Of a DNA stretch of 64,000 nt, positions 1 to 64,000 are shown one piece after another (position 1 is the stretch's first letter; each line of letters starts with the position of its first letter). The notes beneath the pieces were generated by a model. That model saw only the letters and a list, made by a program, of their open reading frames with translations. It did no database searches and was not told where the DNA came from. Source of the stretch: a virus; IMG/VR virus record IMGVR_UViG_3300042465_002544, positions 7,052-71,051 of that record, one strand, 5' to 3'. Position numbers and translations under genes: made by a program.

Positions 1-1
1 G

Positions 2-3000
2 ATAGCTGGACATAATACAAATCAGTTTAGAGCTGGAACAGGTGTTATGAAAAGACTGCAAATGGAAGGTCATCGTGAGCAAATGCTTAATAGTATGTCT
101 CCGATATCTCAAAGTATTCCTTTATTTAGAGGAACTGTTCTTAAAGAAAAGGGTGCTAATGAATTTTCAGGTGTAGGTGCTAGAGAACTTCTAATGTACA
201 TTAAGAACGGAATGTTTGAAAAGGCTATGGGTAAGAAAATCCAGTGGTCAGATATGCAATCATTTTCTACTATTCCAGATATCTCAAACTATAATAAGTT
301 TATTGAATCTTGGACAAACCCTTCAAATACTAATTCAAAGAAGGCAGTAGATAGACAATTAGAGTCTATGGCAATGCTTCCAGTTATATTTAGATTAGCA
401 AGTGCTCAAGGACAAACTGGCTTTAACATATCTTCAAAGGCTATGGTTCAAGAAGTTATGGGAAGCCCTGTTGATGAAAAAGAATGGGTATTAAATAATC
501 CATCTGGAACTATTACTGGTATCCGCCAAGATATGGGTACAAAGCACCACATTATTGATCTTATGCAAAAGGGTGGTAGAGTACAAAGCCATGCTGAGGA
601 GTCAAAAGATTTAAGTGAAGCCTTTGAAACCTACAAAATAGGATATAGTGGTTATGAACCAGAAGGACATGACTATTTTGAATTAATACGAGACTATGGA
701 AAGGGTGCTGGAGCATCAGTAACTCTTAGACCAAGTGATGTTGTTAAAAATGGATGGTTGATAGATAAGGCATTCTCTAGTGGTGCTCCTCAAACAGCAA
801 TAGTTGAATTAATGGTACAAGCAAGAAAAATGGTTCAAGAACAAGGTGGAGACTTATCTATAAGGGCAATTAAGAATGAAGGAAGCTATTCTACTTTTAG
901 TGCACCTATGCTTTTAGCAGCAGAAAGAATGGGTCTAATCTCATTTTCAGAAGAAGAAAAATTACAATTATCTGGTGCTAATCAATATACTATGCAAGAC
1001 TTTCTGGATGGTAAAGATCCAGAAGAAGGTATTCAACAAAATATTTCAACTAAACAAACTGCGGAAGCGGCTATAACAGCATCTCTTAAGTTTGTTAAAG
1101 GCTTTAAGCCAAATAAAAGAGGGCAAGATGAAACAGTAGAAAAAATAGATCCTTTGCCAAACTGGAAAAAAGAATTTTTAAGACAAAAGAGTATACCTTT
1201 AAAGAAGCAAATGGGAGGTAGAATACAAAGCCATCAAGATGAATCATTTAGAGCACCGTTCCAAAAGACAGACAAAGAATATGAAACTGTTTACAAGTGG
1301 ATTTCTGGAGAACTTGATTACTTTAGACAAAGAAAGAATGTAAAGGGTCGCTGGACTGATTCTGAAAAGTTTGACGCAGAAAGATACCAGCAACTTCTTG
1401 GCGTAATGCGTTCTGTTCCAGAGGGAACACGAATGATGAGAGGCTCTGTTCTTAATCCAGGAATGTCTGGAGAAATGTCTAAAGAAACCCAACTTGCAAT
1501 GCTTACTGCTATTCAAACTGGTGATTATGGAAGTCTTTATGGAATGGAAGTTTCATTTAGTGATTTTGCATCTTTTGCTTCAAACTTTATGGGTGAACAG
1601 TATGGTCCTAGAGGAGCAAAGGGAATAAGTAAGTTTTCACAGGTCGCATACAACAAGTTATACAGAGGTGTGCATAGTAGAGATACTGAAAGCGGTAGGT
1701 TCTTTGATGACATTGAACGTCAAAGGGCTATTGGAAAGGAATCAAAATATGGTTCTTCTCCAGTTATGTATGATTTTACTGCTGGACCAAATACTCAAGG
1801 TAGAGATATTTCTATGGGAGACCCATCAACAGGAGCACCATATCCAAAATATAATGAAGGATGGGTATCTGATGTACCAGATGGTATTAATGAAATCCTT
1901 ACATATGGAGCACAAGGATCAATTACTGGGGTATCTTCAGACATCCAATCACGTCAACCAATTATTCACATGCAGGGTAAACAAATGGGTGGAAGAATTA
2001 ATGGATATGGTGATGACTCAAAGGAGTTAGCTGAGTGGACTTCTGGGGGAATGAAGGGTGTTAGAGGTAATCTTTACAAGTATCAAGCATTAACCAATCA
2101 GGCATCATCTATTCCTGCAGGAATTAGACTTGGAAGAGGAACAGTTTTAAATCCAGGACTTTCAAAAGAACTTTCTGCAGAACAACAAACAATGCTTTTA
2201 GCTGCTATTCAATCTGGTGACTACTCAAGCGTTATTGGAAAAGAATTAAACTTCAGAGGTCTTAATTCATTCTCTGAAAGTTCTATTGGTGCAAAGTATT
2301 CTACTGAGAACAATTATCCTATTAGCAGATTTATGGATAATGCTCTTGCTCCATACAGTGCTGTTGGTCAATCTGGATCGTTAGCAAAAGCAGTGGCAAG
2401 TGAATTGAAGGTAGGACCAGCAGGGTACTCTGGAGCATTCTTTGATTTTACTACTGGTAAAAACACCAAAGGTATTAATGCTGGACTAAGGTCATTAAAT
2501 CAGCTGCAAGAAACAATTCTTAGCTCCCCATCTGGAAGAATTACTGGTGTCTCATCTGATACTCAAAAAAAGAAACCGATATTCCATATTCAAGGATACC
2601 AATCAGGTGGAAGAATTAATGGATATGCAGATAAGTCATTAAGTAAAAAAGATTTAGCTTTCCAAACAGCACTTGAAGCTGGAGTTCCGATTAACTATCT
2701 TAATAATGCTGTATTAAGATTTCCAACTTCTATAAATCAAGCTTGGAGAAATAGTGGAGTTGTTCCAGGAAAAGACATTATAGGTGCTTTAAAAAATAAA
2801 AAACTTAATCCATTAATGCTATTTAAGCACTATCTTGGAAAAAATATTAATCCATCATTTGAAAATCAAGTTGTTTCAAAAGTTAATCCAAAAAATAATT
2901 ATTCCGAAGACGCTTTTGCAAAAATATTTAGACAGCAGCTTTTTGCTTCTCATCCAAAAGATGAGCAAAGAAAAATTATTGATCAAATCTATGCTGCATC

Positions 3001-6000
3001 GGCATGGCGTATAGACAAAAAAGACTTAATTGGAACAGAGTTTGAAGAAAATATTAAAGGAAGAAAGCTAATCGTAGATGGCGTAGAAATTCCTATTAGA
3101 GGAACAAGAACTTTGCCAGCACAATATGGAAGCTTAGAGCCTTTTGAAAATTTAAGAAAGAAAAAAGATTTTGGTTTTGCTGCACCAGGAGTCCAAGCAA
3201 CACATGTTAATCAGAGCGGTTCTGTTAAACCTTTCAGACTTAAATCACATGCAACTGAAACAACTTCTTGGGATAAGAAAGCAGCAGCACCTAAAGCATA
3301 TGCAGGTGTATTGCAAGGTATTCCTAATTGGGCTACAAAGGCTAATGAATATAATGCTATTGTTTCTGCACTACAAAATGCAGGTGTTCCTCAATCAGAT
3401 AGACTTGCATCATTCTATATTCAAGATGTATTAGCACATATTAATCCATCCACCACAAATGCTAATGGAATATATGAAAAGGTATGGTCAGCAGCTAACT
3501 TGATGAAAGACTCTCAAGTTTACAATGTATTCCTTGAGACTTTAAACAGCAGAAAAGATATTGGTGGATTATTAAATCCTTCCACCGTCTCAAGAGTTGC
3601 AGGTGCATCTGGATTACCAATGCCAGTAGTTCAAGCAGAACTAACAAAGATTGCAGATGGTGTTCATCCAAATACCGCAAACGGTGCAAAGGTTATGATG
3701 ACACTTGCAAGAATGTTCCCATCTAGAACTTCTCCAGGAATGCCAATCGCTGTTGCAGCAGGTATGGGTGCAAGATTACAAGGTAATTTCTATGACACTC
3801 TTGGACAAAGAGCATTACCTTCAAGCCTTCCAAATACAACTGTAAGGGCATATGATCCAAAGGGTACTGGAGCACCAACATCTACTACACAAGGCTCTAG
3901 AACAGCCTCTAGTGGCATTGTAATGCCATCTGGAGCTATTAGACCAGGAATGGTAATGCCAAACATTCAAAGTATTCCATCAGCAGCAGGTGGATTTGAG
4001 TTTTTGCCTACTTTTGGAGGAGATCCAATAGCTGCAGCAGCACTTGCTGTTGGTCTTGGTGGATTGCTTGCAGGAAAAGTTTATAGAGCATTAAAAGATG
4101 AAGTTTCTTACGAAAAGAATTACAGAAAACATCAAAAAGAAATAAAAGAATATCAAGGTTCTAGACGTGCTACCTGTGGTGATTCTGGTGGAATAATTGC
4201 TTCTGGAAGACCTTGTAGTAACCCAGTTGATAATCTTGGTGAAAGATGCTACCTTCATAAAAAACAACCGATGACTGACGAGCAAGCTATTAAATTGACT
4301 TTGATGAAGGTAAATAGTATGGGAAGAGTTGTTAATCCAACTCAACCTAAAAAACCTTTTATGTCTTTTGATAGAAACACTCCTAATACTGGACCATTTA
4401 TATCAAGAGTTAAGGGTCAATCTGGTGGAACAGGAACATCTGCAACCGTTAAGGTTGATGGAATGGGTAATGTATTGTCAAATGGCATTGATGATATGGT
4501 TGCAAATACTATTATGGGTCAACCTATTGCGGTATCTAGTAAGGAACTTCTTGCAATCGGACCAAACGGTGGTATTGCAGGTGTAACATCTCCAGGAGAT
4601 GAAGCTAGAGGAAAGATTGTTCATCCTATGGGAACAGCATTAATGCGTGGAGGAAAGTTTAAACAACAAAGGCTTAAGGGTTTTGCTGACGAATCAATGA
4701 CAGAACCTGTATATCAAGATCAAATATCTGGTGGAAGAATGGATAATTTTGGTAGATCTATGTCGCTAATGATTGGTGGATTTAACTCAGTAAGGTATGC
4801 CCTTGAGCAGTACACATCTGAAACTAATTATGCAACTGATCGTGTTGGAAAATTCACAGCAAAAATGAATCTTGCTGTACAAGCAGTTTCTATGGCTTCA
4901 CAACTCGCTCAAGATGGTGGTGCTCAAAGACTTCAAAGTTTTGGTAGAGCTATGGACTTTAGCCAGATAGATGCACAAAATAGAGATCCAGCAATGATAG
5001 CAAGAATAGAACAAGTTAAAAAAGCAACAGCAAGATTACAAAGTATTTATGAAGCCCAAGGCGTTGAGGATGCTGAAACTAGAGCAAAAACTAAGGGAGC
5101 TGGAGCAGTCTTTGGAGCACGAATGAACGATCTTGTAGACAATAAAGGATATTCTCCAGATGAAGCACAAAAATTAATGCAAAATAGGATTAATTTTGAT
5201 AGTGGTAAGATTACTTCAAAACTACCAACAAAAGTAGGAACTGGTTTGGGTAAATTATCAGGAATGCTTGGTGGTGGATTAGCTAAATTGGGCGGTCCAG
5301 GACCAATGATGGCTTTACAAGTTGGAGTTATGGCTGTTACAAAAGCCGTTGAAATATATCAGGCAGAAATGGTAAAGGCAAGGGAAGCAGGATCTGGTGC
5401 GTTTAAAGAGCCACTAGAGACAGCAAAGTTACTTGGTGTTGAATTAAAGTCTTTAACAGCAGATACAGAAAGATATGCAAAGTTTGCAGAAACACTTTTT
5501 GGTTCTCAAGGGCGTGGTGCTTACGATAAAGTTTTTGCAGAAACAGTTAGAAAAGACTATGGAGATTTCTTAGATATTCTTGGTAAGTCTGTAACCAAGC
5601 AAGAGCAAATGAATCAACTTACAAATGTTTATAGTAATCTAATTCAAAGAGGAATGGATCCAAAAAATGCTAGAGACCTAACTGCTGAAATAGCTAGGCA
5701 AGGTCTAGCAATGACTGCATTTAATGAAATTCAAAATTCTTTTAGTTTAAAAGACACCCCTGCTGACGCAATGAAGATGCAAACACAATCACTTGAAAGT
5801 CAAATTGGAGTACTTCAAGACAGATCAAACCAGTTTGGTGTAAAGGGACAGTGGAATGGACAAAACCTTGGTGAGTTACAACAGTCACGAGCAATGAATG
5901 AAGACGTAATGTTTGAAGCTTTGGGTGCCACTGGAGACGGTCTTATGGATAAAGCAATCAGAGGTTATTTTGGAACTAAGGGTCCTGGCGGATATATTGG

Positions 6001-7948
6001 TGGTGGAGGTGCAATAACTTCCTTAATTGCACCATTCCTACTTGATGCAAAAACAAAAGAACAGATAGCAGCACAAATTGGTGCAACATTAAAGGGAGCT
6101 TTTGCAATAGCTGCACAAGATCCAGTTGCTTCAAATGAGGCAGTAAATGCTATTGTTGCAAACTTTAAAAATGCAGATACTACAAAAATACAAGAAGAAG
6201 TAGGAAAACTTGCGGAAGAATTTGGTTTTGGTGATCTTACAAATACTGGAATGTTCATAGACTCTGGTGCTTTTACAAGTCTTGGAACAGAAAGCCAGAG
6301 CCTTTTCTTAAATGCATTAAAGGCTGGTCTTGGTCCAGAATTAGATAAGATGCTTGCTGACGGTGACTTAAGCCCTGAAGAAGAATCAGCACTAAAACAA
6401 AAAACCTTAGAGGCTATGGCTATCATGAAGATAGATGTAGAAATTGATTTACAGATTGATGAAACAACAAAGCAACTACAATCAGTTCAGGATGAATTAA
6501 ATAAACTTTTTGATGTCGCATTAAAAGGAAAGCAAGAAGAAATAGTTGCTGAAGACAAACGTCATGAAAATGCAATGAAAAATCTTGATAATGAGTCTCA
6601 AAGATTAAATGATAAAAAACAACTACTACAAAGAAATACTGACTATTACATTAAAGAACTTCAAAGAGAAAAACAAGCAGAAGATTATTATGCTGGTCAA
6701 AGAGATACCGCCCTTCAAGGATTAAGTGCAATATCTCAAGGAGATGTTTTTGGATTTATTGGTGCACAGATGAAAGCTGCATCAACTGCAGATCAGTTTG
6801 GTCGTGATAGGTCTATAGAGTCTATTCAAGAAACTGCAGATATTGCACAACAAAAACTTGATGATGAACTAAAGGCTGTTGACCTAAGAAAACAAGCAGA
6901 AAGTGAAAGACATGCTTTAGAAATAGCTAACATTAACCTTGAGATTGAGGCACTTAATAAAAAGAAAGCTACTGCAAGTGGAGACATTCAAAAAGCAATA
7001 AAGCTACTTGAAGAAGCAAAGGCTTTACAGGGATCAAAAGATCCAGAAGTTATTAAGGTTTATAATGAAAAAATTGCACAAGCATATCAGGCTGCTGGCA
7101 CTGCAATAGATCAAGCTAAGGAAGCAGCAGGATTTGTTGACAAGACTGGTCTTTCTCCAGACCTTCAAAAAGAAATGGATACTGCTCAAAAAGACACAAC
7201 AAAAGCCCTAGATACCTTCTACAAAGATACTGATACAGCAATGCAGTATATTGCAAATGGTGGTGAAGGGGGATGGGATATTCTTCTTACTGGAATGTCA
7301 GAGGCTACTAAAAAGATATTTGATGATACCGCAAAGAGTCTTAATATTGATGCCAATTCTAAAGAGTTTAATTCAGCTGCAAATTTCTTAGCTGCTGCAA
7401 TTAATTCTGGAACTACTATGACTTTAAATGGATACAGAATAGTAACTAATTCTTCAAATCTAAGAGAAGACAATGTAAAAGTTAAACAGGCTTCTGGAGG
7501 ATATATTTCTGGTCCAGGAACTGGAACATCAGATTCAATACCAGCAATGCTTTCAAATGGAGAATATGTAGTTAATGCTTCTGCAGTAAAAGCATACGGA
7601 CCACAACTTATGAATAGTATTAATGCCAAAAAATTTGCTGTTGGTGGAATGGTTGGATCAATGCCATCAGCATCTTCTGCTCCAGGTTTTGCTGGTGGGG
7701 GAAGCGTTCCTATGCCAACTATATCTGCACCATCTAGTCCAAAATATAATATTCCTTCTGCAGGTGGAGGAATGGCACCATCTCCTATTGCTCAAATGGC
7801 TCGTGGTGGAATGATGAATGCATCTTCCAGTGATAATAGTTCTTCTTATAACTTTAACTTTAATGGTGCAGGAATGGATATGGTTATGAGCCACGTTAAT
7901 AAAGCTGTTGGTGGTAGAATTAGTAGTAATTCTAGGAGAATTGGTTAA
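2..7948 (+). CDS. Tape measure protein (5'-truncated) with embedded enzymatic cargo modules (3 ADP-ribosyltransferase-like domains and others)
   Basis: Frame is open to the window edge upstream of the ATG at 47. More than 2600 aa, with Ala/Gly-rich helical and hydrophobic stretches, a long coiled coil and the C-terminal ASGGYISGPGTGTSDSIPAMLSNGEYVVNA motif typical of TMPs; directly followed by minor tail genes. Confidence 0.85.
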   Translation: MAGHNTNQFRAGTGVMKRLQMEGHREQMLNSMSPISQSIPLFRGTVLKEKGANEFSGVGARELLMYIKNGMFEKAMGKKIQWSDMQSFSTIPDISNYNKFIESWTNPSNTNSKKAVDRQLESMAMLPVIFRLASAQGQTGFNISSKAMVQEVMGSPVDEKEWVLNNPSGTITGIRQDMGTKHHIIDLMQKGGRVQSHAEESKDLSEAFETYKIGYSGYEPEGHDYFELIRDYGKGAGASVTLRPSDVVKNGWLIDKAFSSGAPQTAIVELMVQARKMVQEQGGDLSIRAIKNEGSYSTFSAPMLLAAERMGLISFSEEEKLQLSGANQYTMQDFLDGKDPEEGIQQNISTKQTAEAAITASLKFVKGFKPNKRGQDETVEKIDPLPNWKKEFLRQKSIPLKKQMGGRIQSHQDESFRAPFQKTDKEYETVYKWISGELDYFRQRKNVKGRWTDSEKFDAERYQQLLGVMRSVPEGTRMMRGSVLNPGMSGEMSKETQLAMLTAIQTGDYGSLYGMEVSFSDFASFASNFMGEQYGPRGAKGISKFSQVAYNKLYRGVHSRDTESGRFFDDIERQRAIGKESKYGSSPVMYDFTAGPNTQGRDISMGDPSTGAPYPKYNEGWVSDVPDGINEILTYGAQGSITGVSSDIQSRQPIIHMQGKQMGGRINGYGDDSKELAEWTSGGMKGVRGNLYKYQALTNQASSIPAGIRLGRGTVLNPGLSKELSAEQQTMLLAAIQSGDYSSVIGKELNFRGLNSFSESSIGAKYSTENNYPISRFMDNALAPYSAVGQSGSLAKAVASELKVGPAGYSGAFFDFTTGKNTKGINAGLRSLNQLQETILSSPSGRITGVSSDTQKKKPIFHIQGYQSGGRINGYADKSLSKKDLAFQTALEAGVPINYLNNAVLRFPTSINQAWRNSGVVPGKDIIGALKNKKLNPLMLFKHYLGKNINPSFENQVVSKVNPKNNYSEDAFAKIFRQQLFASHPKDEQRKIIDQIYAASAWRIDKKDLIGTEFEENIKGRKLIVDGVEIPIRGTRTLPAQYGSLEPFENLRKKKDFGFAAPGVQATHVNQSGSVKPFRLKSHATETTSWDKKAAAPKAYAGVLQGIPNWATKANEYNAIVSALQNAGVPQSDRLASFYIQDVLAHINPSTTNANGIYEKVWSAANLMKDSQVYNVFLETLNSRKDIGGLLNPSTVSRVAGASGLPMPVVQAELTKIADGVHPNTANGAKVMMTLARMFPSRTSPGMPIAVAAGMGARLQGNFYDTLGQRALPSSLPNTTVRAYDPKGTGAPTSTTQGSRTASSGIVMPSGAIRPGMVMPNIQSIPSAAGGFEFLPTFGGDPIAAAALAVGLGGLLAGKVYRALKDEVSYEKNYRKHQKEIKEYQGSRRATCGDSGGIIASGRPCSNPVDNLGERCYLHKKQPMTDEQAIKLTLMKVNSMGRVVNPTQPKKPFMSFDRNTPNTGPFISRVKGQSGGTGTSATVKVDGMGNVLSNGIDDMVANTIMGQPIAVSSKELLAIGPNGGIAGVTSPGDEARGKIVHPMGTALMRGGKFKQQRLKGFADESMTEPVYQDQISGGRMDNFGRSMSLMIGGFNSVRYALEQYTSETNYATDRVGKFTAKMNLAVQAVSMASQLAQDGGAQRLQSFGRAMDFSQIDAQNRDPAMIARIEQVKKATARLQSIYEAQGVEDAETRAKTKGAGAVFGARMNDLVDNKGYSPDEAQKLMQNRINFDSGKITSKLPTKVGTGLGKLSGMLGGGLAKLGGPGPMMALQVGVMAVTKAVEIYQAEMVKAREAGSGAFKEPLETAKLLGVELKSLTADTERYAKFAETLFGSQGRGAYDKVFAETVRKDYGDFLDILGKSVTKQEQMNQLTNVYSNLIQRGMDPKNARDLTAEIARQGLAMTAFNEIQNSFSLKDTPADAMKMQTQSLESQIGVLQDRSNQFGVKGQWNGQNLGELQQSRAMNEDVMFEALGATGDGLMDKAIRGYFGTKGPGGYIGGGGAITSLIAPFLLDAKTKEQIAAQIGATLKGAFAIAAQDPVASNEAVNAIVANFKNADTTKIQEEVGKLAEEFGFGDLTNTGMFIDSGAFTSLGTESQSLFLNALKAGLGPELDKMLADGDLSPEEESALKQKTLEAMAIMKIDVEIDLQIDETTKQLQSVQDELNKLFDVALKGKQEEIVAEDKRHENAMKNLDNESQRLNDKKQLLQRNTDYYIKELQREKQAEDYYAGQRDTALQGLSAISQGDVFGFIGAQMKAASTADQFGRDRSIESIQETADIAQQKLDDELKAVDLRKQAESERHALEIANINLEIEALNKKKATASGDIQKAIKLLEEAKALQGSKDPEVIKVYNEKIAQAYQAAGTAIDQAKEAAGFVDKTGLSPDLQKEMDTAQKDTTKALDTFYKDTDTAMQYIANGGEGGWDILLTGMSEATKKIFDDTAKSLNIDANSKEFNSAANFLAAAINSGTTMTLNGYRIVTNSSNLREDNVKVKQASGGYISGPGTGTSDSIPAMLSNGEYVVNASAVKAYGPQLMNSINAKKFAVGGMVGSMPSASSAPGFAGGGSVPMPTISAPSSPKYNIPSAGGGMAPSPIAQMARGGMMNASSSDNSSSYNFNFNGAGMDMVMSHVNKAVGGRISSNSRRIG

Positions 7949-7950
7949 TA

Positions 7951-8469
7951 ATGGCTTTTGAGACACTTGCACAAAAATATTTACGTCCATCTTTAATTGT
8001 TTGGTCAGACTCAGAGCCACTAAACGGTGCAGATCCAAGTAAGTGGGATTTAGGAGAAAACTACCTATATATATCAGATAACAATAGAGCAGAACTTTCG
8101 GTATCTTTTGAGCGTATTGAGTACAAGCAAAGAATGATTAATGGAACAATGAGATCCTATCACGTTGCAGATAAAAAGAATTTTTCTACATCTTGGGAAA
8201 AGCTTCCTTCTAGAAAAACAGAAGTAACTGAATATTCTGCATCTTCAAATTTTGCAGGTGGACAAGAAATGCTTAAATGGTATGAAGAACATACTGGAGA
8301 TTTTTGGATGCTATTAGTATATGACGTAGATAGCACTGTTGCAACAACAGACATAAAGAAGAATGTTGAAAAAGTAAATGTATTTTTTGGTGATTTTTCA
8401 TATAACGTAACTGATAGAGGTCAAACAACAGATTTATGGAATATTAATCTTTCATTGGTGGAAGTGTAA
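7951..8469 (+). CDS. Minor tail / distal tail-like protein
   Basis: 172 aa directly after the TMP; RMINGTMRSYHVADK motif seen in post-TMP proteins of large actinophages. Confidence 0.7.
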   Translation: MAFETLAQKYLRPSLIVWSDSEPLNGADPSKWDLGENYLYISDNNRAELSVSFERIEYKQRMINGTMRSYHVADKKNFSTSWEKLPSRKTEVTEYSASSNFAGGQEMLKWYEEHTGDFWMLLVYDVDSTVATTDIKKNVEKVNVFFGDFSYNVTDRGQTTDLWNINLSLVEV

Positions 8470-11400
8470 ATGTTAAGCACTGGAAATAGTAATTTAGATA
8501 AGTTAATTAAAAATGAGATCGCTTCCAAAAGCAGCCTTGACTCAGTACATCAAGTTATTGCAGAGTGGAACTATAATGCATATACAGAAATGGATAGCAT
8601 TGGATGCTTTAAAACAAATGCAGTTGACTCAGCATCTTTTGACGATGGGGTACAGACAGAAACATATACTTCAGATAATAATACTGTAGTAGCAGAACCA
8701 GATATTAAAAGAATTAAGTATACCCCACTGAAAGATATTTTTGGAATTAACCGTCCTAATCCAGGAATCATTCATTCTGTTTATAATAATCTTGCAAGTA
8801 ATAATAAAAAACCATTAAATGGAGATGCTGATCCATTAACTATTTCTAGAATATTTAATATGATTTCTGAAGATACCAGACTTTACCCTATGTCAAGAAA
8901 TTCTCAATATCGTTATTGGAACTCTGCAAGAAAAGTAAATAAGACTTTGGTTGGTGTATCTGCATTAGATAAAAATATAAATCATGCAGCACCATTTATT
9001 AAATACAAAACAGAGATAAGTGCTAATAAGATTGTTGTAAAAACACAGAAACATTTAGGATATCCTTTAGCATACCGAATAGATACTTTTGATGGAGCAA
9101 ACTGGTCAACTGCATATGAAGCAACAGGTACCTCAAAGCAAATACAGTCATTAAGCCATACAAACGGATATTACACTTTTGTAATGCCAAGTGATCATGG
9201 AATCAAATACCTAGATGATGTATTATTGTCAAGAAATGGTCTTTACTATACAGTTTCTGCTGTTTCTGAAAACAATGTTACATTTTATTCACCTTTAGAT
9301 ATTGCTGGAATTACAGCAGGAGACACTTTGACGGTAACTAATATGTATGATGGCAAAATAGACATATATTATGATCCTGAAAACGGTGGTTCTTGGGGAA
9401 GGTATACGCCATACCTATATAATGCAGACGAAAAAACTGTTACCGATTTTAGTACTACAAATAATCAAACTAAGAAGATTAAAGGTCTTAGGTTTGTTGC
9501 AACTAAAATGTCTGAATCATATATCCCATTAGAGGTTATTGAGCTAAGTCCAAGACTAGTAGCAGATATAACTAATACCGTCATAAGCTTTGATGTAAAT
9601 TCATCAATCGGTCAGTCTCAATATGGTCTACCAGTTGGAACAATTATTTCATCTTCTGGTTCTTTGAAGCTCTCAAACACTGAAAGATTTTTTAATAAAA
9701 ACAATGAAAACTCCATCCTTAAAGATATTTTAAGACCAAATGTTCAGGTAAAGCTATATCAAAAAATGACAATAACTGGTATTAATTATAGATTTCCCTT
9801 AAAGGTTATGTACACAGGAATGTGGAATGAGTCTCAGGATATGACAGTTGACACTCAACTAGAAGACTATTTTAAATTTTTTAGAGAAATGTCTGCTCCA
9901 GATTTAATGTCTGCTAATGCAAGTGGAATACCAACATCTGTAGCAATCTTATTACTGCTAGACAATATTGGATTCAATGCTTATAAGTTTCAAAAGACTT
10001 CAAATGATGCAGATCATGAAGATGTTATTTTAGATTATTTTTATTGTAAAAAAGAACAAACCGTCCTTGAAGTTCTTGAAGCTATTGCGGTTTCAACTCA
10101 GACATCTATTTATATAGACTATGATAGCTATGCAGATAATGAAATAATTGCTATGACAAAAGAAAGAATGCTTGCTTCAAAAGAAAATAAAGACTTCTGG
10201 TTAATAGGTAATGATGGAACAACAACAAAGAATTTAGACTTTTTTGGAGGAGCAGTAACAGAGGTTGACTTTATTTCAAATATTTCTTCTTTTCAAGAAA
10301 ATATTGAAGCACCAGTAACAGACATTAATGTTCAATATGCAGGTATTGGTTTAGAAAAAGCTAGTGTATTGCTTCGTGGGCTGGATATGGATAAGAAAAA
10401 AGATATTTTGGAGGGTCCAACTTTTGGAGCAAGTGCTGATGGAAGAGACTTAAGGTATGCTCGTGATAAGGTCTGGACCCCATCAACAAATAAAGATAAT
10501 CCAGAAAATTATTTAGCTGCATCTGGATTAATTTCTAATATGTCTAATGTTGCACCAAAAACTTTATTTTCTAATACCGTAAAGAATGCTCAAAATAAAT
10601 ACGATGCCATTAGAGAGTTTTACAAGGTAGCTGGTGCCCCAGAATCAATGTGTATATATTTAGACAAAGAACTTATTAACACCTTTACTAATTCTTATTC
10701 TGGATACATATTAGTTGAAACAGAGCTTATTAGATACGAAGGAATTAGATTTTTAATATTTAATCCAGTAACAAAAAAAGCAAGTAGAAAGATTTTGTTT
10801 TCTAAAGAAGAATACTCTTTTGAAAGATCAAGGCTTGGTCAGGGCGGTAGCATAGAGCCAGAGGCATTGATTGTTTACCTTGAAATGAAGTCAAAAAACT
10901 TAACGCTTCCCCAAAAAGAATTTACAGTTGTTTCTGACGGTAGAGGTCAAAAAAACACAAAGGTTGAATCTCATAAAGGAATAAACACTGCAAAAGAGTT
11001 TTTATCAACGAATCCTGAATGGACAAAATTTGGTGGTCAGCTATATGGGGATAACGCTATATCCACAGGCATTGTAGATGCAGTAAAAGCAAGCAATGTA
11101 GTAGATACTCAAATTGGTAACGCTAGTATTGGTGAATCTGGAACAGTAAAAAGTGCAGTTGGTTACTTAAAGCTAACGGCTCCACCATCAAGTATTTCTG
11201 GCAGAGAGAAAAGCTCAATAAAAGAAAGTACTAGTATTAAAAGAAATTTGCCAATGAATAGCGTATCTGAGCAAATAATTACTGGAATTGTAAGAGATGT
11301 AAACACTCCTATTAGAAAAATTGGAACAAGAATGAGACTTGTTTCAAGTGTTCCAAAAAATGTTAATGCAGGAGAAAAATTAATAAAAGATGGAATTATT

Positions 11401-12618
11401 GCTGGTATTGGCTGGAACATAAATAAATCATCTGGAGATTTTTCTGGATATGTTGTAGAAATAGAAGAGGTTGGCACTATTGATGCTGCTTCTTTATTAG
11501 ATGCAAAATATAGAAACTTAAGATTTTATAGAGTAAACTCAAATAACACTATTAAGTTTTTTGGAAATGCTTGGGTAAATGTTTCTGGAACGCCAAGCGA
11601 ATATATGGACTTTGGTTCAGCCGTTGCAGATGCTACTCAAAAAGGAAAGTCTTACGCAACCATTTTTGACTTAGAGGTAACTATTAGAAAAAGTCCAAAT
11701 AAGCAAAGAACCTACTATGAGGTGTCTTGGGAAAATCAAGTAGTTCTAGAGGCTAATGAACTCACTTCTGACATTCTTTCAGAAAGGCAAAACATTGCCT
11801 TGCTTACAAGAGGTCCTTCCGCAGCAATATATGAATATGTTTATGCTTTTTCATCTCCAGATGATGTTACTATTCCAAATTCAAGTTCTTTTGTTACAAA
11901 AAGTTCTAACGTAACTGCCTCACAACTAGCTGCTAGAGGGTTACTACCAGATGTTATTAAGATAAATACAGACTCCGATAAAGCTATTGAACTAAAGGGA
12001 ATATTCGAAGATTTTGGAAAGATGGTTAGAGAGGTTAAAAAGTTTGATGTTAGGTATCAGTATCCTTCTTTAAGCCCAGCACTAGTAAGCCTAGCCGAAT
12101 ATAATCCAAACTATTATATATCAGACTTTACAACATCTTCTTTTGGATCATCCTTCTGGGTATATAATACTGCAAACGGTGCTATTCAAATTGATGAGTC
12201 AGCATTTACCCCTCTTTATGTTTCTGCTTTTACCCTTAAAGAAATTATGCCAGGAACTTTACAGTCTAGCAAATATGTTGAGGTAGCACAAGAAGATAAA
12301 ACCCTAACGGACGGTTTTGATTTAAATAGACAGACTTACGGAAAGCAAGAAATAACTTTATCTGGAGCATATATTAACAACTTGGATCAAGCAAGAAGCC
12401 TTGCTGACTGGGTAGTATCAAATGTTTCAAAAGAAAGAAAAACTATAAATATAGGAATTTTTCCAATACCTATTCTAGAACTTGGAGATAAAGTTGGTAT
12501 TTTGTATAGCGACAAGTTATATATGGATAGCAATAAATCTTATACTGTTACATCAGTATCTCATTCAATTACCCAATCTGGTCCACAGATGAATATTGAA
12601 GTTAAGGAGTGTATCTAA
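8470..12618 (+). CDS. Large minor tail (baseplate hub/tail tip) protein
   Basis: 1382 aa; position in tail operon; C-terminal hub-like YGKQEITLSGAYI...LELGDKV...YTVTSVSH. Confidence 0.7.
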   Translation: MLSTGNSNLDKLIKNEIASKSSLDSVHQVIAEWNYNAYTEMDSIGCFKTNAVDSASFDDGVQTETYTSDNNTVVAEPDIKRIKYTPLKDIFGINRPNPGIIHSVYNNLASNNKKPLNGDADPLTISRIFNMISEDTRLYPMSRNSQYRYWNSARKVNKTLVGVSALDKNINHAAPFIKYKTEISANKIVVKTQKHLGYPLAYRIDTFDGANWSTAYEATGTSKQIQSLSHTNGYYTFVMPSDHGIKYLDDVLLSRNGLYYTVSAVSENNVTFYSPLDIAGITAGDTLTVTNMYDGKIDIYYDPENGGSWGRYTPYLYNADEKTVTDFSTTNNQTKKIKGLRFVATKMSESYIPLEVIELSPRLVADITNTVISFDVNSSIGQSQYGLPVGTIISSSGSLKLSNTERFFNKNNENSILKDILRPNVQVKLYQKMTITGINYRFPLKVMYTGMWNESQDMTVDTQLEDYFKFFREMSAPDLMSANASGIPTSVAILLLLDNIGFNAYKFQKTSNDADHEDVILDYFYCKKEQTVLEVLEAIAVSTQTSIYIDYDSYADNEIIAMTKERMLASKENKDFWLIGNDGTTTKNLDFFGGAVTEVDFISNISSFQENIEAPVTDINVQYAGIGLEKASVLLRGLDMDKKKDILEGPTFGASADGRDLRYARDKVWTPSTNKDNPENYLAASGLISNMSNVAPKTLFSNTVKNAQNKYDAIREFYKVAGAPESMCIYLDKELINTFTNSYSGYILVETELIRYEGIRFLIFNPVTKKASRKILFSKEEYSFERSRLGQGGSIEPEALIVYLEMKSKNLTLPQKEFTVVSDGRGQKNTKVESHKGINTAKEFLSTNPEWTKFGGQLYGDNAISTGIVDAVKASNVVDTQIGNASIGESGTVKSAVGYLKLTAPPSSISGREKSSIKESTSIKRNLPMNSVSEQIITGIVRDVNTPIRKIGTRMRLVSSVPKNVNAGEKLIKDGIIAGIGWNINKSSGDFSGYVVEIEEVGTIDAASLLDAKYRNLRFYRVNSNNTIKFFGNAWVNVSGTPSEYMDFGSAVADATQKGKSYATIFDLEVTIRKSPNKQRTYYEVSWENQVVLEANELTSDILSERQNIALLTRGPSAAIYEYVYAFSSPDDVTIPNSSSFVTKSSNVTASQLAARGLLPDVIKINTDSDKAIELKGIFEDFGKMVREVKKFDVRYQYPSLSPALVSLAEYNPNYYISDFTTSSFGSSFWVYNTANGAIQIDESAFTPLYVSAFTLKEIMPGTLQSSKYVEVAQEDKTLTDGFDLNRQTYGKQEITLSGAYINNLDQARSLADWVVSNVSKERKTINIGIFPIPILELGDKVGILYSDKLYMDSNKSYTVTSVSHSITQSGPQMNIEVKECI

Positions 12619-13727
12619 TGGCTGGAACAGGAGCAGGAGGAAAACAGTCTAATAATTCTGGAACAGAAACAGGAGGAAGACAAGGAAGTGAAAATTCAGG
12701 TAAAGATATAGGTAATACTGCTGGTGCAACATCAGAATATTCTTTTTACCAAAATGTAACTTATGGTGCAACACCATATGGACTTCTTAATCCAAGCCAG
12801 CAAACTCTATATGGTGTTCTTAAGCAAAAAGTTGCATATGGCGGTCTTAAAGCATTAAATACAAAATCTATGCAGTCAATAGGTCAAGTGTTTGACCAGA
12901 ATAACTCTAACACCTATCAATCAGCTGGAGAAAGAATAAATCCAGTAATTGTTAGCTCTATACAAGATATTAAAGATAGGGTCGGTAGTGCAAGCCTAGC
13001 AACTACTGATCACGGAAGAGAGGGTAATGCAAAGCTTCCTACTGGTATGTATCGTGATACTGGACAAAATAGATATTATTTAGTATTAGATAATAAACAA
13101 AAAACAAGTAAAAATCCACCATTAATTGGTGCTACGCCAACAACTTCATATCAGTTGCCTGTTGTCAAGCCAGAGATAAATCCAAATCCTAGTCCTCAAA
13201 TAGATTTTCCTAAAGCTAGGAAACAGAAAAAACCAGATGAAGATTTAATCTTTAATTCTCCAGACTATAAGGCAACTTATGAAGAAGTAATTAGAGAGAT
13301 GTCTCTTTCTTTAATTATGGCAGGAGACGATATTATATCTAACTATAATTATGAAAGCATTGACTCTTTGCCAGATATTGATGTTGAAATTAAAATTTCA
13401 GGTGGAGAATATCTAAACGCAAAAGAAGTAATTGATAAAGGATTGGGAGGTGAAATACTACAATCACTAATAGATGGAAGCATATCAAGTGAAGAGGCTG
13501 AAGCAGCTAATAGAATATTACTTTACTTAGAGGGTCTTATTGGAGAAGAAGCTACCTATTCTCAAAAAATGAAGTACTTTGGAAAGCTTTCTCCAAATAA
13601 CTCTTCATTTACTCCTGGAGTTGCTAGAGATGGAGACTCACTACTTATTGACTTTAATGTTGATTTGCCAGATAGTTTTCAGATTCCTGGGGCAAATGAA
13701 ATAAGGGTTAGATTTGATCCAGTTTAG
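12618..13727 (+). CDS. Putative virion/tail protein
   Basis: ATG overlaps the upstream TAA; within tail operon; Gly/Ser-rich N-terminus. Confidence 0.55.
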   Translation: MAGTGAGGKQSNNSGTETGGRQGSENSGKDIGNTAGATSEYSFYQNVTYGATPYGLLNPSQQTLYGVLKQKVAYGGLKALNTKSMQSIGQVFDQNNSNTYQSAGERINPVIVSSIQDIKDRVGSASLATTDHGREGNAKLPTGMYRDTGQNRYYLVLDNKQKTSKNPPLIGATPTTSYQLPVVKPEINPNPSPQIDFPKARKQKKPDEDLIFNSPDYKATYEEVIREMSLSLIMAGDDIISNYNYESIDSLPDIDVEIKISGGEYLNAKEVIDKGLGGEILQSLIDGSISSEEAEAANRILLYLEGLIGEEATYSQKMKYFGKLSPNNSSFTPGVARDGDSLLIDFNVDLPDSFQIPGANEIRVRFDPV

Positions 13728-13743
13728 TGCTAAAATATAGATT

Positions 13744-14742
13744 ATGAATGGTATTTATAGAATTTACGAAGATGGAAAATTAATTAGAGAAGTTAAAAAT
13801 AAGCTTACCTTGCTTGGCAGGTCTAATGCACTTAGTACAATGCTTGGACTTACACAATCTTTTGCAGGATCTCTTGGAGTTGGCATATCTTCTTTATCTA
13901 ATTCAGATACTAAAGTTTTGCCAACAGGTGCTGTGTTTTTAAATATGACAGACTTAGACTATGGAGTAGGAAAATATCCAGTTACATCCACAAGTCTTGG
14001 TCAGGATTCAAGCCAAACAAAGGATGCACTTGTTTACACCGCAAGAATAACAGATCCAAGTAGATATACGATTTATGAGCTTGGTCTATTTAGTAATCAG
14101 ATAGCAGGTTCTGTTGATGTTGATGCACTTTCATTGCTTGGGTTTGAGGGTGGTGACTCACTAAAGGAAACTGTATCTTCTGTAGATTATTATTTAGACG
14201 ACACAAACTCTACCTATATCGCAGGAAGAAAGGCAACGTATGAAACTAATAATACCAACTATAGAATTGGATCAAATGCCGTAAAACTTTTGTCTGGATA
14301 TTCTGTATTTATTAGTGATTCTGTTTTTAACTTAACAAACTTTTATTCTCCAGATAAACTTAAACTTGCTTTTTATGCAACAGGAACAAGCGTAGTTGTA
14401 AAGGTAAGATTTTATAATGGGGCAAATAACAACGCAGAATTTACATTTAACTCTGGGGCTGGTGTTGTCAACAATGCATATAATGTTGTGTCTTTATTAA
14501 AATCACAAGCAGTTATTACTGGAACTATGGATTGGTCGGTAGTTGACAAAATAGAAATATTGGTTTCTGGTGGAACAAATGCAATTCTAGATGGATTAAG
14601 AATTGAAAAAACAAAGCCTATTGATTCTATTGATGGTTTGGTATCAAGAGCGGTGCTAGATTCAAATACTAAGATTGACAAACAGGCAGGAAGCATCATT
14701 GACATTGAATACCTACTTACATTTGATTTGGATGCTGGATAA
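13744..14742 (+). CDS. Minor tail protein
   Basis: 332 aa; tail operon; N-terminal GIYRIYEDG...KNKLT and ELGLF motifs typical of tail-fibre attachment/baseplate proteins. Confidence 0.6.
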   Translation: MNGIYRIYEDGKLIREVKNKLTLLGRSNALSTMLGLTQSFAGSLGVGISSLSNSDTKVLPTGAVFLNMTDLDYGVGKYPVTSTSLGQDSSQTKDALVYTARITDPSRYTIYELGLFSNQIAGSVDVDALSLLGFEGGDSLKETVSSVDYYLDDTNSTYIAGRKATYETNNTNYRIGSNAVKLLSGYSVFISDSVFNLTNFYSPDKLKLAFYATGTSVVVKVRFYNGANNNAEFTFNSGAGVVNNAYNVVSLLKSQAVITGTMDWSVVDKIEILVSGGTNAILDGLRIEKTKPIDSIDGLVSRAVLDSNTKIDKQAGSIIDIEYLLTFDLDAG

Positions 14743-15914
14743 TGCCTATAAATCTTAATGCTTTGGGATTAATTCCTTCCACTCCATATAATGTTTCTAT
14801 TACTATGACAATTGGAGATAGAGAGATTGACAGTTTAAGGTCATTTTCTTCTACCACTCCTCCTATTTTTAATAAAAATCTTGTAGACTATGCTCCACAA
14901 AGTGCTATTATAACTAGAAATTTTGTAACCACAAGAGCAGCTCGTGCTGCACAAAATGATGTTGCTATAACAGGTACTTTTAAAATTCTTTCTATGGCAG
15001 CAAATTTTACAGGAAAAACTGTTGAGGGTACTAAGGTTCCAAAAAAATGGAGTGGTGGAGGACCATTAAATCAACAAGCACCAGTAATTCAATTAAAGTA
15101 TAAGCTAGACAAAGATCTTACTAATGCAATTGTAGTTTCATCAAATCCTTCAGATATTGCTAAAAAATATTTATTAACCCCATTGACAGGTGCTCGAACA
15201 ACTAAGAAAAAAGTTGTTTCAGTAGAGGTATCGGCAGCTGAACTTGGGTGTAAATGGAGTTCTATTCATAAAGAGTGGACTGGTGGAGTAAGAGGTGAAA
15301 CATTTTGGAACAAGGGAAATAGGGATAAAAAAGGATTTGGTAAATATTTAACAGCCTATAAAGGAACTGGAGCATTCGGTGGGTCAAAAGATATTCCAGC
15401 GGTTACTGGAGTTAAAAGCCTTACAAGCAAACTGAGAACTTCTGTAGATCCAGCTGTTACACAGCTATTAGTTAATGGAGAAGAAATAAAAGATGTTATT
15501 TATTTTCTTTATTCTGACTCAACAAGTAATCCTCCAGCAGAAAGTAGCTATATCTATTTAGACTCATCTTTTGTAGCAGCAAGCGGAGTAAACACAACTA
15601 CACAAGGCTGGACAAAAGCTTCAGGTAGAAACTTTAAGACTGGTTCAACTTATAATTTTCCAACATATTCAAACGCTGAGATATCTGCAAGAAGAGTAAT
15701 CTCTCAGTCCCTAGTTGATGCAATAGTTTTTTCTAATACGTCTCAACAAGTAGATAGCGTAGAGGGAGAAGTTGATGGTTCTTTATCTTATCCTCAAAAT
15801 GTTAATATAGCCTTTACAATTATAAGATATACTCTTACTGGAGACTCTTGGGCTCCTTCGTGGATTGGAGGGGAAACTAAGATGTCTTCACCAACATCGG
15901 CGGTTATTACATAA
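14742..15914 (+). CDS. Putative virion protein
   Basis: 390-aa ORF translationally coupled within the tail operon. Confidence 0.55.
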   Translation: MPINLNALGLIPSTPYNVSITMTIGDREIDSLRSFSSTTPPIFNKNLVDYAPQSAIITRNFVTTRAARAAQNDVAITGTFKILSMAANFTGKTVEGTKVPKKWSGGGPLNQQAPVIQLKYKLDKDLTNAIVVSSNPSDIAKKYLLTPLTGARTTKKKVVSVEVSAAELGCKWSSIHKEWTGGVRGETFWNKGNRDKKGFGKYLTAYKGTGAFGGSKDIPAVTGVKSLTSKLRTSVDPAVTQLLVNGEEIKDVIYFLYSDSTSNPPAESSYIYLDSSFVAASGVNTTTQGWTKASGRNFKTGSTYNFPTYSNAEISARRVISQSLVDAIVFSNTSQQVDSVEGEVDGSLSYPQNVNIAFTIIRYTLTGDSWAPSWIGGETKMSSPTSAVIT

Positions 15915-18900
15915 TGGCAACAAATATAGAATTTTTAAGTGGAGTTTCAGATAATGCTAGAAACTTTTCTGTTATGCATGAGCAATTATCATCTATAAAT
16001 TTTAGTGGATCTTTTGGAAAAACAATAACAACTAAAAAAGTAAAAAACCTTGAGCCTGGAGAAGTAATAATCAGTTCAGATCCAGGGATAGCAAACTCAA
16101 ATGAAATATATTTAGTTTCTTTTTTAGACGAAGATACTATAGAAGATGGTTCAACCATATACTATATTTATTATTTAGACCAGGGAACCGCAGATCAAAA
16201 AAAGTATACTGTTGGATCCTCTGAGTCAGATTTTAGATATACTGGAGAAGAAGACATAACTGTTGAGGTTGAAGATCCTTTAAAAGTAGATCCAGGTTCA
16301 GCTGGTTGGGCTATTAGTAAATATGGAAACGCCGTATTTTCCAATGTTTATGTTCGTGGAGAAATTGAAGCTACCTCTGGAGAAATATCTGGCTCTCTTT
16401 CAATAGGACAACAGGGTCAGAGTAACATTATTTTAGGCAGTGGAGATTTCTTAGATAGTGATAATTTAACATACTATGGGTTGCTAATAAATCAAAACAA
16501 CTACTTGCTTTCTTATAAAAAAGAAACTGTTCCATTTTCAATATCACAAATTCAAGTTATAGATACGGACACTATAGATTCTTCAACAAGCCTAGTTACT
16601 TTAAATTTAGATAATTCTTCTGGAATATTTACAGGAGTTGGATCAGAATTTTTAGAGCTTTATGGATTTCAAGGATCTTTAAGTTTTTTAAATAATTCTT
16701 GGGGAATTGCTGAGGTTACATCTTCATCTGTAAAAATTAATGTTCCAAGAGTTTTAGCAGGAAGCCATACTTCTTTTACGGTTCAACCACAGGCAAAACC
16801 ACTTGTTTTAAATAATAGATTAAACATAACGAGTGTTTCTATTGCAAATTCTCCAGTAGTAAGTGTTTATTCTGCAATTTTTACAGCAGTGGGTCATAAC
16901 TATGAAGAAGGAACCAACATTGTTGTTTCTGGAATTACAAATGCAGCTATATTAGGTTTAAATAGTGTTTTTTCTGTAGCATCAGTTAGTGGAAATACCT
17001 TTAAAGCAATAAATGTATCTGGAAATGTTGGTACATATACGACTGGTATAAGTTCCGCCTTAGTTGATAACGTCCTTGCCTTTGAAGATGAAACAAAATT
17101 TAGAGCTGGAAGTGCTGATAACTTTATGTCATATAGCAGTGAGCTAGATAAATTAATTGTAACTGGTGAAATCGTTGCTGATTCTGGTAATTTTGCTGGA
17201 GCTTTAACTGTAAATAATGGAACTATGAAATTTGGTAAAGGCGTTACAACAGGAAAAGATGGATTAAGGATTGATGCAAATAATTTCTGGTATTCAACTG
17301 GAGAGTTTAATGTTGGTGGGTCAGGTGGTATATCTTATTCTGGAACAGGAAATGTAAATATTGGAGGTGGTGTAACTGTAGGTGGAGATATTTCTACAGC
17401 AACAGGAACTATTACTGGTCAAACCTTTAGGACTTCATCAACCGCCACAACAAATGGTGTCATCTTTGACTCTGCTGGTGTTCGTGGATATAATTCAAGT
17501 GTTAAAAAGTTTGATTTAACATCATCTGGTATTCTTACAGTAACTGGTGCAAATGTTACTGGAGCAATTAATGCAACATCTGGATATATTGGTGGAGAAA
17601 GTTCTGGTTGGCAAATTACAACAGATACAATTTCATCTGTTGGCGGTACAAATAAAGTCTATCTTATTAATGGAAGTAACCCCAAGATATCAATTTCATC
17701 TAACAGTGCATCAAAAGGTTCATTTATTGCAGGAGATACCCCATTCTATGTTGATGGCGATGGAAGACTTTCTCTTGGAACCCAAATGTATTTTGATCCA
17801 AATGATACACAGTCTTTTGGCAAGTTAACCGTAATTGGAAGAATTTCTGGTGCTATTGATAACGTAACAACTGTTCCAACAGATAGCAATACCTTTAGTG
17901 TAAGTCAGGCTGTAATTTCAGGAACAAATCAAGCAGTGCTAACAACCACAGCCACCCATTCTTTTACTGCAGGAGATACTGTAGTTATTGCTAGTTTAAC
18001 TGGTAATGCAGCTGTTGCAAATGGGGCTTTTGTAGTTTTATCTTCTCCAGCACCAACCTCAACAACTTTTGCAGTAACTGTTTCTAGCGGTACTAATGGA
18101 ACAGTAAGTGGTCAAACTGGTACGGCAAAAATAAGAGAAATGACACTAGGTTTACATGCAGCACTAAGTGGCTCTCCTGCTGGATATGGCATTAGATTGG
18201 ATGAAAATAATTATTGGTTTGTTAATAATCAGTTTAAGGTTGGAACTAGCGGATCATATTTTTCGTGGGACGGTGCAACTCTTGAAGTAAAGGGTAAGGT
18301 AACTTCAACTGATGGTGATATTGGTGCTTGGACACTATCTAACGAGGAACTATATTCAGACATTAGTGATACTGGAAATACATATAGAACTGGAATTAAG
18401 GCTGCAACTGGTATTGGTGGTGGCACATATACCCCATCTGTTTTTTATATGGTACATGATCATAATAATGCAAATACAGAGCCAGAATGGTCTGAATCAC
18501 ATACCCCATTCTATGCAGATAGCAATGGAAGATTTTCACTAGCAGATAGATTCTTCTTTGATCAAGATGTTAATGGTGCATTATCACAAACAAACCTAAC
18601 AATTTATTCAGATGGTGGAAGAATCGGTGGAACTGCTGCAGATGATAGAGGATGGAGTTTTGGAAATGGTCTTTTGTATAGTGGAAATGGAACAAGTTTT
18701 GTTTCATTGGCAACTCCAGGAGCACTTCCAGACACAAGCCTAGCAAAAAATATGACTGTAACTAAAATGACGGTTGACTCAGAGGGCGATGGATATTCTA
18801 GTATTTATATTGAACTATACCTAGCCGATATGATAACCCTATTGACATCAAAAACTAGTTATACTTCAACACAGTTGTTAGATCAAGCTACATACTCTCA

Positions 18901-19477
18901 GGCTTTAGCCGAAGTATTTTCTAATGCACAAATAAAATTTTCAAATGGTGAAGGTGCAACTACTACCCCACTAAAAAATATATTTGATACTGCCTTAAAC
19001 ACAAGTTTAACGGATTTAGCAAATAGATTTCTTATTGTAAGAAATGTTTATTCAAATGCTACAAGCTTAAGTGGATCCTTTAATAATCGTGCAAATATTT
19101 TAGATGGATCAAGTTATATTTCTTCAGATAAAAAAATAAATCTTGTTATTTATGGTGAAGATTATGGTCTAGGAGCTACAGTTATTGATGAACAAGTTGT
19201 TGCAGGTAGCAATGGTTATCCATCAGATTCAATTGCACAAGTTTATTTATCTTCAGATAACTTGCAAAACAACGAATATGTTTTTTGGGCAGGAAATCCA
19301 TTGGCAACAGAAGCACCAACATATATTAAAAACACAGGAGACATAAAGGCAAGAGACATCATAGCTGATCATACAATATCTACTAGCATGTCCTTAGCAG
19401 GACACCAAGTATTTATTTCTGCTACCAATCCAGCTGCAGAGGCTGTAGCTGGCGATATATGGATTGATATTTCTTAG
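15914..19477 (+). CDS. Tail fibre / minor tail protein
   Basis: 1187 aa, Gly/Ser/Thr-rich beta repeats (GEIEATSGEISG, GAINATSGYIGG, GDIGAW); C-terminal GDIWID. Confidence 0.7.
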   Translation: MATNIEFLSGVSDNARNFSVMHEQLSSINFSGSFGKTITTKKVKNLEPGEVIISSDPGIANSNEIYLVSFLDEDTIEDGSTIYYIYYLDQGTADQKKYTVGSSESDFRYTGEEDITVEVEDPLKVDPGSAGWAISKYGNAVFSNVYVRGEIEATSGEISGSLSIGQQGQSNIILGSGDFLDSDNLTYYGLLINQNNYLLSYKKETVPFSISQIQVIDTDTIDSSTSLVTLNLDNSSGIFTGVGSEFLELYGFQGSLSFLNNSWGIAEVTSSSVKINVPRVLAGSHTSFTVQPQAKPLVLNNRLNITSVSIANSPVVSVYSAIFTAVGHNYEEGTNIVVSGITNAAILGLNSVFSVASVSGNTFKAINVSGNVGTYTTGISSALVDNVLAFEDETKFRAGSADNFMSYSSELDKLIVTGEIVADSGNFAGALTVNNGTMKFGKGVTTGKDGLRIDANNFWYSTGEFNVGGSGGISYSGTGNVNIGGGVTVGGDISTATGTITGQTFRTSSTATTNGVIFDSAGVRGYNSSVKKFDLTSSGILTVTGANVTGAINATSGYIGGESSGWQITTDTISSVGGTNKVYLINGSNPKISISSNSASKGSFIAGDTPFYVDGDGRLSLGTQMYFDPNDTQSFGKLTVIGRISGAIDNVTTVPTDSNTFSVSQAVISGTNQAVLTTTATHSFTAGDTVVIASLTGNAAVANGAFVVLSSPAPTSTTFAVTVSSGTNGTVSGQTGTAKIREMTLGLHAALSGSPAGYGIRLDENNYWFVNNQFKVGTSGSYFSWDGATLEVKGKVTSTDGDIGAWTLSNEELYSDISDTGNTYRTGIKAATGIGGGTYTPSVFYMVHDHNNANTEPEWSESHTPFYADSNGRFSLADRFFFDQDVNGALSQTNLTIYSDGGRIGGTAADDRGWSFGNGLLYSGNGTSFVSLATPGALPDTSLAKNMTVTKMTVDSEGDGYSSIYIELYLADMITLLTSKTSYTSTQLLDQATYSQALAEVFSNAQIKFSNGEGATTTPLKNIFDTALNTSLTDLANRFLIVRNVYSNATSLSGSFNNRANILDGSSYISSDKKINLVIYGEDYGLGATVIDEQVVAGSNGYPSDSIAQVYLSSDNLQNNEYVFWAGNPLATEAPTYIKNTGDIKARDIIADHTISTSMSLAGHQVFISATNPAAEAVAGDIWIDIS

Positions 19478-19486
19478 GAGGTTTAA

Positions 19487-21616
19487 ATGGCAACTCAAAA
19501 TTTTGGCGTAGCAGGTGGTGGATATTCTAATTTAAGAGGAATTAATCAAACACCATATAGCGTTGGATCATCTGTAGCTTTTGCAACAAACAGAGTTGTT
19601 CAGCAAGTTTCTATTCAAATTGCTGGTGCAGGTGCAACATATAAAGCTAGAGGTGTATTATGGAACTCAACTGGATCAGCAGTTCTTGCACAATCAGCAA
19701 ATACAAATATAGCATCAGATAACACTCCACCTTTTAGTCTAAAAGATTTTAATATTCCAAATACATACGTTCCAGCAGGAACATATTATGTTGGTTTTTG
19801 GAGAGACTCAACAGAGAGAGTTGAGTGGGATGTTCAAAATGGAAGCAACACAAGTAAAACTTCTGGAGGGTCTGGTGCAGGTAGCAGTGCTGATGCACTA
19901 GATTCATCTGGAACTGGAACTGTATATAGAAGGCTTATTGGTAGAATAACTTATATAGATGTTGTTGCTCCGCCCGAATCACCAACCTTTAATGCAGCAG
20001 CAGGAACTAACTCTATTGCAATGTCTTCTATAAATATTGTTAATGATGGATCTAATGGCTCAAACCCAGCATCATGGGCAATTTCATGGGAGTACGCTAC
20101 AAAAACTTCATCAGCAACAACTTGGTCAACTTGGACAGCATTTACTCCAACTGCTTCAAGCACTCATAGCGTTACAGGGCTTGCATCTGGAACAACTTAT
20201 GATATAAAAATTAGATCAAGAAATCCTGTAGGATACAGCCCTGAGTCTGTAATAAAAACAGTAACTCCATATGGTGTTGCTACTGTTACTGCAGCAACGC
20301 TAACATATGACTCTGGAACAAATTCTAATACAATCGCTTACTCTGCAAATAGAAACTATGGAACTATTAGCACAGTAAGAATTGATCGTTCTGTAAATGG
20401 TGCAGCTTATACGACTCTTTCGTCTAGCATAACAGCACCAGCACCAGATCCTTCTACAAATCAAACAATATCTGGTTCATATGTAGATTCTGCAAGCATT
20501 ATTCCTGGAGGCACATATACTTATAGAGTTTATGTAACTAGCCAAGCAGGTTTGAGTGCATTTAAAGTAACAAATACTGTAACAACAATTACAAAACCTT
20601 CTGCACCAATAAACTTTACTGCAACATCGATTAATCCAACATCCATCGGGGTCTCATGGGCAGCCCCATCAGATACTGGTGGAAGTGCAATACAAAAGTA
20701 TACGCTGTATATTGATTCTACCCAACTTGTTCCTCCAGTAAATCCACAAGATCAAGTAATTGGATTTACTGTAAGTAAAATTGTTGTGGAAGATAATGGC
20801 GGAGATCCAGTAGATGGATATTATTCTACGATATATATACATGCAAGCTATTCAGATTTAGATAATTTAATTTTAAATACTCTTACTAACTATACAGCAC
20901 AAGACCTTTTAGATCCAGTTGTATATGATCAAGCAGTTACAGAGTTATTTTATGCCTCAGATGAGTTTGGAGATCCAATAAGATATATAAAATTTATAAA
21001 TAGTCCAACTCAAAATTTATTTAATACTACATCCAATCCAAATTTAACACAATTAGCAGGTTTAATGTTGCCCGTTCAAGGTGCAGATAGAATTGAAGCT
21101 ACAGGATTTGATGTAGACGGATTGGTAGAATTTGCTCTTGATCCATATGACGTATCAGAAAAAACTGTAGTATTTGAAATTTGGGGAGAAAGCGTTATTT
21201 ACTATTTGCCTGTTGCAAATGAATTTATTACAACTGGTAGCAATATTGGTAAAACAGTAACATCCTATCTTCCACCATCACAAGTAGCAGTGCAGTCAAG
21301 AGCAATTGTTAGTAACAATATATCACCATCAACATTTTCTTATAACATAACAACTGCATATGACTCTGTAAATAATCTTACTATTAATATAGAGCCAAAT
21401 ACTAGCTATAGTCTTGGAGTGTATGCAACAAATACTGTTTTAGATGGAACCCCAGCTACACTTGCAGTTACTACAATTGGTGGTCTTCCAAAAATTTATA
21501 TAAATGATGAGTGGGTATATGCTAAAATTAAGAAGAGAAATGCTACCAATGATGGATGGGATAATGCATATATTAAAGTTAGAAATCCAACGGATACTGA
21601 CTGGACATATATCTAA
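19487..21616 (+). CDS. Fibronectin type III domain virion protein
   Basis: FN3 motifs VTGLASGTTYDIKIRSRNPVGYS and PSAPINFTATS..SIGVSWAAPSDTGGSAIQKYTL; AGGAGG RBS. Confidence 0.75.
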   Translation: MATQNFGVAGGGYSNLRGINQTPYSVGSSVAFATNRVVQQVSIQIAGAGATYKARGVLWNSTGSAVLAQSANTNIASDNTPPFSLKDFNIPNTYVPAGTYYVGFWRDSTERVEWDVQNGSNTSKTSGGSGAGSSADALDSSGTGTVYRRLIGRITYIDVVAPPESPTFNAAAGTNSIAMSSINIVNDGSNGSNPASWAISWEYATKTSSATTWSTWTAFTPTASSTHSVTGLASGTTYDIKIRSRNPVGYSPESVIKTVTPYGVATVTAATLTYDSGTNSNTIAYSANRNYGTISTVRIDRSVNGAAYTTLSSSITAPAPDPSTNQTISGSYVDSASIIPGGTYTYRVYVTSQAGLSAFKVTNTVTTITKPSAPINFTATSINPTSIGVSWAAPSDTGGSAIQKYTLYIDSTQLVPPVNPQDQVIGFTVSKIVVEDNGGDPVDGYYSTIYIHASYSDLDNLILNTLTNYTAQDLLDPVVYDQAVTELFYASDEFGDPIRYIKFINSPTQNLFNTTSNPNLTQLAGLMLPVQGADRIEATGFDVDGLVEFALDPYDVSEKTVVFEIWGESVIYYLPVANEFITTGSNIGKTVTSYLPPSQVAVQSRAIVSNNISPSTFSYNITTAYDSVNNLTINIEPNTSYSLGVYATNTVLDGTPATLAVTTIGGLPKIYINDEWVYAKIKKRNATNDGWDNAYIKVRNPTDTDWTYI

Positions 21617-21657
21617 TCTTAAGGTATAATAATAAAGAGTAATTATAAGGAGAAAAA

Positions 21658-21840
21658 ATGTCACAAGATAAGACACTTGAACTAGTTGTTCAAGAATTAC
21701 AAAACCGTATTGGTCAAATTACTAGCCAGTATGAAACACAACTTGCTGTACTTAAAGCACAGGCACAACAGGCTATTGAAGCAAAAGATGCAGAAATTGT
21801 ATCACTTAAAACTCCAGCCAAAGAGGAAAAGTCTAAGTAA
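21658..21840 (+). CDS. Small coiled-coil protein
   Basis: 60 aa with heptad pattern; AAGGAG RBS; upstream GGTATAAT. Confidence 0.65.
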   Translation: MSQDKTLELVVQELQNRIGQITSQYETQLAVLKAQAQQAIEAKDAEIVSLKTPAKEEKSK

Positions 21841-22292
21841 TGGCAGCACCACTAAGTGATGGAAATCCATTAACATATGATTGGCTTAACCTTTTAGTAG
21901 GAGAAGTTAATACATTGTCTACAACATCTGCATTGTCAAAAAATAATGTTAAAATTAAAATGTCTCCTAGACATTACACCACCTCTACAGTAACTAATAC
22001 CGTTCAGATTGTTACTGGTAAGGCAACCGTAACTCTTGGTAAAGGTAAGACAAGAGGAAAAACTGCACCTATAAAATTTCAACCAACATTTTCCGCATCA
22101 GATGTTTTAGTTGTTGCAAATGTTAACTACAATGGAACTGATCCTGGCGTAGACGCTGTATGTTGGGTAACAAACATTGATGAGTCAGGATGCATGTTTT
22201 GGGTAAGACGATTTGATTCCCCAAATAAGAATCAGACAACGCCAGTAACAATTAATTATATTGCTATTGGTAAAGCAAGCTCTTCAACATAA
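21840..22292 (+). CDS. Putative tail protein (H-type lectin/gp53-like C-terminal domain)
   Basis: IKFQPTFS..VLVVA...INYIAIG pattern. Confidence 0.5.
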   Translation: MAAPLSDGNPLTYDWLNLLVGEVNTLSTTSALSKNNVKIKMSPRHYTTSTVTNTVQIVTGKATVTLGKGKTRGKTAPIKFQPTFSASDVLVVANVNYNGTDPGVDAVCWVTNIDESGCMFWVRRFDSPNKNQTTPVTINYIAIGKASSST

Positions 22293-22301
22293 TAAAAACT
22301 A

Positions 22302-22336
22302 TTGACATACCCCAGTTACTTTGATAAACTGGGGTA
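22302..22336 (+). promoter_or_regulatory. Sigma70/SigA-type promoter overlapped by an inverted repeat
   Basis: TTGACA(22302)-17 nt-TAAACT(22325); TACCCCAGTT/AACTGGGGTA hairpin. Confidence 0.7.
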
Positions 22337-22369
22337 CTGCCATTTTTTGGCATAAACAAAAGGATTAAA

Positions 22370-23179
22370 ATGACAAACGATTTAAAGTGGATGCTATCCT
22401 CTGACCAGCAATTCCCATATCAAGATGATAAAATGATTGAACTTTGGTTTAAGGTTATGAGATGGTTCAAGCCAGATGTTGTGGATTATTTAGGTGATAC
22501 TGATGATCAGGCTTGCTATAGCAAGTACACAGAAGGACGTTCAGCAGAGTTTTTAAAGATGCATAAAGACAATGAGGGTAATGCTATTGTTCCCCTTATG
22601 AAGCATGAAGCAAAATTAGCAAGAGACTTTTATACTAAGACTCGCAAAGTAGCAAAGAAGGCACAACTATTTTCAGCACTTGGAAATCACGATATTCGTG
22701 TATTTGATTATGTAGATGCAAAGCTTCCAGACTATATTGAAGCAACTACACCAGAGTCGTTATGGAACTTAGATAGTCTTGGCTATGATTATATTTATTA
22801 CAATCAACCTCCTGCACACCGCTTTGGTGATATTCACGTTCATCACGGTAATGCTATTTCACAAAACGCAGGTGAGTCAGTTCGTAAAGATGTAGATAAC
22901 TTTGGCGTATCTTTAATTCGTGGACACTCACATCGTGCAGGTGTATACTTTAACACCTATGAACTTAGAAATAGAGGTATGGGTGAAACATTGCGTGGGT
23001 ATGAAATCGGTCATATGTGTGATGAAAAGTCTAAGGGTATGATGTATACAAATAACCATAATTGGCAGAAAGCATTTGCTATTGCACATATTGAAAATGG
23101 AGTATATCCACACATTCAACTTGTTCATGTATCTCCTGACTATGCCTGTGTAGTAGATGGCAAGTACTTTAAGGTTTAA
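22370..23179 (+). CDS. Calcineurin-like metallophosphoesterase
   Basis: SDQQ, GDTDD, GNHD, HHG and GHSH motifs. Confidence 0.85.
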   Translation: MTNDLKWMLSSDQQFPYQDDKMIELWFKVMRWFKPDVVDYLGDTDDQACYSKYTEGRSAEFLKMHKDNEGNAIVPLMKHEAKLARDFYTKTRKVAKKAQLFSALGNHDIRVFDYVDAKLPDYIEATTPESLWNLDSLGYDYIYYNQPPAHRFGDIHVHHGNAISQNAGESVRKDVDNFGVSLIRGHSHRAGVYFNTYELRNRGMGETLRGYEIGHMCDEKSKGMMYTNNHNWQKAFAIAHIENGVYPHIQLVHVSPDYACVVDGKYFKV

Positions 23180-23199
23180 TACTATGCTATCATTTAACA

Positions 23200-23388
23200 A
23201 TGAAATGCAAACTATGCAAAGGCAAGGTGATGGTAGATAGGGTATTTTCCAGTCACACCCATATAGAATTATTCTGTATGACGTGTGGGAAAAGATGGTC
23301 TTTCCACCACCCAAGCAACCATTCACCGTTTGTAAAATGGCTATATCAAAAAGAAAACGAACTGTCGAAGAAGACCTCGAACAGTTAA
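23200..23388 (+). CDS. Small zinc-ribbon protein
   Basis: CxxC...CxxC; TATCAT 6 nt upstream of the ATG. Confidence 0.65.
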   Translation: MKCKLCKGKVMVDRVFSSHTHIELFCMTCGKRWSFHHPSNHSPFVKWLYQKENELSKKTSNS

Positions 23389-23870
23389 AGTCACCACAAA
23401 GAAGGCTATGCTTTCTTAATGATGAACTTCATAAAATTATACATATTGATCGTGTAAATAATATTGTAAGAACTTATAACTATTTACAAGATAGGCAAAT
23501 GGCTTATCTTTATACAGATTATAAAAAACTTAGATCACCTGCCTATTCTATTAGGCTTGTTGGAAAGCTACTAAGTCGTAGTCCAGACTCAATAAGAAAA
23601 GCAATTAGGCGTGGTGATGTTAAAAAGCCATACCTTATGGATCAATATGTTCACGGTGTATATTATTTCTGTGAAACAGATATCTATAATCTAAGAGACT
23701 TCTATGCAAGTTGGCATACAGGAAGACCTAGAAAAGATGGTTATATTACACCAAGATATGATGTGCCAACAAAGAAAGAATTAGATGCACTTCTAGGCAA
23801 GTCTGAAATGCTATATATTAAAAATAAGAATGGGGACTTTATTCCCGTTTGGAAAGCAGAGGATTTCTAA
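23337..23870 (+). CDS. Putative HTH DNA-binding protein
   Basis: YSIRLVGKLLSRSPDSIRKAIRRG is HTH-like (MerR/excisionase-like); start re-assigned to ATG 23337. Confidence 0.6.
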   Translation: MAISKRKRTVEEDLEQLKSPQRRLCFLNDELHKIIHIDRVNNIVRTYNYLQDRQMAYLYTDYKKLRSPAYSIRLVGKLLSRSPDSIRKAIRRGDVKKPYLMDQYVHGVYYFCETDIYNLRDFYASWHTGRPRKDGYITPRYDVPTKKELDALLGKSEMLYIKNKNGDFIPVWKAEDF

Positions 23871-24118
23871 TGGCAAAGGGTAGACATTCTTACAAGAATA
23901 AACCACAAGAAGAAAAGGGCTTTACAAACCTGCAAGAAGATGCTATCCTTTACTCTATGATATGTTTAGAGGAAGCATTTATGATAGCCAGAAAACGCAA
24001 AGATGTTCAATCATTGATTTCCCTTGCTGACAAATGGTATGGTATCTCACAGGCTTTTGAATTAGTAGATGATAGAAAGCCAATGATTGGTTTTGGAGCA
24101 GGAGCAGAAAATGAGTAA
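23870..24118 (+). CDS. Hypothetical protein
   Basis: Coupled ORF (TAATG overlap). Confidence 0.6.
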   Translation: MAKGRHSYKNKPQEEKGFTNLQEDAILYSMICLEEAFMIARKRKDVQSLISLADKWYGISQAFELVDDRKPMIGFGAGAENE

Positions 24119-24314
24119 TACCGTTGTTAAGGTTAACCTTAAGTTTGTAAGAAACTTGGGTAACTATGAAAGTATGCACGTTGAACTTGGTGTAGAAGAT
24201 TGGGTAAGAGATACCGATGCTAATACCGATGCTGCAATGAATAGAGTTTTTGAGTTTGTGGAAAGCAAACTTATTGAAAAAGTTAATGCGTTAGAAAAGG
24301 ATCTAAAGCAGTGA
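24111..24314 (+). CDS. Hypothetical protein
   Basis: GGAG RBS; RNLGNYES motif common in phage replication regions. Confidence 0.65.
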   Translation: MSNTVVKVNLKFVRNLGNYESMHVELGVEDWVRDTDANTDAAMNRVFEFVESKLIEKVNALEKDLKQ

Positions 24315-24646
24315 CAAAAAGTGAGGCAAACCTAGCTTTTGCATTACTCACATATTATTCAAAGAAGTTTGAAGATAGATATGGCAAGAAGCCAAACATA
24401 AATAAGTATAAAGAAAAATGGGCTGCCTCATCTATCCTAGAAGACTTTGAGTTTGACAATGCTAAGTTAATTATTGATTACTACTTTACCTTATCTAAAG
24501 AAGGACACCCACTTTCGTGGCTATTTAATAACTTTGATAAGTTAAAAGATTCAGTAGAATCAAACGAGCAAGATAAAATATTAAGAGCAGAGCGTAGAGC
24601 ACAGACAATAAAGTTGAGAGAAGAGTGGTTAAATGGGAATGCGTGA
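24311..24646 (+). CDS. Hypothetical protein (possible helicase loader)
   Basis: GTGA overlap; immediately upstream of DnaB. Confidence 0.6.
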   Translation: MTKSEANLAFALLTYYSKKFEDRYGKKPNINKYKEKWAASSILEDFEFDNAKLIIDYYFTLSKEGHPLSWLFNNFDKLKDSVESNEQDKILRAERRAQTIKLREEWLNGNA

Positions 24647-25865
24647 AGAAGTAGAAGTAATCTCTTCTGTATGCGAGAATAAAGACATCCACGTTCTTTT
24701 TGAAAACAATGTGGACTATATGATGCAGTCCTGCGGTGATGTATGGGACTTTGTAAAAGAGTATTATAATGAAACTCGTCAAGTACCGCCATCAGATCTT
24801 TTGCAAACACGCTTTCGTGATTTTGACACAGTGCAAGATCCAGCACCAACTATCTATGCAGTTAATAGATTAAAAGAAACATTTCTAGATGAGTCACTAA
24901 GGACAACAGTTCGTAAGGCTGCACAGTTTCTTCAAGACAATCAATCTGGCAAAGCACTAAATACTATGTCAAGTGACATATCCTCACTTGCTAGAATTAC
25001 TGCAAGGGTGAGAGACCTTGATGTAACAGATGTTGATGATGCATTACAATACTTTGAGAAGACTCGTCAATCAGCAATGAATGGTGATATTGGTATTCGA
25101 TCTGGGATTGCTGCATTTGATTTGTGCTTGCCTATGGGTATTGCTAAAGGTCAGTTAGGTGTGTTGCTTGCGTATCCTGCTATTGGTAAGTCTTGGATGG
25201 CTTTGTTCTTAGCTGTAAAGGCTTGGCAGAATGGTCGTGTGCCAATGATCTTGTCTTTAGAAATGACAGAGCAAGAAGTTCGTAATCGTATCTTTACAAT
25301 TATTGGTAATGGCAAGTGGTCACATCGTGCTATTAGTTCAGGTCGTGTAAACAATGATGAGTTTAAGGAATGGGCTGAGGGCAACTTAGTTGACAAGCCA
25401 CCATTTAAGATTGTGTCAAATGACGGTGGTAGTGAAGTCACTCCAAATGTTGTTAGAGCAAAGATTGATCAGTATAAGCCTGACATTGTATTCATTGATT
25501 ACTTGCAACTTATGCAAGACAATGCAGGAACTAGTTCTAATGAAACAGTTAAGATTAAGAACCTGTCAAGAGAGTTAAAACTATTAGCAATCTCTGAGCA
25601 AGTTCCAATCATTGCTATTGCTTCTGCTACTCCAGATGATGCAAGTGACTTAGAGAGCGTTCCACAACTTGGACAAGTGGCTTGGTCACGTCAGATAGCC
25701 TACGATGCAGACTGGGTATTAGCATTTGGTCGTAAGCAAAATACAGGTGTTCTAGAGGTGGCGTTTAGAAAGAATCGTCACGGTTTCTTAGGAGACTTCT
25801 ATATAGATGCAGACTTTGATAGTGGTAAGTTTGAGGAAATGATGGACCCTGCAGACCTATTGTAA
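24639..25865 (+). CDS. dnaB: DnaB-like replicative helicase
   Basis: Walker A AYPAIGKS, SLEM, Walker B FIDYLQLM, SRELKLLA, KNRHG. Confidence 0.92.
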   Translation: MREEVEVISSVCENKDIHVLFENNVDYMMQSCGDVWDFVKEYYNETRQVPPSDLLQTRFRDFDTVQDPAPTIYAVNRLKETFLDESLRTTVRKAAQFLQDNQSGKALNTMSSDISSLARITARVRDLDVTDVDDALQYFEKTRQSAMNGDIGIRSGIAAFDLCLPMGIAKGQLGVLLAYPAIGKSWMALFLAVKAWQNGRVPMILSLEMTEQEVRNRIFTIIGNGKWSHRAISSGRVNNDEFKEWAEGNLVDKPPFKIVSNDGGSEVTPNVVRAKIDQYKPDIVFIDYLQLMQDNAGTSSNETVKIKNLSRELKLLAISEQVPIIAIASATPDDASDLESVPQLGQVAWSRQIAYDADWVLAFGRKQNTGVLEVAFRKNRHGFLGDFYIDADFDSGKFEEMMDPADLL

Positions 25866-25879
25866 TCTATAATGGTTAT

Positions 25880-26215
25880 ATGGAGTTCGCAGGACACAAG
25901 AAAATTAAAGAGTTTACCATAGATGGTCAGATCTATGATGAAGCTGATGTAATGCGTTTGAAAGAAAAGTATAACTCCATAATGGATCATTATCTTAGAA
26001 GTCAGGGATATGTTCCACATTTAGACCTTGACATAGTTTTTACTATAGATTATAATGGTAACTGGTTCGACTTTAAAATAACAATGTACGGTATTTATTT
26101 AGGAAAGGCAAAAGCAAAATGCTATATGGGAATAACAGGAAGCAAGCTAATTCCAATGACTCCTACGACCCAGAGCAAGTCAGAGAAATCATCACATCGT
26201 GTGGAGTCTCAATAG
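25880..26215 (+). CDS. Hypothetical protein
   Basis: 111-aa ORF between helicase and primase; TATAAT 6 nt upstream. Confidence 0.65.
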   Translation: MEFAGHKKIKEFTIDGQIYDEADVMRLKEKYNSIMDHYLRSQGYVPHLDLDIVFTIDYNGNWFDFKITMYGIYLGKAKAKCYMGITGSKLIPMTPTTQSKSEKSSHRVESQ

Positions 26216-27072
26216 GCACTGAGTTAGATACTCACTTTTTAGTTTTCTGCCCGTTCCACAATAATCGTAATACTCCAGCGTGTGAAGTAGACAAAGAAAA
26301 AGGTTTGTTCCTTTGTTTTTCTTGCGGAGAAAATGGAACTATCCTAGACTTTGTAATGCGTACAACCAATAGAACCTACTTTGAGTCTGCTAGAATTATT
26401 TCTAATGCAGCAAAAGCAGGAGACTTTGTTCAAAAGATTGACAAGTCAATTATTCCAAAAGAAGAGTTTAATAAGTTTGATGATGCCACAATAGAACGCT
26501 TGCACACTTCCCTGATGCAAGACAATAAGGCTATCTCATATTTTACTGGTCGTGGCATTACAAAGAAAGCATCAGAGTTTTTTAAACTTGGATATTCAGA
26601 TAAGCAAGATATGGTTACAGTTCCAGTATATTCTCATACTGGGATATGTGTAGGCTTTGTTGCAAGATCGGTAGAGGGAAAAGCATTTAAAAACTCTACA
26701 GGTTTGCCAAGAAGTAAAGTATTGTTTAATCTTAATAACTGCAAGTTCCAGGACATTGTAGTTGTAGAGTCATCTTTTGATGCCATCCGTTTGTGGCAAT
26801 TAGATATACCTGCCGTAGCAACGCTAGGAGCAAATGTAGGCACAGTTCAGTTAGCCCTGCTAAATAAGTATGCCAATACAGTTATCGTTGCTCCTGATGG
26901 AGATGAGGCTGGTAATGAGATGGTCTCAAAGCTTATTAGAGGTCTTACTGGTAAAGATATTAGAGTAATGCAAATACCAGAAGGTAAAAAAGACATTGGT
27001 GATATGACAGATGAAGAAATTAATGGTGCATATTCACAAATAAAAGCACTTGACTTAGCACTCAATATCTGA
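26119..27072 (+). CDS. dnaG: DNA primase (DnaG-like)
   Basis: CPFH...CFSC zinc finger; TOPRIM VVES.FDA and DGDEAG. Confidence 0.9.
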   Translation: MLYGNNRKQANSNDSYDPEQVREIITSCGVSIGTELDTHFLVFCPFHNNRNTPACEVDKEKGLFLCFSCGENGTILDFVMRTTNRTYFESARIISNAAKAGDFVQKIDKSIIPKEEFNKFDDATIERLHTSLMQDNKAISYFTGRGITKKASEFFKLGYSDKQDMVTVPVYSHTGICVGFVARSVEGKAFKNSTGLPRSKVLFNLNNCKFQDIVVVESSFDAIRLWQLDIPAVATLGANVGTVQLALLNKYANTVIVAPDGDEAGNEMVSKLIRGLTGKDIRVMQIPEGKKDIGDMTDEEINGAYSQIKALDLALNI

Positions 27073-27078
27073 TAAAAT
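27050..27078 (+). promoter_or_regulatory. SigA-type promoter
   Basis: TTGACT-17-TAAAAT. Confidence 0.65.
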
Positions 27079-27123
27079 GTTGTAACAGACCCACATATGG
27101 GGTCAAATATTAGGAGAAATATT

Positions 27124-27780
27124 ATGGCAAGTATTACGGGATTAGCAAATATCCAAAAATTAATAGAACGTCCATCTCATTCAGATGGTCCAAAGGCTCG
27201 CTGGCTAAAGTTAGAAGATGGTCAGTCAGTTAAGATTCGTTTTCTAAACGAAGTAGATCCAGATTCAAAGAGTTACAGTAAAGAAATGGGTCTAGCGATT
27301 GTTATCGCAGAACATACAAATCCAAAGGATTATCGCCGTAAGGCTCTTTGCTCTATGGAAGAAGAGGGCAAGTGCTATGGCTGCGAAATGCATAGGCGTG
27401 ATCCAAAGGCTGGTTGGAAGGCTCGTCTTCGCTACTACACAAACGTACTAGTAGATGAAGGTAATGGCGAACAGTACACAGCCATTTGGTCTCAAGGTGT
27501 TGGTCCAAAGTCACCGACTACAACAACGATCATTGAGTATGCTTCTGACACTGGAGGAATTTCCAATGTTATCTGGAGACTAAAGCGTAACGGCACAGGT
27601 ACCCTTACAAGCTATTCATTGTTCCCTGTTGCAACAGACGAGAAGCCTTTTGACTTCACAGGTATCGAAACCTATGAACTTGAAAAGACAGCAACTCGTC
27701 AAGTTAAGTATGCAGAGCAAGAGTCATTCTTTATGGGTCTTGAAACTGAGGAAACAGCTAGTGCGTCTGTAGATTGGTAA
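27124..27780 (+). CDS. Single-stranded DNA-binding protein (gp32-like)
   Basis: WLKLEDGQSVKIRFL, C..E..CYGC zinc motif, KRNGTG..TSYSL, acidic C-terminus ending DW; AGGAG RBS. Confidence 0.75.
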   Translation: MASITGLANIQKLIERPSHSDGPKARWLKLEDGQSVKIRFLNEVDPDSKSYSKEMGLAIVIAEHTNPKDYRRKALCSMEEEGKCYGCEMHRRDPKAGWKARLRYYTNVLVDEGNGEQYTAIWSQGVGPKSPTTTTIIEYASDTGGISNVIWRLKRNGTGTLTSYSLFPVATDEKPFDFTGIETYELEKTATRQVKYAEQESFFMGLETEETASASVDW

Positions 27781-27787
27781 AAGCCAC

Positions 27788-27829
27788 TTGACAGACTTGG
27801 GGGCGGTAGGCTATAATTGCTTATCGCCC
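27788..27829 (+). promoter_or_regulatory. Promoter with its -10 box in the loop of a hairpin
   Basis: TTGACA-18-TATAAT; GGGCGGTAGGC/GCTTATCGCCC stem flanks TATAATT. Confidence 0.65.
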
Positions 27830-27851
27830 TCACTAATTTTATTGGAGAAAA

Positions 27852-30800
27852 ATGTATCATAATCATCATTCGCATTCTTACTATAGTTTGCTTGATGGCT
27901 TCTCCTCACCAGAAGAACTTCTGAAACGTGCAGAAGAGGTGGGTATGACTGCTTTATCCTTAACGGATCACGGAACTTTAAGTGGTCACAGAGACTTTCT
28001 TATTGCTGCAAAAGACACAAAGGTTAAGCCAATTCTTGGTCTTGAAGCGTATTTTACTACAGACAGATTAGATAAGCGTTCTAAGAAAGAGCGTGGCGAA
28101 GATGAGCAAGTTTACAATCACCTTATTGTTTTAGCAAAGAATGAAAATGGTGTGCAGAACTTATCTAAACTATCTGAGATTGCTTGGAATGAAGGCTTCT
28201 TTAATAAGCCCAGAATAGACTTTGAGATACTAGAAAATTATTCATCAGACCTTATCATCGCATCAGGCTGTATGAACGGTATTATTGCCAAAGCTATTCA
28301 AAATGATAATATGGAACTTGCTAGAAAGCACACAGACTGGTTTAAGCAAGTATTCAAAGATGACTTCTATATGGAACTACAACCACATAACCCATATGAA
28401 CTTAATGCACAAATGCTTAAACTGGCAGATGAAATGGGTGTTAAGTCAACAGTAACACTTGACTGTCATTATGCATCTCCAGAAGATCGGATTGCAGAAG
28501 AGATTATGCTTATCCTTGGTACACATCCTAATATTCGTAAAGAAGCTAAGTTTGATGATAGTCGTAAAATCAAAGATCTTATTGAACGCCTAGATTATTT
28601 ATATGGTGATCGCTTTATGTCATTTAAAGACTTAGAGATCTACTTAATGGGATACAAAGATATTCGTCAGATGATGATTGACCAAGGTATTGATCGTGAT
28701 GATTTGTATGAAAACTCTTTAGAGATATCTGATAAGGTTGAGTCTTATGAAATCAAAAAGGGATTAGATTTATTACCTGCAGACTATACCGATCCAGATC
28801 ACCAACTTGAAAAGATAACTATGGTTGGACTGGCAAAGCGTGGACTAGCAGATAATCCAGATTATGTTGCTCGTATAACTGAGGAACTTGAAATCATTAA
28901 GTCTAAAAACTTTTCTTCATACTTTATTGTAGTTGCAGATATGATTAACTGGTCAAAGAATAACAACATTCTTGTTGGTCCAGGAAGAGGTTCTGCTGCA
29001 GGTTCTTTAGTTTGTTATGCGTTAGGTATTACAGAAGTTGATCCAATTAAATATGGATTGTTGTTCTTCCGATTTATTAATCCAGAGCGTGATGATTTTC
29101 CTGACATTGATACAGACTATGAAGATCGTTATCGTGGAAAGGTAAAAGAATATCTTTCAGAACAATACCAACACGTTGCTTCTATTGCTACCTTCCTTAC
29201 ATTTAAAGACAAGGGTGTAGTTAGAGATGTTGCAAGAGCTTTTCACGTTCCTCTTCCAGAAGTAAATAAAGCATTAAAGGGTATTGAAACTTGGGATGAG
29301 TTTATGTCTAGCACAATCTCAAAAGACTTCCGTGATAAATATCCAGAGGTCGTAAAGTATGCAGGTAAGTTGCGTGGACGTATTCGTGGTACTGGAATGC
29401 ATGCTGCTGGTATTGTTGCTTCTAAGGATGCTATTTGGAAACACGCACCTATGGAAACTCGTAAAGATACACAGTCAGATGATCGTGTACAAGTTGTTGG
29501 TATGGATATGGATCAGGTAGCAGATGTTGGTCTTATTAAGATTGACGCTCTTGGTCTTAAAACATTAGCAGTTATTCACGATACCTTAGATATGGTTAAA
29601 GAGCGTAAGGGTAAAGACATAGACCTTTCTAGTCTTACTCTAGATGATAGAGAAGTTTATGCAGACCTTACTGCAGGATTTACAAAGGGTGTGTTTCAAG
29701 CAGAAGCAACTCCCTATACAAACCTATTAGTAAAAATGGGGGTATATACCTTTGACGAACTTGCTGCTTCCAATGCTTTAGTTCGTCCAGGAGCTATGAA
29801 CACTATCGGTGCTGAATATATTAAACGCAAAAAGGGTAAAACTCCAGTGAAATATATTCACGACATCGTAAAGGACTTTACTCAAGATACTTATGGGTGT
29901 ATTCTTTATCAGGAACAGGTTATGCTTGCTTGTGTTCATCTTGGCGGAATGACTATGGCAGAAGCAGACAAGGTTCGTAAAATTATTGGTAAGAAAAAAG
30001 ATGTAAAGGAGTTTGACAAGTATCGTGAACAGTTTGTTAAGGGTGCTTCAAAGCACATTACAGAAAAGCAAGCACAGGGTTTATGGCACGACTTTGAGGC
30101 ACACGCAGGTTATTCCTTTAATAAGTCCCACGCTGTTGCTTATTCTATGCTTAGTTATTGGTCTGCTTGGCTAAAGCGGTACTACCCACACGAGTTTATG
30201 TATTCACTTCTTCGTAATGAAAAGGATAAGGATACTAGAACAGACTACCTAATTGAAGCAAAGCGAATGGGAATTACAATTAAGCTCCCACACGTTAATG
30301 AATCGGATATTGACTTTACTCTAGAGGGTGATGCAATTAGGTTTGGTTTAGGAAACATTAAGTTTATTTCAGAAAACATTGGAAGTAAACTTATTGCAAG
30401 TAGACCATTTGATTCCTTTGATCATTTAAAAACGCTTGCAGGTACAAAGGGATCTGGAATAAACAACAGAGCAATAGAGGCATTAAATAAGATTGGTGCT
30501 GCTGCATTTAACGACAACTTAAGGATTGGAAATGAAAAAGAAAATTACTACGAGTACCTTAACATACCTGAGTTTACTAGTGATATCCCTCGTTGGATTG
30601 AAGCATATGCAAAACCGCTTGAAGATTACTCAGAAGAGGGATCGTTTCTTGTCCAAGCAATGGTCAAGTCCATCAAAAGAGGAGACGGATGGAGCCGTAT
30701 CGAAATCGTTGACAAGACTGGCTCTGTTGGGATATTTGACAGATCGGACACGGTAATTGAACCAGGAAAGATTTACATCTTCCTAGTAGCAGATAATCGT

Positions 30801-31115
30801 ATTGGTGCTTATGCAACGGCAGAAGACCTTAAGAATACAGATGATCCTTTTATTAAATACTTACAAGCAAAAACAATGACATTGGGTGATGGAGAATTTT
30901 TTACTATTAGCTTCACACCAAGAAAGACAAAGGCTGGTCAGAAAATGGCAAATGCTGTCCTTGCAGATAAGGATAAAGAACTACACTCTGTAGTTATTTT
31001 TCCAACAATGTATGGTCAGGCTTTATCTAATATGAAACCAGGCGGTAGATGTAAGCCAATATTACAAGAAACAACATCAGGAAGTACCACAGTAAAGGAG
31101 TTTGAGAGAGTATGA
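27852..31115 (+). CDS. dnaE: DNA polymerase III alpha subunit
   Basis: PHP HSHSYYSLLDG/TDHG, GPGRGSAAGSLV, PDIDTD, KIDALGL, YSFNKSHA; no intein seen. Confidence 0.96.
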   Translation: MYHNHHSHSYYSLLDGFSSPEELLKRAEEVGMTALSLTDHGTLSGHRDFLIAAKDTKVKPILGLEAYFTTDRLDKRSKKERGEDEQVYNHLIVLAKNENGVQNLSKLSEIAWNEGFFNKPRIDFEILENYSSDLIIASGCMNGIIAKAIQNDNMELARKHTDWFKQVFKDDFYMELQPHNPYELNAQMLKLADEMGVKSTVTLDCHYASPEDRIAEEIMLILGTHPNIRKEAKFDDSRKIKDLIERLDYLYGDRFMSFKDLEIYLMGYKDIRQMMIDQGIDRDDLYENSLEISDKVESYEIKKGLDLLPADYTDPDHQLEKITMVGLAKRGLADNPDYVARITEELEIIKSKNFSSYFIVVADMINWSKNNNILVGPGRGSAAGSLVCYALGITEVDPIKYGLLFFRFINPERDDFPDIDTDYEDRYRGKVKEYLSEQYQHVASIATFLTFKDKGVVRDVARAFHVPLPEVNKALKGIETWDEFMSSTISKDFRDKYPEVVKYAGKLRGRIRGTGMHAAGIVASKDAIWKHAPMETRKDTQSDDRVQVVGMDMDQVADVGLIKIDALGLKTLAVIHDTLDMVKERKGKDIDLSSLTLDDREVYADLTAGFTKGVFQAEATPYTNLLVKMGVYTFDELAASNALVRPGAMNTIGAEYIKRKKGKTPVKYIHDIVKDFTQDTYGCILYQEQVMLACVHLGGMTMAEADKVRKIIGKKKDVKEFDKYREQFVKGASKHITEKQAQGLWHDFEAHAGYSFNKSHAVAYSMLSYWSAWLKRYYPHEFMYSLLRNEKDKDTRTDYLIEAKRMGITIKLPHVNESDIDFTLEGDAIRFGLGNIKFISENIGSKLIASRPFDSFDHLKTLAGTKGSGINNRAIEALNKIGAAAFNDNLRIGNEKENYYEYLNIPEFTSDIPRWIEAYAKPLEDYSEEGSFLVQAMVKSIKRGDGWSRIEIVDKTGSVGIFDRSDTVIEPGKIYIFLVADNRIGAYATAEDLKNTDDPFIKYLQAKTMTLGDGEFFTISFTPRKTKAGQKMANAVLADKDKELHSVVIFPTMYGQALSNMKPGGRCKPILQETTSGSTTVKEFERV

Positions 31116-31456
31116 ACCTAGATAATTTAGCAAGAAGCGTACACTATAATGCAACAGAAAAAGGTTTTTGGGATTATATGTATTCCAATGTAGAGCCAGT
31201 TGGAGATACCTTTGTTTTCTTTGCAAAACAAATAGCAATGATCCACTCTGAGGCAACAGAAGTATTAGAAGCACTAAGAAAGCAAAAGGGTGCAGGAGAA
31301 GTTACAGAAGAACTAGCAGACATTATCATTCGTGTAGTTGATCTATATGAAGGATTACTAATGGCTGGTGAAGCAGCAGGTTCTCTAGAAGACATTGTAA
31401 CAAAGAAGACAATCACCAATAGCCAACGCCCAAAAATGCATGGCGTACTGGGATGA
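31112..31456 (+). CDS. MazG-like nucleotide pyrophosphohydrolase
   Basis: IHSEATEVLEALRK...EELADIIIRVVD. Confidence 0.8.
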   Translation: MNLDNLARSVHYNATEKGFWDYMYSNVEPVGDTFVFFAKQIAMIHSEATEVLEALRKQKGAGEVTEELADIIIRVVDLYEGLLMAGEAAGSLEDIVTKKTITNSQRPKMHGVLG

Positions 31457-31492
31457 TATAATAGATGCTTAGAAAAGATAATGGAGATATAA

Positions 31493-32497
31493 ATGACAAC
31501 AACTATTGAGGATATCCTATCAAGGTTAGATCCAAAAACAAGAAAGCGTGTACAGCAAGCAACTGAAGTTGAGATTGAAAGACAACCAACACCAAGCCTA
31601 AGTCTTAATGTTGGATTAAAAGGAGGTCTTGCTTATGGTCGTCAAGTTCTTATTTGGGGGAACAAGTCTGCAGGAAAATCATCTTTCTGTTTGCAAATGA
31701 TTGCAGATGCTCAAAAAGATGGTAAGACTTGTGCTTGGATTGACTCAGAGCAGTCATACTCACCTGAATGGGCTACAAAGCTAGGTGTTGATTCTGAAAA
31801 ACTTATTTACTCACCTGCAAAAACTATTAACGATATGGTTGATGTTGCAGTAGACCTAATGAATGCAGGAGTTGATTTAATTGTAGTTGATTCTATCTCT
31901 GCACTACTTCCTGCTATCTACTTTGAAAAAGATGGTAATGAATTAAAAGAACTACAAGACACCAAGCAGATTGGTGCAGAAGCGAAGGATATGACACACG
32001 CAGTTAAGATGCTTAACTATGCAAACAAAAATACTTTGCTTGTTCTTATTTCACAACAGCGTAATAGTTTTGGTGGAATGCATGCAACTCATATCCCTAC
32101 TGGTGGTATGGCTGTTAAGTTCTTTTCAAGCACCATCGTAAAGTTATGGTCAAGTGAGTCAGAGGCTAGTTCTATTAAAGATAAGGTAACTGTTGGTGAT
32201 CGTTTGATTGAACAAAAGGTTGGTCGCCCAGTTAACTGGACTATTGACTATAACAAGACTGGACCACAGTTTATTGGTGGATCATATGACTTCTACTTCC
32301 AAGGAGATCACGTTGGTGTAGACACCATCGCTGACCTTGTTGATACAGCAGAGCTTATGGGAATCATTGAGCGTGGCGGTGCTTGGTATACAGTTCTAGA
32401 ACAGCGTTTACAAGGACGAGCAAAAGTGGTAGAATATGTTAGAGAAAATAAAGAAGTGTTTGACACTTTAGAAAGTATGGTATATTCAAAACTATGA
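31493..32497 (+). CDS. recA: RecA-like recombinase
   Basis: GNKSAGKSS Walker A, WIDSE, IVVDSISAL, TGGMAVKFFSS, GAWY. Confidence 0.92.
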   Translation: MTTTIEDILSRLDPKTRKRVQQATEVEIERQPTPSLSLNVGLKGGLAYGRQVLIWGNKSAGKSSFCLQMIADAQKDGKTCAWIDSEQSYSPEWATKLGVDSEKLIYSPAKTINDMVDVAVDLMNAGVDLIVVDSISALLPAIYFEKDGNELKELQDTKQIGAEAKDMTHAVKMLNYANKNTLLVLISQQRNSFGGMHATHIPTGGMAVKFFSSTIVKLWSSESEASSIKDKVTVGDRLIEQKVGRPVNWTIDYNKTGPQFIGGSYDFYFQGDHVGVDTIADLVDTAELMGIIERGGAWYTVLEQRLQGRAKVVEYVRENKEVFDTLESMVYSKL

Positions 32498-32685
32498 TAA
32501 ATCCAAATGATTTTATAAATACTACTCCAAAGCAGGAAGAACCAGAAGAAGAGTTAAATACTGTTGGTGGTACATTTATTTGTCAAGAGTGTCTTGTGCC
32601 AGTTAAAGAGGCTCTCTTAAATGAAGATACAATGACCCTGACATATACCTGCAATGATGGACATAATAATGAGGCGACAATTTGA
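32494..32685 (+). CDS. Small zinc-binding hypothetical protein
   Basis: CQEC...CNDGH. Confidence 0.6.
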   Translation: MINPNDFINTTPKQEEPEEELNTVGGTFICQECLVPVKEALLNEDTMTLTYTCNDGHNNEATI

Positions 32686-32987
32686 GTGAAGCAGCAGAGT
32701 TAAAACGTATTGGTGCAAAGGCACATAAAAACTCTGGTCGTGGTCAATATTATAAGGGTGACGGTAATACAGATGAGTTTATTGTAGATGTAAAAGAAGC
32801 AGGTAAAAGCTTTACTCTTAACCAAGATGTATGGGCTAAGATCGTCACAGACACCCTCAGAACGGATAAAACAAAATATCCTGCCTTACTACTGGCTATT
32901 GGGGAAACACAAAAGATAAGATTAGCAGTCATTGAATGGGCTGCCCTAGAAGATTTAATGGAGAGAGCAAATGGAATCAACACTTGA
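32682..32987 (+). CDS. PD-(D/E)xK Holliday-junction-resolvase-like nuclease
   Basis: NSGRG..KGDG...VDVKE..KSFTL motif. Confidence 0.65.
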   Translation: MSEAAELKRIGAKAHKNSGRGQYYKGDGNTDEFIVDVKEAGKSFTLNQDVWAKIVTDTLRTDKTKYPALLLAIGETQKIRLAVIEWAALEDLMERANGINT

Positions 32988-33306
32988 GTTTATTAGTCAA
33001 GTAACAGAGTTTAATGATCTGCATGAATATATGAAAGACCCAGAGCTAGATGAAGCGATGGCATTGATTGTAAAGATTATGATGAAGCCAGATATTCCAT
33101 CTGTTCAAGCGGTAGCCCTAATTGGAAAACTACAAGCAATGTCTGCTAAGTTTGCTATTCTTGCAACTTATTATACAACGATTGCAAAAGGTCCATCAGG
33201 AAGTGTAAACAACACAAAAAAGAATGTATACTATACAATGAAAGAATCAATAGACAAAATCGTAGATGCCTTAAAGTATCTTGCACGATACAACTTAGGA
33301 GCATAG
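32971..33306 (+). CDS. Hypothetical protein
   Basis: 111-aa helical ORF with GGAG RBS in the recombination cluster. Confidence 0.65.
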   Translation: MESTLEFISQVTEFNDLHEYMKDPELDEAMALIVKIMMKPDIPSVQAVALIGKLQAMSAKFAILATYYTTIAKGPSGSVNNTKKNVYYTMKESIDKIVDALKYLARYNLGA

Positions 33307-33307
33307 A

Positions 33308-34090
33308 ATGGCTAAAAATTTAATAGGAAGTCTAGTAACAAAACCAAGAGATACAAAGCTAGATGCAAAGAAATACCGTCTTGCATTGGGTAAGGCATAT
33401 CTAGCAGGTAAGAATGGCATTCAGTTTACAACAAAGAAAACATTTTCACCATCTACCGTTGGTTATGGTTATGGCAAGTGCCCAAGATATTGGAATCTTG
33501 CATTTAGCGGTGTAGATTTTAAAAATAGTTTTAATGCTCAAGGTATGGCTGCAATGAATGCAGGTACACAGGCACACGATCGTATTCAATCTGCTATGGG
33601 CAAAATGGAATATGGAAAGCTTGTACAACTTGAGCGTGAAGTAAAAGTATCAGACCCACCTATTCGTGGTTTTGCAGATGCAATTATTGAGATTGACGGT
33701 GAAGAGATTGTCGGTGAAATCAAAACAGTTAAGTCAGAAGGTTTTGATATTCGTAAAGATACTTCTACTGGTGCAGATAGTCACGTTGTTCAGTTATTGA
33801 TTTATATGAAGGCTATGGATATGAAGGAAGGTTTCTTCCTTTATGAAAATAAAAATAGCCACGAGCTTGCCTGTATCCCTATCGTAATGTCTGAAGAAAA
33901 TGAAAAGTATGCAAACTATATCTTTGACTGGATGCGTGAAGTATATAAGGCTTGGGAAGAAAAGAAAAACATTAAAAGACCATTTACTGAAAAAAGTAGT
34001 AACTGTAACTACTGCCCTATTAAAATAGCGTGTTGGGATAAAGCAGATGGTCGTACAAAGATTGAGCCATTAGAGGTTAGGTCTTTGTGA
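33308..34090 (+). CDS. Cas4-like / PD-(D/E)xK exonuclease
   Basis: CPR, GT..H, GFAD...GEIKT, QLLIY, C-terminal CNYCPIKIAC. Confidence 0.82.
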   Translation: MAKNLIGSLVTKPRDTKLDAKKYRLALGKAYLAGKNGIQFTTKKTFSPSTVGYGYGKCPRYWNLAFSGVDFKNSFNAQGMAAMNAGTQAHDRIQSAMGKMEYGKLVQLEREVKVSDPPIRGFADAIIEIDGEEIVGEIKTVKSEGFDIRKDTSTGADSHVVQLLIYMKAMDMKEGFFLYENKNSHELACIPIVMSEENEKYANYIFDWMREVYKAWEEKKNIKRPFTEKSSNCNYCPIKIACWDKADGRTKIEPLEVRSL

Positions 34091-34389
34091 AAGATTGCGT
34101 ACAATGCAAGCAACCCTTTAACTTTAAAACACATAACCAAAAGTATTGTTCTAAAGAATGTTGTAGGCTTGCCACTAATAAAAAGATTATGCAGAAGTAT
34201 TATATTAAGAAGCAGCGTTTGGCAGGTGCAGAAAGACTATGTGCTAATTGCAAAAACCAATTAAGCAGATATAATTCAGATACTAAGTGTACAATGTGTC
34301 AAGAACTTGAAAGAAAAAATAAGGCAAACATAGCGAAAGGAAACATACAAGATGTCATTAGCAAGCTTGGCAAAGCCAAAAGCAGGTAA
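34087..34389 (+). CDS. Cys-rich zinc-finger protein
   Basis: CxxC...YCSKECC...CxxC...CxxC. Confidence 0.65.
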   Translation: MKDCVQCKQPFNFKTHNQKYCSKECCRLATNKKIMQKYYIKKQRLAGAERLCANCKNQLSRYNSDTKCTMCQELERKNKANIAKGNIQDVISKLGKAKSR

Positions 34390-34918
34390 AGTGTTAGGCA
34401 TTGATGCATCTACTGGATCTATTGCCTTTTGCTTATTTGAAAATGGTGTTCCTGTTAGATACGGAAAGTTCCCCTTAGAAGGAATGGACATTTATGAAAA
34501 GGTTGCAGATGCAGGAAAGAAAACAAGGATTGCATCGGAGTTTCTAAAGCCAGACTATGTTGCTATTGAGTCAGCAATTATGGTTAAGTCTGCTGATGCA
34601 GGTTTAAAGATTGCAATGATTGTTGGTGCAGCACTTTCTGTGTTGCTAAAACCAGGCGTTAAAACAGTTTCTATTGCACCTATCCAATGGCAAGCATTTA
34701 TTGGAAATAAAAATCCAACTAAGGCAGATAAGTTAGCATTAGAAAATGAGATTCCAGGAAAGTCTGTAACTTGGTATAAAGGTGAAATGAGAAATAGGAG
34801 AAAGCAAAAGACTATGGACTTCTTTAATACTACTTTTGGTACAGAGATTGAAGACAATGATGTTGGCGATGCTTGTGGTATTGCCTATTATGCATATAAG
34901 AATATGACGGAGAGATAA
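34352..34918 (+). CDS. RuvC-like Holliday junction resolvase
   Basis: VLGIDASTGS, VAIES, DNDVGDACGIA. Confidence 0.8.
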   Translation: MSLASLAKPKAGKVLGIDASTGSIAFCLFENGVPVRYGKFPLEGMDIYEKVADAGKKTRIASEFLKPDYVAIESAIMVKSADAGLKIAMIVGAALSVLLKPGVKTVSIAPIQWQAFIGNKNPTKADKLALENEIPGKSVTWYKGEMRNRRKQKTMDFFNTTFGTEIEDNDVGDACGIAYYAYKNMTER

Positions 34919-35085
34919 TGAGTAAACTATATCAATCAAAAACTTGGTTAACAAAGAGATATCTTATTGATAGAAAGACTATTGAAGATATTTCAAAAGA
35001 ATGTGCAACAAGCCATCAAACCATATATAGATATCTTGTTGAGTTTGATTTAATTAGGAGCCAGAGAACGTGGAAGAAAAGATAA
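34918..35085 (+). CDS. Small HTH protein (not in ORF track)
   Basis: Read manually: MSKLYQSKTWLTKRYLIDRKTIEDISKECATSHQTIYRYLVEFDLIR... Confidence 0.7.
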   Translation: MSKLYQSKTWLTKRYLIDRKTIEDISKECATSHQTIYRYLVEFDLIRSQRTWKKR

Positions 35086-36125
35086 AGATTAATTTTTCTG
35101 GTGTAACTTTAAATGCAGATTTTTCAAAACAAGATATGGGATATCCAACTGCTGCAAAAAACATTTGGACAAACCTAGAAAAGTATAATTTTGAGATTAC
35201 AACATTTGATGTAGGTTCTAGAAATATAAACCTATCCTACGCTGCTCCACCAAACAATATTATGTTTAGTGGAAAATATAACATTATGTATGGTTGTCAC
35301 GAAACCACAGAGATACCTGACTACTGGGCAGAGTGTTTAAATAAAGCAGATGAGATCTGGACACCATCAAGTTGGGTAGCAGATGTTTTTAGAAAAAAGG
35401 TAAACAAAGAAGTTTATGTTGCACCACACGGTGTATCTGGATCTTTTGTTCCTGCAAAAAGAAGACTAAAGGATAACAAGTTTATCTTCTTACACTTGGG
35501 AGAACCATATATTAGAAAAGGTGGACAGGCTACCGTAGATGCTTTCCTTAAAGAGTTTGAGGGCAATGATGATGTCTTGCTTTTAATAAAGTGTTATGAT
35601 GAGGGGCATACAATTCTTGTTCCAGACGGTGAAGGAAATATGGTAGAGCCACAAAAAATTCATAAAAATATTAAAACTTTAAGCAGATCTACAACTGCCA
35701 ATGAATATTTAAAGATACTTCACAATACTCACTGCTTAGTATTTCCATCTTGGGGAGAAGGATTTGGAATGATGCCACTTGAAGCTATGGCTAGTGGTAT
35801 GCCAGTTATTTCAACTTGGGAGTGGGCGGAATACAAAGATGATATTAGATATAAGATTGATAGTGACCTAATGCCAGTACCAGATATTTTACCAAAGTAC
35901 CTAAAAGAAACATATTTAGGTGAAATATATGTTGCTAGAATTGATTCTATACGATATAATATGAGACAGGTATATGATAATTATGAACAGGCTTTTGAGG
36001 ATGCTTGGCTAGATTCTTTTAAGGTTCATAGAAAATGGAACTGGGAAGAAGTTATTGAAAAATATGCCGTACCTAGACTTAGAAAGATAAATGGAGAATT
36101 AAATGCACGAATACACGGAGTATGA
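35070..36125 (+). CDS. Glycosyltransferase (GT-B/GT4-like)
   Basis: ADEIWTPSSW, RKG, PSWGEGFGMMPLEAMASGMPVI. Confidence 0.88.
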   Translation: MEEKIKINFSGVTLNADFSKQDMGYPTAAKNIWTNLEKYNFEITTFDVGSRNINLSYAAPPNNIMFSGKYNIMYGCHETTEIPDYWAECLNKADEIWTPSSWVADVFRKKVNKEVYVAPHGVSGSFVPAKRRLKDNKFIFLHLGEPYIRKGGQATVDAFLKEFEGNDDVLLLIKCYDEGHTILVPDGEGNMVEPQKIHKNIKTLSRSTTANEYLKILHNTHCLVFPSWGEGFGMMPLEAMASGMPVISTWEWAEYKDDIRYKIDSDLMPVPDILPKYLKETYLGEIYVARIDSIRYNMRQVYDNYEQAFEDAWLDSFKVHRKWNWEEVIEKYAVPRLRKINGELNARIHGV

Positions 36126-36366
36126 AAAGTTTCATATTGAGGTGGATCAGGTAAACCACCCACGACACTACACCTCTGATCCATCTGGCGTTGAATGTAT
36201 TCAGATTACTCGTCATAGAAACTTTAATATTGGCAATGCCTTTAAGTATCTCTGGAGAGCAGGTATTAAGGATGACCAAAGGCAGATTGAAGATTTGCAA
36301 AAAGCTATCTTTTATATTAATGATGAGATTAACAGACTAGAGGGTAAATACGATGCCAACTTATGA
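36103..36366 (+). CDS. DUF3310-like phage protein
   Basis: VNHPRHY...ECI...FNIGNAFKYLWRAG.K...EDLQKA..Y. Confidence 0.8.
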   Translation: MHEYTEYEKFHIEVDQVNHPRHYTSDPSGVECIQITRHRNFNIGNAFKYLWRAGIKDDQRQIEDLQKAIFYINDEINRLEGKYDANL

Positions 36367-36526
36367 GTATACTTGCTTAGAATGCGATAAGACTATTGAT
36401 AGAAGTAATGTAAAGGTTGATGATAGAGACCACCAAACTTGTGAAGATTGTGGAAATATTATAACTAGAAGTTGGACTATTGGCAATGTTGCTGTATGGG
36501 CTCCAACATCTGGTGGATACCGCTAA
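36353..36526 (+). CDS. FmdB-like zinc-ribbon protein (not in ORF track)
   Basis: Read manually: MPTYEYTCLECD...TCEDCG. Confidence 0.75.
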   Translation: MPTYEYTCLECDKTIDRSNVKVDDRDHQTCEDCGNIITRSWTIGNVAVWAPTSGGYR

Positions 36527-36799
36527 ATGGCTAAAAAAACCACACAGATCAAATATAACCCACTTTGGGACGTTAAGCATGAATATATACACGGCAAAGA
36601 TTTAATCACGCCTGGGACATTAGTTAAGATTAAGAATGTTCGTGGTCAGTTTAAGTTCCAAAAGTATGTTAAAAATATAGACTCAGGTATGGAATGGGTT
36701 GATGTTCTTGGTCCAACAGGCTATAGATCCTTTTATGTATACGATTTAAAGGGTATAATTAAGCCTAAGAAGAAAAGAGCAAAGAAAGAAAATGTCTGA
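36527..36799 (+). CDS. Hypothetical protein
   Basis: 90-aa basic ORF, coupled. Confidence 0.6.
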   Translation: MAKKTTQIKYNPLWDVKHEYIHGKDLITPGTLVKIKNVRGQFKFQKYVKNIDSGMEWVDVLGPTGYRSFYVYDLKGIIKPKKKRAKKENV

Positions 36800-37307
36800 A
36801 ATAGAATTAGTAGACCGTTGGGAAAACATCAACAAGGTTGCAGAAGAGTTTCTCAAGGGTAATACTAACCCCACAATCATCGCTAAAGCCCTAGAGATGA
36901 GGCGTGTAGATGTCATTGACTACCTAGAAGAATGGCGTATGGTTGTAAGAAGCGATAAGCAGGTACAACTTCGTGCTCGTGAGGCTCTAGTTGGGGCAGA
37001 CCAACACTACTCAATGCTAATTAAAGAAGCTTGGGATGTTGTAAATGAGGCTGGAAATACCAATCAACTTTCACAAAAAACTGCAGCACTAAAACTTATT
37101 TCAGATGTTCAACAAAAACAGATTGATATGCTGCAAAAAGCAGGTATGCTAGATAACCACGAGATGGCTGAAAAGATTATAGAAACAGAACAAAGGCAAG
37201 AAGTTATTGTTGGTGTTATTAGAGATGTGGTATCTAGTTGCGATAGCTGTCGTATTGAGGTAGCAGAAAGACTTTCAAAGATAAGCGACAAAGCAGAGGA
37301 AATCTAA
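36792..37307 (+). CDS. Putative terminase small subunit
   Basis: N-terminal HTH-like segment, helical, directly upstream of TerL. Confidence 0.55.
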   Translation: MSEIELVDRWENINKVAEEFLKGNTNPTIIAKALEMRRVDVIDYLEEWRMVVRSDKQVQLRAREALVGADQHYSMLIKEAWDVVNEAGNTNQLSQKTAALKLISDVQQKQIDMLQKAGMLDNHEMAEKIIETEQRQEVIVGVIRDVVSSCDSCRIEVAERLSKISDKAEEI

Positions 37308-39088
37308 TGTTTGAAGATATGTTAGATCTTCTTGGTGGTGACGAGTTTGATGAAAGACCAGTAGCACTTGAAGAGTTTGTTACAAGTGAGGACTTTCTTG
37401 GTCTACCACCACTATCTGATTATCAATACACATCTATTCGTGCAATGAGTCAGATATATAAGAAAGCAACTTTAATTAATCTCTTTGGCGAAGAAGAGGG
37501 TGAGAAAAGATGGAAGCAAACTTGTAATGAAGTAATCCTTCAACTTGGTAAAGGTTCTGGCAAGGATTATATGTCAACTATTTCTGTGGCATATATTGTT
37601 TATCTTTTGCTTTGTCTTAAAGATCCTGCTAAATATTTTGGTAAACCTCCAGGAGACTCTATTGATATTCTTAATATTGCTATCAATGCTGAACAGGCTA
37701 AGAATGTTTTCTTCAAGGGATTTAAAACCCGTATTGAAAAGTCACCTTGGTTTGTTGGAAAGTATACGCCAACCGCAGGTGCAATGACATTTGATAAAGG
37801 TATTACTTGTCACTCAGGACACTCTGAAAGAGAGTCTTGGGAAGGCTACAACGTAATTATGGTTATCCTAGATGAGATATCAGGCTTTGCCACAGACTCT
37901 ACATCAGGACACGATCAAGCTAAAACCGCTTCGGCACTGTATGATATGTATCGTGCATCGGTAGACTCTCGCTTCCCAGACTTTGGTAAAGTTGTTTTGC
38001 TTTCATTCCCACGCTATCGTAATGACTACATTCAAGAGCGTTACAATGCGGTGATTGCTTCTAAAGAAGTTATAATGAGACAACATACATTTAAACTTGA
38101 TGAAGAACTTGAAGGCAATGATGACACAGCAGAAAATTACTTTACGGTTGAATGGGAAGAAGATATTATTGAAGCATACAAGTTTCCAAAAGTGTTTGCT
38201 TTGAGACGACCAACTTGGGAAATTAATCCAACTAGATCTATTAATGATTTTAAGATTTCATTCTACACAAAACCAACAGATGCCTTATCTCGTTTTGCTT
38301 GTATGCCACCAGATGCCATAGATGCTTTGTTCCGTTCAAAGGAAAAGATAGATGCTTGCTTTAATCAGGTAAATATTGCGGTGGATCAAGATGGCAGGTT
38401 TGCTGCGTCATTCCAACCAGACAAGGATAAGCAATACTATATACACGTTGACCTTGCACAAAAGCATGACCACTGTGCTGTATCTTTATCACACGTTGAA
38501 AAGTGGGTAAAGGTAAATAGCTTTAATGATAAAGATGTTGTAAGTCCTATTGTGGTTGTAGATGCTGTTAGGTGGTGGACACCAACTGCAGAAAAAACGG
38601 TAGACTTTAAGGAAGTAAAAGCATATATCCTTAGCCTTAGAGAGCGTGGATTTAATGTTAAACTTGTAACCTTTGACCGTTGGAATAGCCTTGATATTAT
38701 GAATGAACTAATTGCGGTGGGTATGAAATCAGAAACACTTTCAGTTGCCAAGAGACATTATGACGATATGGTTTTATTAGTAGCAGAAGAAAGAATTGTT
38801 GGTCCTGCTATTTCACTTTTAACAGAAGAACTATTGCAATTACGCATCATTCGTGATAAAGTAGATCATCCAAGAAAAGGCTCAAAGGATTTAGCAGATG
38901 CAGTTTGTGGTTCAATATATAATGCTATTGCTCGCACACCAAAAAATATTGGAGAAGTAGAAATACAGATACATTCATATGAACAATTTGTTGATGATCC
39001 TGATTTTGATCCAGAAGAGTTAAGACCAGGAAATAAAAAGATTTCTGTGGATATTCTAGACTTTTTGGGAGGAATGAATGCCATTTAA
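37307..39088 (+). CDS. terL: Terminase large subunit
   Basis: Walker A GKGSGKD, Walker B VILDEISGF, nuclease HVDLAQKHD, TFDRWNS, DHP..GSKDLADA. Confidence 0.9.
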   Translation: MFEDMLDLLGGDEFDERPVALEEFVTSEDFLGLPPLSDYQYTSIRAMSQIYKKATLINLFGEEEGEKRWKQTCNEVILQLGKGSGKDYMSTISVAYIVYLLLCLKDPAKYFGKPPGDSIDILNIAINAEQAKNVFFKGFKTRIEKSPWFVGKYTPTAGAMTFDKGITCHSGHSERESWEGYNVIMVILDEISGFATDSTSGHDQAKTASALYDMYRASVDSRFPDFGKVVLLSFPRYRNDYIQERYNAVIASKEVIMRQHTFKLDEELEGNDDTAENYFTVEWEEDIIEAYKFPKVFALRRPTWEINPTRSINDFKISFYTKPTDALSRFACMPPDAIDALFRSKEKIDACFNQVNIAVDQDGRFAASFQPDKDKQYYIHVDLAQKHDHCAVSLSHVEKWVKVNSFNDKDVVSPIVVVDAVRWWTPTAEKTVDFKEVKAYILSLRERGFNVKLVTFDRWNSLDIMNELIAVGMKSETLSVAKRHYDDMVLLVAEERIVGPAISLLTEELLQLRIIRDKVDHPRKGSKDLADAVCGSIYNAIARTPKNIGEVEIQIHSYEQFVDDPDFDPEELRPGNKKISVDILDFLGGMNAI

Positions 39089-39464
39089 TAACGAAGACTT
39101 TTATGAAGAAGATTTTGATCAAGAGAAGTTAGATGATCTTATGAGGTATCTGATAGAAGATGGCTATTTGCTAGAAACTGGTTTGGATGAAAATGGAGAA
39201 GCACTATATCAGACTACATCAAAGTTTAGCGAAGATTTTCCAGATATGTTTGAAGAACAGATATCTGAAACTAATATAACCATTTATGAATTATGGATGA
39301 TGGGACTATTAGATGTGACGGTAAAGGAAGAAATTAATGACTGGGTGGTAATAGTCACTGATAAAACAATGAATTGTGATTTAAGTACCTTAAGCCAAGA
39401 CCAGAAGAATGTAATTTTGCAATTAAGATATAAGACTTTGTATCCAAAAGATGATACAATTTAG
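39078..39464 (+). CDS. Acidic hypothetical protein
   Basis: 128-aa ORF; GGAGG RBS. Confidence 0.6.
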   Translation: MPFNNEDFYEEDFDQEKLDDLMRYLIEDGYLLETGLDENGEALYQTTSKFSEDFPDMFEEQISETNITIYELWMMGLLDVTVKEEINDWVVIVTDKTMNCDLSTLSQDQKNVILQLRYKTLYPKDDTI

Positions 39465-39476
39465 TGTCAAAAAGTA

Positions 39477-39505
39477 TTGACATTTTAGCTAAAAGAAGGT
39501 AATAT
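39477..39505 (+). promoter_or_regulatory. SigA-type promoter (leaderless)
   Basis: TTGACA-17-TAATAT; ATG 6 nt downstream. Confidence 0.65.
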
Positions 39506-39511
39506 ATAACT

Positions 39512-39853
39512 ATGGAAACAACATTTGAAGATAAGGTTGCATATGTAGCAACATCGTTCTATCGCCGTTTTGACGATAGTGAAGAAGGCTTTGATGCCAC
39601 CAACGAATACCCTTCGGTACTTCGTACAATTTTTACTCGTAATGATATGGCAGGTCCTCTTGCTTTAGCATTGTTTAATGGTGACATTGAACTAAAGGGT
39701 GACAGTGCAAAGAAATGGATTGAAGAGTCCTTTGATATTCTTACTTCAGTATTTGGAGACCCAAATATTAAAGAGGAAGAAGTTCCAGAAACTCCCAAGC
39801 TAGAAGCAAAGCCTAAGAAAGCTCCTGCAAAAAAGGTAGCAGCAAAGTCTTAA
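39512..39853 (+). CDS. Hypothetical protein with histone-like KKAPAKK tail
   Basis: 113-aa ORF. Confidence 0.65.
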   Translation: METTFEDKVAYVATSFYRRFDDSEEGFDATNEYPSVLRTIFTRNDMAGPLALALFNGDIELKGDSAKKWIEESFDILTSVFGDPNIKEEEVPETPKLEAKPKKAPAKKVAAKS

Positions 39854-39861
39854 GTAGGTTA

Positions 39862-39934
39862 GCCTCGTTGGTCTAGGGGTTAGGACGCTTCCCTTTCACG
39901 GAAGAGATCAGGGGTTCGATCCCCCTACGAGGTA
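39862..39934 (+). tRNA. tRNA-Glu(TTC)
   Basis: Acceptor GCCTCGT/ACGAGGT; anticodon arm CTTCC-CTTTCAC-GGAAG; GGTTCGATCC T-loop. Confidence 0.92.
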
Positions 39935-39998
39935 CAGCAATATATGTTTGTCAGTTGCATATATTCCCACATGTAAAGTGGCATGGCAAACTGACAAT

Positions 39999-40069
39999 GC
40001 GAATGTTGCATAATGGTAGTGCTCCTTCCTTCCAAGTAGGTGGCGAGAGTTCGATTCTCTCCATTCGCT
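39999..40069 (+). tRNA. tRNA-Gly(TCC)
   Basis: GCGAATG/CATTCGC acceptor, U73, loop CTTCCAA, GTTCGATTC. Confidence 0.88.
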
Positions 40070-40071
40070 CA

Positions 40072-40115
40072 AAGGAAAGAGATTGACATAATATAACTTG
40101 TTGGTCTCTTTCCTT
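40072..40115 (+). terminator. Long hairpin between tRNAs (terminator or processing stem)
   Basis: AAGGAAAGAGATTGACA / TGTTGGTCTCTTTCCTT inverted repeat. Confidence 0.45.
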
Positions 40116-40118
40116 CTA

Positions 40119-40191
40119 TCCCCAATAGCTCAATCGGCAGAGCGTCAAACTGTTAATTTGAATGTTCCTAGTTCAAGTCTAGGTTGGGGAG
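40119..40191 (+). tRNA. tRNA-Asn(GTT)
   Basis: TCCCCAA/TTGGGGA, G73, TCAAA-CTGTTAA-TTTGA. Confidence 0.92.
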
Positions 40192-40209
40192 CTCGGAGGC
40201 AGACGTTCT

Positions 40210-40288
40210 GCTGGATATGTCTCAAGGTGGGGCAGCTGACTGTAAATCAGTGGCGGATGCATGGTAGGTTCGATTCCTACATCCAGCA
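40210..40288 (+). tRNA. tRNA-Tyr(GTA)
   Basis: GCTGGAT/ATCCAGC, CTGA-CTGTAAA-TCAG, extended variable region, GGTTCGATTCC. Confidence 0.85.
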
Positions 40289-40324
40289 CTAACAAAACAC
40301 TATAAAAGAGAGTATACTGGTAAT

Positions 40325-40546
40325 ATGATTGAAACACAAGAAGTAGTAGATCGTCAATTAAAGGTTGCAGATAGATGTGACAAGTGTGGATCCCAAGCCT
40401 TTGTGCTTGTTAAGGGTATTTCTGGAGAACTAATGTTTTGTGGACACCACTATACAAAAAACCAAGATGCATTAGAAAAATATGCATATGAGATTGTTGA
40501 TGAAAGAGAACATATAAACGCAACATCAGCATCTAGTCCTATTTAA
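40325..40546 (+). CDS. Small zinc-binding protein (DRCDxCG...FCGHH type)
   Basis: ADRCDKCGSQA...LMFCGHH motif common in Actinobacteria and actinophages. Confidence 0.7.
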   Translation: MIETQEVVDRQLKVADRCDKCGSQAFVLVKGISGELMFCGHHYTKNQDALEKYAYEIVDEREHINATSASSPI

Positions 40547-40551
40547 TTTTA

Positions 40552-40625
40552 GGGGTGGTAGCTCAGTTGGTCAGAGCCCTGAACTCATAATTCAGTATGC
40601 GTCAGTTCAAGTCTGACTCACCCCA
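40552..40625 (+). tRNA. tRNA with CAT anticodon (elongator Met or Ile2)
   Basis: GGGGTGG/TCACCCC, CTGAA-CTCATAA-TTCAG; paired 1-72 and no 3GC anticodon stem, so not an initiator. Confidence 0.88.
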
Positions 40626-40626
40626 C

Positions 40627-40699
40627 GCCCTCGTAGCTAAGTGGATATAGCGAATGGTTTCTACCCATTAGGACGGGAGTTCGAATCTCTCCGAGGGTA
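40627..40699 (+). tRNA. tRNA-Arg(TCT)
   Basis: GCCCTCG/CGAGGGT, AATGG-TTTCTAC-CCATT, GTTCGAATC. Confidence 0.9.
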
Positions 40700-40758
40700 C
40701 TTTGCTGATATAATTAACTTGGGATATATCCCTAATTTATTAGAAAAGAGTGATTCAA

Positions 40759-41148
40759 ATGGGTTCACCTATTAAAGGTGGTAAGGTTACAACACCTTAC
40801 AAGAAACTTGGTAAGATGTGGAGCAAGGGCTATCACACAGGAGTAGACTATGCTTGCAAAGTTGGAACAGACATTGTTGCTGTTGCAGATGGTAAGATTG
40901 AAAATGCTACTTGGGGTGCCAGCTATGGGACACAGTTAGTTCAAAAAGTTGAAGGTGGCTGGGTAATCTATGCACACCTTTCAAAGTCTCTAGTTAAGGC
41001 TGGAGATAAGGTAAAGAAGGGACAGCACATTGCTGAATCTGGTAATACAGGTAACTCCTCTGGTCCACATTTACATTTTGAAATGAGAGATAACATTAGA
41101 TGGAGTGCAGGTAAAGATATTGATCCTGCTAAGATTCTAGCATCTTAA
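40759..41148 (+). CDS. M23 family peptidoglycan endopeptidase (endolysin catalytic domain)
   Basis: HTGVD, YAHLS, SGNTGNSSGPHLHFE. Confidence 0.92.
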   Translation: MGSPIKGGKVTTPYKKLGKMWSKGYHTGVDYACKVGTDIVAVADGKIENATWGASYGTQLVQKVEGGWVIYAHLSKSLVKAGDKVKKGQHIAESGNTGNSSGPHLHFEMRDNIRWSAGKDIDPAKILAS

Positions 41149-41161
41149 TTAAGTAAATAAT

Positions 41162-41199
41162 AAAAACCCTTGACTTTTGTTAGGGGTTTTTGTTATAAT
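41162..41199 (+). terminator. Intrinsic terminator hairpin overlapping the next promoter
   Basis: AAAAACCCTTGAC-TTTT-GTTAGGGGTTTTT; contains TTGACT with TATAAT 18 nt downstream. Confidence 0.65.
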
Positions 41200-41205
41200 T
41201 GGGGT

Positions 41206-41592
41206 ATGAGCGAATATGTATCTTGGAAAGCTGGAGATCCAAAAATAAAACCAGCACCATTAAAAGTTAAACCAAAAACTTGGACTTTATTAACTTTTGA
41301 TGAAGGAAATGTAATTACACCAAAAGCAAATGGTACAGCTATCTGGGGATTCTATGTAAATGTAGATGAAACAGGTGGAGCAAAAACGATGAAGCTAAGA
41401 TGGCTTCGTGAACCAAATGGTATTAAAGATTTCACTGGACAAAGAGTGCTTGATTTAGAAACTTCAACTATTCATAGCGATCTTTGGATGTTCAATGCAA
41501 AGAAAGGTCAGCCTGTTGGCATTGAGGTCTATCATGCAGGAGCAAGTGACATGATAATTGTTACTCGTGAATGCAAAATGTGGATACCTTAA
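41206..41592 (+). CDS. Hypothetical beta-rich protein, paralog of 58344..58847
   Basis: Shared WT.L.F, K.R..RE..G.D.T, QPV and KMW.P motifs. Confidence 0.65.
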   Translation: MSEYVSWKAGDPKIKPAPLKVKPKTWTLLTFDEGNVITPKANGTAIWGFYVNVDETGGAKTMKLRWLREPNGIKDFTGQRVLDLETSTIHSDLWMFNAKKGQPVGIEVYHAGASDMIIVTRECKMWIP

Positions 41593-41607
41593 TAGTATAA
41601 TATAGTA

Positions 41608-41860
41608 GGGGATGATCAGTTTCGACTTTATGTGAAAACTTATACACCAGCACAAGAGAGTTACTTGTAAAACTAAATAAATATAAATGGCAAAACACAA
41701 ACTGCCTTCGCTTTAGCTGCATAGTTAAAAGCCGTCTGACGACTAGATAGGAACAGAAAGTCGTGTATGTAAGAAAATGTAAGAAATATCTTGACAATAT
41801 TGCTGTGTAAGTGTATAATTGAAAACATAAAGGACGGCGGTGCAATTCCGCCCATCTCCA
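41608..41860 (+). ncRNA. ssrA: tmRNA (compact), tag (A)GKTQTAFALAA
   Basis: 5' GGGGATGATCAGTTTCGAC; 3' GGACGGCGGTGCAATTCCGCCCATCTCCA with G3:U70; tag ORF 41689-41724 ends ALAA-stop. Confidence 0.92.
41791..41819 (+). promoter_or_regulatory. Perfect consensus promoter inside the tmRNA gene
   Basis: TTGACA-17-TATAAT with TG directly upstream of the -10 box. Confidence 0.75.
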
Positions 41861-41872
41861 CAAAGGATTAAA

Positions 41873-42154
41873 ATGGATTACAGTGAATGGAAGTTCCAGC
41901 AACTTCAAGGAAACATTCAGCCATCATATGAAAAATTAAGTACAGCATCAAAGTTTGCCTTTCTTGCTGTTGCTATATTTTTTTGGGCTGCAATATTGTT
42001 TGTAGAAAACTGGATAATAATGATTTTTCTTGGAACATTGCATTCGGTATTTAATTTTATTCCAGCACTTGGATTTTGGACGGTGTTTTGGTTTAACCTT
42101 TTAATTGGAATTATTATTAATATTGTTAAGAAAAGTAGCAAGGTATCTAAGTGA
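41873..42154 (+). CDS. Membrane protein
   Basis: Two to three hydrophobic helices; AAGGA RBS. Confidence 0.65.
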   Translation: MDYSEWKFQQLQGNIQPSYEKLSTASKFAFLAVAIFFWAAILFVENWIIMIFLGTLHSVFNFIPALGFWTVFWFNLLIGIIINIVKKSSKVSK

Positions 42155-42561
42155 ATAAACTAGTCTTAGTTGACATTGATGGAACAGTAGCACATAGAAC
42201 TAATCGTGATCCATTTGAATATGATAAGGTCTTAGAAGACCGCCCAGATAATGAAACGATTGAGGTCATTACTGCTTTATGGAGAGCAGGATATAAAATT
42301 ATATTTATCTCTGCTCGTGATGATTCCTGCTTTGATGATTCATATGAATGGTTAAGGCTACATTGTCCTCCATTCATTAAATTGTATATGCGTAAAACTG
42401 GTGACTTTCGTAAAGATTCAATTATTAAAGAAGAGATATATCGTGAACATATCGAACCGTTCTATGATGTATTTTGTGTCTTTGATGATCGCAATCAAGT
42501 TGTAGAAATGTGGAGAGAGATTGGTCTTAAATGTTTTCAGCCTGAGTACGGTGACTTTTAA
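42151..42561 (+). CDS. HAD-family phosphatase (polynucleotide kinase 3'-phosphatase-like)
   Basis: DIDGT, SAR, KDSIIKEE, FDDRNQVV. Confidence 0.85.
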   Translation: MNKLVLVDIDGTVAHRTNRDPFEYDKVLEDRPDNETIEVITALWRAGYKIIFISARDDSCFDDSYEWLRLHCPPFIKLYMRKTGDFRKDSIIKEEIYREHIEPFYDVFCVFDDRNQVVEMWREIGLKCFQPEYGDF

Positions 42562-42713
42562 TGAGCAGAGGATTTCAGTTTGACTTCTTTGCAGAAGAAT
42601 GGTCACATACCTGCGGTGCTTGTAAAACAGAGCTATATGCACCAACTAAAAAACATATGGAAGGTAACTTTTGGTTACATACCCATTCAAATGACTGTCT
42701 TGGAGGATGGTAA
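42561..42713 (+). CDS. Small Cys/His protein (not in ORF track)
   Basis: MSRGFQFDFFAEEWSHTCGAC...HTHSNDCLGGW; coupled on both sides. Confidence 0.6.
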   Translation: MSRGFQFDFFAEEWSHTCGACKTELYAPTKKHMEGNFWLHTHSNDCLGGW

Positions 42714-42991
42714 TGAATAAAAAAGAATTAGAAGACTTAATCTATTATGAAATAGATGAAGAGATTATGCTTATGGATGGATTTGAAGAAGCCTTTATTG
42801 GTTTTTCCAGGCGATGTGGTCAGCCAACACTAGCAACATACTCTTTTGAAAAGATGTTGCAGGTACTTGTTGAGCGTGATAATATGGATGTAATGGAAGC
42901 TGAAGAATATATTTCTTATAACTGTGCAGGTGCTTGGATGGGCGATCTAACACCAGTTATCTTATATGAATATGGAGATCACAATGTCTAA
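42713..42991 (+). CDS. Hypothetical protein
   Basis: DGFEEAFIG...EAEEYISYN..GAWMG..TP, a widespread phage family. Confidence 0.7.
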   Translation: MNKKELEDLIYYEIDEEIMLMDGFEEAFIGFSRRCGQPTLATYSFEKMLQVLVERDNMDVMEAEEYISYNCAGAWMGDLTPVILYEYGDHNV

Positions 42992-43175
42992 AGAAACCAA
43001 GAGTTACTTTATTAAATCAACAGATGAGCTAACAGAAATTTTTGTAACAGGATTAAGAACATATGTTAAAAACCGTTTAGGTGAAACTGAAATGCATATG
43101 GAAGATTTTGCGGTAGAAGCAGCAAACTTTGCCGAATGTTTTTATGCTACAATGACTGCATTACCAAAGGATTAA
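42984..43175 (+). CDS. Hypothetical protein
   Basis: GGAG RBS; coupled ORF. Confidence 0.55.
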   Translation: MSKETKSYFIKSTDELTEIFVTGLRTYVKNRLGETEMHMEDFAVEAANFAECFYATMTALPKD

Positions 43176-43176
43176 A

Positions 43177-43416
43177 ATGGAATTTAAATTAGAACATGAA
43201 GTAGATAAGGGTCCAATAGTTCGCTGGATTGCAAATAAGGCTATAAGTATTTCTGGAAAGATATCAAGAGTGGCACACCCCTATGCAGATATATATACAG
43301 CAGTATGGGATGATTATGAAGATGATGAGTTATCTGTACCACACAATCAAATGGGATTGTTTGAGGACTTAGAAGTACTACCGCAGTTTGAAAAACTAAC
43401 AGAGGATTTAATTTAA
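43177..43416 (+). CDS. Hypothetical protein
   Basis: 79-aa ORF, coupled. Confidence 0.55.
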
Positions 43417-43811
43417 TGAAAACTAGGCACATAGCCTTAGTTGCCCACGATAATAAAAAGCAAGATCTTCTTGAATGGTGTAAGATTAATCATTCTACTC
43501 TTAGCAAACATCATCTATATGCTACTGGTAACACTGGCATCTTATTGCAAAATGAACTGCACTTGCCAATTACAAAGTTTCTTAGTGGACCTTTGGGTGG
43601 GGATCAGCAAATAGGTGCTTCGATATCTGAGGGTATTATAGATGTGTTAATATTCTTCTGGGATCCTCTAGAGGCTCAACCGCACGACCCAGACGTTAAA
43701 GCGTTGCTAAGACTAGCAACTCTTTGGAACGCAGGGGTGGCGGTAAACAAATCAACAGCAGATATGATGATATCCTCACCACTATTTGAAAAGAGAAAGG
43801 GAGAAAAGTAA
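43416..43811 (+). CDS. mgsA: Methylglyoxal synthase
   Basis: [46 protein letters not shown]. Confidence 0.95.
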
Positions 43812-43981
43812 TGACAGATAATGAATATTACTATAGAGACCAAATGAAAGAGTTACAAAATGTAAATGCATTTGTTAGGGTAAACACTCTTAGAACTGTT
43901 TTAAATAAATTAGAATGGTTTCAAGAAAATGGTGCTACCTTAGAACATGCTATTGAGTTTATTAAATCGGAGTTAAGGTAA
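43811..43981 (+). CDS. Hypothetical protein (not in ORF track)
   Basis: [16 protein letters not shown]...; TAATG coupling at both ends. Confidence 0.55.
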   Translation: MTDNEYYYRDQMKELQNVNAFVRVNTLRTVLNKLEWFQENGATLEHAIEFIKSELR

Positions 43982-44664
43982 TGACAAAGCAAATTGATTT
44001 TTGGTATGCAGATGAAAGCTTTAAAGATTTATTAGACCTTCCTGTACCAGCAAAAAAAGAGATCTCAGAATGGTACAAACAGCATCCAAAATATACCTTT
44101 GGAGATAGGTTACAGTTTAATGAAAATGGAATTAATATTGGTATTAAATCTTGTATTCCGTTCTTAGACTCTATGACAAGTGGATATATAATTAAGCTAC
44201 ACTGTGACATATTAGTTGAAGAAGATGGTGGTATTTTTTGGAAACATCAAATTCCACCAGCAACAGGAAGACCAAGTGAAGCTTTTCAACATATTCCAAA
44301 TGTTCCAGGATTTGGCAAGTTCTCTCAGGTCTGGGAAATTCCTTTTGACTTCAAGCTACCAAAAGGATATAGTGCCATAATCACTCAACCATTTAATAAG
44401 TTTGATTTAAATACTTATACTACTTCTGCGATAGTAGATGGAGACTATGGTGTTCCAGGAGGACAGATTCCATTTGCAGTTAAAGAAGGGTTTGTTGGTG
44501 TGATAGAAGCAGGAACACCAATTATTCAAATTATACCCTTTAAAAGAGATAACTGGAAAATGAACTTTAATGAAACAGGTTCTACGTTTAAAGTATGGAA
44601 TGATAAAAGAAAGTTGGTTGGTTGGTATAAACACAACATTTGGAAAAAGAAAAGTTTTGATTAA
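43981..44664 (+). CDS. Conserved phage protein (DUF6065/dUTPase-like beta fold), paralog of 52374..53087
   Basis: PVPAKK...WYK, KSCIPFLDSMTSGY, PKGYS....P, GTPIIQIIPFKRD.W. Confidence 0.65.
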   Translation: MTKQIDFWYADESFKDLLDLPVPAKKEISEWYKQHPKYTFGDRLQFNENGINIGIKSCIPFLDSMTSGYIIKLHCDILVEEDGGIFWKHQIPPATGRPSEAFQHIPNVPGFGKFSQVWEIPFDFKLPKGYSAIITQPFNKFDLNTYTTSAIVDGDYGVPGGQIPFAVKEGFVGVIEAGTPIIQIIPFKRDNWKMNFNETGSTFKVWNDKRKLVGWYKHNIWKKKSFD

Positions 44665-44802
44665 ATGATACAGAAAATTTTAAGATATGCTGAACATTTA
44701 GGTTTAGATAAAGAACAACTATTAAATATGACAATGCTAGAAGCAATGTTGCTAATTGAACAAACAAAAGATATGTGGAAGGAAGTAAAACAAATTGGGT
44801 AA
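44665..44802 (+). CDS. Small hypothetical protein
   Basis: Read manually: MIQKILRYAEHLGLDKEQ... Confidence 0.5.
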   Translation: MIQKILRYAEHLGLDKEQLLNMTMLEAMLLIEQTKDMWKEVKQIG

Positions 44803-44917
44803 GCATCACGATAAAGTTTTAAGAGCATTAGAAGCCAGAAAAAATAATGTTCCACAAAAAGGTGGATACAATATGCCTGGATCAATGAATAAAAAGAAAA
44901 CTGGATATAAAAAATAA
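44795..44917 (+). CDS. Small basic peptide
   Basis: TTG start; MGKHHDKVLRALEARK...PGSMNKKKTGYKK. Confidence 0.45.
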   Translation: MGKHHDKVLRALEARKNNVPQKGGYNMPGSMNKKKTGYKK

Positions 44918-44922
44918 GTAAC

Positions 44923-44951
44923 TTGACATCCTCTCGGTAATATGTTAAACT
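44923..44951 (+). promoter_or_regulatory. SigA-type promoter (leaderless)
   Basis: TTGACA-17-TAAACT; ATG 6 nt downstream. Confidence 0.7.
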
Positions 44952-44957
44952 AGAATA

Positions 44958-45461
44958 ATGCAATTCAAAACCTTGGTTTTGATTCCTGCTATTGCGGTTC
45001 TTACAGCATCTGCTGTATCCCTACCAGTAGCCCAGAGTCAAACCAGTGCTAATGAAGCACCGCATAAAATAGTTAAAGTTAGTAACGAAGACTATTTAGA
45101 TGATAGATCAGATGAATCAGCATCGAGATCTGCAACAAGATTTGCTTATGCAAGTCCTAAGTATAATAAAAAATATGCAAAAAGTTATATGGGTTCCAAA
45201 TACAAATGGAATACTAAGCAGTATAATTGTTTAGTGAAACTATGGAACCGAGAAAGCGGATGGCGTACTACTGCTGATAATCCTAATTCAAGTGCATATG
45301 GAATACCACAAGCATTGCCAGGAAAGAAAATGGCTAGTGCAGGACCAAACTGGAAAACAAATCCACACACCCAAATTAAGTGGGGTCTAAAATACATTAA
45401 GTCTAGGTATAAGACACCTTGTGGGGCGTGGTCAGCGTTTAACAAAAAGGGTTGGTATTAG
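44958..45461 (+). CDS. Secreted lytic transglycosylase (SLT/lysozyme-like, actinobacterial type)
   Basis: Signal peptide; CLVKLWNRESGW, SSAYGIPQALPG, QIKWGLKYI..RY..PCGAW...GWY. Confidence 0.88.
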   Translation: MQFKTLVLIPAIAVLTASAVSLPVAQSQTSANEAPHKIVKVSNEDYLDDRSDESASRSATRFAYASPKYNKKYAKSYMGSKYKWNTKQYNCLVKLWNRESGWRTTADNPNSSAYGIPQALPGKKMASAGPNWKTNPHTQIKWGLKYIKSRYKTPCGAWSAFNKKGWY

Positions 45462-45531
45462 CTAGAAAGATGTCCTGAGCAAAGACATTAAACTGCTCAC
45501 CATAATAAAATGGATGTATAATTAAATATTT

Positions 45532-45603
45532 GCCTCTTTAGCTCAGTGGTAGAGCAACGCTCTTGTAAAGCGTAGGTCATCCGTTCAAATCGGATAAGGG
45601 GCT
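45532..45603 (+). tRNA. tRNA-Thr(TGT)
   Basis: GCCTCTT/AAGGGGC, ACGCT-CTTGTAA-AGCGT, GTTCAAATC. Confidence 0.92.
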
Positions 45604-45627
45604 CTCGAAAAACAATTAGGAGAAGAA

Positions 45628-45921
45628 ATGAACTTAGTAGAGTTTATTGAAGAAATTAAGTCTGGAACTACAATCGTAGATTTCTGGGCGGAGTGGTGCG
45701 GTCCTTGCAAAATGGTCACACCAGTTTTAGAAGAGATTGCAAAAGAAAACAATGTAAGACTCTTAAAGATTAATGTTGATGAAAGCAAAGAACTTGCAAG
45801 TGCCTTTAACTTAACAAGCATTCCAGTTATTATGCTATATACTGATGGTGAAAAAACAAAGCATATCATTGGTGCAAAGCCAAAACCAGCATTAAATAAG
45901 GCGTTGTTTGGTGATGTTTAA
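45628..45921 (+). CDS. trxA: Thioredoxin
   Basis: VDFWAEWCGPCK, SIP. Confidence 0.93.
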   Translation: MNLVEFIEEIKSGTTIVDFWAEWCGPCKMVTPVLEEIAKENNVRLLKINVDESKELASAFNLTSIPVIMLYTDGEKTKHIIGAKPKPALNKALFGDV

Positions 45922-46186
45922 TCGTAAATCAAAAAATGAAATGCTTGTAGAAGAATATCAATATCGTGCAGTTATTAGCTATCTACCCCAAAAGCAGGTA
46001 TACAGAGCATCTGTGCAGCGTAGAATTGGTATTAATGAATGGGTAAAGGTACAATGTGGTCTTAAGGGTGTTAATTTTGCATCTAAAGAACAAGCCGAAG
46101 GTGCTGCAAGGTATAAGATTAGAGTGCAAAAAAGCCTAGATGATCAGGTAAGTAGCCCGATTTCTTATATCATCTATGACGATTAA
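45914..46186 (+). CDS. Hypothetical protein
   Basis: Coupled ORF. Confidence 0.55.
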   Translation: MFNRKSKNEMLVEEYQYRAVISYLPQKQVYRASVQRRIGINEWVKVQCGLKGVNFASKEQAEGAARYKIRVQKSLDDQVSSPISYIIYDD

Positions 46187-46204
46187 AATGGTAAAATAGG
46201 TATT

Positions 46205-48655
46205 ATGGCTAATAAAAAGTTTGAGTCCAATGCGGTATTTAATGGTGAAGTTGAGGCAACAAAGCTAAAAGTAACCGCTGCAGGTGGCGATGAAGGTGGA
46301 GAAATATTCCTTGCAAAACCAGCCACAAATACAACCATTGCTGGTACAGGTGTTACCGTAGATGTGTGGCAAAATAAACTTAGATTTTTTGAACAAGGTG
46401 GAGATGCTCGTGGATACTATCTTGACATAACTGGTGGTAGTGCAGGTGTTGGAACCAATATTATTGGTGGTGGTTCTGCATCAGACTCATTTAAAACCAT
46501 ATCAGTAACTGGTCAATCTAGTGTTGTAGCAGACTCATCTACAGATACATTAAGCCTTATAGCAGGTACAAATGTATCTATTACAACAGATGCTACCGCA
46601 GATTCTATTACAATTAATTCCACAGGTAACTTTACATCTGTCGATTCTATTACATATCCAGACTATATTACTTTTGATACCACCCCAGAAACCGTTCCAA
46701 CTGCAACAGGCTCTATTTTTTGGGACGATGGAGACGGTCTTCCAGCAACAGTTTTGAATGCAAATGTAACTATTGGATTAGGACAAGAACAGGTAGCCTT
46801 AGTTAAAAATGCTACAGGTGCATCTATTGCTAAGGGTAAAGTTGTATACATAAATGGTGCTGCTGGTCAAAGACCAACGATTGCACTATCTGATGCTGAT
46901 ACAGAAGCAACATCTTCTAAAACATTTGGCTTAACAGCAGAAGCGATTGCAGACGGTGCAGAAGGATTTGTAGCAACCTTTGGGGTTTTGCGTGGAGTTA
47001 ATACTCTTGGATTAACTGAAGGTGCTGCTTTGTGGCTATCTTCAACAGCAGGTTCATATACAACAACAGTACCAGCAGAACCAGCACATTCTGTATTTCT
47101 TGGATATGTAGTTAAAGCTCATGCAACCGCAGGTGAAATATTTGTAAATATTCAAAATGGTTATGAGTTAACAGAACTTCACGGTGTAATAATTGATGGC
47201 ACTCCAGCGGATAATGAAGTTCTTGCCTATGACTCAACATCAGGGTTATGGATTAATCAAACTGCGGTAGAGGCAGGTTTAATTGATACATCTGCAACTG
47301 CACAAACAAAAACTGGCAACCTTACATTAACTGGAACTAACTCAATATATGATACAAGAGAATATCTTTATGCGGTAAATGATGAAGGTGAAACCGTAAG
47401 TGCTTTATCTGCTGTAGTTTTTAATGGTGTTTCATCTGGTGTCCCAAAGTTCAAACGTGCTGATACAGATCAGATTGGTCAATCTGGTGTTGTTGGATTA
47501 ACAATAGCATCTATTGCTTCTGGGGCAACTGGAACAATTATTACTCGTGGAATAATTAATGGAGTTAATACAGCATCTTATGCAGATGGACAAATATTAT
47601 ATATCTCAACGGGTGGATTAATTACTGGAACTAGACCAACTGGAACAACTTCAAGAATACATAAAATAGCAAAAGTAGTTATTGCAGATGAGACAAATGG
47701 AATAATTTATGTATTAGGTACAATCGAAGAAGACCTTCCAAACTTAGAAAACTTAAAAATCTGGGTTGGTAATTCAAGTGATGCCCCAACTGAAACAACT
47801 TTAAATACCACAGTAGTTCCAGAAGGAACTAATATTTACTTTACAGATGAAAGAGCACAAGATGCTATTGGAACTAATTTAGGATCTGGTCTTTCATATA
47901 ATGATTCTACTGGAGCTATTTCAAACTCTGGTGTTCTTTCTATAATTGGAACAGCAAATGAGATTGATATTCTTGGAACAAATACAGAAATACAAATAGG
48001 CATTCCTAATTCCCCAGTTTTTGTTACACCAAACATTGGTGTGGCAACAGCAACATCTATTAATGGGACAACAATTCCATCATCAAAGACTCTAGTTATT
48101 ACAGATGATATTGGATCAACTATTCAAGGATACAGTTCAACTCTTGCTGGAATTAACACTCTTGGATCAGGAACGGGATTTTTAAAAAATACCGCAGGTA
48201 CTTGGTCATATGATAATTCAACATATTTAACTACTGGTGCTGCCTCTTCAACATATGCCCCTATTGCATCACCAACATTTACTGGAAATGTGACAATAGG
48301 TGAGGCAGTGGTAAAAACTACTAGCACAAACCTTGTATCTTCTTCTGCAACTGTAATTGCTACAATACCAATCCCATCAGGAAAAGAAGTAGTATCCGCA
48401 GAGTGTTTGGTTTTGTTGTCAAGTACATATGATGGTACTTATTACACATCAAAGTGTTTAATGTTTGGTGGAACTGTTGTAGGAGATCCAATAGCAGATA
48501 TTACAGAGTATGCAATTATGGGAGATATGGATGCAACTCTAACTGCTGCTAAAGTTGGATCGAATGTTGAACTAAGTGTTCAGGTAACAGATTATACTAA
48601 TATAACTGCTAAGGTTGTTTCAACAAGCATAGCAGCAGACAATGGGGCAACCTAA
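46205..48655 (+). CDS. Virion structural/fibre-like protein
   Basis: 816 aa, Gly/Thr-rich; two repeats of a capsid-cement-like module (GKVVYI..GL.AE.IA.G..G.....G.L.GVNT); EGTNIYFTDERAQDA fibre repeat. Confidence 0.65.
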   Translation: MANKKFESNAVFNGEVEATKLKVTAAGGDEGGEIFLAKPATNTTIAGTGVTVDVWQNKLRFFEQGGDARGYYLDITGGSAGVGTNIIGGGSASDSFKTISVTGQSSVVADSSTDTLSLIAGTNVSITTDATADSITINSTGNFTSVDSITYPDYITFDTTPETVPTATGSIFWDDGDGLPATVLNANVTIGLGQEQVALVKNATGASIAKGKVVYINGAAGQRPTIALSDADTEATSSKTFGLTAEAIADGAEGFVATFGVLRGVNTLGLTEGAALWLSSTAGSYTTTVPAEPAHSVFLGYVVKAHATAGEIFVNIQNGYELTELHGVIIDGTPADNEVLAYDSTSGLWINQTAVEAGLIDTSATAQTKTGNLTLTGTNSIYDTREYLYAVNDEGETVSALSAVVFNGVSSGVPKFKRADTDQIGQSGVVGLTIASIASGATGTIITRGIINGVNTASYADGQILYISTGGLITGTRPTGTTSRIHKIAKVVIADETNGIIYVLGTIEEDLPNLENLKIWVGNSSDAPTETTLNTTVVPEGTNIYFTDERAQDAIGTNLGSGLSYNDSTGAISNSGVLSIIGTANEIDILGTNTEIQIGIPNSPVFVTPNIGVATATSINGTTIPSSKTLVITDDIGSTIQGYSSTLAGINTLGSGTGFLKNTAGTWSYDNSTYLTTGAASSTYAPIASPTFTGNVTIGEAVVKTTSTNLVSSSATVIATIPIPSGKEVVSAECLVLLSSTYDGTYYTSKCLMFGGTVVGDPIADITEYAIMGDMDATLTAAKVGSNVELSVQVTDYTNITAKVVSTSIAADNGAT

Positions 48656-48691
48656 TGTGTTATAATATTTTTGAAGGGACAGTGAACTTCA

Positions 48692-49921
48692 TTGGCTAAT
48701 AAAAATTTTATCGTTAAAAACGATATTGAGTTAAAGGGAAACCTTATCTTTGAGGGTGCTACAAAAGATGCCTTTGAAACTACCCTTGCAATTACCGATC
48801 CAACAGCAGATAGAACTATAACTTTTCCTAACTCTACAGGAACTGTTGCTTTAACCAGTGACTTAACCTTAGAGAATGTAACAGATGGTGGTGCAACATC
48901 AACAAATGCTATTACTATAACAAATGCTACCGCATCCTCTTCTCCAATTACTGGAGCATTAATAGTTACAGGTGGTGTTGGAATAGGAGAAGACCTGTAT
49001 GTTGATAATGATGTATATATTGGTGGAAACATTAATATTACTGGATCAATTACTGGAGACTTGACATCGGTAGATGTAACAAACTTGGTAGTAACAGATC
49101 CGCTTATCTATCTTGCAGAAGGAAACCCAAACGACTCTGTTGACATTGGTATCTTTGCTGCACTAAATCACGGTGGACCATCATATAAGCATACTGGATT
49201 AATTAGAGATGCCTCAGATTCTGGTAAGTGGAAGCTTGTGTCTAATCTAGATGATCCAATTAGTAATGTTATTAATTTTACAAGTGCCAACTTTGATACA
49301 TTAAAGGTTGGTGCACTAGAAGTATCTGATGCAGGAACTACAAGAACAAATCTTGGTCTTGCTATTGGAACAAATGTACAGGCTTATAGCTCTACACTTG
49401 CAGCAGTTGCTGGTGAAACCTATGCTGGTGATGATAGCATTACAACGGTTGGAACAATCGCTACTGGAACTTGGAATGCAACAACTATTGCAACATCAAA
49501 AGGTGGAACTGGTCTTACAACACTAGGAACTGCTGGTCAAGTTCTTACAGTTAATTCAGGAGCAACTGGATTAGAATGGGCAACTGCAAGTGGCGGTGGA
49601 CCATCTACTACAACAACCTCTATTACAGTAAATACTGCTTTAGCTATTGAATCATTTGCAATAGCAACATCTAGAACTGCAGAAGCAATTATTCAAATTA
49701 CTCAAGGTACAGATTATTATTCCTCAAAGGTACTTTTGATCCACGATGGAACAAGTGTAAAAATTACTGAATATGCAATTTTAGAATCTACGGCAGGAGC
49801 AATTCCAGTAACAATATCTGCAGCTATTAGTGGTTCAAATCTTGAACTTCGTGCTACAATTACAGATGCAGCAACAACAAATGCAACTGCAAAAGTAATT
49901 ATGACAGAGGTGGCAGTTTAA
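48692..49921 (+). CDS. Virion fibre-like protein
   Basis: TTG start; ETTLAITDPTADRTITFP, TGALIVTGGVGIG and RTNLGLAIGTNVQAY fibre motifs; C-terminal domain similar to that of the upstream gene. Confidence 0.65.
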   Translation: MANKNFIVKNDIELKGNLIFEGATKDAFETTLAITDPTADRTITFPNSTGTVALTSDLTLENVTDGGATSTNAITITNATASSSPITGALIVTGGVGIGEDLYVDNDVYIGGNINITGSITGDLTSVDVTNLVVTDPLIYLAEGNPNDSVDIGIFAALNHGGPSYKHTGLIRDASDSGKWKLVSNLDDPISNVINFTSANFDTLKVGALEVSDAGTTRTNLGLAIGTNVQAYSSTLAAVAGETYAGDDSITTVGTIATGTWNATTIATSKGGTGLTTLGTAGQVLTVNSGATGLEWATASGGGPSTTTTSITVNTALAIESFAIATSRTAEAIIQITQGTDYYSSKVLLIHDGTSVKITEYAILESTAGAIPVTISAAISGSNLELRATITDAATTNATAKVIMTEVAV

Positions 49922-50643
49922 TGGCTAACTTAAAAGTATTAGATGATTTAGCAATTAAAAATTCATCTGGATTACCTACGCAAGGCATGAGTGTTTTGCC
50001 TCAAGTTGGATTCGTTATGCTATATGCTGGAACAACAGCACCATCTGGATGGTTTATATGTAATGGAGGAACTTTTTCTTCTACTACATACCCACTTTTA
50101 TATGCAGCACTGGGTAATACCACAACATTGCCAGACTTAAAAGGTAGATATTTAGTTGGAACAACAAATTCTAGTTTAATTAAAACTTCTATTGGGCAAG
50201 AATATCATGATCATGTAATAGATTATCAAAGCACTATTGATAATGCTAGTGCAGAAGCTCACGAAACAGCAGGTGCAGCAAGCAACTGGAGTAACCTTGG
50301 TTTATCTCATCAACATACTGGAAACTACTGGTTTGATGTTCCTGGATCACCAAGAGATCATAGAGGTGCTGGTTATGCATCCAACAGCTATAGCAATGTC
50401 CCAGTAAACACAACTGCAGGTAATCAGGCTAATGTTTGGAATAGTACTCACGGTCACGGGCAAGGTGGAGGAATTGGCTATAATGCTGCTACCGTTAATC
50501 ATTCTCATGCTGGAAACTTTTCTACAACAACTATTAGCTCAAATCAGCATAGTCATACTGCTTCAGCAACTAGTGGAACTACTAGTCCTACTTCCCACAA
50601 ACCATCAACAGTATATTTAAACTATATAATTAAGGCAGGATAA
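49921..50643 (+). CDS. Tail-collar domain fibre protein 1
   Basis: VGFVMLYAGTTAPSGWFICNG...LPDLKGR; HxH repeats; LNYIIKA. Confidence 0.82.
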   Translation: MANLKVLDDLAIKNSSGLPTQGMSVLPQVGFVMLYAGTTAPSGWFICNGGTFSSTTYPLLYAALGNTTTLPDLKGRYLVGTTNSSLIKTSIGQEYHDHVIDYQSTIDNASAEAHETAGAASNWSNLGLSHQHTGNYWFDVPGSPRDHRGAGYASNSYSNVPVNTTAGNQANVWNSTHGHGQGGGIGYNAATVNHSHAGNFSTTTISSNQHSHTASATSGTTSPTSHKPSTVYLNYIIKAG

Positions 50644-50646
50644 CTG

Positions 50647-51321
50647 ATGGCTGATTTTAAAATTGATAGTGAATACGCTTTGGACAAGAATGGATATACT
50701 ATGTCTTATCCTGTTGGAACAATTCTTGGTATTTTTTCTTCTACAATTCCAAATGGTTGGCTACATTGCAATGGACAAACATTAAATTATTCAGATTATC
50801 CAACCTTGGGAACACTTTTTGGTGTATCATCTGGAACCTTTAGTTTACCAGATTTAAACAATAAAATGCTTTCAACACTTGCTGTATCAGAATCTGTAAT
50901 AGACACAACCCATGTTCACGGAACCTTAACTAACCCAGTCCAATTTACTGGTGGCGGTGCAGTCAATGCACATACTCATAATAGCACAGTAAATCATGAT
51001 GCTGGAGTTATGGCAGCTCACACACATGCGGTATCAAATGGTAGTGGTCATTATCTTGGAAGTAACAACAATAACGCTTCAAATAGGGCTACTGGAAACA
51101 CAACCTTTATTGCTGGAAGAACCCATAATCATAACTATATGGAATATTGGGCATTTTTAGACGGTGCAGGTGCAAATAATTCTCATCAACATACAGCAAA
51201 GTCTGTTCCAGTAAATGCAAGCTATAACCACTCACACGGAATTACTCAATCTCAGCAATATTCTGAAGAAAGCGTGGCATTTCCGCCAAGTTTATATATC
51301 TATTATATAATTAAAAGTTAG
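50647..51321 (+). CDS. Tail-collar domain fibre protein 2
   Basis: PVGTI...PNGWLHCNG...YPTL...FSLPDL; HxH repeats; YYIIK. Confidence 0.82.
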   Translation: MADFKIDSEYALDKNGYTMSYPVGTILGIFSSTIPNGWLHCNGQTLNYSDYPTLGTLFGVSSGTFSLPDLNNKMLSTLAVSESVIDTTHVHGTLTNPVQFTGGGAVNAHTHNSTVNHDAGVMAAHTHAVSNGSGHYLGSNNNNASNRATGNTTFIAGRTHNHNYMEYWAFLDGAGANNSHQHTAKSVPVNASYNHSHGITQSQQYSEESVAFPPSLYIYYIIKS

Positions 51322-51330
51322 GAGAATGAT

Positions 51331-52335
51331 ATGGTTAATTTTGAGTCGGACTTAATAAGCACAGACATTCCAGATGCATTTATACCAACTGGTGCAATTA
51401 TAAATATGTTTGGGGCATATTCTGCATATGCAAATACCTCTTGGGTTGACATCGGTTTAATACCTTGTGATGGAAGAACCCTGAGCAGAACCACTTATGC
51501 AAACCTATGGAATACTTTTGGAACAACTTTTACATCTGCAAGTACAACCATTAGCTCAACAACCGTTTCTGGCTTAACTGGAATGGATTCTGCTACTCAT
51601 ACTGGATGGGGAATTGCTGGAACAAATATCCCAACAGGTGCAACAATTTCTTCTGTGACAAACTCAACAACTGTTGTAATTAGTGCTGCAGCTACTGCAA
51701 CTGGAACAGTAAGCGTTGCTATAAGTCCATATGGATTTACAGGAGCAGGAAACACTACAACCTTTAACGTGCCATTACTTGTTCCTGCAACTGCTAGTTT
51801 AAAAAGATTTATTGCTGGTGCTTACCCAGCAGCGAGTAATCCTCTTGGAAAATTAGTTGCACCAGCTTCTCATAGCCATGTTACGTTTGAAGATTCTGCA
51901 GCAACTCCAACCGTTAATCTTCTCAGTAACAACGACTCTTTTACTCATACACACAGCACAGCATTTAATACTGGTGGTGCTTCAGTTGGTCATACGGATG
52001 GGCATAATTGGGCTGGTGGCGCAAACCTAACTATAGTTGGGGCAGCACCAACATCTGGATTAAGACTTAAAAACGATTCAGCAAACAACCAAGCAGCATC
52101 AGTTGGTCATACTCACAATGCTCAAAATGCTTCGGTATCTGGAACTGGAACTGGAATAAGTGCAGGAGCAACCCATTCTCATAGTAACCCACCTGCAACT
52201 ACAAACGCAAGCACGACTTTAGAAGGTCAGCACACTCATAACGTAATCACACTAGCTACTGGAGCCACTACTGCAGTTTCTGCAGGTGCATGGGTTCCTC
52301 CATACTATAATGTACTTTACTTTATTAAAGCTTAA
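51331..52335 (+). CDS. Tail-collar domain fibre protein 3
   Basis: PTGAI...CDGRTLSRTTYANLW...TTFNVP; HxH repeats; PPYYNVLYFIK. Confidence 0.8.
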   Translation: MVNFESDLISTDIPDAFIPTGAIINMFGAYSAYANTSWVDIGLIPCDGRTLSRTTYANLWNTFGTTFTSASTTISSTTVSGLTGMDSATHTGWGIAGTNIPTGATISSVTNSTTVVISAAATATGTVSVAISPYGFTGAGNTTTFNVPLLVPATASLKRFIAGAYPAASNPLGKLVAPASHSHVTFEDSAATPTVNLLSNNDSFTHTHSTAFNTGGASVGHTDGHNWAGGANLTIVGAAPTSGLRLKNDSANNQAASVGHTHNAQNASVSGTGTGISAGATHSHSNPPATTNASTTLEGQHTHNVITLATGATTAVSAGAWVPPYYNVLYFIKA

Positions 52336-52373
52336 TGGTATAATTTACTATAACCCACTAGAAATGGAATAAA

Positions 52374-53087
52374 ATGTTTAAAAAGAAAAACAAGATATTG
52401 TTTAAAGCTACAATAGAAAGCCATATAGATATCTTTGATCCACCAGTACCATCTAAAAAAATGATTCCAGATTGGTATAAAAAACAAGATAAATATATAG
52501 ATGGAAAATTAAATCTTGGTGATAATGGAAATCCAAATCATACCGTAAAGTCATGTATGCCAGTATTTGATATGATTACTGCTGGATATATAATTAAAAC
52601 TCCTGTAGATATCTTTGTAGAAAATATTGACGGACACGTTAATACAAGTTGGAGCAGCAATCATATATCAGCTATCGAATCTCATCCAATAACACAATAT
52701 GATCAGTTCAAGATTCCAAGCGGATACAATCAAGTTGCTTTAAAGTTTATTCAGCCTTGGGTTATAGAAACTCCTCCAGGATATTCTTGTATTTTAATGC
52801 AGCCATTCTTTCATGATAATTTACCATTTCTAGTAATTCCTGCCATTGTTGATACAGACAAGCATCCAATTAAAATAAACTTTCCATTCTTTATTCGTGA
52901 TGATTTTTCTGGAATTATTCCTATGGGAACACCTATGGCACAAGTAATTCCATTTAAGCGTGAAGGTTGGAGTCATGAAGTTGTAGAAGACTTGTCCAAT
53001 TCTGGAATAAATAAATGGTTCGCTGCTGAAAGAAAAATTGGAAACAGATATAAAACATTTTTTAGAGAAAAAAAAGATTGGAATTAG
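52374..53087 (+). CDS. Conserved phage protein (DUF6065/dUTPase-like beta fold)
   Basis: PVPSKK.IPDWYK, KSCMPVFD..TAGY, TPPGYS, GTPMAQVIPFKRE.W. Confidence 0.65.
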   Translation: MFKKKNKILFKATIESHIDIFDPPVPSKKMIPDWYKKQDKYIDGKLNLGDNGNPNHTVKSCMPVFDMITAGYIIKTPVDIFVENIDGHVNTSWSSNHISAIESHPITQYDQFKIPSGYNQVALKFIQPWVIETPPGYSCILMQPFFHDNLPFLVIPAIVDTDKHPIKINFPFFIRDDFSGIIPMGTPMAQVIPFKREGWSHEVVEDLSNSGINKWFAAERKIGNRYKTFFREKKDWN

Positions 53088-53088
53088 C

Positions 53089-53529
53089 ATGGAAGAGCTA
53101 TCTAAAAAGCAATTACAAAGAGAAATAATAATGACAACTATGTCTCATGATATGGGTAGTGGTGAAGGTGCAGAAATATCAAGTATGGCAGAGCATATTC
53201 TAACAGAATTAGAAAAAGCAGGTCTAGACTTTGAGGTATCAAATACTTACATCAACTCAATTTTTAACTTTAACAATGTTTATAGACCCCTGTATGACCT
53301 ACTCGATTTAGCAACAAATGGAACATATGATGGAAATAATATGTCAGATGAATATAGGTCTGGAGTAATTGACTCAATATTAGCATTGAAGAAGTATGCA
53401 AAATATCATGGTTATGGAGATCTTTCTTGGGAGATTCAATATAATACAGTTACCAATAGAGGTGATCAGTGGAACCCAAATGTTGTTGAACATATGCATG
53501 ACCACCACCACGATGAGTTTAATAAATAA
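53089..53529 (+). CDS. Hypothetical protein
   Basis: ORF with His-rich C-terminus. Confidence 0.55.
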   Translation: MEELSKKQLQREIIMTTMSHDMGSGEGAEISSMAEHILTELEKAGLDFEVSNTYINSIFNFNNVYRPLYDLLDLATNGTYDGNNMSDEYRSGVIDSILALKKYAKYHGYGDLSWEIQYNTVTNRGDQWNPNVVEHMHDHHHDEFNK

Positions 53530-53532
53530 GCA

Positions 53533-53561
53533 TTGACAACAATATCAGAAATTGATATAAT
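53533..53561 (+). promoter_or_regulatory. Perfect consensus promoter (leaderless)
   Basis: TTGACA-17-TATAAT; ATG 5 nt downstream. Confidence 0.75.
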
Positions 53562-53566
53562 ATAGT

Positions 53567-53932
53567 ATGAAAATATTAGTATATGGAACAGATAAGTTTG
53601 AGGACTACCCCACATTTATGCGTGGTATGGTAGTTGCTATTGAGGAAAATATGAATAATAATGACGGTAGGCTTGATGTTTACACCGCAGGTCCACATAA
53701 AATCAACAACTTTGTAGCAGAATTTATTAACCGTAGCGAGACTATGTTTAAGCAAAATGGTATTAAAGCTAGATTTAACCGTGTTAGAAAAGCACAGGTA
53801 ATTGAAGGCTTTGATACCTATGAGTTTGATCACGTTTTATCCTTTAATTCTAAAGAAGATCAAAGATTGTTTGACGTATTGTTGGATAAAGCAGAAAGTA
53901 ATAAGATTAAATCATCTTATTACAAATATTAA
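53567..53932 (+). CDS. Hypothetical protein (possible SLOG/DprA-like Rossmann fold)
   Basis: MKILVYGT..F.DY N-terminus resembles YspA/SLOG-type proteins. Confidence 0.5.
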   Translation: MKILVYGTDKFEDYPTFMRGMVVAIEENMNNNDGRLDVYTAGPHKINNFVAEFINRSETMFKQNGIKARFNRVRKAQVIEGFDTYEFDHVLSFNSKEDQRLFDVLLDKAESNKIKSSYYKY

Positions 53933-53946
53933 GGTATAATTTACAT

Positions 53947-54318
53947 ATGGCAACACTTGATTTATCACCAGCAATTCTGGATTTGGTCCTTTATCGTGGA
54001 GATTTTGCACCTTTTATTATTAATCTTAAAACAGCAACTGGTGCAACAACAACATTTGATTCCGCCACTGAAAACTGGACAGCATCTGTTGGAATTAAAA
54101 CTACAGCTGGTGTTTCTGCAACTGGATCACCGATCTCTGCAACAATAACAAGTACAAGTGTTATTACCTTTACCCTTCCTGCAACAACAACATCTACCTT
54201 AGTTCCAGGAACAACATACCAGTACGATGTTCAGTTAAAAAAGACTGTATCAGAAACGGTAACTAATGTTCTTACTATTTTACAGGGAACAATTACAGTA
54301 AAAGGAGATATAGTATAA
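53947..54318 (+). CDS. Virion protein (BppU N-terminal-like)
   Basis: LYRGD...TT..L..G.Y.YDVQL...LQGTITV. Confidence 0.6.
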   Translation: MATLDLSPAILDLVLYRGDFAPFIINLKTATGATTTFDSATENWTASVGIKTTAGVSATGSPISATITSTSVITFTLPATTTSTLVPGTTYQYDVQLKKTVSETVTNVLTILQGTITVKGDIV

Positions 54319-55094
54319 TGGCAACAATTAACCTAGTATTTGAGAATGGTTTATCTGCTTCGGCATCAGTTGTTTATGACACAGTTGCACCAATTGCAAG
54401 TCCAACCTTTACAGGAACAGCAACAATTCCAAATATTACAATGTCTGGATCTATTAATAACATTTCTGCTGCAGAATTAGATTATTTAAATGGAGTAACT
54501 TCTGGTATTCAATCTCAGTTTACAGCCAAAGCACCACTTGCAGCCCCTACTTTTACGGGAGCAGTTGTTCTACCTACCACAACAACTATTGGAAATGTTT
54601 CATACCAAGAGTTGTCAATTCTTGATGGAGCCTCAGTAACTACATCAGAGCTTAACATTCTTGATGGAGTAACTTCAACCGCCTCTGAGTTGAACATTCT
54701 TGATGGTGCAACGCTAAATGTAACTGAGCTTAACTATGTTGACGGCGTTACATCTGCCATTCAAACACAATTAGATAGTAAGCAAGCCTTACCAGTATAT
54801 AAAGCAGACTATGCCACAGATGCAGTGGCATTGGCTTTTAACACAAATGATGTTGCAAAAGTAACTCCAACGGCAGATAGAACATATACAAATGCCGTTG
54901 CCCCAGCAGCAGGACAAAGAAAAACTTTAATTATTCTTACAAGTGGTTCAACGTCTCGCACAGTAACTTTTGGAAATGGATTCCTTGCCACTGCAACTCT
55001 TGCTACTGGAACTGTAAGTGGAAACCATTTTGTAGTTAGTTTTGTGTCTGATGGCACAAAATTAATTGAAACATCTCGCACTATAGCAATGTAG
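54318..55094 (+). CDS. Fibre-like virion protein with ELNILDG repeats
   Basis: APIASPTFTG motifs; tandem 14-aa ELxxLDG repeats. Confidence 0.65.
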   Translation: MATINLVFENGLSASASVVYDTVAPIASPTFTGTATIPNITMSGSINNISAAELDYLNGVTSGIQSQFTAKAPLAAPTFTGAVVLPTTTTIGNVSYQELSILDGASVTTSELNILDGVTSTASELNILDGATLNVTELNYVDGVTSAIQTQLDSKQALPVYKADYATDAVALAFNTNDVAKVTPTADRTYTNAVAPAAGQRKTLIILTSGSTSRTVTFGNGFLATATLATGTVSGNHFVVSFVSDGTKLIETSRTIAM

Positions 55095-55096
55095 TA

Positions 55097-55125
55097 TTGA
55101 CATATTAATTCATATATAGTAAAAT
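55097..55125 (+). promoter_or_regulatory. SigA-type promoter
   Basis: TTGACA-17-TAAAAT. Confidence 0.7.
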
Positions 55126-55153
55126 ATACTATACCCTAATAGAAAGTAAACAA

Positions 55154-55366
55154 ATGTTAGTTACAAACTACGCTTATGCACATAAGATGGTAGATAATAA
55201 TCATTCCTTATCTTGGGATGGTTGGAATATTATAGAGTTTAAGCCAAATCCAGATGCATATTTTATGCCAAGTGGTGTGTTTAAAAATCTTAAATGGGGA
55301 ACTACAAATGTTTTTCCAATTACCGATCAAGGATGGGATGTTCCAAAGCGTTATGCTAGAGGATGA
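55154..55366 (+). CDS. Hypothetical protein
   Basis: 70 aa with LSWDGW motif; upstream of WhiB. Confidence 0.65.
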   Translation: MLVTNYAYAHKMVDNNHSLSWDGWNIIEFKPNPDAYFMPSGVFKNLKWGTTNVFPITDQGWDVPKRYARG

Positions 55367-55634
55367 GTGGGTCTTAAAAGCCCAATGCAGGGCTATGGAT
55401 AAGGAAATGTTCTTTGACAAGTATGAGGAAGATGAAGATCTTGCCAAGGCTATTGATGAGAATGTATGCCTTCGTTGTCCTGTAATTAAAGAATGTTTTA
55501 ACCAAGGCACAACCAATGAAGAATGGGGTGTTTGGGGTGGAATCTACCTTGTTGATGGTGAAATCAGTCAAGCAAGAAATGCACACAAATCAAAAGAGAT
55601 CTGGCAAAGAATATTAGAGGCTGTAAATGACTAG
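55353..55634 (+). CDS. whiB: WhiB-family transcription factor
   Basis: AQC...FF...CLRCPVIKEC...WGVWGG. Confidence 0.9.
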   Translation: MLEDEWVLKAQCRAMDKEMFFDKYEEDEDLAKAIDENVCLRCPVIKECFNQGTTNEEWGVWGGIYLVDGEISQARNAHKSKEIWQRILEAVND

Positions 55635-55884
55635 GTTTACTCCAGAAATCTTAGCAGCATTAAAGTCTGTAAAGAAACCATATGGAAACTTTACAGTAGA
55701 CTTTGTAGAGTTTCCTAGCTATCTTGCTGCAAGAACATATGAGAACGAAGTAATGGCAATGAGTGATGGTCAACAAGTAAGTGTGCTTGAATATCTTCAC
55801 CAGCTTCGTGGCATTGTAGAAGCATTTGGAATACCCTTTCATTTTGATGGTGCTAAAGGCGATCCGCCAAGGAGTGTTGGGTAA
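55627..55884 (+). CDS. Hypothetical protein
   Basis: Coupled ORF. Confidence 0.6.
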   Translation: MTRFTPEILAALKSVKKPYGNFTVDFVEFPSYLAARTYENEVMAMSDGQQVSVLEYLHQLRGIVEAFGIPFHFDGAKGDPPRSVG

Positions 55885-56066
55885 TGTTTTATCGTTTAGT
55901 TTGGATGATTGAAGAGCAGACTACTGCTGAATTAGTTTCTTTTGGTGCTCACTCATCTCGTGTGCAATTTACACACGAGGGTATTCACTACGATGAAGTT
56001 GTTATGAATGAAGATTTTATCCCACTAGATGATTTAGGCATTGAGCATGAAATTATGGAAGACTAA
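55884..56066 (+). CDS. Hypothetical protein
   Basis: Coupled ORF; AGGAG RBS. Confidence 0.6.
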   Translation: MFYRLVWMIEEQTTAELVSFGAHSSRVQFTHEGIHYDEVVMNEDFIPLDDLGIEHEIMED

Positions 56067-57187
56067 TGAAAATTAATGAGTTAGATTTACCAGAAGATGC
56101 TTGTATTTTACACCTATCACCATTTCCTCCAGATGCAAAATGGGGTGGTCCTATTAGATCAGAGCAAATATTTAATGTAATTAAAGACTTATATCCAAAG
56201 TCAGAAGTCCTACACGTTGACCAACTAATAGCTGAACTTAATTCAGATATTCCAGAATGGGCAAAGCACGATCACCCACAACTATCAGATATCCTAATGT
56301 TATTTAAAGACTTTCATACAGAGGACCATTTTGATAATGTTCCAGATGCTATAATTTTTGATCATCCTTGGCTATGGACAGAAGCAAAAAAACTAAAAGA
56401 AATTTTTCCAAAGACAAAACTAATACATTCAAGCCACAATATTGAGTTTTTAACAAAGTCTGAATTATTAAAAGGGCTTGACCAAAATGCTAAAATAGAT
56501 GCAGTCAAATATGTTAGAAGCATTGAAGAAGAGATTGCTAAAGAATGTGATTTAATATTATGTGTCACAGAATTAGATAAACTTTGGTTTCAAAATAATG
56601 GTGCAAAGAATGTTATTGATGCAAACAATGGAACACTAACAACTCCACAAAGAGTTTCCTCTACTAATAAATATGCTTTAGTTATTGGTTCTGGACACCC
56701 CCCAAATGTAGAAGGTTCTATTAAATACCTTTATGATGCAACAGAATGGATGCCAGAGAACTCAAGACTAATCTATGTTGGCAGTATCTGTGAGGGTCTT
56801 CGTGGAAATGTTGGAAGAGAAATAGATTTAGCTAAAGATACAGAGGTTGTTTTCTTAGGATCAAGATCAGATGAAGAATTAAATAAACTTATTGCATCTG
56901 CAAATGTAATCCTTCTTCCTATTCCATATGGGGGCGGTAGTAATTTAAAGACCGCAGAAGCTATATGTTCTGGTCGTCCCGTTGTTGGAACAACTAAATC
57001 CTTTAGAGGATTTGAAAACTTTATTGGCTCAAGAAATACTATTATTGAAGATGATTTAGATAGTTTTAAAGAGGCTTGCTTTAACTTTATGGAACAGAAA
57101 CTCCCTACTGTTTATAGATATGGACATGAAAAACTTTTATGGTCTGCCACTCTAAATCCATTTAAAAAATATTTAGCTGGTAAGTAA
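56066..57187 (+). CDS. Glycosyltransferase (GT-B)
   Basis: GGPIRS, HNIE, PNVEG, GGGSNLKTAEAICSGRPVVGT. Confidence 0.82.
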   Translation: MKINELDLPEDACILHLSPFPPDAKWGGPIRSEQIFNVIKDLYPKSEVLHVDQLIAELNSDIPEWAKHDHPQLSDILMLFKDFHTEDHFDNVPDAIIFDHPWLWTEAKKLKEIFPKTKLIHSSHNIEFLTKSELLKGLDQNAKIDAVKYVRSIEEEIAKECDLILCVTELDKLWFQNNGAKNVIDANNGTLTTPQRVSSTNKYALVIGSGHPPNVEGSIKYLYDATEWMPENSRLIYVGSICEGLRGNVGREIDLAKDTEVVFLGSRSDEELNKLIASANVILLPIPYGGGSNLKTAEAICSGRPVVGTTKSFRGFENFIGSRNTIIEDDLDSFKEACFNFMEQKLPTVYRYGHEKLLWSATLNPFKKYLAGK

Positions 57188-57612
57188 TGTCTATTGTTTA
57201 CACAGGTGGAACATTTGACCTATTCCATTCTGGTCACGTTAATCTATTAAAAAGATGCAAGGATATTGCTGGATCAAATGGTAAAGTAATTGTTTCTTTG
57301 AATCAAAACGAGTTTATTAAAAAATATAAAGGAAAGCCAGCCGTATGTAGTGATACAGAAAGAAGGGCTGTCTTAATGTCTTGCAGGTATGTTGATGGTG
57401 TAGTATTTAATGTGGGCGGTACAGACTCAAAGGTAGCTATTGAATTAGTAAATCCAGACTATATTGTAATTGGATCGGATTGGGCAAAGAAAGACTACTA
57501 TTCCCAAATGAACTTTACCCAAGAATGGTTAGATGAAAGAAACATAGGCTTGATATACATACCATATTCTAAAGATATCTCTTCTAGCCAAATAAAAAAT
57601 AGAATTAAATGA
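57187..57612 (+). CDS. Cytidylyltransferase (TagD/RfaE-II-like)
   Basis: GGTFDLFHSGHVNLL, ERR, GSDW, ISSSQIK. Confidence 0.88.
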   Translation: MSIVYTGGTFDLFHSGHVNLLKRCKDIAGSNGKVIVSLNQNEFIKKYKGKPAVCSDTERRAVLMSCRYVDGVVFNVGGTDSKVAIELVNPDYIVIGSDWAKKDYYSQMNFTQEWLDERNIGLIYIPYSKDISSSQIKNRIK

Positions 57613-58322
57613 TTAAGACATACCTAGTAACTTGGAACAATGTTGTATCTGGCTTAGATGATATAACTAATCAAATAGATAACTATGAAGTAATTAATTC
57701 AGATGCCCCAGAAAAAGACGGTTGGCATAATCTTGGACTAATATGGTATTACAATCAATTCAAATATGCAATAGATCACTTTATAAACAATACACAAGAT
57801 GAAACCTTTTGTTTTATTACTGGAGATATAAGCTCAGATCATTTCTCAGATATTTATGCTAAAGCACAGTTACTGCTATCTGATGATAATGCTTGGCTTT
57901 ACTCACCTCATTTATCAAATGAACCTTGGACAAAGAATGTTTGTTTTATAGAAGATTACTCTAACAACTCATATATATCTTGTCAGACAGAGGGTATATT
58001 TTTCTTTATGAAAAGAGAGTTAGCAATAAAGATGAAAGACTTTATGGATACTCTTTCTAATTCTTTAGATTTATATTCAATGAAATCGGGTTGGGGTGTT
58101 GATTATGTATGGTGTACTATTGCTAAGATAAATAATAAATTAGCTTTAAGAGATGATGAATATTTTGTACACCACCCACAAGGAAGTTCTTATGATCACA
58201 CGGTAGCAAAAAAAGAAATGACTATGATTATTCGTCATTTTTTACATACACTTCCAGATGCTGATATAGGGATTGCCCTAGATAATATAAAGTATATTAA
58301 TGACAGGCTGGCATCTGACTAG
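57609..58322 (+). CDS. Putative glycosyltransferase (GT-A-like)
   Basis: Context; GD motif, GWGVD, VHHP..SSY. Confidence 0.5.
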   Translation: MIKTYLVTWNNVVSGLDDITNQIDNYEVINSDAPEKDGWHNLGLIWYYNQFKYAIDHFINNTQDETFCFITGDISSDHFSDIYAKAQLLLSDDNAWLYSPHLSNEPWTKNVCFIEDYSNNSYISCQTEGIFFFMKRELAIKMKDFMDTLSNSLDLYSMKSGWGVDYVWCTIAKINNKLALRDDEYFVHHPQGSSYDHTVAKKEMTMIIRHFLHTLPDADIGIALDNIKYINDRLASD

Positions 58323-58343
58323 TATCTATGATAAACTTATTAG

Positions 58344-58847
58344 ATGTGGAAAAAATTAATAATACTAATTTGTTCGATATCACTATTGCTTTCTGGATCT
58401 ACACCAACAAATGCCTCAGATTCTATTAGATATAAGTCAACTAAAGATCAGACAATAAAGAGAAATAGCTGGACAACTCTAAACTTTAACGGTAAAACCT
58501 CAATTCAGGGCAATGGGCAAAGGTCTTTATTTTGCTATCAGGTAGTTATAAAAACTGATGGTAAAAAGAAGCCAAAATATGTAAAGGTAAGACTTGCAAG
58601 AGAAAAGTCTGGCAAAGATGATACTACTGCTACAAATACATATTTCTTTAGTGGCAAACCAAGTAAAAGGTTTGTTGCTTCACAATGCTGGACTATACTT
58701 ACAAACCAGCCCGTTGTTGTTCAAGTAAGAATTATTGGTGGAAGCTCTTCATATAAAACAGATATCTCTCAGTTTAAAATGTGGACACCGAGTGGTAATT
58801 ACCCAGAAGATTTTTCAAACTTCATTCCTGAAACAACTATTGATTAG
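58344..58847 (+). CDS. Secreted protein, paralog of 41206..41592
   Basis: N-terminal signal peptide; shared motifs. Confidence 0.65.
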   Translation: MWKKLIILICSISLLLSGSTPTNASDSIRYKSTKDQTIKRNSWTTLNFNGKTSIQGNGQRSLFCYQVVIKTDGKKKPKYVKVRLAREKSGKDDTTATNTYFFSGKPSKRFVASQCWTILTNQPVVVQVRIIGGSSSYKTDISQFKMWTPSGNYPEDFSNFIPETTID

Positions 58848-58908
58848 TCTAATGATATAATTAATTAGTTAAGCATTAAGAATTGTTTAACAAGGAGTAC
58901 CTACTAGA

Positions 58909-60687
58909 TTGAAGAAAATTCTTTCCTACCTACTATTAAGCCCAATGATTTCGTTGTTAGCACTAGCAACACTTTCACCAATGCCACCAGTCAATGCGGT
59001 GATTGCTGAACAGCCTTGCAACACATACTCTTGGTCTGGTGAAGATGATACTGCTCACGAAATGCTTTTAACAAACCCTTTAACTCTTGGAAATACAACA
59101 TACAATACAACTTATGTAACTACTAATGGAACACTTACCTTTGGCACTCCAGATGCTAACTTTAGTTCATACCCAAACACTCCGTCTATTTCTCTAGCAG
59201 GATATGACTGGGTAACATTTGGTGAAGGGGCTAGTCTAAGTTATGGTGCTACAAATACAGGGTTCTGCGTTGAATGGAGAGTAAGACCATTTCCACAAAG
59301 TGGTGGAAATCTTACAATTATTAAACTAACTGTTGATACTTCAAAGCTACCATCTTGGTCTGGGGTTATTGAAACAACTGGATGGCTTCCAACAGACCTT
59401 AGAAGAGGCATTAGGTTTGCTTCTGGAGAAGATGTAGTTACAATATCAGAAGCTTTTTCAATCAACGGTGGTGTTCCAGTAGAAATGCAAACCTGTTGGG
59501 ATGGTTCTATTATTCCTCTTAGTTCAACTTGCCCCCCAGAACCACCGCCAGGACAATGTTGGGATGGGTCAACTATTCCTTGGAACGGAACCTGTCCCCC
59601 AATACCTCCAGACACACAATGTTGGGATGGGTCTTGGGTAACTTGGAGTCAGACTTGTCCACCAACTCCTCCAGATATTATTTGTTGGAATGGAGAAACA
59701 ATTAGCTGGAATGAAACCTGTCCACAAATGCCACCGATGGTTGAATGTTGGGATGGTTCAGAAGTTAATTGGAATGAACAATGTCCACCTACACCACCAA
59801 ATATTATTTGTTGGGACGATTCAGTTATTCCTTGGAACGAGCTATGCCCAGTAGAGCCAAGCCCTACTCCTAGCCCTACGACCAGCCCTGAACCACAGCC
59901 GTCAGAATCACAAACGCCAACATTAGAACCGTCACCGCAGCCATCAGAACCAAGCCCACAGCCGTCACAAAGCGTTGAACCGCCTTTAGAACCTTCACCT
60001 ACTCCAACTCCTTCAGAATCTGAATCAGAGGCTCCAGAACCTGTTGTAAGTCCGACCCAATCTCCTGAGCCAGAGCCTTCAAGTCCATCAGAACCAACTC
60101 CAAGTCCAGAAGAGAGTCCATCTCCTGATCCAAGTCCTTCAGCCACTGAGATTCCATCTAATAATGATATCATAGATGCTGCGGTAGAAGATGCTGTGTC
60201 TGACGGCACTATCTCAGATGCTGACACACAGGAAATCATTGGAGACCTATTATCTGACGGTGATATCTCAAATGAAGAATTAACAAACTTGTCAGACTCC
60301 CTAACATCTGACGGAGTATTAACACAAGACGATAAAGAATTGCTTGCAGATGTCCTTGTTGCACAAGCAGATGGAGAAGCAATTAGTTCAGAAATGATTG
60401 ATGAATTAGGCTTAGATTTTGAGGACCTTCCTGAAGATCAGCCAGTAGCCTTAGAAAATGGGGTTATTTTGCTTGCAGATGTTGCAGATGCTTTGGAGAT
60501 ATTCTCAAACCCCTCAGAGATACTTGGAGCAGTGTTTACAGACCCAGGAAAGGCTCTCACAGCCGTTGCAAACATCGGTGAGGATATGACAGATACTACC
60601 AGAAAAGAGTCTCAGAAGGTCGTTATAGCAGCCGTAATCGCTGCACAGATTTTAACGACAGCTAGTATGGTTGGGAGGGTGAGATAA
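58909..60687 (+). CDS. Secreted/membrane-anchored protein with CWDG repeats and Pro/Ser-rich stalk
   Basis: Signal peptide; NIDO-like YVTTNGTLTFG; six CW[DN]xx...CP repeats; PSP/EP linker; acidic domain; hydrophobic C-terminus. Confidence 0.75.
   Translation: MKKILSYLLLSPMISLLALATLSPMPPVNAVIAEQPCNTYSWSGEDDTAHEMLLTNPLTLGNTTYNTTYVTTNGTLTFGTPDANFSSYPNTPSISLAGYDWVTFGEGASLSYGATNTGFCVEWRVRPFPQSGGNLTIIKLTVDTSKLPSWSGVIETTGWLPTDLRRGIRFASGEDVVTISEAFSINGGVPVEMQTCWDGSIIPLSSTCPPEPPPGQCWDGSTIPWNGTCPPIPPDTQCWDGSWVTWSQTCPPTPPDIICWNGETISWNETCPQMPPMVECWDGSEVNWNEQCPPTPPNIICWDDSVIPWNELCPVEPSPTPSPTTSPEPQPSESQTPTLEPSPQPSEPSPQPSQSVEPPLEPSPTPTPSESESEAPEPVVSPTQSPEPEPSSPSEPTPSPEESPSPDPSPSATEIPSNNDIIDAAVEDAVSDGTISDADTQEIIGDLLSDGDISNEELTNLSDSLTSDGVLTQDDKELLADVLVAQADGEAISSEMIDELGLDFEDLPEDQPVALENGVILLADVADALEIFSNPSEILGAVFTDPGKALTAVANIGEDMTDTTRKESQKVVIAAVIAAQILTTASMVGRVR
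59491..59850 (+). repeat. Six ~21-22 aa CW[DN]xx..W...CP coding repeats
   Basis: TGTTGGGATGG-like units recur in frame. Confidence 0.8.
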
Positions 60688-60882
60688 ATGAAAAAGTGGA
60701 TTGTAGATAAGTTCCGTGAAATGTTAAACCAGACATTCACCCTATTGGGTATGTTCATTGCTTGGGTAGTTTTAACAGGCAGTGCAAAGACCGTAGTAGG
60801 TTGGGCAATACTTTGGTCAATAGTTGTTTGGCTGGTTTCTATGAACTTAAGAGAAGAAAAAGAAAAAGAAGGAGATGAATAA
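60688..60882 (+). CDS. Small 2-TM membrane protein
   Basis: Two hydrophobic helices. Confidence 0.65.
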   Translation: MKKWIVDKFREMLNQTFTLLGMFIAWVVLTGSAKTVVGWAILWSIVVWLVSMNLREEKEKEGDE

Positions 60883-61195
60883 TATGACAAAAAGAAAAGT
60901 AGATTTAGTAGACATTGATACAGAAACTGGTGAAGAAGTAATTGGATCTTCAGCAGTAACTAATCTTTGGAACATTCTTTTTAGAATTGTTGCAGTATTT
61001 GCAGCGTCAGGGCTATCAATTATTGGTGCAGGTTCGCTTGTAGGAATTGATACAATGACAGCAGTTATAATGGCTGGTACTCTAGGAGTTGCTAATGTCA
61101 TTGAAAAGCTTGCAAGAGCATTCCTTGATGACGGCAAGCTAAGTGCTTCTGAAATCAACTATGCATTCAGTGCAGTTGACAAAAAAGCAGAATAA
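60875..61195 (+). CDS. Membrane protein (holin-like)
   Basis: Two hydrophobic helices; C-terminal DDGKLSASEIN. Confidence 0.55.
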   Translation: MNNMTKRKVDLVDIDTETGEEVIGSSAVTNLWNILFRIVAVFAASGLSIIGAGSLVGIDTMTAVIMAGTLGVANVIEKLARAFLDDGKLSASEINYAFSAVDKKAE

Positions 61196-61210
61196 TATAT
61201 AATTAATATA

Positions 61211-61252
61211 GGAAGACCAAGGTGATTCTCACGACCATCTTGGTCTTTCTTA
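61211..61252 (+). terminator. Intrinsic terminator
   Basis: GGAAGACCAAGGTG/CATCTTGGTCTTTC stem followed by a T-rich tail. Confidence 0.6.
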
Positions 61253-61267
61253 TTGTATAATATATGT

Positions 61268-61984
61268 ATGAGTTTAGAAGATTTATTAACACCTGATGAA
61301 AAAGCATTGCATGATGCATTGGTAGAAATTGCCCAGAAGTATGGAAAGTTTAATGAAGATAAGACTGGTATTTGGGCAGGTTATGAACCAGCAGAAATAA
61401 ATGATGAGGCTGAGATCGGTGTAAAATGTTCTAATTGTGCATTATATATGGGTGGAACACAATGTGAGATTATTGCATTTGAAGTAGAGCCTGAAGGTAA
61501 ATGTAGGTTTGCTGTTATCCCTGATGGATATGTAAATGTTTCTGGTCAAATAGATGATGGTATGGACAATGATTACAATATGGACGATATGCTAAAGGCA
61601 GACATAAACCTTACACCAACATCTGGAATGAAGTCTGCTGCTGCTAGAGCATTGGCTTGGAAAAAGGAAGGTAAGCGTGGTGGAACTAGAGTTGGTTTAG
61701 CCAGAGCAAATCAAATAGTAAATGGTACAGAGCTTTCAGAGTCTACTGTGGCTCGTATGTATTCCTTCTTCTCACGTCACGAAGTAGATAAGCAAGCCAC
61801 TGGATTTAGTTCTGGTGAAGAAGGCTTCCCAAGTCCAGGCAGAGTTGCTTGGGACCTATGGGGCGGTGACGCTGGCTTTTCTTGGTCAACAGCCAAGTGG
61901 AATAGCATTAAAAACAGCAGAGAGAATAAGTCCGATATGAAAAAGAGCCTATGGTCTGGCTCTGCATTTGAATTAAAGAAGTAA
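61268..61984 (+). CDS. Two-domain protein: HiPIP-like Cys4 domain plus a common phage head-associated domain
   Basis: CSNC..Y...C......EPEGKC; GGTRVGLARANQ...RMYSFFSRHEVDK...AWDLWGGDAG. Confidence 0.65.
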   Translation: MSLEDLLTPDEKALHDALVEIAQKYGKFNEDKTGIWAGYEPAEINDEAEIGVKCSNCALYMGGTQCEIIAFEVEPEGKCRFAVIPDGYVNVSGQIDDGMDNDYNMDDMLKADINLTPTSGMKSAAARALAWKKEGKRGGTRVGLARANQIVNGTELSESTVARMYSFFSRHEVDKQATGFSSGEEGFPSPGRVAWDLWGGDAGFSWSTAKWNSIKNSRENKSDMKKSLWSGSAFELKK

Positions 61985-62107
61985 CTACTTCTTTTTACGA
62001 CCATCTATTAAAAAACACTTGTCACAAAGATCACGATCATCAGTTTTAGAATTAAACCATATCATTAATTTCTTTGATCCACAATCATTACATACAATAT
62101 CTGACAT
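61985..62107 (-). CDS. Small zinc-finger protein (not in ORF track)
   Basis: MSDIVCNDCG...LCDKCF; AGGGG RBS. Confidence 0.55.
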   Translation of the reverse strand: MSDIVCNDCGSKKLMIWFNSKTDDRDLCDKCFLIDGRKKK

Positions 62108-62203
62108 TATACCCCTACGGCGTTTCGGCGAAAACTAGAACAGCAATGCAGGACACCCTGCATATATGTGACATATGCCACTATATAAATGTGACATAGA
62201 TTA

Positions 62204-62722
62204 CTAAATATATAAACTATCTATTGGACCTTTACAAGATGGTGAGAGCTCTATTGCAGCAGAAACTGCTGTGTAGGCTCGTTTCTCTGGAGATTTCCAA
62301 GAAGCGGTGGTATATAAAGAACCTAAAGCAATAGATGAACCTGACCCAATAGACATATATTCACACTCTGATACTTGCCAATCTACAGTATCTACAAAGA
62401 ATAACTTACCAGATACCCCAACAAGAAATGATGCATGAGCATTATCTTTTAAATCTACCCCAGAATCGTTTAATGCTTTGCGTACCGCAGTTACCCAAGT
62501 AGTACGCATAAACTTATCTATGTTAGTTCGTGGCGGTGTAGGTAGAGCAATCCAATGAAGTAATTGTCCTGTGCCTGGAGAATCGGCGTATCCAATAAGA
62601 TACCTATCATTTTGACGTATCTTAGCAACACTCATTGCAGTAATAACATCATCATCTGATAATCCACGTTCTGCTGCCATATAGACATTATCGCCATCTG
62701 TGATGGCTACAATACAAGTCAC
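62204..62722 (-). CDS. Ntn-hydrolase (proteasome beta/HslV-like) protein
   Basis: GTG start giving (M)TCIVAI, with an N-terminal Thr; SIGSGS..ALG; GGAG RBS. Confidence 0.78.
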   Translation of the reverse strand: MTCIVAITDGDNVYMAAERGLSDDDVITAMSVAKIRQNDRYLIGYADSPGTGQLLHWIALPTPPRTNIDKFMRTTWVTAVRKALNDSGVDLKDNAHASFLVGVSGKLFFVDTVDWQVSECEYMSIGSGSSIALGSLYTTASWKSPEKRAYTAVSAAIELSPSCKGPIDSLYI

Positions 62723-62895
62723 TTTAGAAACTCCGCAGGTATAACAAGCCAATTATCTGGATTTTCAGTATTCCATTTATTAATAGATCCCTTGATAATA
62801 AGACGCTTTTCTTCTACACTTAATTCTCTACCCATTTGCTTTTCAATACTAGGCATAGAAGCCATAACAATATTCATAAATTCTTTGATGTTCAT
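62719..62895 (-). CDS. Hypothetical protein (not in ORF track)
   Basis: MNIKEFMNIV...; AGGGAG RBS; GTGA overlap with next gene. Confidence 0.55.
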   Translation of the reverse strand: MNIKEFMNIVMASMPSIEKQMGRELSVEEKRLIIKGSINKWNTENPDNWLVIPAEFLK

Positions 62896-63044
62896 TAGCT
62901 CTCCCTATGGCGATTATGGTAGTAGTCGTGGATAATATCTAAAACTTCTTGCTTTCCAAACTCTTCAAAGATTGGATCCAATGCTATCATTACTTCATTT
63001 ACAATATTAGTATCACAGTTAGCACACATTATTTGGATGTCCAT
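62895..63044 (-). CDS. Hypothetical protein (not in ORF track)
   Basis: MDIQIMCANC...; TAATG coupling. Confidence 0.5.
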   Translation of the reverse strand: MDIQIMCANCDTNIVNEVMIALDPIFEEFGKQEVLDIIHDYYHNRHRES

Positions 63045-63244
63045 TTCGGTAGATTTTCTGGAGACCACATAGACCTAGACTTTTTCTTAGATGATGTGGG
63101 GTGATTAGAAATAATTGTAGAGAAATGTAGGTAGTACTTAACAAACCATTGTTCATAATCTTTATCATCAAGAAATGGACCAACCTCAACTTCATGATCA
63201 AGCATAGCTTGCTTTACAAGGGGTATAACACTATTTGATTGCAC
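63029..63244 (-). CDS. Hypothetical protein
   Basis: 71-aa ORF in the leftward cluster. Confidence 0.45.
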   Translation of the reverse strand: MQSNSVIPLVKQAMLDHEVEVGPFLDDKDYEQWFVKYYLHFSTIISNHPTSSKKKSRSMWSPENLPKWTSK

Positions 63245-63436
63245 TTAGATTCCATTCTGATTTTTCGGCGGTAGGAGGAAAAGTAACCCTTGATAGATAT
63301 ATAGTCAATAAGGATATAGATAACCATATAACAAAAACAAGAGCATATTTCTTCACTTGATAATGATATCAGATAATGTTCTGATTGTCTAGAGTATTGT
63401 TCCGTCCATTTTTACATAAGCTATAACTTATGTTAA

Positions 63437-63491
63437 TTACACACATATGTGGATAACCTGTGTATAAAGTATGTGTATAACCTGTGGATAA
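63437..63491. promoter_or_regulatory. Cluster of DnaA boxes
   Basis: TGTGGATAA at 63448 and 63483, TGTGTATAA at 63459 and 63472 (reverse complement TTAT[CA]CACA); near-box TTACACACA at 63437. Confidence 0.7.
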
Positions 63492-63669
63492 CTATCATAA
63501 AGAACCTATAAGATATTTTATACATAATCTTGCATAATATTTGCATATTATATGTGTAATCGGGTGTGTGCAATCGTAATCGTAATGTTATAATAGAGGC
63601 TATATCCCCTTATATTCCTGTGATTTTTATATCCCCTTCGTAATATCCCTTGACAAAGCTCTGAATATG

Positions 63670-63732
63670 TGCATAAAATTCATGCATAAAACGTGCATAA
63701 AATGCATAAAAGATGCATAAAAACTGCATAAA
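63670..63732. repeat. Six TGCATAAA direct repeats, roughly helically phased
   Basis: Starts at 63670, 63683, 63694, 63703, 63714 and 63725. Confidence 0.8.
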
Positions 63733-64000
63733 GTTATCAGAAACTAATCTATTATTAATCATTTTATATTGTTTTATATGCATCATATATCTCATTACAT
63801 TTTATACATATTATATAGGTTATATTGGTATATGGGCATTGACTAGCTACCCCCATTTTATGTCCAGTAAATAGACAAACAAGTTTGTTAAACATTATTG
63901 AGATAGCCTTAACATATATTCAGCTTCATCCAAAACTTCCCGTGATATTTTTGGGTCCTTCGTAATATCTGGTTTTAATTCTTTAGGGTCGGTGGTGTTC

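Follow-up and report, generated by a model that had tools for sequence, protein, structure and literature searches.

Exchangeable, motif-bordered modules, three with a predicted ADP-ribosyltransferase fold, in a giant phage tape measure protein

The window analyzed here, a stretch of 64,000 nt covering positions 7,052 to 71,051 of the viral record IMGVR_UViG_3300042465_002544, opens inside one long open reading frame. The window start truncates this frame, and the gene start lies 2,636 nt further upstream; the complete coding region spans positions 4416-14999 of the 71,051-bp contig, and its product has 3,527 aa. Pfam, PHROG, and gene order mark the predicted product as a TP901-type tape measure protein (TMP), in agreement with an earlier note on this DNA. 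The N-terminal part matches PF10145 at residues 239-438 of the full protein (E 4.6e-31), PHROG TMP families match the C-terminus (window residues 2273-2586), and the gene order is major tail protein, a G-like ORF with an overlapping -1 frame ORF (both chaperone-like), TMP, a Dit-like gene, and minor tail genes. The TMP belongs to a siphovirus-type tail. Head genes are absent from the contig and its G+C content is about 36%; we found no link of this phage to actinobacteria, and the term "actinophages" used in the earlier note is not upheld. Within the protein, a cargo array lies between two conserved regions, the TP901-type N-terminal part (aa 1-661) and the C-terminal part that starts at aa 1958; the order of the cargo in this phage is ART-fold, module D, ART-fold, ART-fold, module G (Table 1). 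The motifs discussed below had been assigned to an "N-terminal ~1550 aa", a reading of the ORF as cut by the window; they in fact lie in mid-protein, at full aa 660-2445. Giant TMPs of this family, about 2,600-3,800 aa long, are so far known solely from metagenomic and viral contigs.

Table 1. Features of the tape measure gene in the window (nt, window coordinates; aa, full protein unless stated)
Feature	Position	Strand	Remarks
TMP gene, 3' part	2..7948	+	2,648 codons; window aa = full aa - 879
ART-like copy 1	2..571	+	aa 880-1069; paralogue of copies 2 and 3; R/S/E columns invariant
Junction motif QKGGRVQSHAEES	566..604	+	
Module D	572..1213	+	aa 1070-1283; GNAT-like by eye only
Junction motif QMGGRIQSHQDES	1208..1246	+	
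ART-like copy 2	1214..1987	+	aa 1284-1541; 32% identity to copy 3, E 5.6e-33
Junction motif QMGGRINGYGDDS	1982..2020	+	
ART-like copy 3	1988..2605	+	aa 1542-1747; AF2 model; R50/S94/E175 of modeled chain
Junction motif QSGGRINGYADKS	2600..2638	+	
Module G	2606..3235	+	aa 1748-1957; without Pfam match
Degenerate junction QSGSVKPFRLKSHATET	3212..3262	+	relatives read QSGGRINGYATETT at this fifth site
H1 domain	3236..3964	+	aa 1958-2200; contains DVLAHINPSTTN; in all close relatives
Insert	3995..4426	+	hydrophobic helix (nt 3995-4084); C-x15-C-x11-C-x2-H motif (nt 4175-4258)
Small beta-rich segment	4427..4648	+	conserved; GTSATVKVDG...KELLAIGPNGGIAGVTSPGDEARGKIVHP
Degenerate junction RGGKFKQQRLKGFADES	4646..4696	+	conserved RG[GKR]xF..R[LI]x[GN]F in relatives
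C-terminal TMP body	4724..7486	+	mosaic between relatives; PHROG 3547 TMP match
B element QASGGYISGPGTGTSDSIPAMLSNGEYVV...	7487..7636	+	second copy upstream of window, after first motif (aa 662-721)
C-terminal tail	7637..7945	+	repeated x-GG-x-hydrophobic motifs: FAVGGMVG, FAGGGSV, ARGGMMN, AVGGRISS

The six motif strings reported in the earlier note are each present once, in the frame of the long ORF, at the positions given there. Intervals among the first five are 214, 258, 206, and 204 aa, and the two degenerate copies, at the fifth and sixth sites, are, as their counterparts in relatives show, true homologues of the junction motif. Upstream of the window there are two more canonical copies, LRMGGRMPGYSNNSS and FQKGGRMPGYADTS, and a partial SQGGRLP. 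The string Q.GGR[IVLM] occurs five times in the full protein, compared with a mean of 0.019 and a maximum of 2 in 20,000 residue shuffles, and outside the TMP gene it was not found in any of the six frames of the contig. From 161 GGR[IVLM] sites in 40 giant metagenomic relatives we obtained the consensus [FKMY]-Q-x-G-G-R-[IVM]-x-[GS]-[YH]-A-x-x-[ST]; the looser pattern GG[RK][IVLM]xx[HYF]x(2-3)[ST] is present in 2-7 copies in 35 of the 40, and in more distant giants the same domains are edged by a variant, [KQ]-x-GG-x-[IV]-x-G-[FY]. The motif is conserved as a peptide. Among 56 distinct nucleotide instances the codons of invariant residues differ synonymously (second Gly, GGA 24, GGT 24, GGC 7; Arg, AGA 45, CGT 6, CGC 4), and selection therefore acts on the motif peptide. 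The module unit is R-[IVM]-x-G-[YH]-A-x-x-[ST], a globular domain, and [hydrophobic/K]-Q-x-G-G, so that where units of this form adjoin, the junction Q-x-GG-R-I-x-G-Y-A-x-x-S arises.

Three of the modules are paralogous R-S-E domains predicted to have the C3/VIP2/iota-type ADP-ribosyltransferase (ART) fold. The AlphaFold model of copy 3 (pLDDT 78.2, pTM 0.76) is a self-contained ART fold comprising residues 10-203 of 206, in which the invariant Arg, Ser, and Glu sit on the expected strands; motif residues 1-7 have pLDDT <50, which their location at the chain end alone may explain. Foldseek returned 85 PDB matches with E<=1e-3, the best being C3 exoenzyme (6.5e-7) and the top matches all C3, Vis, CDTa, iota, and C2-I ARTs. 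VIA-align gave Z scores of 11.3-8.1 to 16 ART chains, and all 23 rows with Z of at least 5.7 were ART-fold chains, the next standing at 4.4. The BFVD matches included phage VIP2-like, Alt, and Mod ARTs, together with ART fusions to head proteins. R50, S94, and E175 are the sole invariant columns across 22 diverse domain sequences. In copy 1, which is 25% identical to copy 3 (E 5.8e-9), the corresponding strings are LFRGTVL (nt 122-142), SFS (260-277), and the E-K-E of DEKEWVL (473-493); in copy 2 they are MMRGSVL, SFASNF, and GINEILT. ExE is found in copy 1 only, and because copies 2 and 3 are without the first Glu/Gln of ExE/QxE and none of the three matches the Pfam ART models, ART activity is uncertain. 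No sequence-level match of these domains to PDB chains was found. One to three such domains are present in each of 34 of 39 relatives, and across 1.84 billion representatives the family accounts for just 25 clusters, almost all of them within giant proteins. The earlier note pointed to the ART, GNAT, and nuclease domains of phage polyvalent proteins; the ART assignment holds for three of the five window modules, and GNAT or nuclease assignments of the other modules gained no Pfam or PDB sequence match. Module D, present in a subset of relatives and sometimes at another position, has no Pfam or PDB profile match, and its lead in the Atlas is weak (score 0.88, below 0.9; PF00583 in 17% of one cluster). 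Module G is 44-47% identical to the final cargo module of several relatives.

The earlier proposal that the motif delimits self-contained modules of varying content is borne out. We computed both domain boundaries and module content: the fold of the copy 3 model leaves out the motif residues and DNA homology switches at the motif, and cutting 35 motif-bearing relatives at the motif gave 22 architectures. In the cargo region, 283 of 419 blastn HSP ends fall within -30 to +60 nt of a motif, compared with 43.7 +/- 6.5 expected from 200 randomizations, and of the junctions paired between genomes that have at least one similar flank, 76 pairs are similar upstream only, 44 downstream only, and 25 on both sides; both sets of counts come from related genomes, in which inherited breakpoints are counted repeatedly. 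At junction 1748, identity to relative L003 is 100% upstream and 27% downstream. Where the junction flanks are at the random level (30%), identity over the 42-nt motif window is 61%, and 15% of such pairs have an exact run of at least 12 nt, the longest being 27. In close relatives the B element begins Q-x-GG|SAWVPG, and the RMPGYSNNS that this phage adds after GG is a half-motif remaining at a junction. The motif is an inter-domain junction, and it is precisely there that phages swap cassettes; its short stretch of nucleotide identity would serve as the crossover site. We are highly confident that the protein is built of modular cassettes delimited by the motif.

A motif without any function as a peptide is improbable in our judgment; it would be no more than the conserved border of an ART-like domain duplicated in tandem, or a neutral scar left by recombination. 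Three of the four canonical window copies do adjoin paralogous ART-like domains, and motif microhomology alone could account for the clustering of breakpoints. However, the motif also bounds mutually dissimilar modules (B, D, G, and families 3, 4, 5, 8, and 9 in relatives), its residues are retained despite synonymous changes that include Arg AGA versus CGT/CGC, and a recognizable variant is kept in clades just 37-40% identical in the TMP N-terminus.

A function in docking or assembly, with the TMP remaining a single chain in the virion and no cleavage at the motif, seems to us unlikely, if less so. The motif could be a short strand binding the inner wall of the tube, a tail assembly chaperone, or the baseplate hub, or could zip up the three TMP chains in the gaps between cargo beads. 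A conserved 13-residue peptide exceeds the need of a flexible linker, and the first half of the motif, GG-x-[IVM]-x-G, also opens the B element, GG[YR]IxGPG..D.IPA.LS.GEYVV. The two copies of that element are 46.5% identical (E 3e-8), and tblastn matched it in 1,234 phage records; among the 25 listed, most carry the annotation tape measure protein. Its PDB sequence matches are the TMPs Douge gp16 and JBD30 gp46. In JBD30 the element overlaps segment 1022-1066, which its authors predict to be a hook that holds the TMP in the baseplate (PMC11445458). That hook is itself a prediction, contact through the motif is putative, and in relatives the motif recurs irregularly, at intervals of 60 to about 780 aa, which is ill-suited to periodic contact with the tube.

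The motif-separated, enzyme-like domains suggest that the internal ruler of a phage tail may also carry proteins into the host. The cargo would travel with the TMP into the host envelope or cytoplasm, because the TMP exits the tail ahead of the DNA, and once inside the ART domains would ADP-ribosylate host targets; we consider such delivery fairly probable, and the cargo may then act early, as effectors. Three chains of folded 200-aa domains would have no obvious fit in the tail-tube lumen, so that the cargo would have to be unfolded, be located elsewhere, or be removed before assembly, in which last case it is not delivered. Removal before assembly, which would make the gene one that merely joins non-virion proteins to the TMP during translation, and an ORF that is an assembly artefact are both highly implausible. 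The first 720 aa do resemble a complete short TMP, because the N-terminal part ends in a B element, which in ordinary TMPs lies near the C-terminus. However, the cargo precedes both the second B element and the usual TMP C-terminus, and the same unbroken architecture occurs on independent contigs, namely L003 (3,560 aa), L007 (3,571 aa), P0003 (3,292 aa), and 30 more.

Proteolytic cleavage at the motif is a tentative proposal, for which the processing of T5 pb2 is the nearest precedent. The motif peptide would be recognized for cutting, either while the tail is assembled or once the TMP has been ejected, so that the single chain yields separate domains, much as the pb2 body is split from its muralytic C-terminal domain. 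In the available text of the T5 report, pb2 is cut after R1127 during tail morphogenesis, and the muralytic domain so freed is kept in the tail and expelled on infection (PMC10038345). As a TMP with an enzymatic domain that is cut from the body and expelled into the host envelope (PMC10038345), pb2 resembles what is proposed here; unlike the present proteins, it has one C-terminal muralytic domain rather than at least five modules arrayed internally, no repeated junction motif, and no ART cargo. The T5 record reads ..FVPR|AEGGMMYPGVS.. at the cut, with a GG-hydrophobic-x-x-G string beginning two residues past it; the BLASTP match of the motif to this site (E 1.6 over 14 aa) is not significant, and the GG pairs are one residue out of register. 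HExxH is absent from every member of the TMP family, and no Pfam peptidase was found in the 30 window ORFs; a maturation protease would be expected in the head module, which the contig lacks. A giant TMP with exchangeable cargo modules, for which we infer crossover, delivery, and cleavage, is probably the best explanation overall.

Other known systems share parts of this design. Cell-wall hydrolase motifs are known in mycobacteriophage TMPs, and in the actinophage TMPs Gordonia phage GAL1 gp18 and mycobacteriophage Douge gp16, which embed such motifs, the same bracket design is seen, two B elements (GG.I.G.G..D.IPA.LS.GE.VV) enclosing about 450 aa of non-helical insert within the TMP. Their insert, unlike ours, is peptidoglycan-hydrolase-like (an SLT-like ES...GLFQ string, by eye), consists of one or two unshuffled domains, and lacks Q-x-GGR-I-x-GY junctions. 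The ART-like modules share the fold and the invariant Arg/Ser/Glu with C3-like, VIP2, and iota-type R-S-E mono-ADP-ribosyltransferases and with T4 Alt, ModA, and ModB, but lie inside a TMP and have no Pfam ART or PDB sequence match. T4 Alt is packaged and injected. In polymorphic toxins, VENN in CdiA and PxxxxDPxGL in Rhs mark the border between the constant delivery part and an exchangeable toxin cassette, a recombination point that in Rhs is also a cleavage point. Here too a short conserved peptide borders exchangeable cassettes, but those toxins have one delimiter and one C-terminal cassette per protein, whereas here a virion protein has several internal cassettes with several delimiters between them. 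Polyvalent proteins, as described in the available text, likewise combine many effector domains, including ART and GNAT, in one giant polypeptide, with supposed host entry alongside the DNA, extensive domain shuffling, and proposed processing into units (Iyer et al. 2017, PMC5512222). They are defined around a zincin-like MPTase, the supposed processor, which is missing here, and the same text makes no mention of a tape measure protein and describes no conserved inter-domain junction motif (PMC5512222). Sle1-type effectors of actinobacterial contractile injection systems, in the accessible part of their description, share a TMP-derived scaffold, exchangeable domains, and a tail-like tube, but are cargo of a contractile nanomachine rather than a phage-tail tape measure and carry a single C-terminal functional domain (PMC13277306).

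Downstream of the cargo, H1 is 83-95% identical in nine relatives and 51% identical in L016; its PDB profile search returned designed helical repeats only (E 0.005). The insert that follows, edged by ..AAGG and ..QSGG, is restricted to this phage and L007, and the small beta-rich segment may be a B element copy that has diverged, by a resemblance seen by eye. The C-terminal TMP body is 38-65% identical to that of relatives whose flanks are >90% identical. On reading its sequence, the body appears helical.

The long open reading frame with which the window opens (nucleotides 2–7948, plus strand) begins 2,636 nucleotides upstream, in the complete 71,051-bp contig (L001), where its ATG overlaps the end of the small ORF before it; the product has 3,527 residues. 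Judged by PF10145, by PHROG and by gene order, this product is a TP901-family tape measure protein (TMP). First, the PF10145 PhageMin_Tail core is found at residues 239–438 (Pfam, E = 4.6e-31; 108.7 bits against a cut-off of 33.2). Second, the PHROG TMP families 3547, 25241, 23013 and 36688 match window residues 2273–2586, in the last 350 residues. Third, a major tail protein-like ORF (L001 2928–3632) and a 110-aa G-like ORF (L001 3744–4076) precede the gene, and a 172-aa ORF and a 1,382-aa minor tail protein (phrog_10359) follow it. The −1 frame is open from L001 4028, and the G-like ORF with this overlapping frame (L001 3744–4423) has, as expected, the usual arrangement of a putative G/G-T frameshift chaperone pair. 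The earlier note had called the protein a TMP, which these profile matches and the order chaperone, TMP, minor tail protein bear out. It had also placed the phage among actinophages, and here nothing was found that ties the phage to actinobacteria; its G+C content is about 36%. A comparison of the cargo region with 50,697 phage records (megablast and tblastn) gave no match. The G-like ORF is 94–100% identical in ten relatives compared and 78–84% identical in a second clade, and the TMP cargo differs among them.

Organization of the 3,527-residue tape measure protein (residues of the full protein, which are window residues plus 879; nucleotides of the window)
Feature	Residues	Window nt	Remark
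TMP N-terminal part	1–661
First B element	662–721		reads GGRMPGY...VPAMLEPGEYVV
Linker	722–879
ART-like copy 1	880–1069
Module D	1070–1283
ART-like copy 2	1284–1541
ART-like copy 3	1542–1747
Module G	1748–1957
Degenerate junction (fifth site)	about 1950
Conserved domain H1	1958–2200	3236–3964
Insert	2211–2354	3995–4426	hydrophobic helix (FEFLPTFGGDPIAAAALAVGLGGLLAGKVY) and C-x15-C-x11-C-x2-H
Conserved small segment	up to 2428
Degenerate junction (sixth site)	2428
Long TMP body	2456–3374	4724–7486	helical by eye only
Second B element	3375–3424
C-terminal tail	to 3527		several x-GG-x-hydrophobic repeats

Within this protein lies an exchangeable cargo of about 1,300 residues, predicted to consist mainly of domains with the fold of ADP-ribosylating toxins (ART), and the sets of domains differ among relatives. 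With the cargo region as query, a search by word index gave 40 proteins of 2,008–3,812 residues, all from metagenomic or viral assemblies and 39 of them with PF10145; from contigs, both viral and metagenomic, 44 loci were recovered by scanning, and the gene is whole in about a dozen. When the 35 motif-bearing homologs were split at the junction motif and the pieces clustered, 22 architectures were obtained, in which unchanging N- and C-terminal pieces enclose combinations of about ten piece families. Module D illustrates this, being fourth in this phage and second in one relative. The proposal that module content varies between phages thus held.

The boundaries of exchange are visible in the DNA. 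We collected the ends of all blastn matches of at least 80% identity and at least 150 nucleotides between 15 genes, and 283 of the 419 match ends in the cargo region fall within −30 to +60 nucleotides of the motif's first glycine codon (random placement, 43.7 ± 6.5, maximum 61), a count that includes breakpoints inherited by several genomes and so describes a pattern, not a number of events. A comparison of 90 nucleotides on each side of 57 junctions in 12 genomes, to be read in the same way, found 76 pairs alike in the upstream flank alone, 44 in the downstream flank alone and 25 in both. At the junction at residue 1748, for instance, identity to the relative L003 is 100% upstream and 27% downstream, with 88% in the motif itself. 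Where the flanks of two junctions are unrelated (at 30%, which is random for the composition), the 42-nucleotide motif window is 61% identical, and 15% of such pairs have in common an exact run of at least 12 nucleotides, with a maximum of 27. Cassettes are exchanged at the junction, the junction peptide is under selection, and the cargo array is modular. Microhomology of the motif would guide the exchange, and the phage encodes a RecA homologue. As to the unit exchanged, the B element, a conserved TMP element of about 50 residues, starts with Q-x-GG|SAWVPG in close relatives, and in this phage and the two relatives nearest to it the GG is followed by nine added residues, RMPGYSNNS. This addition suggests a unit that begins at R-[IVM]-x-G-Y-A-x-x-S and ends at Q-x-G-G, the joint falling between GG and R. 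Mosaicism extends to the C-terminal TMP body, whose identity is 38–47% for most of the relatives compared and about 65% for two of them, beside an H1 domain at 84–95% and an extreme C-terminus at 62–76% where aligned separately.

The six motif strings listed in the earlier note are each present once, at nucleotides 566, 1208, 1982, 2600, 3212 and 4646. Two further canonical copies lie upstream of the window, LRMGGRMPGYSNNSS at residue 660 and FQKGGRMPGYADTS at residue 720, together with one partial copy. The pattern Q.GGR[IVLM] occurs five times in the full protein (mean 0.019 and maximum 2 in 20,000 shuffles of the protein), and in a six-frame translation of the entire contig the motif is confined to the TMP gene. 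From 161 GGR[IVLM] sites we derived the consensus [FKMY]-Q-x-G-G-R-[IVM]-[NPQ]-[GS]-[YH]-A-x-x-[ST], and the looser pattern GG[RK][IVLM]xx[HYF]x(2-3)[ST] is present in two to seven copies in 35 of the 40 relatives. The fifth site reads QSGGRINGYATETT in relatives and the sixth is conserved as RG[GKR]xF..R[LI]x[GN]F; both degenerate motifs are homologs of the canonical one. Distant giant proteins, 37–40% identical in the N-terminal part and including a 4,885-aa PF10145 protein, carry the variant [KQ]-x-GG-x-[IV]-x-G-[FY] around domains of the same kinds, and a second GG often comes after it. Codons vary at the invariant residues of the motif: among 56 distinct nucleotide instances, the second glycine is GGA in 24, GGT in 24 and GGC in 7, and the arginine is AGA in 45, CGT in 6 and CGC in 4. 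The constraint therefore acts on the peptide. That the junction is a neutral scar is unlikely, since its codons vary synonymously and the motif is conserved across clades. As looked for in viral polyproteins, a conserved site recurs between domains.

We next consider what the cassettes encode. The three ART-like copies were recognized as paralogs by BLAST of segment against segment (whole-protein self-BLAST gave the trivial match only), copy 3 being 32% identical to copy 2 (E = 5.6e-33) and 25% identical to copy 1 (E = 5.8e-9). Across 22 diverse ART-like sequences, one Arg, one Ser and one Glu (R50, S94 and E175) are the sole invariant columns. In an AlphaFold2 model of copy 3 built from this alignment (mean pLDDT 78.2, pTM 0.76) these residues lie in strands 47–54, 92–96 and 175–179, so that alignment columns and model strands agree in placing the Arg on strand 1, Ser-x-Ser on strand 2 and the Glu at a strand start. 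A Foldseek search of the PDB with the model gave 85 matches at E ≤ 1e-3, with C3bot1 first (6.5e-7) and Vis, CDTa, iota Ia and C2-I among them. An independent run of VIA-align against 48,161 representatives found CPILE-a (Z 11.3, rmsd 3.2 over 147 residues), VIP2 (11.0), Vis (10.8) and C3stau2 (10.4), and each of the 23 rows at Z 5.7 or above is a chain with the ART fold, the next row being at 4.4. Among predicted viral structures the model matched VIP2-like proteins from mycobacteriophages and Gordonia phages, enzymes of the Alt/ModA/ModB type, and ARTs fused to head morphogenesis, minor capsid or portal proteins; no match bears a TMP annotation. The model thus places copy 3 in the ART fold, and copies 1 and 2 are assigned to it by paralogy only. 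At the ExE/QxE position, copy 1 reads E-K-E, copy 2 I-N-E and copy 3 L-Q-E, so that one of the three copies matches; ExE is also present in the first module of a second clade, the counterpart of copy 1. Copies 2 and 3 keep the catalytic Glu alone, so that their activity and substrate class are putative at most.

One to three ART-like domains are carried by 34 of 39 relatives. In Pfam at E ≤ 1 no module has a match, the ART models included, and PDB profile searches with the ART-like domain gave first no match and then a ribosomal protein as best (E = 0.5). Since no curated family matches, we file these domains as ART-fold domains of a new sequence family outside existing Pfam families, and they are predicted to be of the R-S-E type (C3/VIP2/iota-like). 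A profile search of 1.84 billion representatives yielded 25 clusters only, nearly all of them proteins of 1,800–4,900 residues or fragments; in three, a short protein matches a part of the profile. A stand-alone form was sought among proteins of 105–501 residues by word index, with one fragment found (P0042), and a metagenome scan with copy 3 produced 368 pattern matches, none of them confirmed. The ESM Atlas returned nothing for copy 3, and Pfam named no ART family in five distant matches (P0057–P0060 and P0062). An 868-aa model of four modules from a 16-row alignment had a mean pLDDT of 29.8, and nothing is drawn from it.

As to the other modules, there is no Pfam match for D, G or H1 and no meaningful PDB profile match for D (E above 1) or H1, whose match to designed helical repeats (E = 0.005) was taken as compositional. 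A word-index search for stand-alone module D at near lengths gave one fragment only (P0048). In the ESM Atlas, scores for module D reach at most 0.89, and PF00583 is present in 17% of the members of one cluster, which scores 0.88; the acetyltransferase relation that this suggests is a weak lead, not a finding. Domain H1 is 83–95% identical in nine relatives and 51% identical in the relative L016, and has an invariant AHINPxTTN...N...N string that is HNH-like by eye only. The insert of about 140 residues that follows H1 is present only in this phage and in the relative L007, and sits between ..SAAGG and GTGTSATV. Because it is placed at GG, the C-terminal "constant" part also takes inserts at GG sites. 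Its Cys/His motif contains the string GDSGG.

The junction has a counterpart in ordinary TMPs. The B element was found by tblastn in the TMPs of 1,234 phage records (Mycobacterium 511, Gordonia 243, Pseudomonas 171, Vibrio 89). Ordinary TMPs, including the PDB sequences 8zdo_S and 8rk3_A, have GG.I.GPG..D.IPA.LS.GE.VV once or twice. In Gordonia phage GAL1 (L046 5638–7635) two B elements lie around about 450 residues with hydrolase-like strings, the deposited sequence of mycobacteriophage Douge gp16 has two, at 965 and 1413, and JBD30 gp46 has one, at 1020. Two B elements bracketing a non-helical insert of about 450 residues thus seem to be a general TMP design, which is not named in the retrieved portions of the structure papers. 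In those portions, the Douge structure has residues 1,658–1,699 only modelled, and for JBD30 cleavage at 1066 is speculated, following which residues 1022–1066, as a predicted hook, would anchor the TMP in the baseplate (PMC11445458). Two members of a distant clade, L027 and L029, have three B elements each (residues 996, 2547 and 3461 in L027), with all of the ART-like and other cargo between the first and second and the long TMP body between the second and third, and their junctions read GGxVPGFxxGG. The first half of the motif and the opening string of the B element are the same, so that the junction resembles a half detached from the element by which ordinary TMPs bracket inserts. According to the retrieved text on T5, pb2 is cleaved after R1127 during tail morphogenesis, and its C-terminal muralytic fragment is retained in the tail and expelled on infection (PMC10038345). 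The T5 record has FVPR|AEGGMMYPGVSYQMGEHGTEVV at this site, and a GG-hydrophobic-x-x-G string and a loosely B-like stretch begin two residues past the cut. The similarity of the first B copy to the pb2 C-terminus is not significant (E = 1.6 over 14 residues) and is treated as a lead; the C-terminal B copy has no similarity to it.

In the copy 3 model the fold spans residues 10–203 of 206 and the starting motif residues, GGRINGY, score a pLDDT below 50, so that domain borders coincide with the motif, in agreement with the earlier note, though the low pLDDT of the motif may stem from its position at the chain end. A candidate protease was sought in several ways. A motif scan found no HExxH in this protein, in 39 relatives (P0003–P0041) or in the ORFs of the loci from viral and metagenome contigs; Pfam named no peptidase in 30 ORFs of the window, and PHROG scans named none in 20 further ORFs. 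The single GDSGG string was rejected as a protease because it sits in a 28-residue Cys/His motif and not in a protease-sized domain. GG|X processing of the adenain, ASFV or ubiquitin type, an analogy, was dropped as no such protease was found. Cleavage by a host protease or self-cleavage is possible. Polyvalent proteins resemble this TMP in that a single phage polypeptide combines several effector domains of unrelated kinds and the architectures are shuffled (Iyer et al. 2017), but their hallmark zincin-like MPTase (HExxH) is absent from it by motif scan. The retrieved text of the polyvalent-protein paper (PMC5512222) has no occurrence of "tape measure protein".

One reading goes beyond these observations. 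The cargo would exit the tail along with the TMP and act in the host, and the junction would be a processing site, at which a cut by a phage protease, a host protease or the protein itself would free the ART-fold and other enzymes after expulsion of the TMP into the host; the same motif would allow phages to exchange effectors in the form of cassettes. The junction would derive from the B element as its ancestral form, for which the basis is the 1,234 phage records and the loosely B-like, non-significant T5 pb2 string after the cut. We hold this reading tentatively, and as a whole, with the TMP an effector polyprotein, Q-x-G-G|R-I-x-G-Y both processing site and cassette joint, the B element ancestral and the design general, we think it rather doubtful. 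The chief alternative is a chain that remains whole, with the junction as an element for docking or for forming trimers.

TMPs are usually seen as rulers and channel formers that carry at most a cell-wall hydrolase. Already known are TMPs with an embedded cell-wall enzyme, cleavage of the T5 and lambda TMPs, injected ARTs and polyvalent proteins. Judging by titles and the starts of abstracts, none of the papers listed on TMPs with ADP-ribosyltransferases, polyvalent proteins, polyproteins, effectors or cargo describes an ART array or a repeated junction motif in a TMP. If the effector-polyprotein reading is true, the TMP as a cargo carrier with coded release sites would be a general, unrecognised feature of long-tailed phages. 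Should the cargo reach the host, host-takeover or anti-defence enzymes would have a way in before the DNA, other than that of head-packaged proteins such as T4 Alt. The motif predicts exact protein termini, marks cassettes in metagenomes and provides a link to the still unexplained TMP processing in T5 and lambda. As the cargo modules are sequence "dark matter", both in Pfam and in the few clusters recovered for the ART-like domain, this family is a source of new enzyme families.

The remainder of the contig bears on the phage itself. No portal, capsid, protease or terminase gene is found on the 71-kb contig, and with this head module absent the genome is either incomplete here or larger than 71 kb. 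Window 24633–32497 encodes a DnaB-like helicase, a DnaG-type primase, a Pol III alpha-type polymerase (1,087 aa, with a PHP domain) and RecA, by which the phage is predicted to have its own replication and recombination set. A separate ORF of 167 aa (window 44958–45461) has a weak match to SLT transglycosylase (E = 1.6e-4; 21.6 bits against a cut-off of 21.3), and cell-wall lysis may therefore be provided from outside the TMP.
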